Part shown: one piece after another, positions 1 through 64,000 of the stretch
How the letters are laid out: each line of letters begins with the position of its first letter
Numbering within the stretch: the first letter of the stretch is position 1
Origin: Olavius algarvensis Delta 4 endosymbiont
Lineage (GTDB): Bacteria; Desulfobacterota; Desulfobacteria; Desulfobacterales; CAJINA01
Length of the DNA stretch: 64,000 nucleotides
Reading direction: 5' to 3'
Assembly: GCA_905176665.1 (NCBI GenBank)
Contig: CAJINA010000104.1
Location: forward strand, 36,699-100,698
Made by a program: the position numbers and the translations under genes
Notes under the pieces: generated by a model
What the model saw: the letters and a program-made list of their open reading frames with translations, nothing else
The model's database searches: none
Told to the model about the DNA's origin: nothing

Positions 1-180
1 TACTGGCCTTGCGTTCCAGGGTGACTATTTTTGCAGTCTCATTGATACTCTGCATCGTCAGGTCGTTTATGCAGCTCTTTGAAACCTGTTCCTCAGGACC
101 AGGTTTTTAAAGAACTGAATAAATCAAAAGAAGGTACTTTCAATATCAAAGCAAAGTACTGCCTATACTGACTTTAACTC

Positions 181-2763
181 TCACTCTTTGGGGTATTTTT
201 CAGATTTCTCTATCCGACTTTGTATGTCACCAGCAGGTATTTCTAATGCAGAATTACTATCAATAGTTGAACGTATGTGAATATCGCGCTGTGGAAAGGC
301 GATCTCGATATTGCGTTCCTTGAAAAGGCGATCGATTTCAAAGCGCACGTCTGTTTCGACTTTGAGCATGTAGTCAACAGCGGTCCAAAAACGCAGCCTG
401 AATATCAGCGCGCTATTTCCGAAATCTGTGAACAGGACTTCGGGTGCCGGATGCTTCAAGACACGCTTTGTCTTCCCTGCTATCTCAAGCAGGGTTTCCC
501 GAACGAGTTCAATGTCCGAACCATAGGCAACCCCCACATCCACATTTCGTCGCAGGCGCCTGTCCTTAAAGCTCCAGTTTGTTACCTGGCGGCTGATAAA
601 CTCAGAATTAGGAATTATCAGGGAAGCGTTATCGTAGGATTGAACAACGGTGGAACGTACGTTGATTTTTTTTACGGTTGCCCAGGTACCATTGACTTCA
701 ACATCATCGCCCACCTGGATCGGTCGCTCGAAAAGCAGAATGATGCCGGAAATGAAATTATTGACTATGTTCTGAAGGCCAAAACCAATACCAATACCAA
801 GCCCGCCTAAAACCACGGCCATCGTTGCCATATTCAATCCAAACACGTGCATCGCAATGGTAATACCCAAAAACCAGATGCCATAGACGGTGATAGAGGT
901 TATCGAATCTTGCAGACCAATTTCCATGCCACTGCGATTCAGGAATTTATTTTGAAATACCCAGCGCCAAAGCCGGGTAATGCCGTGGGTCGCCAAAAGA
1001 ATCAATACAGAATAAATCAAACCCAGAAAACTGAACGTCATACTCCCGATTTTCAGTGGATATCCCAGAAACTCATAAATTTTAAACAAGACGGCTCGTT
1101 GGCCGCCCCAGGCAAGGATGAGAACAACCACCAGGGAAAGTGCACAGGCAAGTTGCCCGAAGCGAATCATGAGCCATTGCCAGGGATATTCGTCCTGCAG
1201 CAGTTCATTTTTTTGGCTGACGCTTTTCTCCCGGTAATAATGATCCCACTCCTGCAGCATCGTATAAAAACCGATCCAGCATAAAATCACGATAATGCTC
1301 CGGCCCCACGACACCAGCCAAAGAATTGCCAGGGGCCCATAGCCTACCAAATCCAAAATAAGGGCCGCCCCGCCAATCAGGTAACTGATTGCCTTAAGGG
1401 CGATAACCAGCGGTCGCCGGTTCTGATTTTCCCCAGGTTTGGATTTCAGACCAAAAGACATTCGGCGCCAGAAATTTAAAGCCCAGCCGATTAAAAATAA
1501 TTCAAAGGCGATTCTGATTAGCAGCAATAGGATTGAATCATTCCCCAGACTCCAGTTTGCAATGAGATAAATCCACCAGAAATATTGCACCAGGATTATC
1601 AAGCTCTTTAAGCGGGCTGATGTCTCATCCGACAGGGCCGGCCCCCAGTCCCAGGACTCAAGAAGCAACTTTAAAAAACGAGCACATATTAAAACCAACA
1701 ACAGTTTGGCCAAAAGTTGCAACGCGGCAGTAGATAAATATAAGACATCGAGATGTGAATAGATGTAAATAAGCACGGTAATCCCGGTAGTGAAAAACAA
1801 CGAATTTAACACTTGGACCGCCAGTTGGTGGCAGGGGCCCAATTTCTGTAAGATTACGTGCTCTGAAAGGCGGGTGATGCCCAGGGTCGCCCGTTTAAGC
1901 AAAATGATCAGCGCCCCGAGTAAAAAAAGAAAAGCAATCAGGACATTGCCGGAATTTTTCCAGAACCGCCGCAGGTCGGTTTGCCACTCGTGCGATCGTG
2001 TAAAAGCACCTATTTTCTTTGAAACCGAAGCCCACTCAGCTTCTAAAGCAGGCCTGGTTATATATGAAAACAGCCCCTGGCGGCGTTGAAAAAGATGCTG
2101 CTCATTAAGCTGTTCAAGCATGCCCTTAAATTTAACCGCCAGTTCAGAATACGCTTGATTAAGGTTGTTCAGCTGATCTAAACGCGACGCAATAATTGAA
2201 TTCAGCTGCAACAGCAATTTTTCTTTCTGGACCAGCAAATTAGATATTTCCCGGGTACGTGATTTGAGGCCCTCGACAACACTGGCCGGGGCGCTTATCT
2301 TCATCAGCTCACGCAGCTGTTTCTTATTTAAAGTCTTCTGCTGACCTATGTTTTCTATTGCCTGGGTGATGACATTCAAGCGCGGGGCATTTTCAGCAAC
2401 CATATCACGGACCTCATTGATTGAGGCCTGCAACTCCGTTTGCGCCTTTTGGACTGTAGCGATGGCAACACCCGAAGTCAGCAAAAGGCTCTCGTAGGTC
2501 GAAACCCTTAGCTGATAGCCATTTAGTGCTGCTGTAAAATAGAGCTTATCATGCTTTAGAAGGTTCAACTGCTCTTTAAAGCTCGCCACACTTGCTTTTT
2601 CTGCCGCTATGGACTCATCGACCGCCCGACCTAACTCTGCAAGATTCAGGGTCTGATCAGAGACAGGGGATTGCGCGTCTGCAGCATTTACCCCATATCC
2701 GCAAAGCCATGCAGCTGAGACCAGGATAAGTACCATATATGCAAAGACTTCTTTCTTGATCAT
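181..2763 (-). CDS. Mechanosensitive ion channel, MscS family (MscK/KefA-like, long N-terminal periplasmic coiled-coil domain plus multi-TM plus MscS core)
   Basis: 860-aa ORF; signal peptide; coiled-coil N-terminal half; about 10 TM helices; C-terminal MscS-type block GLQNIVNNFISGIILLFERPIQVGDDVEV...VRSTVV...IPNSEF typical of the MscS pore/beta-domain. Confidence 0.85.
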   Translation of the reverse strand: MIKKEVFAYMVLILVSAAWLCGYGVNAADAQSPVSDQTLNLAELGRAVDESIAAEKASVASFKEQLNLLKHDKLYFTAALNGYQLRVSTYESLLLTSGVAIATVQKAQTELQASINEVRDMVAENAPRLNVITQAIENIGQQKTLNKKQLRELMKISAPASVVEGLKSRTREISNLLVQKEKLLLQLNSIIASRLDQLNNLNQAYSELAVKFKGMLEQLNEQHLFQRRQGLFSYITRPALEAEWASVSKKIGAFTRSHEWQTDLRRFWKNSGNVLIAFLFLLGALIILLKRATLGITRLSEHVILQKLGPCHQLAVQVLNSLFFTTGITVLIYIYSHLDVLYLSTAALQLLAKLLLVLICARFLKLLLESWDWGPALSDETSARLKSLIILVQYFWWIYLIANWSLGNDSILLLLIRIAFELFLIGWALNFWRRMSFGLKSKPGENQNRRPLVIALKAISYLIGGAALILDLVGYGPLAILWLVSWGRSIIVILCWIGFYTMLQEWDHYYREKSVSQKNELLQDEYPWQWLMIRFGQLACALSLVVVLILAWGGQRAVLFKIYEFLGYPLKIGSMTFSFLGLIYSVLILLATHGITRLWRWVFQNKFLNRSGMEIGLQDSITSITVYGIWFLGITIAMHVFGLNMATMAVVLGGLGIGIGFGLQNIVNNFISGIILLFERPIQVGDDVEVNGTWATVKKINVRSTVVQSYDNASLIIPNSEFISRQVTNWSFKDRRLRRNVDVGVAYGSDIELVRETLLEIAGKTKRVLKHPAPEVLFTDFGNSALIFRLRFWTAVDYMLKVETDVRFEIDRLFKERNIEIAFPQRDIHIRSTIDSNSALEIPAGDIQSRIEKSEKYPKE

Positions 2764-2810
2764 GCCTATTGGCCTCTATACAAAATTGTCACTGATTAGA
2801 TTATCAGTAC

Positions 2811-3875
2811 CTAAAACCATTTCTTTTTCTTAAAATACAGTATCATGCCAGCTGCGATGGCTGCCATAGCAGACAGAGCAACAAAGTAACCGTGTTTCAT
2901 CTTCAGCTCAGGCATCCATTCAAAGTTCATCCCGTATATCCCGGCTATGAAAGTCAAGGGAATAAAGATGGTGGCCATAATGGTTAGCACCTGCATCACC
3001 TCGTTCATCCGGTTGCTGACGGTGGAAAGATACAGATCCTGCATACCTGAGAGGATATCTCGGAAAGAATCGATTGTGTCCGTCACCTGAATAAGATGAT
3101 CATATACATCTGAATAAAAGATCCCTGTGGACTCTTGAATTAGCGGGGATTCTGTCTTGATCAGCCGATTTACCATTTCTCGCATGGGCCAAACCTGCTT
3201 TCGAAACAAGATCATCTCGCGTTTTAGCTTGTGGATAGACTCAAGCCGGGAGGCACTCGGATTATCCATCAAATCTTGTTCAAAGCCTTCTATCTTTTCT
3301 CCCAAGCTTTCAAGGACTACAAAATAGTGATCCACGACAGCATCGATCAATGCATAGGCTAAATAACCAGCGCCCGCCGTGCGGATACGGCCTTTTCCTC
3401 TTTTGATCCGTTCACGGACAGGCTCAAATAGGTCACCCTCTGCTTCTTGAATGGAAATCACAAAACCGTCGCCCACAATCAGGCTGGTTTGCTCGGCTTT
3501 AACAACCCCGGCCTGCTGATCGAACACCAGCATTTTAAAGACCAGGTAAAGATAGTCTTCATAGTCATCGATTTTGGGGCGCTGTCGGGTGTTCACGATG
3601 TCTTCTAAGGTTAGTGGATGGATACCCACATCTTTGCCCAGCTGCCCTATGAATTCAACATCATGGATACCATTGACATTGTACCAGACAACCCCGACTT
3701 GCGTGCGAATCTGATTGAATTGCTCAGTCTCAACCGATTCGTTTTCTATCAGGTGACCCTCGTTATAGTGCGTAATTGAAGTGCTAGTCTGTTGAACCTT
3801 TTTTTCACCAACATGGATAAGGGCGCCGGGAGCGCCCCCAACCGGTTTGCGCGACTTTTTAAATAGTTTGGCCAT
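2811..3875 (-). CDS. corA: Magnesium/cobalt transporter CorA
   Basis: 354 aa; C-terminal two TM helices with canonical YGMNFEWMPEL (GMN motif) and a basic tail. Confidence 0.9.
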   Translation of the reverse strand: MAKLFKKSRKPVGGAPGALIHVGEKKVQQTSTSITHYNEGHLIENESVETEQFNQIRTQVGVVWYNVNGIHDVEFIGQLGKDVGIHPLTLEDIVNTRQRPKIDDYEDYLYLVFKMLVFDQQAGVVKAEQTSLIVGDGFVISIQEAEGDLFEPVRERIKRGKGRIRTAGAGYLAYALIDAVVDHYFVVLESLGEKIEGFEQDLMDNPSASRLESIHKLKREMILFRKQVWPMREMVNRLIKTESPLIQESTGIFYSDVYDHLIQVTDTIDSFRDILSGMQDLYLSTVSNRMNEVMQVLTIMATIFIPLTFIAGIYGMNFEWMPELKMKHGYFVALSAMAAIAAGMILYFKKKKWF

Positions 3876-4407
3876 TCGGTATTTGGTTATAATCTATAGA
3901 TTGCGATCTTGCTTTAGGTCTGAGCTTTTCGAATTGCGGTCACCTTGCCAGAAAACCAATATATCATACTTAGCAAAATGTTGTAACATGTGTAAATATG
4001 ACAGTTTTAAGAGAATTTAGGTATCAGGTTTCTTTAGAGAGGGATAGACGTGCATTCTGCTAAAGATATTTGCATAGAACTTTTTACATTTAGACAAGCT
4101 TTGTATATGCGGGCCGCCAATTAATGGGTAACTCCGTAACAATTCCGGATTTCATCGAATTGCTCGCTGCCGGGCTTACCAGCGCGGGATTGACCAAGTT
4201 TGAATGATTCCCTTCCGCATACGCTTCCTCCCATTTTTTTAGGACTGCGGCTCCCTGCCTGAAATAAACGCGGTAATACGCACTTGCCGCAACTGCGGCT
4301 TGCAATTACACCTGAGGTCCCATATTGAGGGGATGGTTTCTTCCAAATATTATGGTTTTATCAGAAAACTGGGCACGGAATCGAACTTGAAAGCATCGGG
4401 TACGAAA

Positions 4408-5733
4408 ATGGAACCACCATCAAACGCAAAGAACCCAATCCCGTCGGCACCTTTCAGGCAGACCCTGAAATTCTGGACCCGTCTGGGGTTCATCAGTTTC
4501 GGCGGCCCGGCCGGCCAGATTGCCATGATGCACCGGGAGGTGGTTGAGAAGCGCGGCTGGCTGGGTGAGAACCAGTTTCTACGGGCCCTCAATTTCTGCA
4601 TGCTCTTGCCCGGTCCTGAGGCCCAGCAGCTGGCCACCTACATCGGCTGGCGGCTGAATGGCGTGCTGGGCGGCCTTGCGGCCGGTGCGCTCTTTGTCAT
4701 CCCGTCGATTTTCGTTATGCTGCTGCTCAGTTACCTGGCGGTGGCCCACTACGATGTCCGGGCTGTTGCGGCGGCCTTCTACGGCATCCAGCCGGTTGTC
4801 GTCGCCGTGGTGATCGAAGCCGTGCTGCGCATCGGCAAAAAGGCGCTCAACCACTGGGCGCTGTATGGATTTGCCGTCCTGGCGTTTGCGGCCATATTTG
4901 TTTTCAAAGCCCCCTTTCCTTACGTGGTTGCCGGGGCGGCCTGCGGCGGTCTACTCATGCAGCGCCGTCTGCCCCAGGTATTTTGCAGGGGTGATTTCGA
5001 TCCGGAGTCCGGCGAATGCCGCATCGCGATCGAGCCGGCTGGCGCCAATAAAATAGCCCCGCCCTCCGGGGCCCACCTGATTCGGGTTTCCCTTATCTGC
5101 TTTGCATTATGGGTCGCAGTGGTAGGCGCTGTCTGGGCCTGGCAGGGCGGCAGCGGCATTTTGACCCAGATCGCCCTCTTTTTCACCAAGGCGGCGTTTG
5201 TCACCTTCGGGGGGGCCTACGCAGTGCTGAGTTACATCAACGAAGTGGCGGTCGGCAGCGGCTGGTTGAGCAGCGGCCAGATGCTCATCGGCCTCGGCCT
5301 GGCGGAAACCACGCCCGGCCCATTGATCATGGTGACGCAGTACGTGGGTTTTCTGGGGGCCTGGCATCTGCCTGGCGGGCTTTCACCGCTGACCGCCGGC
5401 GTCCTGGGCGCCCTGCTGACGACTTATGTCACCTTTTTACCCTGCTTCTTCTTCATCTTCGCCGGCGCGCCCTACATCGAGACGATGGCGGAAAGCGAAA
5501 AACTCCAGGCGGCGCTCACCGGTGTCACAGCTGCCGTGGTCGGGGTTATCCTGAACCTGGCGGTCTGGTTCGGCTACAAGGTAATCTGGCCGGCCCAGGG
5601 CATTGACCTTTATGCCCTGAGCGTGTCAGGGGTCTCCCTGCTCTTGCTCCAGAAATTCCACCTGCCCATCCAGTACCTGATACCCATCGCCGCAGCTGCC
5701 GGAATCATTTGGAAGTTGATGATCGTGGGATAG
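4408..5733 (+). CDS. chrA: Chromate ion transporter (CHR family), duplicated-halves type
   Basis: FGGPAGQIAMMHREVVEKRGWL motif in the first half and FGGAYAVLSYINEVAV... in the second half, about 12 TM helices. Start is uncertain: the ORF opens at 4300, an internal ATG is at 4408. Confidence 0.8.
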   Translation: MEPPSNAKNPIPSAPFRQTLKFWTRLGFISFGGPAGQIAMMHREVVEKRGWLGENQFLRALNFCMLLPGPEAQQLATYIGWRLNGVLGGLAAGALFVIPSIFVMLLLSYLAVAHYDVRAVAAAFYGIQPVVVAVVIEAVLRIGKKALNHWALYGFAVLAFAAIFVFKAPFPYVVAGAACGGLLMQRRLPQVFCRGDFDPESGECRIAIEPAGANKIAPPSGAHLIRVSLICFALWVAVVGAVWAWQGGSGILTQIALFFTKAAFVTFGGAYAVLSYINEVAVGSGWLSSGQMLIGLGLAETTPGPLIMVTQYVGFLGAWHLPGGLSPLTAGVLGALLTTYVTFLPCFFFIFAGAPYIETMAESEKLQAALTGVTAAVVGVILNLAVWFGYKVIWPAQGIDLYALSVSGVSLLLLQKFHLPIQYLIPIAAAAGIIWKLMIVG

Positions 5734-5900
5734 AAAAGCAGCCAGGTTGCCCTGTTCATCCTGCCAGTCCTGTTGGCAGTATTCTTACCGAACTGAAAAA
5801 CAAAAACTCACTGGTGTTGCGTCTCATAAGTTTCTTATTTAATGACACTGCCGTAGTGGTGATTGTGAACACCTTAAAAATTCGAAATCCGAATATCGGC

Positions 5901-6058
5901 ATGTTCTCAAAGCGAACGCCGCAAATTCGAAACAATAAAGCAAATCAGAATGACCAAAAAATTCGAAAAACACCTATTGTAACAGCTACCAAGTTTCTGT
6001 TTTGGTCATTTAGACATTTGAATTTTAGATTTGTTTGGGGCGTTCGCCTTGAGAACAT
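5901..6058. repeat. Nested imperfect palindrome (about 160 nt) containing four TTCGAA-centred mini-palindromes
   Basis: Outer arms atgttctcaaagcgaacgcc (5901-5920) and ggcgttcgccttgagaacat (6039-6058) are 19/20 complementary. Inner arms aatgaccaaaa / ttttggtcatt. AAATTCGAAA-type palindromes recur four times in 5880-6070. Confidence 0.6.
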
Positions 6059-6147
6059 TTCGAAATTAGTCACCTCATTAACTCGATATCGAGCGGGCCG
6101 AATTTATTTGCCTTATTTGCGGCGACGGTAAAGAAAATTGGTGTCGT

Positions 6148-7221
6148 CTAAACGACCCTGCTTTCATCGCGCAATTCTACTTTGGAGATCTTCCAGTAAT
6201 CATTCACCGGGATCAGGGTCACCCCCGCTTTGTAGGTATTGCAGCGATAGTGGATGTGGTCCAGGTGCTTTACGGTGCCATAGGCGTCCCAGTTCACAAC
6301 GACATTGATGGTCCCATTGTGCCTGTGGGTCATGGATTCGATCGATTTGATATCCAAACGATCAATGATGCTCAATGTCCCTTTGCTGGCACCTGTCCGG
6401 AAGGTCTCCCTATTTTGCAGGTAGACCTGCTCTATAAAATCACCCGCGACACTTCTGGATAAAACCGCATAAACTTCATCATCATTTTCCAATATAAAGG
6501 CCCTGTAGGTGTTTAACAAGAGACCCTGTAAAACCCGCTTGGTCTCGGTTTCCGTAAGGTTTCTGGCCCCCCAAAGTTCGCCGGAATCAATGCGGCTCCC
6601 CAGGGCATGCCCGCTGAAACTTCCCGCTATCAGGGCAATAGCGCAGAGCAAAACGCCCCTTTTACGGGCATTCGGGGTCAAGCTCAAAAGATAGGCCACC
6701 ATGAAGAACACGACGTATAGCCAGGGTGTTGCGGCCAGGAAACTGTCTTCTAACGGGTTTACCCTTAAGCTGCCCGATGTCTCGCGAGCCGGAACGACAG
6801 CCTGGGTTTTGGTTGGCCGCAGAACCATACGATGTAGTGAACCGTCCACAAGTTGAATGCGTACCAGGGCATCCGTCGTTGTTTCTTCAAGCCCTGATAT
6901 GCCGATAGTCGACCCGGCCAGAGCCTGCCCGCCGCAAACCATGGTCCATTTTTCGATTTGAGCCCTGGGTACCTGCACCCGGCTTTTAGGAGAGGTGGCA
7001 ATAAACGTTTTCGGGAACTTCGGTCGGACATGCGCTGGTATCTTCTGGTTCAGCGGCACTTTCCAGACAACCCGGAGGGTATCGGGCTTGAACTCTTCGA
7101 TCTCGAGATAAACCGGTTGGACGTTATCGGCCACGCAGACAGCCGGGCCGAAGATTGCGCCAATCAGGAGCAGGAGGCTGACTGCTTTTTGGGTAAGGCT
7201 ATTTTTACTTGCGGTCATCAT
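6148..7221 (-). CDS. Hypothetical secreted/membrane-anchored protein
   Basis: 357-aa ORF with N-terminal signal/TM segment and one internal TM. No recognisable catalytic motif. Translationally coupled to the upstream PPIase-like gene (4-nt overlap). Confidence 0.5.
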   Translation of the reverse strand: MMTASKNSLTQKAVSLLLLIGAIFGPAVCVADNVQPVYLEIEEFKPDTLRVVWKVPLNQKIPAHVRPKFPKTFIATSPKSRVQVPRAQIEKWTMVCGGQALAGSTIGISGLEETTTDALVRIQLVDGSLHRMVLRPTKTQAVVPARETSGSLRVNPLEDSFLAATPWLYVVFFMVAYLLSLTPNARKRGVLLCAIALIAGSFSGHALGSRIDSGELWGARNLTETETKRVLQGLLLNTYRAFILENDDEVYAVLSRSVAGDFIEQVYLQNRETFRTGASKGTLSIIDRLDIKSIESMTHRHNGTINVVVNWDAYGTVKHLDHIHYRCNTYKAGVTLIPVNDYWKISKVELRDESRVV

Positions 7222-8135
7222 TGATTCACATCCAGGTCATAGGGCATCCCCTCAACCAGAACCTGATACCGTGTCCGCATGTTCAGGTAGCCCTGGGCCG
7301 CCAGTTCTCGCTCCCTGGCAGCCAACCAGTCCATTTTGAGACGCTCAGCCAGTTCGCCGAACGCCGGCAGGCTTGATTCCGTCCGCGCTTGAACATAAAC
7401 CGCATGCAGGCCGTACCCGGAAGTGACCGGCCCCTGCCATTTCCCGGACGACAGCTGCCAGATCTCCCTGGCAAAGCGTTCGCCGAATTCGTCCCTTACC
7501 TTAGTGATCGGTTTGTTGGTATGTCGTGCGGGCAGGAGAAGAGCATCACCCAGGGACGACAGATCCGGCGAATTTGATCCATGTTCGTTTAGCCATGCAA
7601 TCAGGTTTTTAGCTGCTTGGGCCGCGTCGGATGGCCCGCGCTTATCCGCATTGAAATAAATTTGGGTAAAGTTGATAAGACGCGGGGTTTCGTAGGCCTG
7701 CCGGTTTCCCCGGAGGTAGGCCCGCAGTTCGCTTTCCGAAGGGTCAGCGATCGCCGACAGGTCTTTGAAGAGAAAATCCATCTTCTGAGCCAGCCGGCGC
7801 CGCACGACCGTATCATCCGTATCCAACCCCATGGCAACCGCTTCACGGCTGAGAATCTGCTCTCGGATGAATTGGTTGACCTGGCCACGCAGTTCTTCTG
7901 TGGTGGGTTGGCGCCCCATCCGTGTATGCCACATGGTGCGGAACCACTCGATTTCGGCCGAGGTCACCTCCACCAATAAAGGATCATCCACCGGTTTGGC
8001 GTTTACACCAAGAAAGCTGTAGAGGCCGAAAACCACCAGGCCCAGAACAAAGAAATGGACAAGCGGCTCCCAAAGCCACCTTTTCAGTAGCGAGCGTTGA
8101 TTTGGTGATGACGGTGGGGACTTCATGCCACCCAC
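7218..8135 (-). CDS. Peptidyl-prolyl cis-trans isomerase, parvulin-like with SurA-N-like chaperone region (membrane anchored)
   Basis: N-terminal TM anchor. C-terminal region WQGPVTSGYGLHAVYV resembles the parvulin G-x-G-x-H-I-I-K-V signature. Confidence 0.5.
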   Translation of the reverse strand: MGGMKSPPSSPNQRSLLKRWLWEPLVHFFVLGLVVFGLYSFLGVNAKPVDDPLLVEVTSAEIEWFRTMWHTRMGRQPTTEELRGQVNQFIREQILSREAVAMGLDTDDTVVRRRLAQKMDFLFKDLSAIADPSESELRAYLRGNRQAYETPRLINFTQIYFNADKRGPSDAAQAAKNLIAWLNEHGSNSPDLSSLGDALLLPARHTNKPITKVRDEFGERFAREIWQLSSGKWQGPVTSGYGLHAVYVQARTESSLPAFGELAERLKMDWLAARERELAAQGYLNMRTRYQVLVEGMPYDLDVNQ

Positions 8136-8181
8136 CGCACATTATCCAGATGACGGCATCTCGACACGCAGGCTCCTCTCT

Positions 8182-10140
8182 TTACTCAGGCGTATACCAG
8201 ATCGGACTGGTATAGGCCCTTTCCTGGGTGGTCATGGGAACCTCTTTGGACAGCTGCACGCCGAAACGCTTGGCGTCATAAGCCGTCCAGCGCGGCGTCG
8301 GTATCTCGATCACGCGGGCATAGTAAATGGCCCTATGCTTTGGATCAAAATCCGGGTCCCGCCAGGTGGTGATCAACTCGGGATCGCCAATGGTGTTGGC
8401 CCAGGTGGCATTCTCCACATTCACCGTGTTACCGACCGGCGTCAGCTTGCCCTGCAGATCCCTTTTGCGGCGATGGGTGTCGCCCCAGGCCACGTTGTAC
8501 ACCTTTTCATGGGTTTTGCCTTTGTTGTCGAGCCAGCCTTTAACAATCTGGATGCGGTCAAGATTGGCGCCGTAAGGATCCTTTAGCGCAGCGACCAGAA
8601 AGGTCGGGGCGCTTACGTCTTTCGGCTTGGCGGACAGGTCGCCCCCCATGGGCACACCTTTGGCGTAGCCGACTTCGGCTGGCAGGCGGCTTTGCGCATC
8701 CGCTTCGACAAAATCCCACCCCCCCCAAAAACGCACCAGCATGCGCGGGCCGGTAGTAGCGTACACTTCCTTGCGCTTCATGGCATCGAATAGGGCCTTG
8801 CGGGTGTTGTCCGTGGCCCATACAGCGGCATAACCTGATGAAGCCATGGCATAACCTTCGTACTGCCGGCCGGCAAATTTGGCCATTGGGTGGTTCCAGC
8901 GATCGGGTGTCGGCTCGGTACCGGCATGCTTACCAATGTAGTTGTCTTCCTCGACCGCAGCCAGGGCCGTGTGGGTGTCACTGGAGCCGACCATGCCGAA
9001 CTTGTAAGGGTTGGTGCCGAGTTTAGTGGCCAACTTGAGCCCGTTTTTTAGTGCTTCGCGGGCGTATTCATACTGCAGCATGCTGTTTTTTTTCGGCACC
9101 GTCAGGTTCAGGTTGCCCAGAGCCAGGGTTTCGTAGTCGGCAAATTCATCGTCCGATGACAGCAATGGGTGGGTCTCGCCGTCGCCCTTGATCTGGGTTA
9201 CCTCGTAAAGCGGCTCCCAACGGATGCGCTCGGCCGCATAGCCCTTGGTAAGCGGTTTGCCGGTGGCCGGATTTCTCTCCACGGGAAACATGATCCCATT
9301 GGACATGTTGCCGTTATGGGCCAGGGCCAGCACCTGTCCGCCGGTGGTCTCCTCGTAGCGACGCATCCATTTCCAAAGATCCTCGGGATTGAAGCTCTCG
9401 GCAGTCGTGTAAGGGACCACCCGGCGGGCGCGTTCGCCGCCATCACGATAGAGGACATTGCGATGCAGGTTGTTGCCTTTCTCGGTCGAGGTCCACTCGT
9501 AGCCGATGATGGTCGTGAAAGTACCTGGATCGTTGAAGCGCTCAGCGATTTCGATATAGTCGTCCCACACCGTCTGCTGAAAAGTCTTATCGAGTATGAC
9601 GGCGGGCACCTTACCCTGGGAAAAGGCGTTGATCACTTCCATCGTGGCATTAAAAGCCGCCTCCCCCCCCTCGCGAAAAGCCTCGTGCCATTTACGGACC
9701 TGGGGGTCTTTCAGCAGGTTGGGATTGCCGGCGATGACTTCCTTCATGGCTCCCATACCGTCGGAGTGGTCCGAAACGACGAGCCAATCGAGCGGGCGGG
9801 AGAGTTTAAACGGCATGCCACTGCTGGTAACAACCTCTTCACCGCGGGCAAAGCGGTATGCTTCCTCCGGCCCAATCGTCACCCCGAATCCCCGTGCATC
9901 CAGCGAGTTGTCAGTGTGTACATGGGTATCGCCCCAATAGACCTGGGTCGGAAAACCGCGACCGGCATAGGGCGAATAACTGGGTTTCTTAATCCCCTGC
10001 TTGACGCTCTTCTGATCAGCCTTAACGGCCCCGGCATAATCAGCATGGGCATATCCGGGTAAGGCTAAAACCAGTAGCACCAGCATCGTGAAAGTCATCG
10101 TCAATGCAGTAATCAATTGCAGTCGCAATGAGGTTACCAT
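8182..10140 (-). CDS. DUF3604 family secreted protein
   Basis: 652 aa, signal peptide, WGDTHVHTDNSLDARGFG metal-binding-like N-terminal motif characteristic of DUF3604, Trp-rich. Confidence 0.7.
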   Translation of the reverse strand: MVTSLRLQLITALTMTFTMLVLLVLALPGYAHADYAGAVKADQKSVKQGIKKPSYSPYAGRGFPTQVYWGDTHVHTDNSLDARGFGVTIGPEEAYRFARGEEVVTSSGMPFKLSRPLDWLVVSDHSDGMGAMKEVIAGNPNLLKDPQVRKWHEAFREGGEAAFNATMEVINAFSQGKVPAVILDKTFQQTVWDDYIEIAERFNDPGTFTTIIGYEWTSTEKGNNLHRNVLYRDGGERARRVVPYTTAESFNPEDLWKWMRRYEETTGGQVLALAHNGNMSNGIMFPVERNPATGKPLTKGYAAERIRWEPLYEVTQIKGDGETHPLLSSDDEFADYETLALGNLNLTVPKKNSMLQYEYAREALKNGLKLATKLGTNPYKFGMVGSSDTHTALAAVEEDNYIGKHAGTEPTPDRWNHPMAKFAGRQYEGYAMASSGYAAVWATDNTRKALFDAMKRKEVYATTGPRMLVRFWGGWDFVEADAQSRLPAEVGYAKGVPMGGDLSAKPKDVSAPTFLVAALKDPYGANLDRIQIVKGWLDNKGKTHEKVYNVAWGDTHRRKRDLQGKLTPVGNTVNVENATWANTIGDPELITTWRDPDFDPKHRAIYYARVIEIPTPRWTAYDAKRFGVQLSKEVPMTTQERAYTSPIWYTPE

Positions 10141-10335
10141 ATCGTTTCCTCCTGTAACTTGTGGCCGTCAAAGGCCGAGGTAGGGTATTTGTGAAAGGCA
10201 GTACAGCCATCTGATCATCTATATTTTAAAAACGATAATTATCATGGGCCGTATAGTCAAACGTTTCTGAAGTCTTAATCTGTTATTAACAGTAGGTTAA
10301 CGGTTTCAGTATAAGCAGCGCGATCGAATGCGCCG

Positions 10336-11226
10336 TTATAATGCTTGGAGGGGTTTTTCTGCCCAGAGCGTTTTATAATCGAATTGCCCCGAACAGATGA
10401 TGTTGTATTTAACGACCTCAAAGTTGGGGCTGATATCAAAATCCCTGGGCACAATTTGGGAAAAATGGCGCATCCGCAGCTTTGAGCCGCAAGGGTCGCT
10501 AGTCTGCCGTTTGTTAATTGCAGCATTCGGCAACAGGGCGGGGACAATGGGATAGCCCACTTTCTGGAAAGCACTGGCAATCATCCCGGAGCAGATCACT
10601 TTGTACTCCGTGCAGCCGCCCAGGCAGGCTTGGATGGTGCGCTTTCTAAAGGGATTTAAAAGAGGCGGCATAGCCAGCAGCGCCAGATCCAGCAGGTTTT
10701 CGTGATCATAATGTTTGCCCAGGTTGGCAATGGCATCATCAATGACCCTGGACAGGTCGTGGAGAGTGATGCCGAAGGGCCGGCAGATGCGGATGTTGAA
10801 ATCCCGGTACTTGGCCAAAGGCACGGCGATGACCCCGTTGCCGCCATCGGCTTCCACCAGCATGTGCTTTATATCTCGTTCGGTGAGGTTTTCCTGTTCG
10901 ACAACGACATGGGGACTGCCCGCCATTTCCGGCCGGTCACCCACATACAGGGCCGAGTGACTCCAGGAACTCTTGGTCAGCAATTGGATGATGCGGCTGA
11001 CCTGGGAGTTGCCTTCAACCAGCAGGACATCACCCGGCCGGATCTCGCGGTACAGGTTGTCCATGTTGTTGATGATGCGCTGCTCATAAGTTGAGATCGG
11101 CCGTTCCAGGCGCTTGAGGAAATAACGACCGATTTTTTTCAAGAGTCTGTTGAGTGGTTTTTCAGTGTTTGCAGCCATAGGTTGCCTTTCATTTGTCTGT
11201 GGCCTTAGTCTTACACTGGGTGTCAT
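10336..11226 (-). CDS. Permuted papain-fold (NlpC/P60 superfamily, YiiX/YaeF-like C92) putative amidase/peptidase
   Basis: GDVLLVEGNSQVSRIIQLLTKSSWSHSALYVGD (His region) precedes the C-terminal YKVICSGMIASAF (Cys region), which is the circularly permuted order. Confidence 0.5.
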   Translation of the reverse strand: MTPSVRLRPQTNERQPMAANTEKPLNRLLKKIGRYFLKRLERPISTYEQRIINNMDNLYREIRPGDVLLVEGNSQVSRIIQLLTKSSWSHSALYVGDRPEMAGSPHVVVEQENLTERDIKHMLVEADGGNGVIAVPLAKYRDFNIRICRPFGITLHDLSRVIDDAIANLGKHYDHENLLDLALLAMPPLLNPFRKRTIQACLGGCTEYKVICSGMIASAFQKVGYPIVPALLPNAAINKRQTSDPCGSKLRMRHFSQIVPRDFDISPNFEVVKYNIICSGQFDYKTLWAEKPLQAL

Positions 11227-11290
11227 CCCGGACTTGATCCGGGATCCAGGGAAGATTCTGGATGCCGGGTCGAGCCCGGCATGACGCGTT
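11215..11290 (-). terminator. Tandem GC-rich hairpins downstream of the 11324-11671 gene
   Basis: tcatCCCGGActtgaTCCGGGat and atGCCGGGtcgaGCCCGGCat palindromes directly 3' of the minus-strand ORF stop. Confidence 0.4.
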
Positions 11291-11323
11291 GAAAACCGCA
11301 GACCGCCATGAAAAGGTCACGAC

Positions 11324-11671
11324 CTATCCGGTGCCATTTTGAACCCAATAGAGAATACTGGCGACCATGAAATAAAGGCCGATCAATTCAACGCCCAAAA
11401 ACATCCAGTAGTACCAGAGCTTGCGGATCAATGTGGTTGGGATCAGACTCCCCATGGCCACGATGCCGAGGCAGATCAAAGAGTAGAAGGTAAAATAGTA
11501 GCCTCGCGCCACCAAACCGGTCAGAAAAAACATACTGATATTCATGATGACCAGCAGGTTGTTGACCCGGCTCAGGTTGCCCCAGAAATTCATATGGTCG
11601 GCATCGAAGGCGGTGTCTAATTTCTCATATCGGGTTGCCAGCATGGATGGGTTCCTCTCTATTGCAAGCAT
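11324..11671 (-). CDS. Small hypothetical membrane protein (3 TM)
   Basis: 115-aa ORF, hydrophobic helices, no motif. Confidence 0.4.
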   Translation of the reverse strand: MLAIERNPSMLATRYEKLDTAFDADHMNFWGNLSRVNNLLVIMNISMFFLTGLVARGYYFTFYSLICLGIVAMGSLIPTTLIRKLWYYWMFLGVELIGLYFMVASILYWVQNGTG

Positions 11672-11863
11672 TTAAATTTTCGTCGCAGATTGCCGGTAAA
11701 CCTTACAGGATACTGTTATCTTTTACAAAGATGACAGGCTGAGGGGTTATATGAGGGATTTAAAAAATTCAAAGGTGCTAATCTGTAAGGCATAGCCCAT
11801 TCAAGCGACAAAATGCTAAACTCAATTTCATTACGATGCGTTCCAGTGAAAAGGAAAAGCAAC

Positions 11864-12640
11864 ATGTCAGTCAAAATAAACTCTATAGCCTTGATCCGGT
11901 TCCGCCCGTGGGTTGTGACCCTGGCGGTACTATTTCTGACACTATGTATATGGACGGCATCTGCAGCGGCAGTGGACCACACCTCGTATACCGACCTGTT
12001 GACCCAATACAATCGTAACGGGAATGTGGATTATGCCGGCCTCAAGAAAGACGAAGCACGCCTGGATGAATATCTGGACCAATTGGCTAAAATCGATCCG
12101 GAAGATTTATCCCGCGACGAGAGATTCGCCTTTTACGCAAACGCTTACAATGCCTGGACCATCAAGCTCATATTAACCGGGTATCCCGGGGTTGGATCGA
12201 TCAAGGACCTGGGCAGCCTGTTTAGAAGTCCCTGGAAGAAGAAGTTCGTCAAACTGGGAGGCAAAGTCATCACCCTGGACCATATCGAACATGATATCCT
12301 TAGACCGCAATTCAAAGATCCCCGGGTGCACATGGCGGTGAACTGTGCTTCGAAGAGTTGCCCGCCACTTTGGAGCGAGCCCTTTACAGGCAGCCGTCTC
12401 AATGATCAACTGAACACTGCCACCCGTAACTTCATCAACAATCCTGGATTTAACCGGCTGGAAGGCAACACACTTTATGTCAGCCGAATCTTTAAATGGT
12501 TCAGCGAAGACTTCGACGACGATGTTATCGGCTTCGTTGAAAAATACGCGGAGGGCGAACTCAAACGTAACATCACAGCCAACCGGTCAGCCATCGAAGT
12601 AGAGTATCTGGATTATGACTGGTCACTCAATGGCCGCTAA
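11864..12640 (+). CDS. DUF547 family protein (secreted)
   Basis: FAFYANAYNAWTIKLIL matches the DUF547 core (F-W-I-N-x-Y-N). N-terminal signal peptide. ATG at 11864 with an upstream aaaggaaaag SD; the ORF opens at 11813. Confidence 0.7.
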   Translation: MSVKINSIALIRFRPWVVTLAVLFLTLCIWTASAAAVDHTSYTDLLTQYNRNGNVDYAGLKKDEARLDEYLDQLAKIDPEDLSRDERFAFYANAYNAWTIKLILTGYPGVGSIKDLGSLFRSPWKKKFVKLGGKVITLDHIEHDILRPQFKDPRVHMAVNCASKSCPPLWSEPFTGSRLNDQLNTATRNFINNPGFNRLEGNTLYVSRIFKWFSEDFDDDVIGFVEKYAEGELKRNITANRSAIEVEYLDYDWSLNGR

Positions 12641-12754
12641 AGTTGCTCGCTATTAAACCCGGATAAACCGGTTTGATATTCCAGCTTGCATTCCATCACC
12701 AGTTTGGTACCCTTACTGCAATCACACTACTTCTCAAAAAGGGTACCCACCGGC

Positions 12755-13336
12755 ATGAAAGATGGCCCGCAAATAGATCCTGAGTCCTGGGTAGACCGCT
12801 ATGGTGACGCGCTATTTCATTTTGCTCTGGCGCGCGTCAAAGACAGAGAGATCGCTGAAGATCTTGTTCAGGAAACCTTCCTGGCGGCTGTCAAAGCCAA
12901 GGACCGCTTCAAAGGAAAATCCACGGAAAAGACTTGGTTGTTCGGTATCCTGAAGCACAAAGTGATCGATCACTACCGCAAGAAAAGGTCAGTCATTTAT
13001 GAACAGGACCTCAGTAAGGGAACCGAAGACCTGGATGCTTTTTTTAACGCCAAAGGCGCCTGGTCAACCATGCCGGAAAACTGGCGCTTGAATCCCGGCA
13101 AATCCCAGGAGGTCAGAGAGTTTATTGATCATTTCTACCAGTGCCTGGCCGACTTGCCCAAGAAAACAGCTGAGGTATTCGCCTTTCGGGAAATCGACGG
13201 GCTGAGTACCAAGGAAATATGTAAGCGCCTGAACATCACCGCCAGCAATTGTCGGGTGATTTTGTACCGGGCTAGAATGCTGTTGCGTAAATGCCTCGAG
13301 TTGGCCGGTCTTGGGCCAAGCGGGGCTGCAGAATAA
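12755..13336 (+). CDS. RNA polymerase ECF-type sigma-70 factor
   Basis: Region 2 (DLVQETFLAAVKA...) and region 4 HTH (STKEICKRLNITASNCRVILYRARMLLRK). Confidence 0.85.
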   Translation: MKDGPQIDPESWVDRYGDALFHFALARVKDREIAEDLVQETFLAAVKAKDRFKGKSTEKTWLFGILKHKVIDHYRKKRSVIYEQDLSKGTEDLDAFFNAKGAWSTMPENWRLNPGKSQEVREFIDHFYQCLADLPKKTAEVFAFREIDGLSTKEICKRLNITASNCRVILYRARMLLRKCLELAGLGPSGAAE

Positions 13337-13365
13337 GGGTAAACCTTGTTTTAGGATAGAAGAAA

Positions 13366-13632
13366 ATGATGAACCATTGGATGTTTCGATGCAAAGACAT
13401 TTCCCGGAAGGTATCACTGGGTATGGATGCCGGGCTGCCCTTCCATGAGCGCCTGGCGGTTGAGTTTCGCCTGGTGATGTGCCGCTATTGTGCCCGCTAT
13501 CGCAAACAGCTGCGACAGCTGCGCGAAATAAGCGGCCAGATCGACACCGATCTTCCCGGATGTGAACCCTCAGAACTCCTGTCCGAAGAGTGTAAAGACC
13601 GTATCAAAGAAGCGCTGCGAAGCTATCAGTAA
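13366..13632 (+). CDS. Anti-sigma factor, zinc-finger (zf-HC2/RsrA-ChrR-like), cytoplasmic
   Basis: Immediately downstream of the ECF sigma gene. H-x3-C-x2-C motif (HERLAVEFRLVMCRYCARY), 88 aa. Confidence 0.7.
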   Translation: MMNHWMFRCKDISRKVSLGMDAGLPFHERLAVEFRLVMCRYCARYRKQLRQLREISGQIDTDLPGCEPSELLSEECKDRIKEALRSYQ

Positions 13633-13801
13633 ATCACGTCCCGGTTTTTCTCCTGGTACTGCCCCTCCCCTTGAGCAATATGGTTAGCCCCAATTTTCCT
13701 GTAAGGAATTTGGCCAGTAACTGACAAAATTAATAGAAGCTATTAACTCATATCGTAAGTCACTGCCTATGACTGCAGCGGCTCACGGAAATGGGGGTCC
13801 C

Positions 13802-14452
13802 ATGAAAACCAAACTAAAAAGAAAATGGATCTTGTTCGTGATCCTGTTTGCCTTCGCAGGCCTGCTGCTGGTGTCCCAGTCATCCGGGACGGCCGCCCTG
13901 AAAGAAGGTGAAAAAACATATATTGTCGATCAAACCGGCGAGCGCTGGAACATCACCCAGGCGGTATCCCTGGGGTTCAATCCGCGCTATTTTGAATTCG
14001 GCATCGGGCGCAATGCGTTCACGCCCCTGGGGGAGGACAACTGGCAGGAAAGCCCGGTGGACGAATATTCCCAGATGCGGGTTATCGGCATAACCGGCAA
14101 CGGTGAGGCCCACGCCTATTCCATAGCGAAACTCTGGTCACACGAAACCGCCAATACCCATTTGGGTTCCCAGCCGATCGTCGCCGGCTACTGACCGCTT
14201 GTCAATCTGGCGGCTGTGTACAGCCGCGAAATCGATGGACAGGCGCTCACGCTGGCGCCCTCGGGGTGGACCTATCGGCGCACGTTTGTGCTCTATGACA
14301 AGGAAACCGGCACGCTCTGGTATCCGGATAGGGGCAGCCTGATGGGCATCCAGGGCAAGCATTTCAAGCGGCGGCTGCCCATGTTGGAGTCGACCGACAC
14401 CAAGTTCAATAAATGGGTAAAGGAGAATCCAGCGACCAAGTTGATGAAGTAG
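13802..14452 (+). CDS. DUF3179-family secreted protein, predicted selenoprotein (in-frame UGA at 14192-14194 read as Sec)
   Basis: ORFs 13769-14194 and 14216-14452 are in the same frame, separated only by TGA. Joined translation ...VIGITGNGEAHAY...SQPIVAGY-U-PLVNLAAVYSREIDGQALTLAPSG...VLYDKETGTLW matches the DUF3179 core (…AVTYCPLC…DGxxLTF…YDRETxSLW) with Sec at the first Cys of YCPLC. Stem-loop 15 nt downstream of the UGA. Confidence 0.7.
14207..14228 (+). other. SECIS-like stem-loop downstream of the DUF3179 UGA
   Basis: ggcggctg-tgta-cagccgc: 7-bp stem, 4-nt G/U-containing loop, starting 15 nt 3' of the UGA. Confidence 0.5.
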
Positions 14453-14603
14453 AAAAGCGGGCCAGGAATTTTGAGCGGCCGGTTGCCAGGCGGATGTACC
14501 ACCGGTTACCGGCCAGAGTAAAGCATCCTGGCCCAGAGGGCCAGGCTTTGAGGTACCCCTAAAAGGAGCCTCCCCATCAAAACAAGATGACAAAACTATG
14601 CAT

Positions 14604-14761
14604 CGCGCTGAGGCGCAGAGTCGCAGAGAAAGGCAAGAACAGATTTTCGTCGCGCTATCGCGCGAAAACCGTTTCAGGTTTCAGACTCAATGGCCCTTCT
14701 GGTTTTAACCGGCGAAGCCGGATATATGCATGGGTTCTCTGCGTCTCTGCGCCTCTGCGCG
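14604..14761. repeat. 26-nt inverted repeat pair flanking about 105 nt in a convergent intergenic region
   Basis: cgcgctgaggcgcagagtcgcagaga (14604-14629) versus the reverse complement of tctctgcgtctctgcgcctctgcgcg (14736-14761), 24/26 match. Additional terminator-like hairpin cctggccc-aga-gggccagg at about 14507-14527. Confidence 0.55.
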
Positions 14762-14852
14762 AGAATCCTGTTTTACGGTATAGCCATAGACTCTGACCTG
14801 ATTACGAAGACCAGGTTTTAAAGGCAAAATATCGGCTTTTTTGTTTGGGGGC

Positions 14853-15731
14853 CTACCCCGGCGCCTGCTCCTGCTTCCGGTCAACTTTATTGATCAGTAC
14901 GCCGACCTGTTGGGTCAACAAATCCACTTTCCTGTTCAGATCGGTAATCGCGCCTGATCCGCATTGGTCCTCGTCCTCATTCTCGGATTGACACTCTGCC
15001 ATAACCTGGTCATAGTTATTGACCACGGCGCCGACCACAAGGTTAATCAGCAGGAAGGCCGACAGCCCCAGCCATGAGACATGGTAGGCTGTGATCAGCC
15101 AGTCCGTTGCCCCAACGACCTGCCCGCCAAGCATGTTGTACCTCAGATCCGTCCAGTCCTCGCCGGTCATAATCCGAAAGAGGGTAAAAAAGGATTCGGT
15201 GATCGTCCCGTATGGATCGGGGCTGGTCGGTCCCATAGCCGGCCCGTTGGCGGCCACCGGCCCTCCTTTGAAGAGTATGACCCCGATGATGGCGTACATG
15301 TACATGAATATGAACAGCAGGATGAAGGTGTAACCGAGGGATTTGAGTGACCTCAGCAGCACACTAACAATGATTTTCAGTTCCGGAAGCGTCTTGACAA
15401 GCCGCAGGATCCGGAAAACACGCATGATCCGGAAAACGCTTAAGGCGGCGCTGTTTTCAAAAAGCGAATCGGGGATATAGGAAATACTCACGATCACAAT
15501 ATCGAACAGGTTCCAACCATCCGAAAAATAGGCCTTGATGGAGGTCCGGCCGATAAAACGCAAGGCGATCTCGAGTGTAAAGATGCCGAGTATAACCCTT
15601 TGCGTATACCCGATCAGCGTGCTGGTATAATAGGTCTCAATCCCGATTAAGGTGGCATTGATCACAATGATCAGGTTTATCCAGAGAGCAAAGGCAAGCG
15701 AGTTGACCATATAATGAATTTTTCCGCGCAT
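14853..15731 (-). CDS. Bacterial voltage-gated cation channel (BacNav/NaChBac family), single 6-TM domain
   Basis: S4 with Arg every third residue (VFRIMRVFRILRLVK). Pore region ESFFTLFRIMTGEDWTD aligns to the NaChBac FxTLFQVMTLESWS selectivity-filter region. Confidence 0.85.
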   Translation of the reverse strand: MRGKIHYMVNSLAFALWINLIIVINATLIGIETYYTSTLIGYTQRVILGIFTLEIALRFIGRTSIKAYFSDGWNLFDIVIVSISYIPDSLFENSAALSVFRIMRVFRILRLVKTLPELKIIVSVLLRSLKSLGYTFILLFIFMYMYAIIGVILFKGGPVAANGPAMGPTSPDPYGTITESFFTLFRIMTGEDWTDLRYNMLGGQVVGATDWLITAYHVSWLGLSAFLLINLVVGAVVNNYDQVMAECQSENEDEDQCGSGAITDLNRKVDLLTQQVGVLINKVDRKQEQAPG

Positions 15732-16280
15732 CTTCTCAATCCTCTTATATCTGGTTCGGCCCTAAGCGGGGTGACCCAAGGCGTTCTATATAACGACAGC
15801 CAGTTTGGTCGGATAAGAACGTGCAGGTACCCATTTAGAAACCAAACGCAGAAACTGATTTTTATCAGAAAATGTTATATTGTGTATTGAATGCAACCTG
15901 TCCGAATACCGACTCCGCGGGAGCCTGCACCGGTAAGCTGATAGAAAAGGCCATTTGCCGAAATGGACAGGTCTAAACAGATAGAATATTAGGAGGACCT
16001 ACTGTCTTGTCAAATCCTGGGTTGGAATGATGCTGCCTGCTCCGCCGGTTAACCGCATTATGAAACGAAGCCAGGGCCGCTAGCGGGTGCTTCTCTTCTA
16101 TATGGCCAACCAGTGTCGCGCTGTTGCTATAGCGCTTTGCGCAAATTCCTGTGATTTTCGGCTTTTAATCAACGCGCCGATAGTCCGAGTATTCTTTGTA
16201 GGGTTTCAACACCGATATTGAACGCTTCCCGCAGCAAGCGGCGGGGAATGCGCGTGGTGATCGGTTCAGGACAGCAGGTT

Positions 16281-18461
16281 TTATGTTTCATCGAGTATGT
16301 GCCGTACCTTTTCAGAAAGGGTAGCTACGGAAAATGGTTTCTGAATGAAGCCGTTACACCCGCTTTGCATGATTTCTGCGGCTTGACCGTCAATAGCGTA
16401 GCCGCTCGAGAGCAACACTGCCATTTGTGGGTAAAGCTCACGGATGCGGCTGAACACCATCCCGCCATCCATGCCCGGCATGACCAGATCGAGGATAACC
16501 AGATCAATCTCATCACCGTCCTGTTCTATTTGAGCAACCGCCTGCTTGCCGCTTTTGGCAGCAAGAACCCGATATCCCAGTTTCTCCATCATACCCTGCC
16601 CCACGTCCAGGATCATCTGCTCATCATCGACCAGCAGGATGGTTTCCGATCCCCGCAGATACGTTTCGGCTTTTTGTGCTTCCCGCCGGGCTTTTGTATC
16701 TGACAGGGGCAGATGGATATTGAAGCTCGCACCCTGACCGATCTCGCTGGTCACGGTTATAAATCCATCGTGATTTTTGATAATCCCGTATGTGGAAGCC
16801 AGCCCAAGACCGGTCCCGCGTTCTTTCTCCTTGGTTGTGAAAAAGGGGTCGAAAATGCGTTGCCGGGTCTCCGCCTCCATGCCTGTGCCGGTATCGGTCA
16901 CGATGATATTGACATAGTGCCCTGGATTTACCTGGTGGGGGCCGGCCTGGGTACTGTCTACCGTCGTAATCCTGGTTTCCAGGTAAAGGTCGCCACCCAA
17001 CGGCATGGCCTGCCAGGCATTGACATATAGATTGATCATGACCTGTTCTATCTGACTGCGGTCAACTTTAACCACCGGGGCCGGCTTGTGGAATTTGACA
17101 TGAATCTTGAGTTCTTTTTTTGTGCGCCCAAACATGTTCACGCTTTTGCGAATTAGGTCATTGATGTCGGTAGGCTTGACCTCATATTTTCCGCCCCGGG
17201 CAAAGCCCAAGAGTTGTCGGGTAAGATCGGTTGCACTCCGAACGTAGTCCTCAAGGGCTTCAATGTGCTCATTATTTGAAGGCGGTTGCTCGGTATCCAT
17301 AGACATCAGCGATACCCGCCCCTGAATTCCCATGAGAAGATTGTTGAAATCGTGCGCAACACCGCCGGCCAGGGTCCCAATCGCCTCAAATTTCTGGGAC
17401 TGATGCAACTGCTGCTCCATCTCCTTGAGTTGGGTGATATCCGTGGCGATCTGCAGCCTTACAATGCGGCCATCGATCCACTTGACGGCTCTGTCATAGT
17501 TGATATACGTTTCGCCGGTTTTGGGATTCTCTCCCTGCCAAATGACCACCTCACCGGGGTCCCCGTCTTTGTCGAGCAGCCGCTTATTGGTGCAGATTCC
17601 ACAGGGTCGGTCTTCCCCCCTAAAGGCTTTAAAGCAACGTTCACCGGTAAAATTTCCGCCGAATCTGTCAATCATGTATTTGTTCATGAATAAGATCTCA
17701 TGGTTGTCCATGTCGGCAACGTAAACGGTGGCATCGATGCTGTTGAGGACCTTGAGAAAGGTCTGGTGGGTTTCTTTCAAAACCCGCTCTGAACCTTTGC
17801 GCTCGTCGATCTCATTCTCGAGAAGCTCATTCGTCCGCGCCAGCTCACGGGTTCTTTGCAGCACGCGGGACTCCAGTTCATTCTTGGACCGGGTAAGGGC
17901 ACTGAGAAGATAGAGGTTGTCATGCTTGGCTATGGCCATCTCAACCACCTGGTTGAGCAGCATCAGAATCTGCCTGAAACGGAATTCCTCAGGGGCACTG
18001 TCCATGAACAGGAACACGCCATGGGCGACTGTTTGGGAGTTGAACGGAATAAGCGCTATCTGCTGCGGGGCAAAATTCTCTTTGTTGAAACGGTACTGAA
18101 TGTCATTACCGGGGTGGATGATCGTTGGCCCGTATTCCAATTCGCGGGTGATGGCTGGGGTTAACTCAATGGGATAACCGGTGTGTTCCTCTTCGGAAAA
18201 CGCGGCATAGGTGGCGATGGGTTTTAGCGTGGTACCGTTATATTCCGCACAGGTTGCATAGGGGATCGTTTTCAGAATCGAAATACGCTCAAGGGTGTTC
18301 TCTATAATTTCAGTGCCACTGGAAAGGTTCTGAATGTTTTCGGAAACCAGCCCTAACAGTAGAGAGTCTTCCGCCCTCTCGGCCAACTGGGCATTTTCCT
18401 CCTCCAGGACGCGAACCTTATGCTCGAGAACGCCAATTTTTTTCTTCAACTTTTCAAACAT
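16281..18461 (-). CDS. Hybrid sensor histidine kinase/response regulator (coiled-coil, GAF/PAS-like, Cys-rich PAS, HisKA, HATPase_c, REC)
   Basis: HDFNNLLMGIQG H-box; N/G1/G2 boxes (DTGTGM, GTGLGL); C-terminal receiver ILLVDDE...DLVILDLVMPGMDG...K. PAS with C-x10-C-x2-C. Confidence 0.9.
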   Translation of the reverse strand: MFEKLKKKIGVLEHKVRVLEEENAQLAERAEDSLLLGLVSENIQNLSSGTEIIENTLERISILKTIPYATCAEYNGTTLKPIATYAAFSEEEHTGYPIELTPAITRELEYGPTIIHPGNDIQYRFNKENFAPQQIALIPFNSQTVAHGVFLFMDSAPEEFRFRQILMLLNQVVEMAIAKHDNLYLLSALTRSKNELESRVLQRTRELARTNELLENEIDERKGSERVLKETHQTFLKVLNSIDATVYVADMDNHEILFMNKYMIDRFGGNFTGERCFKAFRGEDRPCGICTNKRLLDKDGDPGEVVIWQGENPKTGETYINYDRAVKWIDGRIVRLQIATDITQLKEMEQQLHQSQKFEAIGTLAGGVAHDFNNLLMGIQGRVSLMSMDTEQPPSNNEHIEALEDYVRSATDLTRQLLGFARGGKYEVKPTDINDLIRKSVNMFGRTKKELKIHVKFHKPAPVVKVDRSQIEQVMINLYVNAWQAMPLGGDLYLETRITTVDSTQAGPHQVNPGHYVNIIVTDTGTGMEAETRQRIFDPFFTTKEKERGTGLGLASTYGIIKNHDGFITVTSEIGQGASFNIHLPLSDTKARREAQKAETYLRGSETILLVDDEQMILDVGQGMMEKLGYRVLAAKSGKQAVAQIEQDGDEIDLVILDLVMPGMDGGMVFSRIRELYPQMAVLLSSGYAIDGQAAEIMQSGCNGFIQKPFSVATLSEKVRHILDET

Positions 18462-19295
18462 TTACTTTCCTGCAAAGAAGTCAACCATCGCCGCTGCAAT
18501 TTGCTGAGGCTCGTCTTCCTGGATGAAATGGCTGCCCGTGGGGATTTTGATGAGTGTGTTGTTGGGAATATTGCGAGCCAATTTGCCTGCTATGGCCCCA
18601 CTCAGATAGGGGTCTGCGTCACCGCGGATGATAAGGACCGGCAGTTCAAGCCGATGCAGTTGGTCTGTAATTTCCAGCAGGTCCTGATTGTTCAAGCTGG
18701 CGGCAAAATGCAGAAAGGCTTTACGCCCCTCCCTGGATTTCATCTGGGCCCAGAAATATTCCATTAGTTCCGGGGTCAGATTCTCTTTGTGATACAAGCC
18801 ACGTCGGACAATCATGCGCAACGCGCCCATATCCAGGGTAGCCATCGCCAATTGTCGGACAATCGGGGTCCGCATGGCAATAATCGGCTGTACCGGCCAG
18901 AAATCGTAGGCGACAGAATTAATAACAACGAGGTCAAAAAGCATATCCGGATAATTGACCGCAAAAATCTGACCAATCCCGCCTCCGACATCGTGGCCGA
19001 CAAAGTGAAATTTACCAATCTCAAGTTTTTGCAAGAATTTTTGCAACAAGTGCGCATGGCGTTTTATGGAATAAGGTTGGTCCAGGTTCTTACTGGATAA
19101 GCCGCAGCCCACCAGATCCACCCCGATAAGCTGGTAGCGATCCTCAAGAAACGGGAGCACTTTTCTCCAAATAAACGAATAGGTTGATATGCCATGGACC
19201 AGCAGTAAGGGTTCTCCCTGGCCACGGACAAAATAGGCAAATTGATGCCCCTCGATGTCACAATGCGAAGTTGTAAGGTGTTCCATCATCAGCAC
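18462..19295 (-). CDS. Alpha/beta-fold hydrolase (haloalkane dehalogenase/epoxide hydrolase-like, Asp nucleophile)
   Basis: HGISTYSFIWRKV oxyanion region and VGHDVGGGIG nucleophile elbow with Asp. The stop abuts the kinase start. Confidence 0.8.
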   Translation of the reverse strand: MLMMEHLTTSHCDIEGHQFAYFVRGQGEPLLLVHGISTYSFIWRKVLPFLEDRYQLIGVDLVGCGLSSKNLDQPYSIKRHAHLLQKFLQKLEIGKFHFVGHDVGGGIGQIFAVNYPDMLFDLVVINSVAYDFWPVQPIIAMRTPIVRQLAMATLDMGALRMIVRRGLYHKENLTPELMEYFWAQMKSREGRKAFLHFAASLNNQDLLEITDQLHRLELPVLIIRGDADPYLSGAIAGKLARNIPNNTLIKIPTGSHFIQEDEPQQIAAAMVDFFAGK

Positions 19296-19433
19296 TCGAT
19301 TAGATCGTTCAACGCTATACAGGATAGAATACCATAGCCCTTTTAAAACACAAGGAATTGGGTATTACGCTGCCCAGACGGACCAAAACCTTATTCGAGC
19401 CCCCAGCAAATGAGAGGATTGCATTATTTTGTT

Positions 19434-19470
19434 GACAATTATATAAAATTATATAAAATGTAGCATAATT
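19434..19470 (+). promoter_or_regulatory. Candidate sigma70-type promoter with a tandem AT repeat upstream of the response-regulator gene
   Basis: TTGACA followed by attatataaaattatataaaat (a direct repeat of attatataaaat) giving a TAAAAT -10-like hexamer about 16-17 nt downstream. Confidence 0.3.
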
Positions 19471-19521
19471 TCAAGTTAATTGGATCACGATGAAGGAAAC
19501 TGCGACGTATCAGCTTGATCC

Positions 19522-19914
19522 TTGGATGCTGCCATACTTGGAAATGCCATGTACCGAGTTCTGATCATCGACGACGAAGATGACATCTGCAACCTGCTTC
19601 TTTACGCGTTTTCGCGAAATGGTATTGAGGCAAAAATAGCGACCAATGGTCGTGAAGGATTGGATTGTTTCAATCAGGAGCATTTCGATCTGGTCATCAC
19701 GGATATGTTGATGCCCGGGGTCAACGGCAATAACGTTGCCCGCCAGATACGCAGTTCCAGTAGACCCGAGACGCCCATCATCGGCATTTCGGCGACTGCC
19801 TGGCTGCTTGATCGGAATGATTTTAACGCTGTTTTTGAAAAACCGATGTCGATTCACGCGCTTCTGGATAAAGTGAAGGACCTGGTCATGGCATCCCACG
19901 AAGTTCCGGTCTGA
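19522..19914 (+). CDS. Single-domain response regulator (CheY-like receiver)
   Basis: VLIIDDEDD...DLVITDMLMPGVNG...K receiver signature, 130 aa. Confidence 0.85.
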   Translation: MDAAILGNAMYRVLIIDDEDDICNLLLYAFSRNGIEAKIATNGREGLDCFNQEHFDLVITDMLMPGVNGNNVARQIRSSSRPETPIIGISATAWLLDRNDFNAVFEKPMSIHALLDKVKDLVMASHEVPV

Positions 19915-19970
19915 CGGCACTCCCCTTCAAACAAAATTCTTCAAATTCGCAATATGGGGCTTTGCAATCT

Positions 19971-20843
19971 CTAGTCAAAGCAACCAATTGCCGCTTCAAC
20001 TACCTTTTCCGGCTTGACCGGCTTTTTCACGTACCCGCGAGTCCCCAATGAGGCCGCCGCCATGACCTCTTTCTTGTCCGCCGTGGAGGTCAGCACAAGC
20101 ACCTTTGCCTGGGGCGCGATCTTTCTGATCTGACTGATGGCCTCAAGACCGTCCATATTCGGCATCACCATATCCGTTATGGTCAGTTCGGGCCGCTCCA
20201 CCTTGAACTTTGCGACGGCGTCAGCCCCATCCACGGCCTCTACAATAGTACAACCCTGGTTCTTGAAAGCCTTGACCAGCACTTTGCGAATTGTCCGGGA
20301 ATCATCGACGACGAGTAACTTTTTGCCGGTCAATACGGTTTCCGCAAACTCTTCAAAGGTTGCAAACATGGAAATTGAGTCGCCGGCAACGCGCAGGGTA
20401 ACAATGTGAGTTTCGCGTCTGGTAGGCGCGAGTTTGACTATCTTATTGGAATTCAGCTTTAAAGGCGGGCTGAATTTGGTATCCTTGCCCAGTCTATCCC
20501 ACCCATCAACCGCCTCCCCGACCACCGCGCACAGAAACCTGGTAAGGATGTTCGCAACCTGATTGTCCAGTTCCGATGCCGCAGACAATTTGTCATCCAT
20601 GCCGAGTTCAGATGCCAGGCGGATTGTCTTTTTATAATCCGTCAGGCCCAGGAAGCATTGCCCGGCCAGCTTTTCTTTCCAATCTTCATATGGGACGGCA
20701 ATACCCGTGGCATAATCACCTACCTGGGTGGTCTTGCTGGCTTTGACAACATAGCTGTCGGTCTGCTTTCTGGCCATCTGCGCATATACCTGTTTGCATG
20801 CTTCGGACAGTAACTGGAGATATTTATCATAATTGACAGCCAT
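19971..20843 (-). CDS. Response regulator with C-terminal receiver domain and N-terminal domain of unknown function (possibly CheC/CheX-like)
   Basis: C-terminal KKLLVVDDSRTIRK...ELTITDMVMPNMDGLEAISQIR...K receiver. The N-terminal 170 aa are unassigned. Confidence 0.7.
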   Translation of the reverse strand: MAVNYDKYLQLLSEACKQVYAQMARKQTDSYVVKASKTTQVGDYATGIAVPYEDWKEKLAGQCFLGLTDYKKTIRLASELGMDDKLSAASELDNQVANILTRFLCAVVGEAVDGWDRLGKDTKFSPPLKLNSNKIVKLAPTRRETHIVTLRVAGDSISMFATFEEFAETVLTGKKLLVVDDSRTIRKVLVKAFKNQGCTIVEAVDGADAVAKFKVERPELTITDMVMPNMDGLEAISQIRKIAPQAKVLVLTSTADKKEVMAAASLGTRGYVKKPVKPEKVVEAAIGCFD

Positions 20844-21207
20844 GGAATGTGTCTCGCTTTGTTGTTCAGTGGGCAGTCTGGTTGGTCACAAGCCGCGTGT
20901 ACCCACACCCGGCCATCTTATGTTTTATCGGCATATAGACAAGCAACTTGAGGTAATGATCACGGGAAAACCGCCCTGAAAATTGCAAAAGGTCTAAATT
21001 GTTTTAGTATTAGACAGTTAAAATGTCATTTTCTTTTAAAATGCTATTCATTGGTTGGCACGGGCATTTACGGTATAGCTAATTGCAACGGCAACTGCCG
21101 GCATTGATTTGTTACCGGACCAAAGGATATCTCTATGTATGTAGTTTTTTATGGCTTGTGGCACCTACATGAAGCTATCCTGAGACAGAACTCACCTGAA
21201 AGGACCG

Positions 21208-21945
21208 TTGGGGAACATGTTGACTACCACGACCAATAGTATCGGCATGGAATTCGTTTCGATTCCATCGGGTTTTTTTAAAATGGGCGGGGACAAGGTC
21301 CGCGAGCAGGCCGAGGATCATGAAAATCCTATTCATCGGGTTGATATCAGGAAAGGGTTTTTCATGGGTCGCTTTTCAGTCACCCAGGAACAATGGGCCC
21401 GTGTGATGGAATCCAACCCCAGCGAATTCGCCGGTGGCCAGCGACCGGTGGAATGTGTCTCCTGGCATGACGCCCAGGTGTTCATTGAAAGCCTGAACGC
21501 CAGCGAGAACACCCGGACATACCGCTTGCCAACCGAAGCAGAATGGGAATATGCGGCCCGGGCCAACTCAACGACGGCTTATTCATTTGGGAATGAAACC
21601 AGCTCATTGAGCGCACACGCCTGGTTTAAAAAGAATGCCGGGGACATGACACAGCCGGTTGGACAACTCGAACCGAATGAATGGGGGTTGTATGACATGC
21701 ATGGCAATGTCCATGAATGGTGCCAGGACTGGTTTGATCGAAACTATTATACCCAGAGCCCGAAAACAGATCCCACAGGCCCATCTACAGGCCTGGCCCG
21801 GGCTTTGCGGGGCGGAGACTGGAGCAGTCTTGACTGGTATTGCCGCTGTGCTTCCCGCAGTCTCAGCTCACCGGATCGCCGCAGCAGCCGCGTGGGGTTT
21901 CGCCTGGTTCGTGAGGTAAATGAAAATGATAGCCAAGCTGCGTAA
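21208..21945 (+). CDS. Formylglycine-generating enzyme (FGE/SUMF1) family protein
   Basis: PVECVSWHDAQVF, RLPTEAEWEYAAR, GLYDMHGNVHEWCQDW, RGGDWSS. The full FGE-sulfatase domain signature set. Confidence 0.85.
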   Translation: MGNMLTTTTNSIGMEFVSIPSGFFKMGGDKVREQAEDHENPIHRVDIRKGFFMGRFSVTQEQWARVMESNPSEFAGGQRPVECVSWHDAQVFIESLNASENTRTYRLPTEAEWEYAARANSTTAYSFGNETSSLSAHAWFKKNAGDMTQPVGQLEPNEWGLYDMHGNVHEWCQDWFDRNYYTQSPKTDPTGPSTGLARALRGGDWSSLDWYCRCASRSLSSPDRRSSRVGFRLVREVNENDSQAA

Positions 21946-22468
21946 TCTATATGAGGACCTGGAATACCGACGTTATGCCTTGATAGAGGAACTCGAACTC
22001 TGCTCGAACGCTGTGCTCAGATTTCGACCAGGGCCGGATCGCTGGTCGATCCTCATGGTCGTTGAACACATGATCATGGGCGAAAGAGGTGTTAGGTTGA
22101 AAGGGGCCGAAATCCTTGGCGAACAGATCGAAGCTGACCCGCAATCCGAAAAGCTGTTCAAAATGGTCATTGAGATCCTGGATAAAGACGTGCCGGTGGA
22201 TGTCCCGGATCCGAGCATAGAGCCGGTTGGCAATAAAGACCTGCCGGACCTCCTAAAGCTCTGGGATACTGAACGTGAAAAACTCGGTAATCTCCTGGAG
22301 ACCGTCACACCGGCAGATGTGGGCAAAGTGGTGGCCAGGCATACGGTCACCGGGCCACTGGATCCAGTCAGGACATTAGAATTGGCCCTGGCGCATTTCG
22401 AAACCCACCACCGCCAAATCCGCCGTATTCTCAAAGATAAAAAATCAGGTGCGGCAATCAATCCTTAG
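21920..22468 (+). CDS. DinB/YfiT-like (DinB_2 superfamily) four-helix protein
   Basis: 182 aa. Pattern of conserved His in helices (HMIMGE..., HFETHH) resembles DinB_2. Overlaps the FGE gene by 26 nt. Confidence 0.45.
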   Translation: MKMIAKLRNLYEDLEYRRYALIEELELCSNAVLRFRPGPDRWSILMVVEHMIMGERGVRLKGAEILGEQIEADPQSEKLFKMVIEILDKDVPVDVPDPSIEPVGNKDLPDLLKLWDTEREKLGNLLETVTPADVGKVVARHTVTGPLDPVRTLELALAHFETHHRQIRRILKDKKSGAAINP

Positions 22469-23087
22469 CGCGTTCATGCGCTGAAAGCTTTAAGTCAGGA
22501 TAGAGGGTGTGGACACAATCGGGGCAGAGGCTGTGGGTCAGTTGGGTGCCGGCCTTGCGCCCCAAGTAGTCTTCAATGGTTTCCCACTGATCTTCAGGGC
22601 TTCTTATCTTCTTGCATTGTGAACAGATGGGCACCATTTCTCTCAGAACGACAAGTTCTGTAATGTCTTCCAATGCCAATATGGCGTATGGTTGCCCCTC
22701 GTGTTGAAAGGGCGACCCGGAAACCAGATAAACACACCGGTAAACATCATTCTTTGCCTGTCTTAAAAATTCGACCTTTCTTTTGACAACATGCTGCCCG
22801 GTGCAGCAATCACGAACCGTATTCCTGATCACACAATCGGGACAATGTTCTGCTGTCCCGCAACCAGCCGGGGCATTCATAGCATGGACACAATGCAGAA
22901 TCTCACCGCTCAAACGATGAAGGGAAACATCCTTCATGTTATTGGTAAGTTGAGCGCCGTAATGGTTCATGTCTACAACCCGAGCGTCTTGATCTACAAT
23001 GAATAGCGCGGACGGTATGGTATCGATGACGGTTCGTAGATTCATATCTTTCAGGCTTTTTGGAGACGCCATGGTACAATCCTTCAT
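22458..23087 (-). CDS. Cys-rich PAS-domain sensor protein with C-terminal CxxC…H…H…CPxC zinc-ribbon-like tail
   Basis: PAS fold (IPSALFIVDQDARVVDMN...). Cys cluster CGTAEHCPDC...DCC. C-terminal PICSQCKKIRSPEDQWETIEDYLGRKAGTQLTHSLCPDCVHTLYPD. Confidence 0.7.
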   Translation of the reverse strand: MKDCTMASPKSLKDMNLRTVIDTIPSALFIVDQDARVVDMNHYGAQLTNNMKDVSLHRLSGEILHCVHAMNAPAGCGTAEHCPDCVIRNTVRDCCTGQHVVKRKVEFLRQAKNDVYRCVYLVSGSPFQHEGQPYAILALEDITELVVLREMVPICSQCKKIRSPEDQWETIEDYLGRKAGTQLTHSLCPDCVHTLYPDLKLSAHERAKD

Positions 23088-23232
23088 ATAATTTTCGAGT
23101 CGATGGGTTGCCTACCTCTCTACCCTGGTATCGGCCCTGCCTTGTAATCCTTTAGTTTAACTATAAAAATAAATACAAAACACTACTTGTAAAGGAAACA
23201 GACTTCAGCATTCGCTCTTACTTATCCAGTGG

Positions 23233-26200
23233 CTAGCGTCGACCATCACCTACAATGGCATAGGGCGCCCAGAAAATCGGATGGGCGTATGAAAACCCCT
23301 GGTCATGATTCTTGGCAATCATGGCATTCATTGTCTGACGCAGCGCTTCGGCCCGGTTGATACCCGGGTTTTCCAATTGCCGTTTGAACAGGTCAGTGGT
23401 TAATAGTTTCGCACTCACCGTCTCCACCGGCCAGCCGGTCACCAGCATAGACCGGGCCCCGGCATAGAAAAAGGCTTGTCCCAATCCGGACACTGCTTCG
23501 GCGCCCTCACCTTCGGCCGCCCCGGTGTTGCAGGCCGACAAAACAACCCAGTCGGCATTGAGCCGCAGCCCCATGATTTCACCCATGGTCAGCAGGCCGT
23601 CCTCGTCTGGGTTACCGGTGATATCCGGGGCGCTCAGGGCCAGGGCCGGCTGATCGAGCCCGTCCAGGTCGCCCGGCACCAGGCCGTGGGTGGCAAAGAC
23701 CACCACCTTGCGGTTGCTCAGGTCCAGGGATTTAACAATCTGCTCGCTGGCCTGTTTACCGATGAACACATCCTTTTCAGTGTCCGCATTCAGCGAAACG
23801 GCAATATTGAGGACCTCCTCACGGGTATCCGGCAGACGGTTAAGCATGCTGATGTCAATGGATGCAATCTTCTTCTTGTCGATCCGGCCGGCTTCGGTCA
23901 CCCGGATGCCGCGCATCTGGATGGGAGCATTGCGCATGGCCAGCATCTGGTCCTGCATGGCTTCGTCCTCTGCTTGGGCCAGTTGATCTTTATTGAAGTA
24001 GGGATCACCGAATCCGGCATAGGCGGCCCGTTCAGTTTGCTGGGGAACAATGGAACGCAGGTTGACCAAAGCGGATACCGACGGCAGGACCGTCACCGAA
24101 TGGTGTCTTATCAACCAGTCGACATCCTGATAATTTGAAAAGACCGGTTTGCCGGTTGCGGCTTCGGTTTTGAATTTCGCCTTAGTCGGCAGGATGGAGA
24201 GTGGTATCTGGCCGATCGGTCCCTGGGTGATCACCATCAGATGCTCGGCTTCTTTCCAGCCGGTTTCGACTGGTTTAAGCGTCTGCTTATACAGACTGTA
24301 GGCCAGTTCCAGGTCAAACTGCGGCAACTCCAGGATCCCGAACACCTCACCCGGATTGAGGGCTTTTCGCAATTTGCCCACCACGCCTGCCATTTTTTCT
24401 TTTCCGATGGGAACCTTGGCCAGTGCTACTGGCCCGGTTTTGGGGATGGCCCAGATAAAGGTATAATCTTTTCCCGAGAAGATAGATATCAGGGTCTCGC
24501 TCTCATCCAACGTAGTTCGGACCTTGGCCACATCGGCACTCTCCAGGTTTACGATATTGGCGTACTCGGGAAAACTATTTTTAATCTCCTGTTCCAAAGT
24601 CTTTACTGCCAGATGAACGGTCGTTACCTGGTCGCGCAGTTCATTGATGACTTCGGTATTGATCAACTCTAGTGGTGCAAAAAGGGCATTGTTCAGTCGG
24701 TTTTTAAAAGCGGACAGTTTCAATTCCAAATCCTGACGCTGCCGGATCAGGCCAGCCAGGCCAGGGTCTTTCACTGCAACACGAGCTGAGCTTTGGGCTA
24801 CTGCCCGGCCGATCAGCTTGTCCTGCAAGGCGCTGGTATATTTAAAACTATTTTCGGCGTCCTCAGATTTGCCACTGTCGGCCAGCAGCGCCAGGTAGGC
24901 TTCCAGAATCAGTTTAAACTTAAATGGCCGCGCATTCTCCGAGTTGATGCCCTCCTCCTTGGTTTCCCATTTTTTCAGCAGCATGGGAACATATTGGTCA
25001 AATGTTTTCAGCGCGGTCTTGGGTTGGCCGAACCTTGCCAATGCAATAGCGTGTAACCCTTTCAGTTCAGCCTGTTTATAGGTATCCGCACCTATAATTT
25101 GTTCACTTTGCCGGACGGCGAACTCAAGCTTATCAATGGCCGCCTGAATATCGCCGCTCATCAACAGAGCCAGCCCCCATTCGGCACTCCCTTTAAACCG
25201 ACGATTAAAGGTCGCCGGGTCGGTTTTCAACTCATCCTCGATCAGCTTGAACTGCTCCAGCGCGTCCCTGTACTGACCAAGGGCAAACAGGGCTCGCGCA
25301 TAATCTTCCCGGGCTTTTGCCCTAACAAAGGCGTCAATGGGAGCCCGCAAAGACATGGTCACATGCAACGCCGTCCGCGCACATACGCTGGCATCTTCAA
25401 AGCGGCCCTGTGCGAAAAAAATGCGGCTCAAAGTCAGGAATGCGTGCGGTTGGATGTTTACGTGCCCCAGGCGAACAGCTTCGCGCACCTGTATTTCTGC
25501 TTCCGTTACACGCCCCTGCGCCAGCAGAACCCGAGCAAGATTTACATGGGCTTCGGGTTCATGCGAGGTTGGCTCGGCCAAGCGGCCATTGTGGCGGAAC
25601 TTATCAAGGTCAATCAGAAGCTGTCGATACGCCTGCTCGGCCGCCGCCAAATCCCCGCGGGCAAAATCAACTGCTGCCCTGGACCGGGTGACGACTGCCT
25701 TCATCAGAAGTGATCTGGCGTGGGTACTGTGGTTTCGCCCCGTCCAGGATCTATATTGGCTATAGTAACGATTGGCTGCAGAAAGCGCCGGTTCGGCTGC
25801 TTTGTAATCGCCGGCCTCTGCCAGGATTGAGGTCTTGAAGGCATACGCTTCAGATTTATTCCCAGACATCCTTTCAGGCGCTTTGGAAATTGCCAGGTCT
25901 GCCAACCGGATTGAAAAGCTGAGGTTGCCCAGTAAAAATTCATCATAGGCCCAAGTGGCATAAAATCTGGGCTCATCATACTTGCGTTGTTTCTTTACGC
26001 CTTTATAGAGGTCATTGAGTTCCGCGTCGGTATACCTTTTACGGGGAATCAGGAATTCTGCGGGCACATTGGGTGGGTCTTTATAGTAGGCCACCTTCCG
26101 CTCGATCAACTCCCCCAACCCTCGTGGCGGAACGATCTTATATGTCTCCTGAAACTCAATGGCCACATCCTGGGCCTCTTGAACAGACATAGTGTTGGTT

Positions 26201-26274
26201 TTACACCCGGTGATGATTCCAACCATAGCTATGAATACAAGGATCTTGAGCAACCGCGCAGAAGTCGTATGCAT
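23233..26274 (-). CDS. CHAT-domain (caspase-like) protein with TPR repeats, lipoprotein
   Basis: Lipobox IITGC after a signal peptide. Central TPR-like repeats. C-terminal CHAT with His/Cys dyad context (VVFATHG... VVLSACNTG). Confidence 0.85.
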   Translation of the reverse strand: MHTTSARLLKILVFIAMVGIITGCKTNTMSVQEAQDVAIEFQETYKIVPPRGLGELIERKVAYYKDPPNVPAEFLIPRKRYTDAELNDLYKGVKKQRKYDEPRFYATWAYDEFLLGNLSFSIRLADLAISKAPERMSGNKSEAYAFKTSILAEAGDYKAAEPALSAANRYYSQYRSWTGRNHSTHARSLLMKAVVTRSRAAVDFARGDLAAAEQAYRQLLIDLDKFRHNGRLAEPTSHEPEAHVNLARVLLAQGRVTEAEIQVREAVRLGHVNIQPHAFLTLSRIFFAQGRFEDASVCARTALHVTMSLRAPIDAFVRAKAREDYARALFALGQYRDALEQFKLIEDELKTDPATFNRRFKGSAEWGLALLMSGDIQAAIDKLEFAVRQSEQIIGADTYKQAELKGLHAIALARFGQPKTALKTFDQYVPMLLKKWETKEEGINSENARPFKFKLILEAYLALLADSGKSEDAENSFKYTSALQDKLIGRAVAQSSARVAVKDPGLAGLIRQRQDLELKLSAFKNRLNNALFAPLELINTEVINELRDQVTTVHLAVKTLEQEIKNSFPEYANIVNLESADVAKVRTTLDESETLISIFSGKDYTFIWAIPKTGPVALAKVPIGKEKMAGVVGKLRKALNPGEVFGILELPQFDLELAYSLYKQTLKPVETGWKEAEHLMVITQGPIGQIPLSILPTKAKFKTEAATGKPVFSNYQDVDWLIRHHSVTVLPSVSALVNLRSIVPQQTERAAYAGFGDPYFNKDQLAQAEDEAMQDQMLAMRNAPIQMRGIRVTEAGRIDKKKIASIDISMLNRLPDTREEVLNIAVSLNADTEKDVFIGKQASEQIVKSLDLSNRKVVVFATHGLVPGDLDGLDQPALALSAPDITGNPDEDGLLTMGEIMGLRLNADWVVLSACNTGAAEGEGAEAVSGLGQAFFYAGARSMLVTGWPVETVSAKLLTTDLFKRQLENPGINRAEALRQTMNAMIAKNHDQGFSYAHPIFWAPYAIVGDGRR

Positions 26275-26544
26275 GCCACTTCCTTTCTCTTTACAAACTG
26301 ATGCATGGGAATTTTTGATACCAATCCAAAAGTTGCAGAGGTACTATCGGTATGTTCGGAAAAGGGATGCTTTCTTATACCAAAAACTGTTGAGATTTTC
26401 AATTTTTCCAGAAAAAGTACCCCGGTATGAGTAGCGGTATAGGTAGGCGCCCGCATACGGATCACAGCTTCAGATCTTAAGGGCGGAAATGTGTTTAATT
26501 TCAATCTGCCAAACGGTTATGATCCTAATATTTGAACAAAGCAA

Positions 26545-27945
26545 CTAACGCTCAGGGTCATAACGGTACCAACACCATCTGCCGTCGGACTTTTGGGCCA
26601 TGTGTGAAACCATCAGCGGCGTCCGATACCCCTTGCGCTGGACATATCCGTCTACCCGGGCCCGGTTGCCCTGCCGGTCGAAACGGGTCAGAATGATCTG
26701 GTGGTATTGTATGGGGCGTTTCTGGTAGGCGCGCCGGATGAATCCCATTACCTGCTGCCGATTGTAGATGCCGCTGGACAGATAGTCAGGGGAGAAATAG
26801 TCCTCCAACGCCTTAAAGTCACTGCTCACGAGCAGGCGGGAATAGGCAGTCAAGAAATCCTGCACGTCATGGGGGACGTCTATGCGGTGGGTCTCTATAT
26901 CGCTGGCTCGGGCGACCCTAAACATTTTCATTTGTGATTTCGCTTTCTGAATGAGCCGGCGACGTTTGGAATGTACCGGCACCTGGGCGTGGACAATATT
27001 CAGAAAGCCGCAAATTTTGCCGCTGACCGTGCCATCGCTGCGGATCAAATAATGTTGAGTCAACGCCTCGGGACTCTGGTCAGAAAGCATCTCCAAGCCG
27101 CGCAGGTGTACGAATGTCTCCAAATGCCGAGGATCAATGCCGAAGACATAGGGTTCCCCCTGGAAGGCAACATAGGAAGTCACCCGCCGGGCACCATAGG
27201 CCGAATAGTCCAGGCCCAGGGCTACATCTGCGTGCAGGTAATCGAAAACGACGCCACTGCCGGGTGCTGAGTGTTCCGCGATAAATCGTAATGTGTTGTC
27301 AACGCCCTCCTGGGAGATGTAATAGGTCACACCCTCCCAAACGTAAAAAGTCTTCTGGTCGGTGAGAAAGGTTGCGGCGGCTAGCACGTCCGCCAATGAT
27401 TGGGTATTGAAGTCAATAGGCACGAAATGCACCCAATCGGGCCGCCGGCCCAATAGCTTTTCAACGCGGGCCTGTTTATCCATTGAAGTGGCCGGCAGAT
27501 CGACTTCGAAAAAGCGTGCCTGCGGGTAGGAATCGTGAAAACGGTAGGCCCGGCTGTCGAACCCGGCGCCCAGGATCACCACCTGCCGGCAGCCTTCCTG
27601 GAGGGCCTCTGCAAGCAGCGCATCCATGTGCAGGGTGCGGGCATTGACGTAATAGAACGCCCCGCTTTTCATCTGGTCCATTGCGATCTTGGCCGCCGCA
27701 TAGTCCATGCCCAGACCGGGAAAGCGTCCTTCCCACTCAGGGTTTAGAAAATGCCGGGCCAGATAATCCGGGTTTCTGGTTTTGGGGTCCGGGTCAGTAG
27801 CCCCGATGGTACGAAAAGCGCAGGTTGCTTCGGCCGTACGGGAAATCTGGCCGGGATCGACCCCAAAGGCCTGACCAGGCAGCAGGCTGCCCAACAGGCA
27901 GACCATGCAGATAAATACTGATAGATTGTGCCGGATTCTTTTCAT
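26545..27945 (-). CDS. Secreted class I SAM-dependent methyltransferase (leucine carboxyl methyltransferase, LCM/TcmP-like) with C-terminal SnoaL/DUF4440-like domain
   Basis: Signal peptide. RNPDYLARHF...VVILGAGFDSRAYRF motif of the LCM family. C-terminal about 150 aa small alpha+beta domain. Confidence 0.65.
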   Translation of the reverse strand: MKRIRHNLSVFICMVCLLGSLLPGQAFGVDPGQISRTAEATCAFRTIGATDPDPKTRNPDYLARHFLNPEWEGRFPGLGMDYAAAKIAMDQMKSGAFYYVNARTLHMDALLAEALQEGCRQVVILGAGFDSRAYRFHDSYPQARFFEVDLPATSMDKQARVEKLLGRRPDWVHFVPIDFNTQSLADVLAAATFLTDQKTFYVWEGVTYYISQEGVDNTLRFIAEHSAPGSGVVFDYLHADVALGLDYSAYGARRVTSYVAFQGEPYVFGIDPRHLETFVHLRGLEMLSDQSPEALTQHYLIRSDGTVSGKICGFLNIVHAQVPVHSKRRRLIQKAKSQMKMFRVARASDIETHRIDVPHDVQDFLTAYSRLLVSSDFKALEDYFSPDYLSSGIYNRQQVMGFIRRAYQKRPIQYHQIILTRFDRQGNRARVDGYVQRKGYRTPLMVSHMAQKSDGRWCWYRYDPER

Positions 27946-27998
27946 CAGCTTAAGGATTTATAAGGTAGCAAAAATAAATCTGTTGATAGTTGAAGTTT

Positions 27999-28610
27999 TT
28001 ATTTTCCAGGATAGATGTCGTCGTCGGGAAAACGTTCGGAAGCACATTCCGGGCAGATCCCGTGACTGAATTTGGCTTCAGACCGTCTCTGGATATAGGC
28101 CTCGATTTTATTCCAGTTCCCTTCATCATCTCTTACTTTCTTGCAGTAGGAGCAAACGGGCAGGATGCCTTGCAGGGTCTTGATCTCATTCAAAGCCTCT
28201 TGAAGCTGGTCTATCAGCTTTTCACGTTCCTGTTCAGCCCTTTTTCGTGCGGTGATATCGGTGGCAATTTCAAGTCTCACCATGCGACCATTGATCCAGG
28301 TAATGGCCCTGTCCCGAATGTCATACCAGCGACGGCTTACCGTATTTTGAAATTCCCAGGCATACAGCCCTTTCGGGGTTCCATCGGGTGCAACCAGTTT
28401 GTCGTTGCTGCAAAAATCGCACGGCGCAGCCTGGTTGCTCTGGAGAACCTGCCAGCAAGGCTTCCCAATACCATCTCCGAATATCTCGCGGGCATACTTA
28501 TTTAAAAACAGGAGTTCGTACGTCTGCAGGTCGGCTACGTAGACGATGGCATCCAGGCTGTCCAGAACCGTTAAAAGGATATTATGGGATGCTTCCAGAT
28601 TAGCGTTCAA
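27999..28610 (-). CDS. Cys-rich PAS sensor protein with C-terminal Cys4His2 zinc-ribbon-like tail
   Basis: PAS with C-x11-C-x2-C (GKPCWQVLQSNQAAPCDFCSND). Tail LPVCSYCKKVRDDEGNWNKIEAYIQRRSEAKFSHGICPECASERFPDD. Confidence 0.75.
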   Translation of the reverse strand: MNANLEASHNILLTVLDSLDAIVYVADLQTYELLFLNKYAREIFGDGIGKPCWQVLQSNQAAPCDFCSNDKLVAPDGTPKGLYAWEFQNTVSRRWYDIRDRAITWINGRMVRLEIATDITARKRAEQEREKLIDQLQEALNEIKTLQGILPVCSYCKKVRDDEGNWNKIEAYIQRRSEAKFSHGICPECASERFPDDDIYPGK

Positions 28611-28640
28611 TTACGACTCTCCTCTTCGTATCCGACAACC

Positions 28641-30521
28641 CTATTCAGGATACTCCAAGTCGGGGTATAATTCCCGGGCACATTCCGGACAGATGCTGTG
28701 GCTGAACTGGGCCTCCGAGTGATCCCGGATATAAGATTCGATCTGGTTCCAATAGCCGCCATCATCGCGAATCTTCTTGCATGAAGAGCATATGGGCAGC
28801 AGACCGCTTAAAACGCGCACTTCACTGAGCGCCGCCTGTAATTCGCCGATTAACCGTTCGCGTTCCTTTTCCGATTTTTTAGCAGCCGTCACATCCCGTA
28901 TTGATTCAATGGCGCCAATCGCCTCGCCACGGGTATTGTATAGCCTGGCGGCAGATCCGGCCAGGTAACTACCGCCCTCACCCATTAGCGGATTGAAGGA
29001 CTCGCTGGCCATGATGTCTCCTTCATCCCTGAAACTCAGGTAGGTGCTTTCCCACTTCGGATCGCCTTTCAATACAAGGTCTATCAACAGCGGCCGGGGG
29101 ATGCCATAAAACGGGACGGCATGGGCATGATTGCCTTTACCGAGCATGTTCTGTTTACTTACACCGGAAAGCCGCTCCATGGCCCGATTCCAGGCAACGA
29201 CCCGGCCCTGGGTATCGATCACCCAGGTGGGATCCGGCAGAAACTCAATGATGTCGGCCAGCCGTTGCTCTGAATCGGCCAGGGCCTGCTCAGCCTCTTT
29301 CCGGTGGGTAATGTCCCGGGCGACCACGACAATACGCTTCTGTTCATCAATAGTGGTTAACTCCAACTTCACTTCCGTCCAGAACAGGTCCCCGTTTTTT
29401 CTTCTTGACCGCCATTCAAAAAGTTGCGGCCCCTCTTCAATACCCTTTTGTATATACTTAGCAGCGTCTTGCTGGGTATAGGGCGGCTCACCCTGGGACA
29501 GATCCTCGGCCGTGCAGTTCAGCGCTTCTTCCCGGGTCATCCCGAACATCTCGCTGACCGTCCGGTTGACATCCAGGATCCGGCCTTGCATGTCATGAAT
29601 AAAGACCGCATCGCTGGTAGCGCCGAAAATCTCCCGGTAATACCGCTCGGAGTTGGCCAACTGCTGTTCCATCTGTTTGCGGGCAGTAATGTCGATGATA
29701 ACCCCTTCCGAATATCCTTGGTCAGGATAAAGGATAGCGCTCAGGGCGATATTTATAGGCGTACCGTCTTTTCGGGCCACCTCAATCTCATAGCCTTCCA
29801 CGAACCCGTCTTGTTCCAGCTTTTCAATGAGTTCTTCGCGACGCCTGCGGTCGGTATAGTGTTCCGATGTGATGAATTCAGCAATGAATTCATCAACGGA
29901 ATCATAGCCCATCATTCTGGCCAACGATTCGTTGGCGGCCAGAAACTTACCGTCTTCAATTCTCGTGCGATATATCCCTACCAACGCCGTTTCAAAAAGC
30001 TGGCGATATTTCTGCTCGTTCTCTTTCAGGGACGCTTCGGTCTTTTTCTGCAGCGTTAAATCGGTATGGGCGCCCAGCATGCGCATTGGTTTGCCGGTCT
30101 CATCGCGGATGGCGATACCTCGGCAGCGCACCCAGACCGTCGAACCATCTTTGTGCCGATACCGCACAACTTGATCATAGGGATGCGCAGGATCCTCGCA
30201 ATGCTTGTTGAAATTCTCTAGGGCCACCTGCCGGTCGTCCGGGTGAATGATATCCTGCCATTCAGCGGCCAGGTGTTCTTTGTCTCGGGGGTCATGACCG
30301 AGTAACGTCCAGAACCGATCACTCATCCACTCAATTTCCGGCTTTTCCAGGTCCCAGTACCAGATACCATCCAATGACCCATTTTGCAGAAAATCAAAAA
30401 TGGACGGATCGGACTGGATAAGGGCGTACAATTCCTTTTTTAGGTAATGGGCTTCCGGGTCCAGATGCTGGACTTGGGCGGCCAAATCGGGGTGGGTCGG
30501 CTTCGGAGGCATAATGAGCAC
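28641..30521 (-). CDS. Multi-PAS (about 4 PAS) sensor protein lacking a kinase, with C-terminal Cys4His2 zinc-ribbon-like tail
   Basis: Repeated PAS/PAC blocks. No HisKA/HATPase. Tail LPICSSCKKIRDDGGYWNQIESYIRDHSEAQFSHSICPECARELYPD. Confidence 0.8.
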   Translation of the reverse strand: MLIMPPKPTHPDLAAQVQHLDPEAHYLKKELYALIQSDPSIFDFLQNGSLDGIWYWDLEKPEIEWMSDRFWTLLGHDPRDKEHLAAEWQDIIHPDDRQVALENFNKHCEDPAHPYDQVVRYRHKDGSTVWVRCRGIAIRDETGKPMRMLGAHTDLTLQKKTEASLKENEQKYRQLFETALVGIYRTRIEDGKFLAANESLARMMGYDSVDEFIAEFITSEHYTDRRRREELIEKLEQDGFVEGYEIEVARKDGTPINIALSAILYPDQGYSEGVIIDITARKQMEQQLANSERYYREIFGATSDAVFIHDMQGRILDVNRTVSEMFGMTREEALNCTAEDLSQGEPPYTQQDAAKYIQKGIEEGPQLFEWRSRRKNGDLFWTEVKLELTTIDEQKRIVVVARDITHRKEAEQALADSEQRLADIIEFLPDPTWVIDTQGRVVAWNRAMERLSGVSKQNMLGKGNHAHAVPFYGIPRPLLIDLVLKGDPKWESTYLSFRDEGDIMASESFNPLMGEGGSYLAGSAARLYNTRGEAIGAIESIRDVTAAKKSEKERERLIGELQAALSEVRVLSGLLPICSSCKKIRDDGGYWNQIESYIRDHSEAQFSHSICPECARELYPDLEYPE

Positions 30522-31076
30522 TCATGAGGATGAACGCTTTCTGCTCGCATTAGTGATGTGGTGAGGCCCACCAGACTGCAGAAAGGGGTGTCGCGTAGCA
30601 ACCTTCTCTGTTCAACCTACCAATCATATTAATTATTCTATAGTAAATTCAAACGGAAGACAAGCAGAGAAACGCCCTGCCAAGGTTACATCCGAAAGCG
30701 GTGTGATCCTCAAATACAAAAAGTCCGCAGCCAGCGACCGCGGACTTACATTAAAACGCTTTGTATGGTGATTAAGACAGCATGCAGGCTCGTGAACGTT
30801 TTCCGCTTTCGCGGGCCGCCGCGCGAGAACACCGGTGAAATTCAGCGTAACTCGTAGAACTCATGTCACACTTGCGCAGGTCTTCAACCAAGCGCTTTTT
30901 TTCCATGCTGCAGCATTTGGCACTCTTATTTGCAGAGGATTTCATAAGCAGTACACCCTCTAGTATATCAGGGAAAACCCTGGTGAATGTCAATCAGAAC
31001 TTCACCACCGATAGGTGGTGTGTCTAACCTTAAGATAAACGCCTACCGACCAAAGTCAATTGCAATAGCTTGTTAA

Positions 31077-33095
31077 TCAATGACCTTTCAACCGGGCTTT
31101 GACAAGGTTCAGCACTCCACCTGCCAGCACAATATCAACCTGTCGCTGGTTGAGGTGATGTTCGACCTTGTAAGTTTCTCCCCTGGTTGGATTGATCACC
31201 GTTAAACCTGAATCTGGTCGCAGGTTTACATGGATGTCGGCAATCTCGATCTGATCGCCCTGCTCAACTGCACCGTAATCGGCTGGGTCGGCAAAGGTCA
31301 GCGGCAATATCCCGAAATTGATTAAATTCTGGCGATGAATCCGGGCAAAACTCTTGGCTACGACTGCGCGCAGACCAAGGTAGCGGGGGGCCAGGGCAGC
31401 GTGTTCGCGACTCGAGCCCTGCCCGTAGTTGTCCCCGCCAACCCATAGGAAGCCACTTTCCTGATAAGCCCGGGATCTTTCATAAAGGGTCTCATCGACT
31501 CGGCTGTAAACAAATTTGCTGATCTCCATGATATTGCTGCGATATGGCAAAATTGCCGCCCCGGCCGGCATGATCTCGTCGGTGGACACATCGTCGCCTA
31601 CTTTTAAAAGGACTGGTCCGGATATCGAATCCGGCAACAAGTCGAAAACCGGCAGGGGTTGGATATTGGGTCCCATCTCCAGTTCTACCGGGCCACTCCC
31701 GTTATCCGGCGGCGGCGTCAGCATCTTGGTGTTGATGCGCAGTGTTTTGGGCTCCTTGTAAGTTGGGTAGGGCATATCGAGTGTGCGTGGATCCGTGATA
31801 ACGCCGGTAATAGCGGATGCAGCAGCCGTTTCCGGGCTGCACAAATATACCTGGTCTTCCCTGGTACCGGACCGTCCCGGGAAATTTCGCGGTACCGTAC
31901 GCAGGCTGATCTTACCGGTGGCCGGCGCCTGGCCCATCCCGATGCAGCCGTTGCAGCCCGCCTGGTGAAAGCGCGCCCCGGAATGGAGCAACTTTTCCAC
32001 CATGCCGGCATTTATGAGGTTTTCGAGCATTTGCCGTGACGTAGGGTTGATATCGAAGGAAACGCGTTCAGGTACCTGTCTGCCATCCACCATAAGGGCC
32101 GGGATAGTGAAATCGCGCTGACCGGGATTGGCCGAAGATCCGATGTAAGCCTGGAAGATTTCACGGCCGGCCACTTCGCGCACCGGCACCACGTTTCCCG
32201 GACTGCTGGGCAACGCAATCAGCGGTTCCAGAGTTGACAGATCGATCACGTCTGTAAATTTATACTCGGCATCGGTGTCGGCAGAAAGGGGGCGCCAATC
32301 CGCCCCGCGCCCCTGGACGTTCAAGAACTTTTTTACAACCTCGTCCGATGGAAAGACCGTGGAGGTGGCCCCCAGTTCCGCCCCCATGTTTGCGATGACA
32401 TGGCGGTCCATGACACTTAGACCATCCAAACCGGGCCCGTAGTATTCAAGGACTTTGCCCAGGCCGCCGTTCACGCCGTGCCGCCTGAGCATTTCCAGGA
32501 TGACGTCCTTGGCACTTACCCATTCGGGCAGCTTGCCTTCCAGGCGGACGCCCATCACGGCCGGCATGGGGATATAGATCGGCTCACCGGCCATGGCCAT
32601 GGCCACTTCCAGGCCTCCGGCCCCCATCGCAAACATACCCAGCGCTCCGGCAGCCGGGGTATGACTGTCGGACCCAAGCAGGGTTCGTCCCGGCCTTCCA
32701 AAGCGCTCCATGTGCACTGGATGGCTGATGCCGTTGCCGGGCCGGCTGTACCAGACACCGAACTTTTCACAGGCACTCCGCAAGAACAGGTGGTCGTCGG
32801 CATTTTTATAATCCGTCTGGATCAGATTGTGATCAACATATTGGACCGAAAGCTCTGTTTTTACGTTTTCAATCCCCAGGCTGTCGAACTCCAGCATCAC
32901 CATCGTACCGGTAGCGTCCTGAGTTAGGGTCTGATCGATCTGCAACCCGATTTCCTTTCCTATTTCCATGCTGCCATGCACCAGATGGGCAGCGATCAAT
33001 TTTTCGGTGACGTTGGCTCCCATGTTCACCTCCCGCTGGTTGTATATATGCGACAAAGGTTCGTTCCGCGTTGCAGGCTTATTGAGAATACGCAT
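31077..33095 (-). CDS. Aconitase-family hydratase (aconitate hydratase, mitochondrial/AcnA-type domain order, about 670 aa)
   Basis: GSDSHT, CNGCIGMGQAP (Fe-S ligand region), C-terminal swivel domain VGGDNYGQGSSREHAALAPRYLG. Confidence 0.85.
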   Translation of the reverse strand: MRILNKPATRNEPLSHIYNQREVNMGANVTEKLIAAHLVHGSMEIGKEIGLQIDQTLTQDATGTMVMLEFDSLGIENVKTELSVQYVDHNLIQTDYKNADDHLFLRSACEKFGVWYSRPGNGISHPVHMERFGRPGRTLLGSDSHTPAAGALGMFAMGAGGLEVAMAMAGEPIYIPMPAVMGVRLEGKLPEWVSAKDVILEMLRRHGVNGGLGKVLEYYGPGLDGLSVMDRHVIANMGAELGATSTVFPSDEVVKKFLNVQGRGADWRPLSADTDAEYKFTDVIDLSTLEPLIALPSSPGNVVPVREVAGREIFQAYIGSSANPGQRDFTIPALMVDGRQVPERVSFDINPTSRQMLENLINAGMVEKLLHSGARFHQAGCNGCIGMGQAPATGKISLRTVPRNFPGRSGTREDQVYLCSPETAAASAITGVITDPRTLDMPYPTYKEPKTLRINTKMLTPPPDNGSGPVELEMGPNIQPLPVFDLLPDSISGPVLLKVGDDVSTDEIMPAGAAILPYRSNIMEISKFVYSRVDETLYERSRAYQESGFLWVGGDNYGQGSSREHAALAPRYLGLRAVVAKSFARIHRQNLINFGILPLTFADPADYGAVEQGDQIEIADIHVNLRPDSGLTVINPTRGETYKVEHHLNQRQVDIVLAGGVLNLVKARLKGH

Positions 33096-33345
33096 CGACA
33101 GGTGTCATATCCGCACGGATAACACGCTCCGGAACTGTCGGATTTCGCCAAGATCTTTCAATGATTTCGGTTCTGAAACTTGAGTGCGGAATATGCAGGG
33201 CAAGCACGGGCTTCGCTAGGTTATACGGAGGACGAACCTTGATAAAATTCAGGGAATTGAAAGATCTGATAAAAGATGGATACGCAACCGGTGGATGTCA
33301 AATGGCTGTCAGGTTGCCTGAAAGGCACATTCGCATTTTAAGCCG

Positions 33346-33615
33346 TCATTCGGAATACTTTTTCCACAGGTGCCCATAAGCGCCGTTTTGCTTGATCCGA
33401 TCCAAGGAAGTCTGGAGTTTATTCACAAGAACATCCTCAGTTTTGCGGTTCACCGCCAGGTAATAATCATAGCGGTCATCCAGCAGGATCGTTTTCACTA
33501 CAAGATATTTTGAGGTAGTTGCTTTAAGGTGCGCCGGGTAATTCTCAGCGAGATTGTTTCCCTTAATTTTATCTATTTCGGAAATAGTCCCTGAGCACGC
33601 CCTTGACCAGATCAC
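33346..33615 (-). pseudogene. Relic C-terminal fragment of a solute-binding protein family 3 (amino-acid ABC substrate-binding) gene
   Basis: 89-aa ORF ...YYLAVNRKTEDVLVNKLQTSLDRIKQNGAYGHLWKKYSE matches only the C-terminal about 60 aa of SBP_bac_3 proteins. No N-terminal domain. Overlaps the 3' end of the caspase-like gene. Confidence 0.4.
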
Positions 33616-35278
33616 CGATCACTCCACCGGCTGTATAGTGATTGCCCCGGGCTTTTTTCTTATAGACCTTGGCATTTTCCGTATCATACAGAAATACCGT
33701 GCAACTTTCTTTAATGCTTATCCCTACATCGATGTCAACCAGAACAACCAGATTCGCGCCGACCTGAAGGCCGATGTCACGCACGGTTTTCAAGTCCGGT
33801 TCCAATTTCGAGAACATGTTCTTGCGCTTCCAAAGATTGGGGCTGTTGTGTTTTTCAAATATGCGCGGCTGCGTCAGTTCCACGGGAATGCTATCGGACG
33901 TTTCATATGAGTATTGCAAGGCAACCCGTTCATCACGGTCCAGGGTGGAAACGATCCCCTCCAGGGCGCTACTTTCCACGTTCTTGAGCCAGGCCTCCAG
34001 GTTCGCCTCAGCGGTATAAATGTTGGGGGGCAGGATTGCCAACCGGTAAGCTTCACGGGCGACCCTGCGTGAATTTGTGGTTTGAGGCGAAAGAGCTGCC
34101 TGGAGGCTACTTGCTGTAGCGGTTTTTTCAGCGGTCTTCCTCTTGCGCTCCATCTCCTCCATTTGGGCCTGCAATTTGGCATACTCGATTTCCTGCTTTT
34201 GTTGTTCCAGCTTGAGCTTTTCCAGTTCAATGGTTTTCTGCTGGGCCAGCTGTTCCTTCTCCAGGGCCAGTTTCTGTTTTTCCATTTCAAAACGCTGGCG
34301 TTGGAGTTCCAGTTCAGCCTGGGCCACGGTGGCCTGCTGCCGGGCCCGGTTCTGCTGCTGCCGCTGTGCTTCCAGGGCGACGTGTTTACGGGCATGCTCC
34401 GCGGCCCAGGCCGTGTTGTAAAGCACGAACTGACCGTCCTGGTCCATGGGCGTCTTCAAGCGCCCCACGTTGGGCCGCTGGTCTCCGATCTCGGTCACCT
34501 TGGTCCAGACCCGGGTGTGGAACAGGTTTTCCAGGTCGATCACCTCGCGGTCGTTCTTGCGCAGGGCATCGATCAGGTAAAAGGCAAACAGGCTGTGGCC
34601 TTCGGCGCCGCCGTCCGCCACCGGCTCCACCCCGCCCGACGAGATCACCTGGCGACTGCGCAAGGAGGCTTTCTGGACCAGCTTTTCCTTATAGCGGCGG
34701 TCGTTTAAAGACATCAGCGAGGGACCGCCGCGCAGCATGGACCCGCTGTAGCAGGAGTCGGCAATGACCACCACGTTCTTGGTCTGCAGTTTTTCCGAGC
34801 TGAGCACCGCCTTGATGTAGGAGTTGGCCACCCAGGTCCCGGGGTTTTTCAGGGCACCTTCGGCCGGCACCCAGTAGCCGTCGCCGGTAAAGTCGTCCAA
34901 CTGGCCGTGGCCGGCATAATAGACGAACAGGTTGTCGTGCGCGCCCATGGACTGGGCCAGGTAGCGCAGGTCCTGGATAATCTGCAGGCGGCTGGCCTGG
35001 CGGTCGGTGCGCAGGATGACACTGTCGGGTTTGAACCCGTAGCGGCCGACCAGGGTCTCTTTGATGACCGTGGCGTCCTTTACAGCCGTCTTGAGTCGCG
35101 GCCATTTGGCATAGTCATTTATGCCGATGATCAGGGCGTGGTAGGCACCCCAGGAACCGGACGCTCCGGATTGCGGGACGATGGCCAGGCCGCGCTGTGT
35201 GGATTGAGCTAAAACGGGATGATTGAGAAGAAAAAACAGGGATACTGAAAGGGTCAGAATAAGCCGTTTCAAAAGCAA
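33569..35278 (-). CDS. Secreted caspase-like (peptidase C14/orthocaspase) protein with Q/E/K-rich coiled-coil linker and C-terminal CsgG/LpoB-like(?) domain, paralog 1
   Basis: Signal peptide. HALIIGINDY...YYAGHGQL (His)...VIADSCYSGS (Cys) dyad. Long ELQRQRFEMEKQKLALEKEQL coiled coil. C-terminal about 170-aa domain shared with the paralogs. Confidence 0.85.
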   Translation of the reverse strand: MLLKRLILTLSVSLFFLLNHPVLAQSTQRGLAIVPQSGASGSWGAYHALIIGINDYAKWPRLKTAVKDATVIKETLVGRYGFKPDSVILRTDRQASRLQIIQDLRYLAQSMGAHDNLFVYYAGHGQLDDFTGDGYWVPAEGALKNPGTWVANSYIKAVLSSEKLQTKNVVVIADSCYSGSMLRGGPSLMSLNDRRYKEKLVQKASLRSRQVISSGGVEPVADGGAEGHSLFAFYLIDALRKNDREVIDLENLFHTRVWTKVTEIGDQRPNVGRLKTPMDQDGQFVLYNTAWAAEHARKHVALEAQRQQQNRARQQATVAQAELELQRQRFEMEKQKLALEKEQLAQQKTIELEKLKLEQQKQEIEYAKLQAQMEEMERKRKTAEKTATASSLQAALSPQTTNSRRVAREAYRLAILPPNIYTAEANLEAWLKNVESSALEGIVSTLDRDERVALQYSYETSDSIPVELTQPRIFEKHNSPNLWKRKNMFSKLEPDLKTVRDIGLQVGANLVVLVDIDVGISIKESCTVFLYDTENAKVYKKKARGNHYTAGGVIGDLVKGVLRDYFRNR

Positions 35279-35616
35279 CCTCCAGCCAAGGGAACCATCA
35301 AATGTAGTCTCAATTGAAATGGGTCTGCGGATGCTAATATAGTTTCAAAATAAAGGCAAGTGTGGGCGCTCATGTATCCAATTATCCGTAAACGTTCTTT
35401 GTCAGCCAAGTCAGATGGATTGCTTGAGGTGCCTATTGGCAATGACGATGGACCAAATATCTTAAATTGGAACACTTAAAATGGCTGGCTCATTACTTTG
35501 AAGGCAGGTTTTTAGGAAGCACGATTTTGAGGTAACAATGATGCAATCGGCAGGTAATACAATTAGAAGATAGTTAACCAATGGCCAGTCGATTCTTTAA
35601 AGCCAGGCATCCGATA

Positions 35617-37311
35617 TCATTGGTTCTTAAAATAGTCTTTCATAAGGCTGCGTACATAACCCTCAACGCTGTTAGGATATGCAAGCCAGGCGGGCCTGAA
35701 ATTTTTAGAGTAAATCTTTGCCTTAGCTAAGTCATATAAATAGAAGGTAAAACTTCCGGGATAGATTTCACCTTCTATCATCAAAACAAGATCCACGTCA
35801 ATTTTCAGATTGAGTTTATTAACTTCTTCCCAATCCGGCTTCAATCTGGAGAATATCGATTTCTTTTTCCATACATCATTTTTCGTAATATCACTTAGAA
35901 TTGTTACGCCTTCCGTAAAGTCCTCAAATTCTTCGTAACCATGGGTTAATTTTAATCTATCATCATCAAACGTTACATTGGCGACTGCTTGTATGCTGGC
36001 CAATTGATAACTACGCAGATATCTATCATCATTCGTGGAAGCATATAAATTCTGAGGTAATATCGCCAATTTGTATTCTTCTCGGGAAGCTTTCCGGTTT
36101 AACGCTCCGGGTTGATTTTTTACGGGAGGAGATACTGCCGCGACCATTTGCTGGCCAACCGGCGGGGCGGTTTCTTGAGGTTTGCGCTTCATATCTTCCA
36201 GTCGCGCCTGCAGCTTGGCATATTCGATCTCCTGTTTTTGCTGTTCCAACTTGAGCTTTTCCAGTTCGATGGTTTTCTGCTGAGCCAACTGCTCTTTTCC
36301 CAATGCCAGCTTTTGCTTTTCAATCTCAAAGCGCTGGCGCTGTAGCTCCAGTTCAGCCTGGGCCACCGCGGCCTGCTTTCAGGTCCGGTCCTGCTGCTGC
36401 CGCTCGGCTTCCAAAGCCGTGTGCTTCCGGGCGTGCTCCGCGGCCCAGGCCGTGTTGTAAAGCACGAACTGACCGTCCTGGTCCATGGGCGTCTTCAAAC
36501 GCCCCACGTTGGGCCGCTGGTCGCCGATCTCGGTCACCTTGGTCCAGACCCGGGTGTGGAACAGGTTTTCCAGGTCGATCACCTCGCGGTCGTTCTTGCG
36601 CAGAGCATCGATCAGGTAGTAGGCAAACAGGCTGTGGCCCTCGGCGCCGCCGTCCGCCACCGGCTCCACCCCACCCGACGAGATGACCTGACGCGAACGC
36701 AGAGATGCTTTCTGGACCAGCTTTTCCTTGTAGCGGCGGTCGTTTAGCGACATCAACGACGGTCCGCCTCTCAGCATGGAACCGCTGTAGCAAGAGTCGG
36801 CAATGACCACCACGTTCTTGGCCTGCAGTTTTTCCGAGCTGAGCACCGCGTTGATGTAGGAGTTGGCCACCCAGGTCCCGGGGTTTTTCAGGGCACCTTC
36901 GGCCGGTACCCAGTAACCGTCGCCGGTAAAGTCGTCCAACTGGCCGTGGCCGGCATAATAGACGAACAGGTTGTCGTGCACGCCCATGGACTGGGCCAGG
37001 TACCGCAGGTCTTCGATGATCTGCAGGCGGCTGGCTTTACGGTCGGTACGCAGGATGACGTTATCAGGTTGAAATCCGTAGCGGGAGATAAGAGTCTCTT
37101 TGATAACCGTGGCATCCTTCACTGCGGTCTGCAGCCGCGGCCACTTGGCATAGTCATTTATGCCGATGATCAGGGCGTGGTAGTCACCCCAGGAACCGGA
37201 CGCACCGGATTGCGGGGCGATGGCCAGGCCGCGCTGTGGGGATTGAGCTAAAACAGGATGATTGAGAAGAAAAAGCAGGAATACCAATAAGGTAAGAATT
37301 CTCAAATGCAA
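35617..37311 (-). pseudogene. Caspase-like (C14) paralog 2 interrupted by an in-frame TGA (36379-36381); otherwise the same architecture
   Basis: ORFs 36379-37311 and 35617-36366 are collinear with paralog 1. The TGA AAG replaces the CGG CAG (Arg-Gln) of the paralog inside the coiled coil. No SECIS-like hairpin follows. Confidence 0.6.
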
Positions 37312-37415
37312 GAATAGCCTCCGCTGTAATGTTACCGGCCAACTCCAATGAAAATGATACCCACTCTATTAGTACAATCTGGTGTCAAAGGCAAGTTGCC
37401 GGGTTGGATTGGAGG

Positions 37416-38015
37416 CTATCCTTGCTTATAAAATTTGGGATAATTTTCCTGGGAGCAATCGGGACACATGGAGTGCGGAACTTCTATGTCTGAATAATCT
37501 TTTATATATTGCTCGACGATCACCCAGCGGTTGTCAGGCTCGCGGACTTTGTTGCAACGGATACAGATGGGCGCGATTTCCCCCAGGGCACCCAATATCA
37601 ACTTGTTCATGGCGCGTACCCGCAGGCTCATGCTCTCCAGCAGCTCCAAGGCTAACTCCGGATTTTTCCGGATTTGGTTTTGGAAATCTTCCCGTTCGAT
37701 ACAGACCACTTGCACATAAGTGTCGGCCACTACAGTGGCGGAACGATTTTGCCGGTCAATAAGGGACATCTCTCCAAAATAGCTTTTGGGCCCGAAGGTC
37801 TGAATGTGCTTCTGGTATTTTTCCCCATAGCCAGTATAAATTTTGACCTGACCGTCGATCACGATAAAGAGCCGGTCACCCTGTTCGCCTTCCTGGATGA
37901 TGACATCCTCCCGTTCAAATTCATATTGTTTCGCTTTGTCACTAAGCTGTTTCAGGTCTAGCTCCGGTAGTTTTCCCAGCAAGGGAATTGCTTGAAAAGT
38001 TGCAGACCAGTCCAT
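37416..38015 (-). CDS. Cyclic-nucleotide-binding (cNMP/CAP effector) domain protein with C-terminal Cys4His2 zinc-ribbon-like tail in place of an HTH
   Basis: GEQGDRLFIVIDGQVKIY...YFGEMSLIDRQNRSATVVA cNMP-binding signature. Tail APICIRCNKVREPDNRWVIVEQYIKDYSDIEVPHSMCPDCSQENYP. Confidence 0.8.
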   Translation of the reverse strand: MDWSATFQAIPLLGKLPELDLKQLSDKAKQYEFEREDVIIQEGEQGDRLFIVIDGQVKIYTGYGEKYQKHIQTFGPKSYFGEMSLIDRQNRSATVVADTYVQVVCIEREDFQNQIRKNPELALELLESMSLRVRAMNKLILGALGEIAPICIRCNKVREPDNRWVIVEQYIKDYSDIEVPHSMCPDCSQENYPKFYKQG

Positions 38016-38047
38016 TGAGATCCTATCCTCCCTATTAAATTAAAAGA

Positions 38048-41000
38048 CTATCGATAATCACCAATAACCTGGAATGCAGCCCAATAATAAGGATGCCGGT
38101 ATTCCGGGTTCCCAATCATTTCTAACTGGGCCTGCCGCATGGCGGCAAACTTATTCATGGATTTTGGATTCGCGTAAAAGTGTTTCATCAACACACTGGT
38201 GGACTTGTCGTTCACACTCCAGAAGGTGCTCATGATCGAGGGTGTCCCGGCAAACATGAAGGCCCGGGTCAACCCCATGAGCTCGTCGCCGCTGGCCATT
38301 TTGCCCATAGCGGTGTTGCAGGCGCTAAGTGTAACCAGATAGGCATTCAGATTAAGCTCGAAGATTTCGGCGGTTTCCAGCCGGCCATCCTCATCGTTGC
38401 CCGGGGCCAGCCGCAGGCAGGAGAGCAGCGGGGTGTCCTGGTTGAATTCCCCGTGGGAAGCAATATGCAGAATATCGTAGTTGCCGGCGCTTTGCTTGAA
38501 AGCCGACTCTGAAGCCTGGTTCTGCGTCAAAACTGTGGTCTGATTGAAAAACTGCCTGATGTCCCGGACTTCAACCTCCGCATAGGGCAGCGTCATTTGG
38601 GGGTTACCCAGATTGGGGTTTCCGAGTGCCAGGACCGCCTTTTTAACAGTCTTCTTTTTATCAAAGACATGCCCGAGAACCGAGGCGCTGGGGGAGTAGC
38701 CAATCTCGTAGCTTTCAATCAAATATTTTCCTTCGAGGGTCAGGGCCTGGAAAGGCAGGTAGTGGAGAATCCCGTGCGGAATGATATATATTTTCCCGGC
38801 TGGGATGCCTGATAAAATGTCCGTGACCAGGACATCTTCCAACTGCCGGCTGATGGCCGCCAGGCTTTCCCGGGTTGGGGTCTGACGCGGCGCTTCCTGT
38901 GCGGCGACTTCCAGCCCGCGGACTGTATCCGGCCGACTGATAAGGTCGCGGTAGGCGCTGACAAGCTCAAGCAACTCGCTTGCGTCTATCTGTTTTTGAA
39001 CAAACCGAAAAGATTGCGGCCCGATGATCCAGGCAAATAGGTGCTTATCCCGGAAGTAATATTCCACCAGATGGGCATCCGCCGGAAGCAGTGCCTGGAC
39101 TTTTTCAATCGGCAGGGTGTCCGCTGACCGCAGGGATGCAAAATCTTTATTCCGACGAAACCAGCGCGAAAAGAACTCACCCAGGGCGCCCCGGGCGGCC
39201 GCTATTTCCCGGCTGTTGTCTATAGCCGCACCGCGTTCCTGGAACATACGCGTGTTCATTTCCGTACGGTATTGGACGTTCAACAAGTTCTCCCGCAGCC
39301 TTTTTTCTTCTTCCGTTATCTCCTTGAGGGCTTCGTTTTTTTGGCCGATGATTTTATCCGATCTGGCGATCAAATCAAGAAAGGCGCGTGCTTTTGATTT
39401 TTCTACATAATTATAGGCTGCTTTCGTTCGCTCTAGTTTAACCAAGCACTTTACCATGCGGGCGTAAGGCTCCTGCTTGTCCGACATGAAATTAATTTTA
39501 AGACCATGCGAAGTAAGTCGCGCCCGCGAAAATTCGATGGCATCGATTGCTTTTTGGTAGAATTCCACGGCCAACTCCAGCTTGTTTTCGGACTCGGCGA
39601 TCATCCCCTGGAGCTGGTAGGACCGCCACAGGAAGGCATTGGTCGGGGATTTTACGTTTTGCAAGATTTCCCGCGCCGGCTTGTATTGCCCCTGGTGGTA
39701 TAGTGTTTTGGCGATCCCGATTTGGATGCTGATCATCTGGTCATGGTATATGGCAGGCCGAACCTCGTAGCCAAGATACTTTTCTGCCTCCCTATATAGC
39801 CGCAGCGCCTCTACATAACCGCCGTTGCGCAGAGCGGCATCGCCCATGGTTTGATAGGCGATAGCCAGGGGGACAAACTTACCGATCTCCGTCGTCCGTG
39901 TATTGTAATGCGCCCAGGTGTCGTCAAAATTGTTTATGACCCGGTACGCATAGTATTCGGCCTCAGAACCATCCTGAAGGTGGTAGTGGTTGATGGCCAG
40001 GTAGGCACTTAATAGGAATTCCAGGTAATTCGCTTTGCCGATGATGTGTTTGGGCACCGGTCGTGACAGATTTTCTTTTACCCGCTCGATTTCCTTGAGG
40101 GCCTTTTCGCATTCGGCCACCGAGCTGTGGTAGTCCCCCACGAAGTTGTACGCCAAGGCGAGCCCGGAGCGCACTTTAGGCGTCAAGAGGGTCAGGGGTT
40201 GCTCCGCTTGCAGCCGGCTGGCTTTACGGTGGTAATCCAGGCTCTTATTGTATAGCCCGGTCCAGCGGTAATAATCGCCGATCCGGGCGTAAACATAGCT
40301 CAGGCTGTCGCCGGCCAGACTCCCGGGGTCGCTGATTTCCGCCAACAGATAGGGCAGCTTCACCAAAGCGATATAGAGTTCTTCATCGTTCAGGTCTTTA
40401 AAGAGGGCGAATTGATCCGGGAAGCGACGATCTTCTTTCACCCCGGTTGCCGATAGCTGTGAACGCCCTGATGTATGGGTTCTGATTATCGCCAGGTTTA
40501 TTCTTTTAATTATATACCGCTCATAATTAATCCTACCGCCCCTGTTGGCCGAGCGTACTTTCTGGTGGCCAAACTCGATGGTGTTTTTTCCGGAACGAAA
40601 ATAGGAAGCCGGCAGGTAGCGCTGGGTCCGGGCCTGCTTTTTTCGTTTTTTGGGCCCGGCTTGCCCGGCGTACCATTCGTCCTGATTAATCCCGTATCCT
40701 GCTCGCTTCAAAAAGCCAATCGGATGGCCGTTTAAAAAGAGCGGGTTTTCGGGATGATCTACATCCAGGGTATCGATGCTCAGGTAGGCGTACCGAATCC
40801 GCTGGGTCTCTTTCAGGTTGAAATCAAAGTGGTAGGATTGACGTACGCCGCCCCCGCTGCCTGATGAACCCATCTGCACGCCCAGGTTTCGGCTCTGAAA
40901 AAGCTCCTGCTCGAGGTGCAGGTTCTCCCTACCCTGCGGAATTGTGATTTGAAGGTTGGTGGATGAGCTGACACAGGCCCCTGCAAGCAGCGGCAGCAGG

Positions 41001-41074
41001 AACATCAAGATGATTAGGCGGATATTGTTTTTAAGGGCCTCCATTTGTACCCACCTTCCAATCCGTGTACACAC
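38048..41074 (-). CDS. CHAT-domain protein with TPR repeats, secreted/lipoprotein (paralogous architecture to 23233-26274)
   Basis: Signal peptide ending LLAGAC. TPR-like repeats. C-terminal CHAT (ILHIASHGEF...VTLSACNTAMG). Confidence 0.85.
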   Translation of the reverse strand: MCTRIGRWVQMEALKNNIRLIILMFLLPLLAGACVSSSTNLQITIPQGRENLHLEQELFQSRNLGVQMGSSGSGGGVRQSYHFDFNLKETQRIRYAYLSIDTLDVDHPENPLFLNGHPIGFLKRAGYGINQDEWYAGQAGPKKRKKQARTQRYLPASYFRSGKNTIEFGHQKVRSANRGGRINYERYIIKRINLAIIRTHTSGRSQLSATGVKEDRRFPDQFALFKDLNDEELYIALVKLPYLLAEISDPGSLAGDSLSYVYARIGDYYRWTGLYNKSLDYHRKASRLQAEQPLTLLTPKVRSGLALAYNFVGDYHSSVAECEKALKEIERVKENLSRPVPKHIIGKANYLEFLLSAYLAINHYHLQDGSEAEYYAYRVINNFDDTWAHYNTRTTEIGKFVPLAIAYQTMGDAALRNGGYVEALRLYREAEKYLGYEVRPAIYHDQMISIQIGIAKTLYHQGQYKPAREILQNVKSPTNAFLWRSYQLQGMIAESENKLELAVEFYQKAIDAIEFSRARLTSHGLKINFMSDKQEPYARMVKCLVKLERTKAAYNYVEKSKARAFLDLIARSDKIIGQKNEALKEITEEEKRLRENLLNVQYRTEMNTRMFQERGAAIDNSREIAAARGALGEFFSRWFRRNKDFASLRSADTLPIEKVQALLPADAHLVEYYFRDKHLFAWIIGPQSFRFVQKQIDASELLELVSAYRDLISRPDTVRGLEVAAQEAPRQTPTRESLAAISRQLEDVLVTDILSGIPAGKIYIIPHGILHYLPFQALTLEGKYLIESYEIGYSPSASVLGHVFDKKKTVKKAVLALGNPNLGNPQMTLPYAEVEVRDIRQFFNQTTVLTQNQASESAFKQSAGNYDILHIASHGEFNQDTPLLSCLRLAPGNDEDGRLETAEIFELNLNAYLVTLSACNTAMGKMASGDELMGLTRAFMFAGTPSIMSTFWSVNDKSTSVLMKHFYANPKSMNKFAAMRQAQLEMIGNPEYRHPYYWAAFQVIGDYR

Positions 41075-41141
41075 TCGTTTAAACTTGAATATCGGTTCAG
41101 TTTAAACGTCTTCTAATTTAATCTGTTCCGGTAGTGAACCG

Positions 41142-44100
41142 CTAGCTACCATTCCTTCCGGTGCTTTTACCATCGAGAATCTCCCGGACTTTCTGGGACA
41201 GATCGGAGATATTGTACGGTTTCTGGATAAACCCGTTGCAGCCCTTTTTCATGATCTCGTTCGCCTGGCCGTCGAGGGCGTAGCCACTGGCGAGAATAAC
41301 CGGCATATTCGGCTTGATCTTTTTAATGCGATCGAAGGTCTTGCCTCCATCCATACCCGGCATGATCAGATCCAGGATCACCAGATCGATGGCATGGCCA
41401 TTGTGCTTGATCAGATCCAAGGCCTGTTCTCCGCCATCGGCCACCAGGGAATTATAGCCCAACTTGGTCAGCATGGCCTCGCCCACATCACGGATCATTT
41501 CTTCGTCATCGACCAGAAGGACTGTTTCGGTTCCCCTGACCAGTTTACTTTTGACGGAAACCTCCGGGAGGGCGTCTTTATCGCTCAACGGCAAATGAAG
41601 ATTAAAGGTGGTACCGACGCCGACTTCACTATTTACCACGGTAAAACCGTCGTGATTGTTAATGATGCCGTAAACCGAAGCCAGGCCCAAGCCGGTCCCG
41701 CGCCCCTTCTTTTTGGTGGTGAAAAAGGGGTCGAATATCCGCTGCCTGGTGGCCTCGTCCATGCCGACACCGGTGTCCGTCACCGACAGCTTGACATACC
41801 GCCCGGGTGCGATGTCGTAAGGTTGGCAGTAAGACTCGTCCAGGTCGACAATCTGGGTCGCCAGGTACAGCTCGCCGCCATCGACCATGGCCTGCCAGGC
41901 ATTGATGTACAGATTCAACAATACTTGTTTGATTTGACCACGGTCCACAGCCACTACGGGGGATGGGTCTTGGAACCGGGTATGTATCCGGATTTCTTTC
42001 TTTGTCCGCCCGAACATTTTGGCGCTTTTGCCCACCAGGTCATTGATCTCGGTAGGCTTGACTTCATATTTGCCACCCTTGGCCAGCCCCAGGAGTTGGC
42101 GGGTCAAATCAGTGGCATTGCGAATATAGGTCTCGATCGCCTTGATATTTTCCAAATCCATTTGGGAAGATTCGAGATCTACCGCCAGAAGTGAAGACCG
42201 CCCCTGGATGCCCATGAGAAGATTATTAAAATCGTGGGCAATCCCGCCGGCCAGCGTGCCGATTGCCTCGAACTTCTGGGTTTGCTGAATCTGTTGTTCC
42301 ATTCTTTTAAGATCGGTTATATCGGTCGCAATTTGCAGCCTGACCAGCCGTCCGTCCGTCCATTGAATGGCGCGGTCGTGGTTGATGTACCATTTTCCGG
42401 TAAGGGGATTTTTACCCTGCCAGATGCATACATCCTTTGGTTGACCCTGGGCATCCACCAGTTGGTCATTGGTGCAGTGCGGGCACGGACCGGTCGAGCC
42501 CCGGAATGCTCCCCAGCACAATTGGCCGGTCATATCCCCACCGAAACTCTCCACCATATTTCTATTCATGAATAGGATTTCGGAGGTATCCATATCGGCC
42601 ACATATATGGTCGCATCGATACTGTCCAGTACCGTAAGGAACCTTTCATGGGATATGCGCAGGGCCTCGCGGTTTTTCTTGCGCTCGGTGATATCCAGTG
42701 CGGTGAAGGTAACCCCCTTCGAAAGATCGCTCAGATCCATGGGGGTTGAACTGAGCAGCACATCGAGTATGCGGCCGTCTTTGGTCTGCCAGCGGGTCTC
42801 GACCGTCCCGGTGCCGTGCTCGCTTATCTGGCGGTATTTTTCGCGGCCGACATATTCATAATCTTCATCACTGGGATATAATATCCTGGCATTCTGATCG
42901 ACCAGCTCCTCCTCGGTGTAGCCCGTCATTTCACAGATGCGTGCATTGACCTGTTTGAACATGCGATCGGCGACCACGCCGATATCGGTCGGTGCAATCC
43001 GAAACACACTCGACAACTGCTCTTCACTCTCCTGCAGGGCCAGTTCGGCCTGTTGGCGTTCGCTGATATCCCGAACCACACTGAGTACGGCCGGTGCCCC
43101 GGCATATTCGATATAGGTAGCGGTCGACTCAGCTACCAAAGTCTGACCATCAACTGTCAAATATTGAAATTCCGCTGGATGTAAGGTGATATGTTCTTGG
43201 TATACTTTTTGGATCCGCGCCTTTACGTGTTCATAGAACTGGGGGGACACAAAATTCATCAGATCCTGGCCGTTGAGCTCCTGTGCGTTGGCCGCACCAA
43301 ACATTTCTACACCACTGGGATTGATGTACTTGATGATATTGTCCTGGTGCACAAAAACAGCCTCCGGAAAAAGCTCTACAAGGCTTTTGTACCTGCTTTC
43401 CGATTCCTTTAGCTGATCGATGAGGCTCTGGACCTCCTGGGTCTTCATACTAAGACTGGCGACCATCGAATTGAAGAACGCTGTCAACTGGCCGATTTCA
43501 TTGTCGCGGATCGGGTCGACCGGCAGCAGCTTTCCCGCGGCAACATCCTGAGTCGCCCGGATCAGGCGGTTGAGTGGTTTCGTGAGGGCGTACCGGAACG
43601 TAAGCAACAGCACGAAAAATACGGCAGCCAGCAGCACGATGGTGCTGATGACAACGCTGCGACGGGCCGTCGCCATGGGGGTCTGGAGTTCCTGCATGTA
43701 CACGAAACTGATGATGTGCCAGTCCCAGAAAGGAAAATATTGGACCAGCGCCTGAATCGTTTCCGCGCCCAGCCGAATGTTTTCAAGTTTCCCTTCCTGC
43801 CCTTCCAGGGGCGGCAATTGCCAGACATCATTAGGATAGTCGACCGATATGGTCTTGATGATCTGTTTGTCTTCCAGGACCATGATATGCACGCCCGTCA
43901 CCTGGGTTCCGATTTTTTTTATTGCCGTCAGAGCCTCTTTTTGCAAGGCAGCGTTCATATCCAGGTTGTCTTCCAGGCGCATATCCAGAAGCTGGTTGAA
44001 ATGGCTCTCGCAAACCCCAACCCCCAGACTGGCAGTGAGCCGCAGGTTGTCTTCAAAGTGTTGGTTTACATGGTCTTCTATGTGTGGGGAGATGTAAACA

Positions 44101-44207
44101 ATCAGCAGCCAGGCAATCAGGACGCCGACGAGAAATACCGGTAAAATCAGCCAGAAAATAATTCGCCGGTAAAAAGGCGGGGTGTGAGATTCGCTTGAAG
44201 GTGCCAT
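41142..44207 (-). CDS. Hybrid sensor histidine kinase/response regulator (TM, HAMP, 3 PAS including a Cys-rich PAS, HisKA, HATPase_c, REC)
   Basis: Two TM helices plus HAMP. HDFNNLLMGIQG H-box. ATP lid. C-terminal receiver. Paralog of 16281-18461. Confidence 0.9.
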   Translation of the reverse strand: MAPSSESHTPPFYRRIIFWLILPVFLVGVLIAWLLIVYISPHIEDHVNQHFEDNLRLTASLGVGVCESHFNQLLDMRLEDNLDMNAALQKEALTAIKKIGTQVTGVHIMVLEDKQIIKTISVDYPNDVWQLPPLEGQEGKLENIRLGAETIQALVQYFPFWDWHIISFVYMQELQTPMATARRSVVISTIVLLAAVFFVLLLTFRYALTKPLNRLIRATQDVAAGKLLPVDPIRDNEIGQLTAFFNSMVASLSMKTQEVQSLIDQLKESESRYKSLVELFPEAVFVHQDNIIKYINPSGVEMFGAANAQELNGQDLMNFVSPQFYEHVKARIQKVYQEHITLHPAEFQYLTVDGQTLVAESTATYIEYAGAPAVLSVVRDISERQQAELALQESEEQLSSVFRIAPTDIGVVADRMFKQVNARICEMTGYTEEELVDQNARILYPSDEDYEYVGREKYRQISEHGTGTVETRWQTKDGRILDVLLSSTPMDLSDLSKGVTFTALDITERKKNREALRISHERFLTVLDSIDATIYVADMDTSEILFMNRNMVESFGGDMTGQLCWGAFRGSTGPCPHCTNDQLVDAQGQPKDVCIWQGKNPLTGKWYINHDRAIQWTDGRLVRLQIATDITDLKRMEQQIQQTQKFEAIGTLAGGIAHDFNNLLMGIQGRSSLLAVDLESSQMDLENIKAIETYIRNATDLTRQLLGLAKGGKYEVKPTEINDLVGKSAKMFGRTKKEIRIHTRFQDPSPVVAVDRGQIKQVLLNLYINAWQAMVDGGELYLATQIVDLDESYCQPYDIAPGRYVKLSVTDTGVGMDEATRQRIFDPFFTTKKKGRGTGLGLASVYGIINNHDGFTVVNSEVGVGTTFNLHLPLSDKDALPEVSVKSKLVRGTETVLLVDDEEMIRDVGEAMLTKLGYNSLVADGGEQALDLIKHNGHAIDLVILDLIMPGMDGGKTFDRIKKIKPNMPVILASGYALDGQANEIMKKGCNGFIQKPYNISDLSQKVREILDGKSTGRNGS

Positions 44208-44212
44208 GATTT

Positions 44213-45382
44213 TTAAAAAAGCGCCGGAGCGGTTTGCATTTTATAAGGCCAGACAATCTCTTTTTTGTCTTGCTGCCATTGAATAATGATCGGATTATGC
44301 CCAATCTGCCGGCCGGCCGGATCTACTTTGAAACGGCCAATTACGGTCACCGTATCCAGGGCGGCGATGTAGTTGCGAAGCTTGCGATTGTCCAGAGATC
44401 CGGTGTATCGAACGGCGTCTGCCATCAATTGACAGGCGGCATATGCCGACCCGGCGTGGTAAGATGGAATCTTCCCGGAAAAACGGTTGAACGCATTTAC
44501 AAATTCCCTGGTACCTGGAAAGGGGATCCGTTCATTGGGTTCCCACTGGGATGGGCCGAACACACGGTCGGCCATGGGGCCGGCGTTTTTGGCAAAGTCC
44601 GGATGAACCGGTGCAATGGTCATCCCGAGAACCCGGGGATGGTAGTCAAGCTGCCGCATCAGATCCAGTATCCGGTAACAGTCCGGCGGATAAGCGGAAA
44701 CGATAATCTGGCCCGCCTCCGCCGCTTTTAATTCAGAAACAATCGCCGCCAGTTCCTTTTCGCCATCCTGGTAGGGCTTTTCGTGTGCAACGGAAATCAT
44801 GAATCTCCGGGCCCACTTTTTGGACCCTGCAGCCACGTCCACATTAAAGGGCGAACCTTTGTTGTAGACAAGCGACACGCTGTCGATTCCCTGGCGCGCC
44901 ATCATGTCCAGCAGCCCGATAAAATATCGATTCGCCAGCGCATAGACACCAAAAATGTATTGGAAGTCTCTTTCCCAGATAACTTCACCTGAGGCAGCAC
45001 AGGCCAGCATCAGCAATTCGTGTTGTTCGCTGACTTCCGAGGCAGTGAGGGTCAGCGGGGTACCATAAGGGGACAGGACAAGGTCTACCTGGTCTTCATC
45101 GATCAATTGACGGTAAAGACTTTTTGCCCGCGCCTTTTGACTTTTATCGTCATAGAGGACCAGTTTCACCTGGCGCCCGAGCAGGCCGCCCTGCTGGTTC
45201 ACCTCATGGGCCCATAGTTGATAAGCCTTCTGAATCATCAAAGAAGGCTCTTTGTAGGGCCCCTCCTTCGATATCGTCGCCCCAATCTTAATGGGCGCAT
45301 CTGCAGCAATGCCTGCGGTATGGGAGCCGGACAATAGGCAGAAAGTCACAAACAGGGTTGTCAATGTAAAACATGTTTTCAT
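44213..45382 (-). CDS. Periplasmic substrate-binding protein (LivK/Peripla_BP_6 family), probably a sensor-associated ligand-binding protein
   Basis: Signal peptide. IKIGATISKEGPY...LVLYDDKSQ type I PBP signature. Immediately upstream of the hybrid kinase (5-nt gap). Confidence 0.85.
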   Translation of the reverse strand: MKTCFTLTTLFVTFCLLSGSHTAGIAADAPIKIGATISKEGPYKEPSLMIQKAYQLWAHEVNQQGGLLGRQVKLVLYDDKSQKARAKSLYRQLIDEDQVDLVLSPYGTPLTLTASEVSEQHELLMLACAASGEVIWERDFQYIFGVYALANRYFIGLLDMMARQGIDSVSLVYNKGSPFNVDVAAGSKKWARRFMISVAHEKPYQDGEKELAAIVSELKAAEAGQIIVSAYPPDCYRILDLMRQLDYHPRVLGMTIAPVHPDFAKNAGPMADRVFGPSQWEPNERIPFPGTREFVNAFNRFSGKIPSYHAGSAYAACQLMADAVRYTGSLDNRKLRNYIAALDTVTVIGRFKVDPAGRQIGHNPIIIQWQQDKKEIVWPYKMQTAPALF

Positions 45383-45875
45383 CTAAGGCCCTCCCCAAGG
45401 TCGCGTTTGCAGGCCTTTGCACTTGGGTGGCTAACGAATCCGGATAGTTCAATGCAATGGAAGGTAGGTCGATTTCAGTACCGGATAGGTGGCATTATAC
45501 ATGAATCAATAAAATTTACAGCATAATTGAGACCGCTGTGGTCATCCTGATAAAAATGATTGCTAAACAGTGTCTGGTCTTCATTGAACCGACCGGTTGC
45601 AGCTCTAAAAAATCAGCAGCCCGATCACATCAGGATAAATGAGAAACATGAACTTATCAAAGCGATAGCTATTACTACGGGGAATGTATGCATCAAACGC
45701 TGGGCTTTAGAGGGACGGGTAAATCGATTGGGCTGAAAGGCAGTCGCCTGGCCATCAACCGGGGGGCAGCATGTCTGCTACCTGGCAGGCCAAATCCCCA
45801 GTTTATGAACTCAGGGGGCAAGTTTCCTAAAGGACCCGGCATTAAGATGTTCACCACCATCACCTTTTCGGGCGC

Positions 45876-46304
45876 CTATTTGGCCGTTGTCGGATAGTCT
45901 GCCTCGATCCATTCATCCCAGCCGCCCTTGAGGGCATAAACGTTGTTGTAACCCTGCTCGACTAAATTGAACGCCACACTGGCGCTCGTCTGTTCCCTGG
46001 CTCAGTCGCAACACAACACAATCATCTGGTGCTTGGGGTACTTGTGGATCCAGGAGCCGACTTCCATCGGCTCTTCGCGCACGGCGCCGGCAATCAGGCG
46101 ATCACTCTTTTTCCAGTTTGGGCCATACCGGACATCAATAATGCTGACGGCCGGCTCGCCTAGCTTTTGTTTGAGCTCTTCCTTGGTTATCCTGGGTATG
46201 TGCTCCACCTGTTTGATGGATTTGATACGGTGGTGACAGCCGAAAACGAATACGAGGACGAGCAGGAAGCTTATGCGCAAGACTGCTTTTCGATAATTTC
46301 GCAT
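45876..46304 (-). CDS. Periplasmic single-domain rhodanese, predicted selenoprotein (UGA at 46002-46004 read as Sec; C-x-U active-site loop)
   Basis: ORF 46002-46400 ends IVLCCD at TGA. The frame continues AREQTSASVAFNLVEQGYNNVYALKGGWDEWIEADYPTTAK* to TAG at 45876, completing a rhodanese fold. Signal peptide from ATG 46304. SECIS-like hairpin 13 nt after the UGA. Confidence 0.7.
45969..45987 (-). other. SECIS-like stem-loop (rhodanese 1)
   Basis: Minus-strand gagcgcc-agtgt-ggcgttc, 7-bp stem with one G-U pair, 13-14 nt 3' of the UGA. Confidence 0.5.
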
Positions 46305-46326
46305 AACAATTCCTCGGCAATAAGTT

Positions 46327-46737
46327 TCATTTCTTTTCAGTGGGGTACCCGGCCAGCACCCAGGCATCCCAGCCCCCCTTGAGCGCAAAGACTTGCTCAA
46401 ATCCCAGTTCCTTCAACCGGAGCACCACACTGGCGCTCGTGTATTCGCTGGGTCAGGCGCAGTAGATGACATAGGTGTTCTGTTTGGGCGATTTCGTAGC
46501 CCACGCGCTGACGTTGTGGGGGTCCTTGCGAACAGCGCCGGCAATCTTGCGGTCGCTGCCACGCCAATCCGAAACCCTGCGTACGTCAATCACTGTAAGA
46601 TCCTGTTGATTGAGCATCGCGTTCAACTCGGCGGGTTCTATTCTAAGGGAATCATCGGATGCATAAGCGCCTGCGGACAGAGACAGAATCAAGGCACTGA
46701 GAAACAGTATTTTTAAAAGTGTGCGAGAATATTTCAT
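46327..46737 (-). CDS. Periplasmic single-domain rhodanese, predicted selenoprotein (UGA at 46453-46455 read as Sec), tandem paralog
   Basis: ORF 46453-46737 ends VIYCA at TGA. The frame continues PSEYTSASVVLRLKELGFEQVFALKGGWDAWVLAGYPTEKK* to TGA at 46327. Signal peptide. Same hairpin GAGCGCC-AGUGU-GGUGCUC downstream. Confidence 0.7.
46420..46438 (-). other. SECIS-like stem-loop (rhodanese 2)
   Basis: Minus-strand gagcgcc-agtgt-ggtgctc, 7-bp stem, 13-14 nt 3' of the UGA. The nucleotide block around the UGA is nearly identical between the two paralogs. Confidence 0.5.
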
Positions 46738-47281
46738 TTCAACTCACTTTCCCCGGAAAGGATTCCGCTGCACCCTCAGCCAGCCTGATAAATAGGGCTG
46801 TTCAGCCAACACCCGGAAGAAGTCTGGCGTTGTTTGCCTGGCGCCGGGAAAACCTTTGATCACAGATAGATAGGGCGCAGCATCCTGTAAATAGAGTTAT
46901 ACTCCTTTGCAGCATGTCAAGGCGGCGGCGCGACAAATCAGCCTGCCCGGAGGTGGGCAAGGGCCCACCAGATGTGCCTATCTCGATCTAAATATCCGAC
47001 TGTACTGAATTAATCTGTACCCTCGCCACAGCAGTGAGTCGAAAACGGCCGCTTGACAGCGTGTTCGGGAGAGACGGATTCGCACAATGACATTGATAAA
47101 TTCTATTTAAAAAATTTTTTATATAGATTTTATCTATGATTGGGTGCTATAGTACGTATTCAAAAACCCCACCGGCAAACGGGTCTGAAAACTGCCGGGG
47201 CATTTTTGCTACGTTCAGGTGGCGACGCAAGTTATGTACACAAACGCTTGCCACCGGCGACTTTAGTGGGCATCACGAAAA

Positions 47282-48058
47282 ATGGAAACTTATCTGTTAA
47301 TTGGCTGCATAGGCATTTTTACAGGTTTTACATCGGGACTGCTTGGCATTGGTGGGGGCATCGTCATGGCGCCCCTGCTTCTGTTTTTACCGCCACTATT
47401 CGGCCTGGAACCCTATACCATGCGGATTGTAGCCGGGCTTACCATTGTGATGGGACTATTAGGCTGCCTCTCCGGGGGATTAACCCACCGCAAGTTCGAC
47501 TACGTGTCAACCCGACTTTCCGTTTATATGGGGATCAGTATTTTCATTGCCGCGTTTGTGGGCGGGGCCGCGACGCAATTTATCGCCAACGAGATTCTCC
47601 TGTTCATTTTCGCCAGCATGGCCTTTGCAGCTGCGATTTTGATGTTTGCACCGCTCAACCATGATGTGGAAAACCCGGATACCGCCGCCCTTGTGTTTCG
47701 CAAATCCCGGGCCGTGACGGCAGCCACCGGGGTGGGTCTTTTCGGCGGCCTGGTTGGCCAGGGGGGGTCATTTATTTTGATTCCCCTGATGACGAACTAC
47801 GTCAATATTCCTACCCGCATCGCGATCGGCAGTAATCTGGCTGTCGTCTTTTTATCATCGTTGGCGGCTTTTATCGGCAAGGCCGTTACCGGACAAATCG
47901 AGTGGCTTTTATCCACCCCGATTTTACTGACAGTGCTCCCGGCCGCATCCCTCGGTGGCCATGTCAGCCGCAGGGTCCCGATAAAATGGCTTAGAAGAAT
48001 TCTGGCCGTCCTAATCGCACTGGCCGCTATCCGTATGTGGTATTCCCTCGTGATTTGA
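47282..48058 (+). CDS. TauE/SafE (TSUP, DUF81) family sulfite/anion exporter-type permease
   Basis: 258 aa, 7-8 TM, duplicated GIGGGIVMAPLL / GGSFILIPLM motifs typical of TSUP. Confidence 0.8.
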   Translation: METYLLIGCIGIFTGFTSGLLGIGGGIVMAPLLLFLPPLFGLEPYTMRIVAGLTIVMGLLGCLSGGLTHRKFDYVSTRLSVYMGISIFIAAFVGGAATQFIANEILLFIFASMAFAAAILMFAPLNHDVENPDTAALVFRKSRAVTAATGVGLFGGLVGQGGSFILIPLMTNYVNIPTRIAIGSNLAVVFLSSLAAFIGKAVTGQIEWLLSTPILLTVLPAASLGGHVSRRVPIKWLRRILAVLIALAAIRMWYSLVI

Positions 48059-48245
48059 GATCAGTGAACAAAATTGCATCCTCAAAATCCAGTTTTCGCT
48101 CTACGCGCAGGCTCGAAAGGCAAAGCGGTCTTGTATATCAAATGTGGAGGGACACTGATAGTATTTTGAAGATTTGCTGCCTGCGCCCGACGCCGAGTTT
48201 TAGCCAAGAGAGTTGATTGCGATTGATACCAAGGAGGAAGAAGGA

Positions 48246-48563
48246 ATGAAGATAGCAATGGTCCTGTGCCAGGAAAACGTCGAGGTCATTTGGAACGCCT
48301 TCCGGTTGGCCAATATGATGTTGGAAGGCATGGAAGACGTCAGCATTTTTTTAAATGGTCCGGCTGTTGAATATGAAAAGATGGATTCCGTGACTTTCCC
48401 CCTGCTTGAGTTGGCCAAGGCATTCACCCTTTCCGAAGGAGCGCTTTTTGCCTGAGGGAAGCTAATGGACCTTCACGGTGTGAAGGAAGGTCACCACAAG
48501 AGAGGGACCCAGAAAGTTCTCTACGACTTGATCAAAGAGAGCGATAAGATTTTGGCTTTCTAG
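48246..48563 (+). CDS. DsrE/DsrF-like small sulfur-relay-fold protein, predicted selenoprotein (UGA at 48453-48455 read as Sec)
   Basis: ORF 48213-48455 (MKIAMVLCQENVEVIWNAFRLANMMLEGMEDVSIFLNGPAVEY...GALFA) stops at TGA. The frame continues GKLMDLHGVKEGHHKRGTQKVLYDLIKESDKILAF* to TAG at 48561-48563. Strong SD aaggagga before ATG 48246. Hairpin 15 nt after the UGA. Confidence 0.6.
48470..48486 (+). other. SECIS-like stem-loop (DsrE-like gene)
   Basis: ccttca-cggtg-tgaagg, 6-bp stem, GGUG loop, 15 nt 3' of the UGA. Confidence 0.45.
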
Positions 48564-48660
48564 CCTGTACTAGACATGGATGATTTGAAGTGCAGGCAGG
48601 CCACCGGCAATCAACTTTCAGTGAACCACTCAAAGGCCTTTGTCGCCTTCACCGGCCGAA

Positions 48661-48960
48661 CTAACTTTTCACCACCAGAACCACCAGGTCATCCAATGCC
48701 TGTATCCCGCGGGCTTCATTCGCATTAATGTGGACGTATTCGTGCGGCCCCAGTTCAATTTCCTCTTCTCCATGCGTAAAGATTCCTTTTCCCTGAATGA
48801 CCATGAAAAAGACGGCATGCCCGCCCCGGTGGGGCGGAATGGTCACCCCTTTTCCCAAAGCAATGCGCACCAGAGCAAAATGCTCCTGTTTTAAAATTGG
48901 TGTCTTAATGGGACCATCTATGGAGAAGGTCAACTTTTCAAGTAAGTTATTTGTTTGCAT
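48661..48960 (-). CDS. Cupin-fold small protein
   Basis: 99 aa, PPHRGGHAVFFMVIQGKG...HEYVHINANE two-motif cupin pattern. Confidence 0.7.
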   Translation of the reverse strand: MQTNNLLEKLTFSIDGPIKTPILKQEHFALVRIALGKGVTIPPHRGGHAVFFMVIQGKGIFTHGEEEIELGPHEYVHINANEARGIQALDDLVVLVVKS

Positions 48961-49070
48961 GCTGCCTCGATGGTAGAATCAAGAGAGTTACGGTAAAGAT
49001 TTGTCTGAATTTTCAAGTAAACATCTAAAGATAGGCAACCGATATGTGGCCGGTGAAGCAATGCGACACT

Positions 49071-50807
49071 CTACAAGCTACGTTTGTATTTTTCCAGAAG
49101 CTTGGTAGTATATTTGTCAACCAAATTACCAACGCCGAACCAGGCGCGGGCGCGTATTTTTTCGTTATACATTTTTCCGGTTCTGGCATTATAGACCAGG
49201 ATAGTGACTGTTACGCCGTCAGAGTCGGCGTGAATCTTTATTAAAGCAGCGATATCCATATCCAGCTTCCGGCAGACTTTTCTGATCTGCTCCAAGTCCG
49301 GTTCCGGTTTTGAAAGAAAGGATTTCTTTTTCCAGACGGCAAGTTCTTTTTTGTCGATTTTCTCCGCCAAGGGTGTGATTGTCTCGGGCAAATCGCTGGT
49401 AATTTTGTATGATGCCGCGAATTCAACTGCGTCACTTTTTCCGGTAGCCAGGTACACGCCCTGTATGGCTGCCGCTTCAAAGTTAGCCAGACCCCCGGTG
49501 GCCGATTCGATCACATTTATCGGAAAGAGTGCCAGCTTATAGCGTTCCCGGAAGACGGGGCGCTCGGATTGCAAACTTTTATCTACCGCGGCTAACTGCG
49601 TTTGCTGTTGGGAAAGTTGAGTTTGCTGCTTGGTAAGCTGAGTTCGCTGATCGGCCAATTTGCGGTCGTTCTCCAATTTATCCAGACGCGCCTGCATTTT
49701 GGCATACGCGATCTCCTGTTTTTCCCTTTCCAGCTTGAGCCGTTCCATCTCAAGGCTTTTCTGTTGGGCCAGTTTATCCCTCTCCAGGGCAAGTTTCTGT
49801 TTCTCCATCTGGATACGCTGGCGCTGGAGTTCCAATTCCGCCGATGCGACCGCGGCTTTCTGGCGGGCTTGCTCTTCTTTTTTGGCGGCCGCCTGGGCAG
49901 TTGCTTGGGCAGCCGCTTGCTTGCGGGCCTGCTTTTCAGCCCAGGCCGCGTTGTAAAGCACGAATTGGCCATCCTGGTCCATCGGGATTTTTAAACGGCC
50001 CACGTTGGGTCGTTGGTCGCCGATCTGGGTCACCTTCTCCCACACCCGTGTATGAAAGAGGTTTTCCAGGTCGATGACTTCACGGTCGTTGGTTTTCAGG
50101 GCATTGATGAGGTAGTAAGCAAACAGGCTGTGGCCGTCGGCCCCGCCGTCGGCAACCGGCTCGACGCCGCCCGAAGAGATGACCTGGCGAGATCGCAGGG
50201 CGGCCTTCTGGGCCAGCTTTTCCTTGTAGCGCCGATCTTCCAGGGACATCAAAGACGGCCCGCCGCGCAGCATGGAACCGCTGTAGCAGGAGTCGGCAAT
50301 AACAACCACATTTTTGGCCTGTAATTTTTCGGAACTCAGGACCGCCTTGATATAGGAATTGGCAACCCACGTGGCCGGGTCTTTCAGGGCGCCCTCGGCC
50401 GGCACCCAGTAGCCGTCGCCGGTGAAATCAGCCAATTGCCCGTGACCGGCAAAGTAGACGAGCAGGTTGTCGTTCTGACTCATGGATACAGCCAGATACC
50501 GCAGGTCACCAGTAATCCTGATTCGGTTGGCATCCCGGTCTGTGCGCAGGATGACATTCTGCGGGTTAAAACCGTAATTGGTGATCAGGGTATCCCGGAT
50601 AACGGTGGCGTCTTTCACCGCGGTTTGGAGGCGGGGCCACTTGGCATAATCGTTTATACCGATGATAAGGGCGTAGTACGTACCCCAGGAACCGGCGTTT
50701 ACTTGGGTGGGTGCCACAGCCAGTCCCCTTTGCGGGGATTGGGCCATTGCGGGCGGCACCAGAACTATCAAGGCAAGTACCAGGAAAGGCAGAATTGTCC
50801 GTTTCAA
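49071..50807 (-). CDS. Secreted caspase-like (peptidase C14) protein with coiled-coil linker and shared C-terminal domain, paralog 3
   Basis: Signal peptide. YALIIGINDY...YFAGHGQL...VIADSCYSGS. Q/E/K coiled coil. C-terminal RERYKLALFP...WKKKSFLSKPEPDLEQ...LVYNARTGKMYNEK homologous to paralogs 1 and 2. Confidence 0.85.
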   Translation of the reverse strand: MKRTILPFLVLALIVLVPPAMAQSPQRGLAVAPTQVNAGSWGTYYALIIGINDYAKWPRLQTAVKDATVIRDTLITNYGFNPQNVILRTDRDANRIRITGDLRYLAVSMSQNDNLLVYFAGHGQLADFTGDGYWVPAEGALKDPATWVANSYIKAVLSSEKLQAKNVVVIADSCYSGSMLRGGPSLMSLEDRRYKEKLAQKAALRSRQVISSGGVEPVADGGADGHSLFAYYLINALKTNDREVIDLENLFHTRVWEKVTQIGDQRPNVGRLKIPMDQDGQFVLYNAAWAEKQARKQAAAQATAQAAAKKEEQARQKAAVASAELELQRQRIQMEKQKLALERDKLAQQKSLEMERLKLEREKQEIAYAKMQARLDKLENDRKLADQRTQLTKQQTQLSQQQTQLAAVDKSLQSERPVFRERYKLALFPINVIESATGGLANFEAAAIQGVYLATGKSDAVEFAASYKITSDLPETITPLAEKIDKKELAVWKKKSFLSKPEPDLEQIRKVCRKLDMDIAALIKIHADSDGVTVTILVYNARTGKMYNEKIRARAWFGVGNLVDKYTTKLLEKYKRSL

Positions 50808-51180
50808 AGCGCCCTCCAGCTTGAGCTTTTATGAATTGGGGTTATGTGAAACTGAATATTGAAATGCTAATGCACGAGTTTCACAAATGCAAGGCGGCCT
50901 AATCCCCTTAAGCACCTAACATACCGGTATAATGACTCATACGCAATTGGCTGAGCACCGCCATGCTTCTATCAGGAAGGTCATAGAAGAACACTTAGCC
51001 GTTCAGTTTGGTGAGAGAATAGCTGAAAAATTATAGATATATACAGATTTCATATGTGATATAAAAAAGCTGGCCCCGCAAAAAACCAGATTCTGGTTGG
51101 GGCATTTCATGAACACCCGACTAGCGAAGCTGCACTCGGTGCAGCTTTTAAGTGCGACAAATGATTGAGGAGGGCATCCA

Positions 51181-51632
51181 TGGCCTATCAGCTTACAACC
51201 TACGACGACCTGAAAGTGGGGCAAACCGCATCATTACAAAAGACGATTACCGAGAAGGATTTAGACCTTTTTATTCAGATCACGGGCGATGAAAATCCGC
51301 TGCATATTGATGATGACTTTGCCCGGCAAACATTTTTCGGCCAAAGGATCGCCCACGGCATGCTGTCCGCAGCCTTTTTTTCAACGTTGGTGGGCATGCA
51401 TCTGCCCGGTATTGGAGCAATTTACAAATCACAAACGCTTGAATTTCTGCGGCCGGTCTTTGTGGGGGATACCCTCACGGCCTTTTTTGAAATCATCGCC
51501 ATAGACCCTGAGCAGGAACGGATTGAAATTAAGAGCTGGATTGATAATCAGGCCGGTGAAAATGTAATTGAGGGAAAAACAGTAGCCAGCCTGTTGCGCG
51601 GGTTAAAAAAAATGAAGCGGGGGCGACAATAG
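51181..51632 (+). CDS. MaoC-like (R)-specific enoyl-CoA hydratase/dehydratase, hot-dog fold
   Basis: ITGDENPLHIDDDFARQTFFGQRIAHGML hot-dog hydratase motif. SD gaggaggg before ATG 51181; the ORF opens at 51165. Confidence 0.85.
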
Positions 51633-51704
51633 AAATAAACCCTTTTAGCGATTCTGAAGCTTCACTTTATAGCCAGGCCAGCCAGCAGAAGCTGTGGCAT
51701 CGGT

Positions 51705-51800
51705 TGGTGGTGGCGGATAGAGTCAAAACTGCGCCCCACTCTGATTGTAAATGGAATATTACCGTTTAAATTTTCAGGGGGGATACCCCCGGGATATCTA
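51705..51800 (-). repeat. Degraded tmRNA/tRNA 3'-end-like fragment plus GGGAYACC-N4-GGAYAYMT motif (copy 1)
   Basis: tggtggtggcgg-atagagtcaaaactgcgcc resembles tggtggaggcggcgggagtcgaacccgcagcc (63761). Followed by tttaaattttcaggggggatacccccgggatatct. Confidence 0.5.
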
Positions 51801-51880
51801 TGCGAGGGTCTGCTAATATCCAAAAGAGATCAAGTTTACCACTTTCAATATATCAAGCAACTACACCGGCAATTTTACCT

Positions 51881-52990
51881 TCAAGGTTCCCCTCGCCGCT
51901 TTTTAACCATCCAATAAGGCGCCTGGCTGTCTCTACTCAAGATCAATTCAGCCACCTTTAAAAATCCATTTTCCCTGGCATACATCAGGGCGGTTTTGCG
52001 TTTGTAGCATTCGGCGTTTACATTTGCACCGTTATCCAGCGGCAGCCGGACAATCCCTAAGTGACCGTGTTTCGCGGCTAGAATCAATGGTGTCCGGCCA
52101 CTTGCGTTGGTGGGTTCGATATGAGCCCCTTTCTTTAATAGTGTTTGGACAACATGGGTACGGCCCCAGGTCGCGGCAGCGCCGATTGGGGTAACGCCGT
52201 TTTCGTTAGATTTATTTAACTTGGCACCCGCCGATATAAGTGTGAGCACCACGTCCAGATGCCCCCTCTGGGCCGCAAGTATCAGCGCAGTCGAATCATT
52301 ACCTTTTTCACGTTTGTGAACATCCGCGCCTTTCTCGATCAAAAGGATCACAATTTTGATACGGCCGGAATAGGACGCCGCTATAAGGGGCGTAAAACCG
52401 ATAGTTCCACCGTTGGAATTAATGGGAACACCATCGGCCAACAGTTTTGAGACCTGATCGATATCACCTTTTCTCGCCGCATTCACCAGCTGATCGCTGG
52501 GGCTGGGACGATACTTTGTAATCACCGGGTTCAGCCGCTTGCGCAGTAAAAATACCAAAAACCCCATCACGGCACCTGCAAACATCCTCGGTGGCGTCGC
52601 CCGGATATGTTTTGTGATGTCAGCCCAGAATGGATTCTCCCAGAGGATGATCAGAGCCGCTATACCGGCAACCACCGCCCCAAGCCCAATAGCCCCTATG
52701 CCGACCATCCCATCGGGGGCCTGGGGGCCCTCAAGGTCTAAAGCTGAATATAGAATGCCCAGCACCATTCTACCCAGGGGATTATTATATGATGCCAGTC
52801 CACCCAAAATCATGCCCAGGAGGGTTGGCGCAATCAGCCAGAAGCGCGTGTAATGAAGGGCCGCACCCAAAAATGCTCCCAACATCGCACCAGCCGAAGC
52901 ATAGGTGAACGCTATCAGAATCTTTTCGAAGCCATCTTCAGATTTTGATCCGCGTCCGCCCGAATTGGAAAATTGATGGTTCGCCTTCAT
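51881..52990 (-). CDS. Ankyrin-repeat protein with N-terminal multi-TM region
   Basis: About 5 ANK repeats (TALILAAQRGHLDVVLTLISAGAKLN, TPLILAAKHGHLGIVRL..., TALMYARENGF...) after 4-5 hydrophobic helices. Confidence 0.8.
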   Translation of the reverse strand: MKANHQFSNSGGRGSKSEDGFEKILIAFTYASAGAMLGAFLGAALHYTRFWLIAPTLLGMILGGLASYNNPLGRMVLGILYSALDLEGPQAPDGMVGIGAIGLGAVVAGIAALIILWENPFWADITKHIRATPPRMFAGAVMGFLVFLLRKRLNPVITKYRPSPSDQLVNAARKGDIDQVSKLLADGVPINSNGGTIGFTPLIAASYSGRIKIVILLIEKGADVHKREKGNDSTALILAAQRGHLDVVLTLISAGAKLNKSNENGVTPIGAAATWGRTHVVQTLLKKGAHIEPTNASGRTPLILAAKHGHLGIVRLPLDNGANVNAECYKRKTALMYARENGFLKVAELILSRDSQAPYWMVKKRRGEP

Positions 52991-53224
52991 TTGACTTACT
53001 CAAAGTCGGCTAAGAAAATAGTGAGTATCTATTATAGAATTTGTTCTACCTTTTGTCATCCAGTAACGCAGTCCCTGAGTTATACATATCATTGTGGGCC
53101 ATCATCATCGCTAAATAACTCCTTCGATATTCATATATGAAAGGCCTAACTCATTAAATATATTAGTTTTGTCCAATTTTCACGGACCTAAACTGCCTCA
53201 ATGGAGATACAGTTTTTGGGGGGA

Positions 53225-53303
53225 GAAGGTAGCGACGGGAGTCGAACCGGCTACCCTTTTTGAAATCATTGAAGATATTGATATGGCCACGGTACATTCG
53301 CAG
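53225..53303 (-). repeat. tmRNA/tRNA 3'-end-like fragment, variant sharing island-side sequence with copy at 62933 (copy 2)
   Basis: ggtagcgacgggagtcgaaccggctaccc then tttttgaaatcattgaagatattg...gtacattcgcag, the same downstream block as 62965-63012. Confidence 0.55.
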
Positions 53304-53696
53304 AACCGGACACGCTTTATTCATAAAAAGTTTACAGAAAATCCAAATCTTTAGCAGATATCGTGACCGGCAAGAGTAATCGAACACTTGATTATTTGTT
53401 GCCTAAACGACAATTTGAGTTCCTAAATAACTTTCTGACTGGTCGATTATTTGACAAATTAGGCACTTATAGTATATAGTGCCGGTTATGAATATTTTCG
53501 GAGTCGACTTCACATCATCTGACTTTGTGCTGCTGGGGATATGCGGCGGAATTGTAATCTTCCTAATTGCCAACCGCATAGTCGGTGCACGGAAAAAAGG
53601 GGAGAATTAGGATCCCTGCCAAGAATTCTGTTTCACCAGTATTCATAAGGCAGGAGACGCCTCTTTCCAATCTTCAAGCCTCTCCATCTTAAAATT

Positions 53697-53728
53697 GGAG
53701 TGAAGGTTCGATTCCTTCACGGCCCACC
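53697..53728 (+). repeat. Plus-strand tRNA 3'-half fragment (T-arm plus acceptor plus CCA) without a 5' half
   Basis: GAAGG-TTCGATT-CCTTC perfect T-arm, then ACGGCCC-A-CCA. No complementary GGGCCGT acceptor 5' strand within 100 nt upstream. Confidence 0.5.
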
Positions 53729-53939
53729 ACTCTACTATTTGTAATTACAACATAAAGAATTGAAACGCCCTGCCAACACGGTGCCAACAGGTGCCAACAA
53801 ATGGTGGGTTTTTTTATGAAGAAAGGCCTGTGAAGTTGAATCCTAATAGGCCAGATATTCAATGCATATCTCAGGGTGGGGTAACCTGTAACTTAGCGAA
53901 TAGATGCGTAACGCTCGATCCCGCGAGCCAGGCAAGATA

Positions 53940-55289
53940 TTAAGAATCTTCAAAACACCAGGCCGTCATCTCAACGCCTAATTCTTTGACCCGGGCGTTG
54001 ACTTCTTTTAGCACGGCATCAAAGGATGATTCACTGACAAACTCATTCTCGATGCTGAATTTATTCGTGCCGTCTTTCAATATCTTTTGTAGATCTGTTT
54101 GCGGCAGCCTGGATACCCGGTCGCGTAATTGGCTTTGCAGGAGGTGCTCCAGGCGTCGACTAACGAGTTGGGGTTGACTGGCTGTGGTCCGCAGGTAAGT
54201 GTCGGCGTTCACGACATGCCAGGAGGCGGCATACTTTATTGAGACGTTGCCCTTATCGATAGTAAAGAATTTTCCGTTTCCTTCTAGTTTGTAGAATTTC
54301 TCCTCTGAAACCCGTTTGGTTTGCTCAAAAAATGGAATTTTAATATTGAAACCGGATTTGGATTGAACCCGATCGGGTTTTCCAAACCTGGATATAATGA
54401 CTTGTTGTCCGGGCTCAACTTTATACACCGCATCAAATGCCATCGCCAGGCCGATACCAGCTGCCAGGATTAAAACCGCAGGCCACAGAAATCGTGAACC
54501 CAGAATTTGATTCGAAATAGATTTAAGGCTCGCTTTTCCCTGCACCCGCCGGCCCGTCAATTCTGCATATGAAAGGGCGAGAATGGACAGGTACCATAAG
54601 ATAAAATAAGTTTCCAGGATGCCTGCCAGAAGTTTTATCAAGGTCTGGTTCACGTACATCTCGAAAGCTATACTAATAGAGCCGTTGATCAATCCCGGAA
54701 TAAGTACAAGCAGTATAAGAAGTTTGAACCCGCTGCCCTTTGACAGGTTCCATATACGCCTGGGGGTGACGTCGTGCCTGGCCGAAATGGCCGGAAGTGC
54801 CAAGGCAAAGCGAACCACGGGGTATGCCGCTGCGCCCACCACCAAAACCCAAATCAAGACGGATCCAGATGCCAACCAGGGTTTCGGGCTGTTGATTGCC
54901 ATGGAAAACCAGACAATTGCAGGAAGGACCAAATACAAAAGCAGTCCCAGAAATAGTGCCAGGAACAGACACAGTAACACCAACACCAGTAAAAAGAGGC
55001 CATACCGGCGCCACATCCCGGGTTCGGATTCGTGTCCTGAAGGGCCGATCACCAAGTGGCGCTGATATTCCAAACCAAACCAGGCGATTGATGTCCATAC
55101 GGGAAGCTGGGCAAACAATTGAAAGGTAGCGTTTAGCTTGAAATAGCTGGCTGTTAACAGCACAGCGATAGAGACAGCCAGAGCAAATCCTGGCCTCAAA
55201 AGTGCCTGCCATGATGTTGCGCTCAAACTGAATGGTGCAATAAGTGCTCTGGCTAAAATCGACCATATGCTCAATTGAGGAGTAGTCAC
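53940..55289 (-). CDS. Polytopic membrane protein with C-terminal SPFH/band-7 (HflC/K-like) domain
   Basis: About 8 TM helices then VEPGQQVIISRFGK...GFNIKIPFFEQ SPFH-like core. Confidence 0.55.
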   Translation of the reverse strand: MTTPQLSIWSILARALIAPFSLSATSWQALLRPGFALAVSIAVLLTASYFKLNATFQLFAQLPVWTSIAWFGLEYQRHLVIGPSGHESEPGMWRRYGLFLLVLVLLCLFLALFLGLLLYLVLPAIVWFSMAINSPKPWLASGSVLIWVLVVGAAAYPVVRFALALPAISARHDVTPRRIWNLSKGSGFKLLILLVLIPGLINGSISIAFEMYVNQTLIKLLAGILETYFILWYLSILALSYAELTGRRVQGKASLKSISNQILGSRFLWPAVLILAAGIGLAMAFDAVYKVEPGQQVIISRFGKPDRVQSKSGFNIKIPFFEQTKRVSEEKFYKLEGNGKFFTIDKGNVSIKYAASWHVVNADTYLRTTASQPQLVSRRLEHLLQSQLRDRVSRLPQTDLQKILKDGTNKFSIENEFVSESSFDAVLKEVNARVKELGVEMTAWCFEDS

Positions 55290-55630
55290 TGAACGATAGC
55301 CCCCTGAGAGTATAGGATGATCATTACATTTACCTTAGATCATAAGATAATTCCAGATCCCTTGCAAGAATCCTCGCATAAGGGCTCCAGTGTGTTTAAC
55401 TCTCAATCAATATGAGATCCGGCCGAACCTTTAGGTGCAATTGAGTGTGGTTTTGACGTGACTATTGGATGGAGGGTTTTTGCTAGCGTCTTTGTTGAAA
55501 TGCGTACAGCGAGAACCGGTATGTTTGGTGTTTGTAAGGTGCATATTTAGGCAAAAAATAAAATTCCGATAATTGCGCTAAAGTCCATACTGGAGAAAAT
55601 ACCACGTTTGATTAACGTAACTTTTGAAGT

Positions 55631-55665
55631 TGATGACGGCGGCGGGGTTCGAACCCGAGGTAGCC
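55631..55665 (-). repeat. Degraded tmRNA/tRNA 3'-end-like fragment (copy 3); a second T-arm-like remnant lies at about 55753-55775
   Basis: gacggcggcggggttcgaacccgaggtagcc versus gaggcggcgggagtcgaacccgcagcctacc. ggggatttgaacc at 55755. Confidence 0.4.
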
Positions 55666-56012
55666 TATAGAGGATAAGGGTTTTCTGTGGCACACCACCA
55701 CATAGATACCACCAATAGAATATCAAAGGGAAGATTAGTAATAGATGTGAAAAAGATAGCACGGGGATTTGAACCTATACCTCCGTATTCCCTTGGTTTG
55801 CTGAAAGGGCTCTGTTTCAGACCTACCTGTCTGCTTTGATTGCAAAACCTTATAATAAAAAAATGATGTAAAAACTATGGGTTATATGTTATGTTTTTCA
55901 AGAACATTACCGTCAGCAACATCGGTAACATTTGCTTGGCCGAGTACGTTGGTTTCGAATACGATACATTTACAATCTTCAGGTGTATAACTAAAGCTGG
56001 TCTTAGAATCAT

Positions 56013-56276
56013 ATGATAAGTTTTCTCTTTATAACCGGGATCGTACTAATATTTATAATTATCCTGGTGCTATTATGGCTTAAAATGGAAAAAGTGTATG
56101 ATTCGCAAATTAATATCGAGAATATCGATAGTTTTTACTTTTTTCTCTTTGGCATTAGCAAGGATGTCTACGACAAAGAAACTTGGATAAAAAACCAAAA
56201 ACGATACTTAATTAAATTAGCGATATTTACAGCATGTATCACCATGTCAGGAACATTATTGATATTGTTTATTTGA
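56013..56276 (+). CDS. Small hydrophobic hypothetical protein inside a low-GC islet
   Basis: 87-aa ORF, two TM, codon usage very A/T-rich relative to surrounding genes. Confidence 0.25.
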   Translation: MISFLFITGIVLIFIIILVLLWLKMEKVYDSQINIENIDSFYFFLFGISKDVYDKETWIKNQKRYLIKLAIFTACITMSGTLLILFI

Positions 56277-56462
56277 GACAATCAAGCAGTATTGGCAATT
56301 TGTTAATACCGGTATAACAGATACGAAAAATTTCTATCAGGGTTACTGTATTTGTGATATCTCCCGCCATTGCAAATTACGGTGAATTCTTGCCGGGAGT
56401 TAAGGCCAAGATTAGGAAGGTACTTACTGTTCTTACATAATTACGGGAGTATGATTTTATAA

Positions 56463-56849
56463 GTGAAAATTCTATTGATTGAGGATGTTCGGGTAGAAAG
56501 AAGGAAAATAAAAAGATGGCTGGAAAGGTTTGGATACGAGGTCATCGAGGCTTCCAATGGCATTGAAGGGCTCAAACTCTATCATGACCATGCACCGGAC
56601 CTGGTAATATCAGACATCGTGATGCCCGAGAGTGAAGGTATCCAATTGATAACTGATCTCAAAACCGCTGACCCCCACGCGACGATATTCGCTATGTCGG
56701 GTGCCGGCAGAGAGCGAGGCGAATACCTTTCCCTGGCAGAGGGCATCGGCGCTGTCCGTTCGTTTGTCAAACCGATCGATAAGAATGCACTCTTGAAGGC
56801 AATTAAGGAGTTTTTTCCAGATAAGCCGTTATTGGATGAACAAGATTAG
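56463..56849 (+). CDS. Single-domain response regulator (CheY-like), GTG start
   Basis: ILLIEDVRVERRKI...DLVISDIVMPESEG...K receiver motifs. Confidence 0.8.
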   Translation: MKILLIEDVRVERRKIKRWLERFGYEVIEASNGIEGLKLYHDHAPDLVISDIVMPESEGIQLITDLKTADPHATIFAMSGAGRERGEYLSLAEGIGAVRSFVKPIDKNALLKAIKEFFPDKPLLDEQD

Positions 56850-58084
56850 ATCTTCTTTGTGCCATCGCTTTCGAGAGTGTATGCCGGAAGCCGTACCGTA
56901 AATGTGGTACCCTTTCCACGTTCCGACCGAACTTGCACCTCTCCATTGTAAGCAGCGACCATAGACCGCACACTGGCAAGCCCCAGCCCCGTGCCTTTGT
57001 CCCTGGGTTTTGTACTAAAATCAGGTTTAAATATTTTCTCAAAATTGTCACTTTCGATCCCCTCACCGGTATCTTCAATCTCGATAATAACCCCCCCTTC
57101 GCTGCTGCGGGTCTTGATCCTGAGAAATTTTAGCGGGGTTGCTTCCATGGCATCAATGGCATTTTTTATAAGATTGTCAAAAATCTGTTTGAGTTGAATA
57201 TAATTGCCATGGACAGGTAAAAGGTCTTTCTGGAGATCCAGCTTCTTTTCTATTTCATTTTTAAAAGTTGCGTTAAGATTGAAGAACTCCATTTCGTCAT
57301 CTATAATTTCATTGATATCCACTGGCTCCGGTTGATAGAGAGCACGGTTTTTTGAATGCGCGAGCACTGAATCAATAATCTTCTCAAGTTTATCGGCACC
57401 GCTAAGCAGCACGCTATGCATTCTGTTCAACAAGTCTTCATCCGGAGGGCTGGGCTCCAAAGCAATTTGAGAGATGTGCAAAGCACCAAATATAGCTTGC
57501 AAGGGATTGTTCAGATTGTGCACAAGCTGCGCGGCGTATTTTCCAATCTCCGCCTGATTATACAAATCCAACACCTGGTTTGTGCGATATTGAACAGTCT
57601 TGTGAAGCTGGCGGTTGGCTTGTTCCAATTCCATCAAAATTCGCTGTCTATCTTGCTGGATAATGGACATCTCCAAAGACTGACGTACCACAATTTTGAG
57701 CTCATCTGTCTTGTAGGGTTTCAAAACGTAGCGATAAACTGACCCCCTATTGATTGCATCAAGCAGAGAATCGGTATCGCTGGCGCTCGACACGATCACA
57801 CGCAAGACCTCCGGCTTTTTTTCTTTGAGCCGCTCCAGCAGTTCAAGCCCATCCATCACAGGCATCATTAGATCAGTCACGACAACATCGATTTTTTCAG
57901 AATCAAGTATTTCAATGGCCTGGGCACCATTTTCAGTGAATATTGCCTGGTACGGTTCCGCGGCCACTGTCTTTCTGATTTTGGCCAACGTAATGCGATC
58001 ATCTTCGACAAAGAGGACTTTTCGATTTTTCATTAACTTACCGTTTTTTATAGAGTTTATAACTGGGCAGAGACCAACAAGCAA
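56846..58084 (-). CDS. Response-regulator/histidine-kinase hybrid (N-terminal REC, HisKA, HATPase_c)
   Basis: N-terminal KVLFVEDDRITLAK...DVVVTDLMMPVMDG. H-box AQLVHNLNNPLQAI. G-boxes DTGEGI / GTGLGL. Confidence 0.85.
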   Translation of the reverse strand: MLVGLCPVINSIKNGKLMKNRKVLFVEDDRITLAKIRKTVAAEPYQAIFTENGAQAIEILDSEKIDVVVTDLMMPVMDGLELLERLKEKKPEVLRVIVSSASDTDSLLDAINRGSVYRYVLKPYKTDELKIVVRQSLEMSIIQQDRQRILMELEQANRQLHKTVQYRTNQVLDLYNQAEIGKYAAQLVHNLNNPLQAIFGALHISQIALEPSPPDEDLLNRMHSVLLSGADKLEKIIDSVLAHSKNRALYQPEPVDINEIIDDEMEFFNLNATFKNEIEKKLDLQKDLLPVHGNYIQLKQIFDNLIKNAIDAMEATPLKFLRIKTRSSEGGVIIEIEDTGEGIESDNFEKIFKPDFSTKPRDKGTGLGLASVRSMVAAYNGEVQVRSERGKGTTFTVRLPAYTLESDGTKKI

Positions 58085-58223
58085 TCATCCTGAAAGATTG
58101 GAATCCGAATGAAAGACCATGAACTTATCGAGGCGATAGAAATGAATAAAAAATGAGTGCACAGGTGACACAGGTGAATCCAATATCTATCCACGCCCAA
58201 TACCCAGTATCAGTCGGAGCCAC

Positions 58224-58925
58224 TTAAAGCGTCCCCGGTTGACTGATAGCCTCATCCTTAATACGAATGGCATCGAAAAGTATAGCCTTTAGTCCACCTT
58301 TGAGTTTTTTTTCGGTTATTGCGCATTCGTCTTGAATGGAAATTGTGACGTGGTCCCAGGCCAATATTTCATAGGCCGATTCAATACCTTGGCGGTCGTT
58401 GATCCGCGCATCCATAAAATCCCCATTGTGGAAGAATAGGACGCCCTGTTTTTGGGTATCTCTGTTGACAACTCTTACGGTGCAGGTTTTATGATCCATC
58501 TCGATAAGTTGAATGAACATTTCCATCGAAACGGTCTGGAGAGTACCGCCTTCGTTTTCTTTCTTCAACATTTGTAGAATTTGGTCCGCCAGTTCCTCCA
58601 CAACGAAGGGTTTTTCTAAATAAGCTATCGCACCGGTGTCCATGACCCTCTTTTCGGACGTCGGACTCCCGTACGCGGTCAAGATAACTACCTGAATATC
58701 GGGATATTTATCTGAAATTTCGGATAGTAAAGCATAGCCGTCCATTCTCGGCATCTGAAGGTCTGTAACAACTATGGAAATGTGATTTTCCTTTAAAATC
58801 TGCTGGGCTTCTATCCCATCTGCTGCCAGGAATGTAGTAACTATCTCTGAATAAGGCTTGAGTTTCTTGCTGACCAAGTTCCTCAAGACTCTATCATCAT
58901 CGACAAATAGGATTTTTTTGTTCAC
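58224..58925 (-). CDS. Response regulator: REC plus DUF4388-like output domain
   Basis: KILFVDDDRVLRN...IVVTDLQMPRMDG receiver. C-terminal GTLQTVSMEMFIQLIE...GVLFFHNGDFMDAR...ESAYEILAWDHVT resembles DUF4388. Confidence 0.65.
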   Translation of the reverse strand: MNKKILFVDDDRVLRNLVSKKLKPYSEIVTTFLAADGIEAQQILKENHISIVVTDLQMPRMDGYALLSEISDKYPDIQVVILTAYGSPTSEKRVMDTGAIAYLEKPFVVEELADQILQMLKKENEGGTLQTVSMEMFIQLIEMDHKTCTVRVVNRDTQKQGVLFFHNGDFMDARINDRQGIESAYEILAWDHVTISIQDECAITEKKLKGGLKAILFDAIRIKDEAISQPGTL

Positions 58926-59429
58926 GCGAGCTCCTAAAAGTGATGAAACAAGTATACAATTACCTTTTACCGGTTTTCAAATCATCATGGATTAATTTAG
59001 TATTTACAAAGCAATCATTGTGCCACTTCATACAGAACACACAAAAATCCCCGGCAGGCGGTTGTTCCCTCAGTTTCTAACGGGAAATTTGTTTTAAATG
59101 AAATTCAGTGGATACTTACCAAATAGCTTCCACCTTTTTTATCTCAGCAAGACCAGGATAACTGTCGGTCAGACAATACGGCAACCATGGAAAGAGATTC
59201 CAAAGTTCTAACATTTTACCCGGTATGTCGCCTGTTGACATAATATCTGATTGCGGGCATAAAAGTTCCTACCGGTGACTGCAGCGCGATATTCGGAGCG
59301 CGGAATCCGGTCCACTAAATATCGGGGTCAATCCTGCTACGTCGCATACTGTGAAGTTTATCTTTTTCCGTTCCTGAAAAACGAATTCTTAAAACCCGCA
59401 AGCGATTCCAACGGACAGGTGGTGTCGCG

Positions 59430-60272
59430 ATGAGTCAAAGAAACTATATTTGGATGCTTGGGTGGAAGCTCCTGTTGCTTCCCGCCTCTGCGGATGCCTG
59501 CTCCATGTGCGTGACCGCCTCTGCCGACAAGATTCTGCCGCCTGTTGAGACTTGGGCGCTTTGGCTGACTATACTTTTTTTGCTGATATCTCTAATCGGT
59601 TCAATAACCGGAGAGAGATTAAGCGGTATTCCCTCCTTCCTGAGGGCGTTTATAGTTATTAGCGTGCTGCTTTTGGCCGGTGCCGGATTCCTTGGGATCT
59701 GGTTTATGGTGGTCCTTGCCCTTCCATTGATGATTTTTTGTGCCGGTGTCCTCAGGACACACCTGCGCTCGCAAGAGCGTCGCTTCCATGTGTTGAAGGT
59801 GTCGCTGGCCTTTGTGGTTATCGCTGTTTTTATAGGGCTTGGCGGATTAACCGCCCATGTGCATCTGACTCGCACACCCGCAGAATACGCAATCAAGTGG
59901 GCGCATACGGCTCCGGGTCGGCTGACCATGGAAGCCTTGAAAGGAGAGGGGCGGTCGGCATTGCCGCAGTTTCGCCGGATTGCGGCGGAGATAGAACCAC
60001 GCAGGTCGGGGGTGGCCAGCGACGTCATCGCGCGCTACGGCGATCCTGAACGGGATGTGCCGCTTCTCATCGACGTGCTAAGACGCGACGGGGGAGAATC
60101 GCTCGCCTCGCGAGATATCGAAGCCGCATTGACCCGACTCACCGGTCTCACACTGCCGCCCGGCTCAAATTATGTCCAATGGAGTAACGCCTGGAAAAAG
60201 AGCGGAAATCCTTTCAAACTGGAAGAATCGCTACCTGACACAAGGTCGCCGGGACCGGTAGGATTAAAATGA
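59430..60272 (+). CDS. Hypothetical polytopic membrane protein
   Basis: 280-aa ORF, 4-5 TM helices, Arg/Asp-rich C-terminal soluble domain, no motif recognised. Confidence 0.45.
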   Translation: MSQRNYIWMLGWKLLLLPASADACSMCVTASADKILPPVETWALWLTILFLLISLIGSITGERLSGIPSFLRAFIVISVLLLAGAGFLGIWFMVVLALPLMIFCAGVLRTHLRSQERRFHVLKVSLAFVVIAVFIGLGGLTAHVHLTRTPAEYAIKWAHTAPGRLTMEALKGEGRSALPQFRRIAAEIEPRRSGVASDVIARYGDPERDVPLLIDVLRRDGGESLASRDIEAALTRLTGLTLPPGSNYVQWSNAWKKSGNPFKLEESLPDTRSPGPVGLK

Positions 60273-60278
60273 AAAAAA

Positions 60279-60380
60279 GTGCGGTGGCGGCGGTGAAGGC
60301 GCGCTGGCGTACCACTCGTATTTTCCGAGCAACATTATATAGTTAAATTTTATAGTGGGACACCTCCGGGACACACAAGT
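60279..60380 (-). repeat. Degraded tmRNA/tRNA 3'-end-like fragment plus GGGACACC-N4-GGACACAC motif (copy 4)
   Basis: gtgcggtggcggcggtgaaggcgcgc followed by ...tagttaaattttatagtgggacacctccgggacacaca. Confidence 0.5.
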
Positions 60381-60477
60381 AAGATTTGGACCTAACCCCA
60401 CCGAATCACAAGAATTTTATACTACTCGTAGAACCCCACCGCCAACCGCATGTTCGAGTCGATTCAGGTAAATTGAT

Positions 60478-61146
60478 TCATTTAAGTTTCATTTCGTATT
60501 TCTTGTAGCTTATAGAAACGCCGGCCCGGCTCGAATGGTTGATGGTTGTCTGAAAATCCGGGCGGCTGTGAACATAATCCATAAAGTCCTGTATCCCTCT
60601 GCTCCACCCTGCCATAGACATATTATGGGCGGTAAAACAGCCCCCGACTGTCAGCTTCGGTGCGATAGCCTTGAAGTAATTGGTATACCAGTCCTTGTCT
60701 GCGTCGCTGAACACAAAGTCGAAAGGTCCTTCCAAATCTTTTACCAGAGCATGAGCATCGGCGAGCCGGGCATCTATATATTGGGATAGGCCGGCCTTAT
60801 CGAAATTATTTAAAGCTTCTTTATATCTGCGCTGATCAATTTCGATGGTGATGAGTTTCCCACCGGTTTTGCTCAGCGCCCATGCAATCCAAATTGCTGA
60901 GTGGCCTGTGGATGTTCCTATTTCAAGGGCTCTCCGGTAGTTGTGTTTTACAATGATGTCATACAGGAGCTTGCCGTCCGCCATGGGCACGTTCATATCT
61001 CGCCAGCTCGATCGGTGGCTTTCTAAAAACGCTGTCACCCTGCCGTCCAGTTCAGGATTCCGATTGATTTCACCAGCCTCAGCAAAACCGATAAGACCAG
61101 CCAGGGCCACTGTCAGCAGCAGGCACCTCATTTTGATTGTTTTCAT
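60478..61146 (-). CDS. Secreted class I SAM-dependent O-methyltransferase (family 3, caffeoyl-CoA OMT-like)
   Basis: Signal peptide MKTIKMRCLLLTVALAGLIGFAEA. ALEIGTSTGHSAIWIA (motif I), ITIEID, FDFVFSDADKDWY. The ORF extends to 61248. Confidence 0.8.
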   Translation of the reverse strand: MKTIKMRCLLLTVALAGLIGFAEAGEINRNPELDGRVTAFLESHRSSWRDMNVPMADGKLLYDIIVKHNYRRALEIGTSTGHSAIWIAWALSKTGGKLITIEIDQRRYKEALNNFDKAGLSQYIDARLADAHALVKDLEGPFDFVFSDADKDWYTNYFKAIAPKLTVGGCFTAHNMSMAGWSRGIQDFMDYVHSRPDFQTTINHSSRAGVSISYKKYEMKLK

Positions 61147-61542
61147 TAGAATTGCTACCTCCAAAAACTTAATAATCCCCAATGGATCCTCGACGCTGCG
61201 GATCATTATATTTGTCGAATCCCTGTTAGTCGGCGTACCATATTCCAATGATGGTTATTGATCTGATGACAATCAAGCGGAAAAGAGAGACACAGTGATA
61301 GAAGTGCTAAAGATAATTGATACTACATCTCGACCTGTCCATCGCCCTTTACGGAAAAGCCGTGAGCGAATTCGAAAGATTGGAAAGCGAAGGCAGACTT
61401 TATTACTATAGCAAATTTAGGGGCGAAAATGGGCGATTAAGCCTGTTTCAGAGGAATTTTTACGCTATTCTGCGGGCAATGTATGTTACTTAGCGTGGCC
61501 CGCACCATAGCTGCCTAAGAAGCAGATATGTTAATGATTTAA

Positions 61543-61640
61543 GTGGAGGACCGCGGGAGTCGAACCTGTGTCCTACCCATTTTTTTCAATTATATCTGAA
61601 GGATAACATTTGGGGCGGGGTACCTCGGGGATACATGTAC
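61543..61640 (-). repeat. tmRNA 3'-portion-like fragment (about 100 nt) with GGGGTACC-N4-GGATACAT motif (copy 5)
   Basis: gtggaggaccgcgggagtcgaacctgtgtcctaccc ... gaaggataacatttggggcggggtacctcggggatacat parallels 63761-63860. Confidence 0.6.
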
Positions 61641-61750
61641 ATAGCAGATAGTTGTAGTTAAACGCCAAACTGTGCGGCGCGCCCCTTGCGTCCGCACCAC
61701 TGACATGCTAGGCATCGTCGTCAATAGATTTATTCAAAATCGAAGATCCA

Positions 61751-62272
61751 CTATTCAAAGGTAGTCTCAATAGGTGGCGGTGACTTGAGAGTTTGCTGAA
61801 CAACACAACACTCCTTCGCGGCAGCCTGGAGGTGCTCTAACAGTCTCGGCTGAGTTCCTTCCTTCACGTTCATCTTTACCTCGCATTTCATGGCCTGAAA
61901 TCCAACAGGCACATTCCGATCCATCATCAAAGCACCACGAACATCTGCGGTAGCCGTTACTCGGACCTCCAAGTCAATGAGTTCGATGTTCATCAAGTTT
62001 GCGACCATCCGAATGGTCGAGTCTTGGCAGGCCGCTAACGCGGCGCAAAGCAGATCTCCAGGTGTCGGAGCATCGTGTTTTCCGCCGACCGCTGCATGGA
62101 CGCCAACCGGCACCGAAACGCCACAGCCATCCATAGGTTCGACCTTTGAATGAAAAGGATCTGAAGCAATATCACCGGATGTCTTTGCATGGTCTGTAAC
62201 CATGGCCAGCTCTGGTTCTCGCGTATACTGTGCCCTAAGAGGTTTTTGCGCTTCTAACACACTTGGTTGCAT
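61751..62272 (-). CDS. OsmC/Ohr family peroxiredoxin-like protein
   Basis: Two conserved Cys in the expected context (MDGCGVSV...GDLLCAALAACQDSTIR). Start taken at ATG 62272; the ORF extends to 62440. Confidence 0.75.
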   Translation of the reverse strand: MQPSVLEAQKPLRAQYTREPELAMVTDHAKTSGDIASDPFHSKVEPMDGCGVSVPVGVHAAVGGKHDAPTPGDLLCAALAACQDSTIRMVANLMNIELIDLEVRVTATADVRGALMMDRNVPVGFQAMKCEVKMNVKEGTQPRLLEHLQAAAKECCVVQQTLKSPPPIETTFE

Positions 62273-62932
62273 GTTGAAATCTCCTTTGTTGTGATACCTA
62301 TCGCGGTCTCTATTTCGAGCAAGAGCGTCTAATCTTGTTTCACCGGGAAAAGAAAGGGGAGTAGGGACTGAATGCAGTATTTCTGTGTCAGCGTGCAAGC
62401 GATTATTAGCCCTTGCTTCTATTCTCGACATTCTTATCAAGCCGACAAATCAGGTATTAAAAACTTTTAATTACTATTGGTGTAGGAAATGGGAATGAAG
62501 TCTTTTGAAAGATTTATCAGTACCACGTTGTGGCATACATATACTGAGGAGGTTTTTTGTTTTGTCAAGGATGGACTGGAAAACACTTATTCGGCCAATA
62601 TTACAAATAGGGGCAATTCAATAGTGGTAACGTTTTCAATTTTGCCTCACAAGTACTATGATAAAGAAAGAGTTGACAATGGAAGAAGTTTGAAACAGGA
62701 AAACATTATGTAACCCACCTAATTTATATGATATATTAGAGTTTATGTCGTACAGCTTGCCAGAAAACCAATATATCATTCTTAGCAAGATATGGTGATA
62801 TTATCAAATTATGACAGGTTTAAATTGCTCCTGCGATCGTGCAGGATTCAATGGTAGGATTACACTGCTGATGGGATACCACTTTTGAGCAATGAATATA
62901 TATATAACAACCTGATTTTGTTAAATATTTAA

Positions 62933-63012
62933 TGGTGGAGGCGGCGGGAGTCGAACCCGCTGTCCCCCTTGAAATCATTGAAGATATTGGCGGGGCCGCA
63001 GTACATTCGCAG
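62933..63012 (-). repeat. tmRNA 3'-end-like fragment (29 nt identical to 63761-63789) plus variant island-side block (copy 6)
   Basis: tggtggaggcggcgggagtcgaacccgc identical to the copy at 63761, then diverges into tgtcccccttgaaatcattgaagatattg...gtacattcgcag, the block also found at 53253-53303. Confidence 0.65.
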
Positions 63013-63102
63013 TAACGTATTGAAAAACGAACCCAGCGTGAACAGCTACCAAGATAGAATATAGCGTTGACAAATGGTAACATAAATGTTACCTTCTTGG
63101 CC

Positions 63103-63432
63103 ATGATCGTAGTCAAGGAATATATCAATTCTAAAGGCCAAAGCCCTTACGCCAAGTGGTTCAACCGCCTCAATGTTGTGGCAGCCGCGAAAGTCGCCAC
63201 CGCTTTAATCAGAATGGAGCAGGGCAACTCTTCCAACTCCAAACGTCTTGGTAGCGGAGTTTTGGAATATAGAATTGATTTTGGTCCAGGATACCGCATC
63301 TATTTTGGTCGCGATGGCGACAGGATTGTGATCTTGTTAGGGGGCGGTACCAAAAAGCGCCAGCAAAGTGACATAGAAAACGCAAAGGTGCTTTGGAAAG
63401 AATACAAAAGGCGAAAACGCCAGGAGGGCTAA
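63103..63432 (+). CDS. Type II toxin, RelE/ParE superfamily (HigB-like addiction-module killer protein, HI1419-like)
   Basis: KEYINSKGQSPYAKWF...GVLEYRIDFGPGYRIYFGRDGDRIVILLGGGTKKRQQSDIENAK matches the killer-protein family. Paired with a downstream antidote gene. Confidence 0.75.
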   Translation: MIVVKEYINSKGQSPYAKWFNRLNVVAAAKVATALIRMEQGNSSNSKRLGSGVLEYRIDFGPGYRIYFGRDGDRIVILLGGGTKKRQQSDIENAKVLWKEYKRRKRQEG

Positions 63433-63434
63433 AA

Positions 63435-63752
63435 ATGGCACTCACGAGAGATTTTAAAGAGACTATTAAAAACCGGATTGAACGTGAACCGGCATTTCGC
63501 GAAGCGTTACTCAAAGAAGGGATAGAGTGCCTTTTAAACGGAGAAGTGGATACCGGTAAAGCTATTTTGCGTGATTATATAAACGCCACAATCGGTTTCG
63601 ATGCTTTAGGCACGGCCACGGCCAAATCCCCTAAAAGCCTTATGCGCATGTTTGGCCCTAAAGGAAACCCTCAAGCTCGCAACATTTTTGAAATCATCGC
63701 ACATCTGCAAAAACAGGAAGGGTTCCATTTCAAGGTTCAGACGGTTCGTTGA
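63435..63752 (+). CDS. Addiction-module antidote protein (HigA-like, HI1420-like)
   Basis: MALTRDFKETIKNRIEREPAFREALLKEGIECLLNGEVDTGKAILRDYINATIGF. Overlapping/coupled to the toxin gene. SD ggaggg. Confidence 0.7.
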   Translation: MALTRDFKETIKNRIEREPAFREALLKEGIECLLNGEVDTGKAILRDYINATIGFDALGTATAKSPKSLMRMFGPKGNPQARNIFEIIAHLQKQEGFHFKVQTVR

Positions 63753-63760
63753 TAATTTTG

Positions 63761-64000
63761 TGGTGGAGGCGGCGGGAGTCGAACCCGCAGCCTACCCAAA
63801 TTTTATTAACAATTATAGAAGGTTAACATATTGAACGGGATACCGCCAGGATACATAAGCGGTATTAGTGGGATATTTTAAGCGTATCACAAGGTATCTT
63901 AAGCTGTAAAAGTCAAAGACCTCCCGGACAGTCAGCCCTCTCGGGTCAGTGATTATTAGGCGGCCTCCTTTGACAATTCTTCTCGACGTTTTTTACCAAG
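63761..64000 (-). ncRNA. ssrA: Probable tmRNA gene (ssrA), 3' about 240 nt; the 5' part lies beyond the window end
   Basis: Minus-strand 3' end ...GCGGGTTCGACTCCCGCCGCCTCCACCA: 5-bp T-stem, TTCGACT loop, acceptor 3' strand CGCCTCC with U70-type wobble position and discriminator A plus CCA (tRNA-Ala/tmRNA-like). No matching 5' acceptor within 100 nt, so not a tRNA. GCC GCC TAA TAA lies about 195 nt upstream of the 3' end, as for a tag-ORF end. Confidence 0.4.

What the first reader, a model, noticed from the sequence alone, without database searches (positions are those of the whole stretch)
51700..64000. Probable ssrA (tmRNA) 3' end at the window edge and a 12-kb upstream array of at least seven ssrA-3'-like fragments delimiting small cassettes
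The minus-strand sequence ending at 63761 has a perfect T-arm (GCGGG-TTCGACT-CCCGC), acceptor 3' strand CGCCTCC-A-CCA with the alanine-type U70 position, no 5' acceptor nearby (so not a tRNA), and GCCGCC-TAA-TAA about 195 nt upstream, compatible with a tag-ORF end. Fragments of the same 3' end recur in the same orientation at 62933 (29/29 identical, then divergent), 61543, 60279, 55631, 53225 and 51705 (progressively degraded). Several carry about 100 nt of gene-internal-like sequence. Between them lie unrelated one- to four-gene cargo sets and a low-GC patch. ssrA is a documented hotspot for tandem island integration with displaced 3' ends, and that pattern fits here, although no integrase survives in the window.
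Basis: partly seen in the sequence, partly recalled or inferred. Interest (0 to 1): 0.75.

Follow-up and report, generated by a model that had tools for sequence, protein, structure and literature searches.

The report
Fossil ssrA attachment-site array, no gene
The last 12 kb of this window, from a sulfate-reducing symbiont of a gutless marine worm, holds a row of leftover attachment-site scars (copies of the last ~30 bases of the tmRNA gene) left by mobile elements that inserted one after another; the supposed tmRNA gene end and its "tag" are one more scar plus the end of an insertion-sequence transposase, so this is an ordinary, already described kind of locus.

Summary
The repeated tmRNA 3'-end fragments are real and non-random. 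Two are exact 28-mers (63761, 62933), and that 28-mer is the exact 3' terminus of authentic tmRNA genes in about 115 of 119 public loci. Four degraded copies lie at 61542, 55631, 53224 and 51705. A seventh, at 60279, is recognisable only through its flanking arm. All are on the minus strand and all lie within 51.7-63.8 kb.

The headline claim is wrong. The copy at 63761 is not the end of an intact ssrA. tmRNA homology stops 28 nt from the CCA end. The upstream sequence is an element arm shared with three other fragments. The "GCCGCC-TAA-TAA tag end" is the C-terminus of an IS481-family transposase (...ELSKEAA**), whose element ends at 63905. That insertion sequence (IS) is why every public contig stops there.

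The roughly 65-80 nt upstream arms form two families (A, four copies; B, two copies). Neither aligns to tmRNA.

Between the scars lie 0.8-4.6 kb units with no integrase: a RelE/ParE toxin-antitoxin pair, OsmC, an O-methyltransferase, a two-component set, a Band7 protein and an ankyrin protein. Their GC is low, and their order is the same in all sampled populations.

Best reading: a fixed, decayed tandem array of ssrA-targeting integrative elements, of the kind described in Dehalococcoides. Whether the intact ssrA lies just beyond the IS could not be tested.

The parts
63905..64000 (-). Right end of an IS481-family insertion sequence. It holds the last 14 codons of the transposase (...LGKKRREELSKEAA), the double stop TAA TAA at 63953-63958, and the terminal inverted repeat ...GGGAGGTCTTTGACTTTTACA ending at 63905.
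   Evidence: Other copies of the same IS (L007, L011, L012, L155) share this sequence up to ...TTTTACA and then diverge. The transposase matches NF033577 IS481 at 254.7 bits against a cutoff of 224. All public contigs end about 43 nt beyond the window.
63761..63788 (-). Core A1: an exact 28-nt copy of the tmRNA 3' end (T-arm, 3' acceptor strand and ACCA). It is a displaced fragment, not the gene.
   Evidence: nhmmer E=2.7e-8, model positions 103-130 only.
63789..63860 (-). A-type arm of A1. It carries GTATCC twice at an 11-nt period, followed by an AT-rich stretch. It is homologous to the arms at 61574, 60312 and 51737 and not to tmRNA.
   Evidence: an arm-only HMM built from A3+A4 finds A1 at E=4e-4.
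63103..63752 (+). Unit 1 cargo: a RelE/ParE-family toxin (63103-63432) and its antitoxin (63435-63752). The antitoxin stop lies 9 nt from the CCA of core A1.
   Evidence: TIGR02683 at 99.5 bits and Pfam Gp49. The same core-to-antitoxin junction occurs in an unrelated metagenome contig, L136. The toxin-antitoxin pair alone occurs in other contexts in L135 and L138-L143.
62933..62965 (-). Core B1: 33 nt, GGAC(A)GCGGGTTCGACTCCCGCCGCCTCCACCA. This is the longest tmRNA-derived block in the array.
   Evidence: 25.1 bits; E=4.6e-9, model positions 99-130.
62966..63022 (-). B-type arm of B1 (CTGCGAATGTAC...ATATCTTCAATGATTTCAA), shared with the arm at 53256.
   Evidence: family D3, 77 nt at 81%; exact 21-mer, E=1e-6.
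61751..62713 (.). Unit 2 cargo: an OsmC-like protein (61751-62272, minus strand) and a 72-aa AT-rich ORF (62495-62713, plus strand).
61543..61573 (-). Core A2: a degraded tmRNA 3' end, GGACACAGGTTCGACTCCCGCGGTCCTCCAC.
   Evidence: (E=0.0014).
61574..61640 (-). A-type arm of A2.
60478..61182 (-). Unit 3 cargo: an O-methyltransferase (Methyltransf_3).
60279..60380 (-). A3: an A-type arm (60312-60380, containing TGTCCCGGAGGTGTCCC) followed by a core-equivalent stretch (60279-60311) that is too degraded to recognise on its own.
   Evidence: Arm-only HMMs built without A3 recover it at E=0.022 and 3.6e-5. The core scores 9, which is noise level.
56013..60272 (.). Unit 4 cargo: a 280-aa hypothetical protein (plus strand), a response regulator with DUF4388 (minus), a hybrid histidine kinase (minus), a response regulator (plus) and an 87-aa ORF (plus). 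This is the low-GC patch.
55631..55662 (-). Core C: a degraded tmRNA 3' end, ..CGGGTTCGAACCCCGCCGCCGTCATCA, with an arm found nowhere else.
   Evidence: 23/32; E=1.3.
53940..55289 (-). Unit 5 cargo: a membrane protein with an SPFH/Band7 domain.
53698..53729 (+). A second kind of tDNA scar, on the opposite strand: a 30-nt tRNA-Met(CAT)-type 3' end, GTGAAGGTTCGATTCCTTCACGGCCCACCA.
   Evidence: The 28-mer is the exact 3' end of a tRNA-Met gene in IMG/VR contig L154. No full tRNA is present here.
53224..53311 (-). B2: a B-type arm (53256-53311) plus a degraded core (53224-53255).
   Evidence: 23/32; E=0.41.
51881..52990 (-). Unit 6 cargo: a membrane protein with ankyrin repeats.
51705..51804 (-). 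A4: an A-type arm (51737-51804, containing TATCCCGGGGGTATCCC) plus a degraded core (51705-51736). It is the last scar before the chromosomal flank.
   Evidence: 24/32; E=2e-4 with A4 left out of the model.
51165..51632 (+). Flank: a MaoC-like dehydratase gene that converges on the array. It marks the start of sequence with backbone-like gene content.

Best explanation
Window 51705-63904 belongs to the Olavius algarvensis Delta 4 endosymbiont, a sulfate reducer. It is a decayed tandem array left by serial site-specific integration of mobile elements into the 3' end of the tmRNA gene (ssrA).

How the array formed (inferred): each integration regenerates the gene from element DNA and displaces the old 3' end. 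The result is an attR-type junction made of an element-specific arm followed by a 17-33 nt copy of the ssrA terminus. Each newcomer inserts next to the gene and pushes older units away. That explains the single orientation and the best-preserved copies at the high-coordinate end.

What is present (shown): seven junctions survive. Four have A-type arms, two have B-type arms and one has a unique arm. They bound six complete units of 0.8-4.6 kb that carry only cargo, with no integrase.

Later events: the integrases and most of the element DNA have been lost (inferred). The array is now fixed in the symbiont population (shown by identical order in all contigs). An IS481 element later inserted 116 nt upstream of the newest fragment (shown).

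The 63761 copy is one of the displaced fragments, not the gene (shown). Its supposed tag ORF is the IS transposase C-terminus (shown). That the intact ssrA lies further along the minus strand, beyond the IS, is inference.
For: 1. Origin of the core. The 28-mer is the exact 3' terminus of ARAGORN-called tmRNA genes in 24 of 30 loci tested. In 115 of 119 loci it has the tmRNA context TAAGCATGTAG...CGGAC.
2. Non-randomness. Six cores reach at least 22/32, all on one strand and within 12 kb, against none in shuffles. T-loop motifs occur 6 times against 0.39 expected.
3. Extent of homology. tmRNA homology ends 17-33 nt from the CCA in every copy. This is what a crossover in or just before the T-arm would give.
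4. Arm families. Arms group into families confined to the array. A-type arms are recovered by leave-out HMMs at E=2e-4 to 0.025. B-type arms share an exact 21-mer. A1 carries GTATCC repeats at an 11-nt period, and a comparator locus (L073) carries three GTTGTTCA repeats at the same period in front of its displaced fragment.
5. Foreign composition. The array has 45.5% GC against 51.7% for the rest of the window. Array genes have GC3 of 0.36-0.59 against 0.63 +/- 0.06 for backbone genes.
6. Comparators. About 10 of 123 authentic ssrA loci have same-strand displaced fragments 0.1-5 kb downstream. Several of those small units carry toxin-antitoxin genes. One Desulfobacterales species has three different integrases directly after smpB-ssrA in different samples.
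7. Published precedent. Tandem ssrA islands bounded by ssrA direct repeats are described in Dehalococcoides. There a non-ssrA motif lies just upstream of the repeat, and some units lack integration genes (PMC3146451).
Against: - No integrase gene or detectable integrase remnant exists anywhere in the window.
- The intact ssrA was not seen. The contig ends in the IS in all 24 contigs read. A contig that may bridge this IS copy (L007) shows no tmRNA in its ~475-nt far flank.
- Six units reduced to 0.8-4.6 kb imply repeated loss of every integration module.
- No presence/absence polymorphism of units was found among about 48 contigs from many samples.
- The degradation gradient is not strictly monotonic. 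A3 is worse than C, B2 and A4.
Confidence: 0.7

Rival explanations
1. One reading: the sequence ending at 63761 is the true 3' end of an intact ssrA that runs off the window, and GCCGCC-TAA-TAA is the end of its tag reading frame.
For: The T-arm, the acceptor strand with U70 and the CCA are perfect. Rfam tmRNA gives a truncated hit at 63761-64000 with E=5.6e-6.
Against: That hit scores 22.9 bits against a gathering score of 47, and only the last ~30 nt align with confidence. The profile of authentic tmRNA 3' regions aligns over 28 nt only. The upstream 70 nt are homologous to the arms of three other fragments. The segment 63905-64000 is an IS481 end, and the 'tag' is ...RREELSKEAA** of its transposase, found identically in other IS copies with unrelated flanks. 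Tags in related Desulfobacterota read ADDYNYALAA.
Confidence: 0.02
2. The array is real but is no longer next to ssrA, or never was in this genome. It could have been assembled in another host and arrived as part of a larger island. Alternatively, recombination between IS481 copies could have separated it from ssrA.
For: The contig ends in a multi-copy IS. These symbionts carry and express many transposases (PMC3684830, listed; only its abstract as shown in that search result was seen). The possible bridging contig L007 shows no tmRNA within ~475 nt beyond the IS. The array is invariant across samples. A tRNA-Met-type scar lies inside one unit, which shows that some of this DNA has a history at another target gene.
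Against: The two copies nearest the contig end are perfect 28-mers, as expected next to a live target. The orientation and the decay gradient point to a gene beyond 64000. ssrA arrays elsewhere lie directly downstream of the gene (PMC3146451).
Confidence: 0.2
3. The units are small cassettes that remain mobilisable. Each arm plus core would be a minimal attachment site recognised in trans by an ssrA-specific integrase encoded elsewhere. The locus would then work as an integron-like platform for accreting cargo (a CIME-like mechanism).
For: The units are small, hold one to five genes and never contain an integrase. Four unrelated cargos share a conserved arm with phased direct repeats. The core-to-antitoxin junction recurs in another organism. 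Cis-mobilisable units with no integrase have been proposed for Dehalococcoides ssrA islands.
Against: Five of the seven cores are too degraded to be likely substrates. No unit polymorphism was seen across about 48 contigs. No arm-plus-core match was found in viral contigs or in the roughly 150 fetched loci. No integrase was identified.
Confidence: 0.07
4. The fragments are a dispersed tRNA-like repeat or small-RNA family (MITE-like or SINE-like) and have nothing to do with integration.
For: A-type copies are about 95 nt long and contain a TATAAT-like box.
Against: No copies occur in the other 51 kb of the window. No conserved fold was found: -4.9 kcal/mol and almost no covariation. Promoter-like sites are not enriched. 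There are no inverted termini. The core equals the ssrA terminus exactly.
Confidence: 0.03

Closest known systems
Tandem ssrA genomic islands (ssrA-GIs) of Dehalococcoides (McMurdie et al. 2011, PMC3146451)
   Same: Multiple units lie downstream of ssrA, each bounded by a direct repeat of the ssrA 3' end. A conserved non-ssrA motif lies immediately upstream of each repeat. The insertion point is in the T-loop/T-arm region. The cargo is strain-specific. Some units lack integration genes and are discussed as cis-mobilisable or fixed.
   Different: In Dehalococcoides the repeat is 20 bp, and 16 islands keep a six-gene integration module with a serine recombinase (DsiB); the units are of phage-genome size and vary between strains. 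Here the cores are 17-33 nt, no recombinase of any type is present, the units are 0.8-4.6 kb, the order is invariant across samples, and the gene itself was not observed.
tDNA-integrated genomic islands as defined by Islander/TIGER (PMC4383910, PMC12424338)
   Same: The hallmark is a regenerated target plus a displaced 3' fragment that mark the island ends (abstract shown). The tmRNA gene is a classic target.
   Different: Islander requires an integrase gene and the intact tDNA. Neither is present in the available sequence.
Cis-mobilisable elements (CIMEs) and accretion at att sites (known from Streptococcus ICEs; named in PMC3146451; otherwise from my own knowledge)
   Same: [quoted passage not shown]
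   Different: CIME status requires functional att sites and a cognate helper element. Here most cores are degraded and no helper is known.
Prochlorococcus islands built by tycheposons (bioRxiv 10.1101/2020.12.28.424599)
   Same: Islands lie next to tRNA or tmRNA genes. Newcomers push older elements further into the island. Partial tRNAs and degenerated elements are scattered through the islands.
   Different: Tycheposons carry tyrosine recombinases and replication modules, and fragmented integrases are still visible. None are visible here.
Integron cassette arrays
   Same: A one-orientation row of small, mostly single-gene units separated by short recombination-site-like repeats.
   Different: There is no IntI, attI or Pc promoter. 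The repeats are tDNA-derived direct repeats, not imperfect-palindrome attC sites (weak fold).

Membership tests
tmRNA gene (ssrA, Rfam RF00023) | Detected as a tmRNA by ARAGORN or by the Rfam model at its gathering score | tested here: not met
   ARAGORN finds 0 genes. Rfam at gathering threshold finds 0. The best sub-threshold hits score 25.1 and 22.9 bits against a gathering score of 47, driven by the last ~30 nt.
tmRNA gene (ssrA, Rfam RF00023) | A tag reading frame that ends in a hydrophobic ..AA followed by a stop, inside the RNA | tested here: not met
   The candidate GCC GCC TAA TAA terminates the IS481 transposase ORF (...ERPHRGYRNQGRRPIETFELGKKRREELSKEAA**). The same sequence occurs in other IS copies.
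tmRNA gene (ssrA, Rfam RF00023) | Conserved 3' body upstream of the T-arm (..TAAGCATGTAG..~25 nt..CGGAC) | tested here: not met
   This body is present in 115 of 119 authentic loci. No window copy aligns upstream of model position 99 of 130.
tmRNA gene (ssrA, Rfam RF00023) | A 5' acceptor strand and tRNA-like domain that pair with the 3' end | not testable with these tools
   If such a strand exists it lies beyond the IS.
Tandem array of integrative elements at a tDNA (displaced-fragment attR sites) | Direct repeats identical or near-identical to the 3' end of the target gene, all in the orientation of the gene | tested here: met
Tandem array of integrative elements at a tDNA (displaced-fragment attR sites) | The intact target gene at the head of the array | not testable with these tools
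   The contig ends in IS481. A SmpB-based search did not list the Delta 4 ortholog. The IS-based search gave a different copy.
Tandem array of integrative elements at a tDNA (displaced-fragment attR sites) | An integrase gene in each element, usually next to attL | tested here: not met
   No gene called in 53.4-64 kb has a Phage_integrase or recombinase domain. tblastn with five integrases from ssrA-adjacent islands found nothing better than E=0.046, and that hit lies outside the array.
Tandem array of integrative elements at a tDNA (displaced-fragment attR sites) | Cargo that is compositionally or phyletically foreign | tested here: met
   GC is 45.5% against 51.7%, and GC3 is lower in the array genes. 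Homologs of the toxin-antitoxin pair occur in unrelated contexts.
Tandem array of integrative elements at a tDNA (displaced-fragment attR sites) | Presence/absence polymorphism of units among related genomes | tested here: not met
   The gene order is the same in all contigs inspected, from ENA, JGI, Logan and NCBI samples. No sister species was available for comparison.
Cis-mobilisable element (CIME) | Flanked by att sites and lacking integration and transfer genes | tested here: met
Cis-mobilisable element (CIME) | att sites still functional, and mobilisation by a cognate integrative element | not testable with these tools
   Testing needs excision-junction reads or an experiment. Five of the seven cores are degraded.
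Integron | An IntI integrase with attI and Pc, and attC sites with an imperfect-palindrome structure | tested here: not met
   No integrase is present. The repeats are direct tDNA copies with no conserved hairpin beyond the T-arm.
IS481-family insertion sequence (element at 63905-64000+) | A DDE (rve) transposase matching the IS481 family model, terminal inverted repeats and a target-site duplication | tested here: met
   NF033577 at 254.7 bits against a cutoff of 224; Pfam rve and rve_3. The inverted repeats are TGAAAAAGTTAAGATCTTCCC and TGTAAAAGTCAAAGACCTCCC, and copy L155 has a 7-bp duplication GATAAAG. Only the right end lies in the window.

The most novel reading that the evidence does not exclude
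The units are not dead remnants. They would be a family of miniature integrative cassettes without an integrase, each consisting of cargo plus an A-type or B-type arm and an ssrA-mimicking core as a minimal attP. An ssrA-specific recombinase encoded elsewhere in the symbiont genome would capture, stack and perhaps shuffle them. ssrA would then act as an integron-like platform for acquiring genes in a host-restricted symbiont. The GTATCC direct repeats at an 11-nt period would be the recombinase arm-binding sites.
Probability: 0.07. Interest if true: 0.6.

Novelty: new member of a known kind. Interest (0 to 1): 0.22.

Why it matters
For annotation, the result is a warning. A perfect T-arm, acceptor strand and CCA with a nearby '...AA-stop-stop' can look like a tmRNA gene end while being an attachment-site scar next to a transposase C-terminus. 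The real ssrA of this symbiont still has to be located.

Biologically, the locus records at least seven successive integrations at one hotspot in a horizontally transmitted, IS-rich animal symbiont. The acquired genes (a toxin-antitoxin pair, OsmC, a methyltransferase, a two-component system, and Band7 and ankyrin membrane proteins) became fixed after the mobility genes were lost. The comparator survey suggests that small units without an integrase, often carrying toxin-antitoxin genes, just downstream of ssrA are common across phyla. This fits the idea that addiction modules help island remnants persist. None of this departs from known mechanisms.

Tried and rejected
1. Extending the contig. 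All 24 contigs read that carry the antitoxin stop about 43 nt past the window. A metagenome scan with the terminal 43-mer returned only other IS copies.
2. Finding the true Delta 4 ssrA.
   - smpB lies directly upstream of ssrA in 11 Desulfobacterota loci, but the SmpB search did not list a Delta 4 protein.
   - The most widely sampled SmpB candidate belonged to a free-living Desulfobacterales species.
   - The transposase route gave a different IS copy.
3. L007 as a bridge across this IS copy. Its 6-nt right flank matches the L003 variant of this locus, but the target duplication is only 5/7. Its left flank has no tmRNA, no A-type arm and no ORF. I treat it as weak evidence only. My first impression that this flank held another A-type element was not supported by the HMMs.
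4. A-type arms as diverged tmRNA body. Rfam loosely aligned CTATAATTGT to CUAAGCAUGUAG, but the tmRNA 3' profile gives no extension. Rejected.
5. A-type element as a structured small RNA or a promoter unit. No conserved fold and no promoter enrichment. Rejected.
6. Arm-plus-core patterns in viral contigs. No hits.
7. Synteny of the flank (MaoC) or the cargo with ssrA loci of other genomes. None found.
8. Integrase pseudogenes. None found by tblastn.
9. Similarity of the B-arm to the antitoxin 3' end (TTGAAATCAT...). Short and probably chance; not pursued.

Full report
**Source.** Exact protein look-ups assign the window to the Olavius algarvensis Delta 4 endosymbiont, a sulfate-reducing symbiont of a gutless marine worm. 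The toxin is CAD7841208 and the methyltransferase is CAD7841201. The species is described in PMC9587655.

**Check of the observation.**
- The minus-strand sequence ending at 63761 reads ...GCGGG TTCGACT CCCGC CGCCTCC A CCA, as described.
- ARAGORN finds no tRNA or tmRNA in the window. Rfam at gathering thresholds finds nothing.
- The 25-mer GGTTCGACTCCCGCCGCCTCCACCA occurs exactly twice, at 62933 and 63761, both on the minus strand, against 0 expected. The shared block is 28 nt, not 29.
- An ungapped scan with the 32-nt tmRNA terminus gives at least 22/32 matches only at 51705, 53224, 55631, 61542, 62933 and 63761. All are on the minus strand, and 30 shuffles gave none.
- Gapped scores are 28 (A1), 30 (B1), 20 (A2), 16 (A4), 15 (B2), 14 (C) and 9 (A3). 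The null 99.9th percentile is 9.
- T-loop motifs occur 6 times against 0.39 expected, all between 53 and 64 kb.
- So six fragments are real by sequence alone. The seventh, at 60279, is supported only by its flanking arm.

**Are the fragments ssrA-derived?** Yes. In 24 of 30 loci tested it is the exact 3' end of an ARAGORN-called tmRNA with tags such as ADDYNYALAA. In 115 of 119 it is preceded by the conserved ...TAAGCATGTAG...CGGAC.

**Is the 63761 copy the gene?** No.
- The Rfam hit at 63761-64000 scores 22.9 bits against a gathering score of 47. Only the last ~30 nt align with confidence.
- A 130-nt HMM built from 110 authentic tmRNA 3' regions aligns to the window copies only over its last 28 nt (A1), 33 nt (B1), 31 nt (A2), 17 nt (B2) and 20 nt (C). 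It never reaches further upstream.
- All 24 public contigs read that carry the neighbouring antitoxin end about 43 nt beyond the window.
- A metagenome scan with that terminal sequence returned contigs in which it is the 3' end of a transposase gene...NHERPHRGYRNQGRRPIETFELGKKRREELSKEAA, then TAA TAA. The sequence then runs to a common end...GGTCTTTGACTTTTACA, after which each contig diverges.
- The protein is an IS481-family transposase (NF033577, 254.7 bits against a cutoff of 224).

**The arms.**
- The 65-70 nt upstream of four cores (63789-63860, 61574-61640, 60312-60380, 51737-51804) are mutually homologous. They share TRTCCNNGNGGTRYCCC, which occurs 4 times in the window against 0.17 expected and only in these arms.
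- Arm-only HMMs built from two or three copies recover the omitted copies as the next-best hits in the window, at E=2e-4 to 0.025.
- Two other cores, at 62933 and 53224, share a different arm: 77 nt at 81% identity with an exact 21-mer at E=1e-6. The core at 55631 has a unique arm.
- None of the arms aligns to tmRNA. They have no conserved fold and are not enriched for promoter-like sites.
- In A1 the GTATCC repeats are 11 nt apart. A comparator locus, L073, has three GTTGTTCA repeats at the same period in front of its displaced fragment. I read the arms as the element-side (P-arm) halves of attR junctions, possibly carrying integrase arm-type sites. This is inference.

**Content between the scars.** Reading along the minus strand:
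- Unit 1: a RelE/ParE toxin and its antitoxin.
- Unit 2: a small ORF and OsmC.
- Unit 3: an O-methyltransferase.
- Unit 4: a 280-aa hypothetical protein, a response regulator with DUF4388, a hybrid histidine kinase, a response regulator and a small ORF.
- Unit 5: a Band7 membrane protein.
- Unit 6: an ankyrin membrane protein.
- Flank: a MaoC dehydratase gene that converges on the array.

No integrase domain or remnant is present. The array has 45.5% GC against 51.7% for the rest of the window. Its genes have GC3 of 0.36-0.59 against 0.63 +/- 0.06 for backbone genes. The gene order is identical in all contigs inspected from many samples.

**Comparators.**
- In one free-living Desulfobacterales species, smpB-ssrA is followed directly by three different integrase-bearing elements in different samples.
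- About 10 of 123 authentic ssrA loci show same-strand displaced fragments 0.1-5 kb downstream. Several of those small units hold toxin-antitoxin genes: HicB-like, an MNT-type nucleotidyltransferase and AbiEi. None that I inspected had room for, or showed, an integrase.
- In an unrelated metagenome contig, L136, the antitoxin stop again lies 9 nt from a degraded ssrA core. In other contigs the toxin-antitoxin pair occurs without any core.
- McMurdie et al. describe tandem ssrA islands in Dehalococcoides bounded by ssrA direct repeats. A non-ssrA motif lies just upstream of each repeat, insertion is in the T-loop region, and some units lack integration genes and may be cis-mobilisable or fixed.
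- Prochlorococcus islands similarly accumulate partial tRNAs and degenerated elements as newcomers push older ones inward.

**Mechanism.** The best-supported account is serial site-specific integration at the 3' end of ssrA. Each event leaves an arm-plus-core attR. The newest scars lie closest to the gene and the oldest furthest from it, which fits the two perfect copies at the high-coordinate end. Integration modules were later lost, the cargo became fixed, and an IS481 inserted 116 nt upstream of the newest scar. The origin, orientation, extent and grouping of the repeats, the foreign composition, the identity of the IS and the absence of an integrase are shown. The order of events, the role of the arms and the position of the intact gene beyond the IS are inferred.

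**What could not be settled.** I could not reach the true ssrA of this genome. One short contig, L007, may bridge this very IS copy, because its 6-nt right flank equals the L003 variant of this locus. Its far flank has no tmRNA, arm or ORF. If L007 is a true bridge, the gene lies more than 0.5 kb beyond the IS or is not adjacent.

**Verdict.** The tandem-integration interpretation is supported in outline. The locus is a new example of a known kind and of modest interest.

Noticed in passing
window 53698-53729 (+): A 30-nt tRNA 3' end (GTGAAGGTTCGATTCCTTCACGGCCCACCA) lies on the opposite strand inside unit 5. Its 28-mer equals the 3' end of a tRNA-Met(CAT) gene in a 215-kb IMG/VR contig, and the upstream sequence diverges. 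It looks like an att scar from a different tDNA target.
   Followed up: partly
window 63905-64000 (-) and loci L007-L015, L155: A multi-copy IS481-family element with inverted repeats TGAAAAAGTTAAGATCTTCCC and TGTAAAAGTCAAAGACCTCCC. Copy L155 has a 7-bp target duplication, GATAAAG. The element breaks every public assembly at this point. At least seven distinct flanks were seen in the worm-symbiont metagenomes.
   Followed up: partly
window 63103-63752 (+); L136 3446-3487; L137: Near-identical copies of the RelE/ParE toxin-antitoxin module occur in free-living sediment metagenomes. In L136 the antitoxin stop is again 9 nt from a degraded ssrA core. In L137 a 29/32 core lies 175 nt away. In seven other contigs no core is present.
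   Followed up: partly
loci L027, L033, L063, L073, L086, L090, L093, L095, L120: Authentic ssrA genes in Acidobacteriota, Desulfobacterota and other groups are followed within 0.1-5 kb by one or two displaced 3' fragments. The enclosed small units often carry toxin-antitoxin genes (HicB-like, MNT nucleotidyltransferase, AbiEi). Short ssrA island remnants without an integrase appear to be common.
   Followed up: partly
L144-L147 (one Desulfobacterales species, four samples): An identical ptsI-smpB-ssrA backbone is followed by three different tyrosine-integrase elements. This shows strain-level turnover at ssrA.
   Followed up: no
L057 (Desulfosarcina sp. MAG) 652-683: An isolated exact 28-nt ssrA core lies directly after a dnaK-like C-terminus, with no tmRNA body. 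It is another displaced fragment, away from any visible ssrA.
   Followed up: no
window 55765-55775 (-): A further T-loop-like motif (GGTTCAAATCC) lies about 110 nt upstream of core C. It has a poor stem and was not assignable to any tRNA.
   Followed up: no
window 49071-50807 (-): A 578-aa protein with a caspase (Peptidase_C14) domain lies just outside the array, next to the MaoC gene.
   Followed up: no
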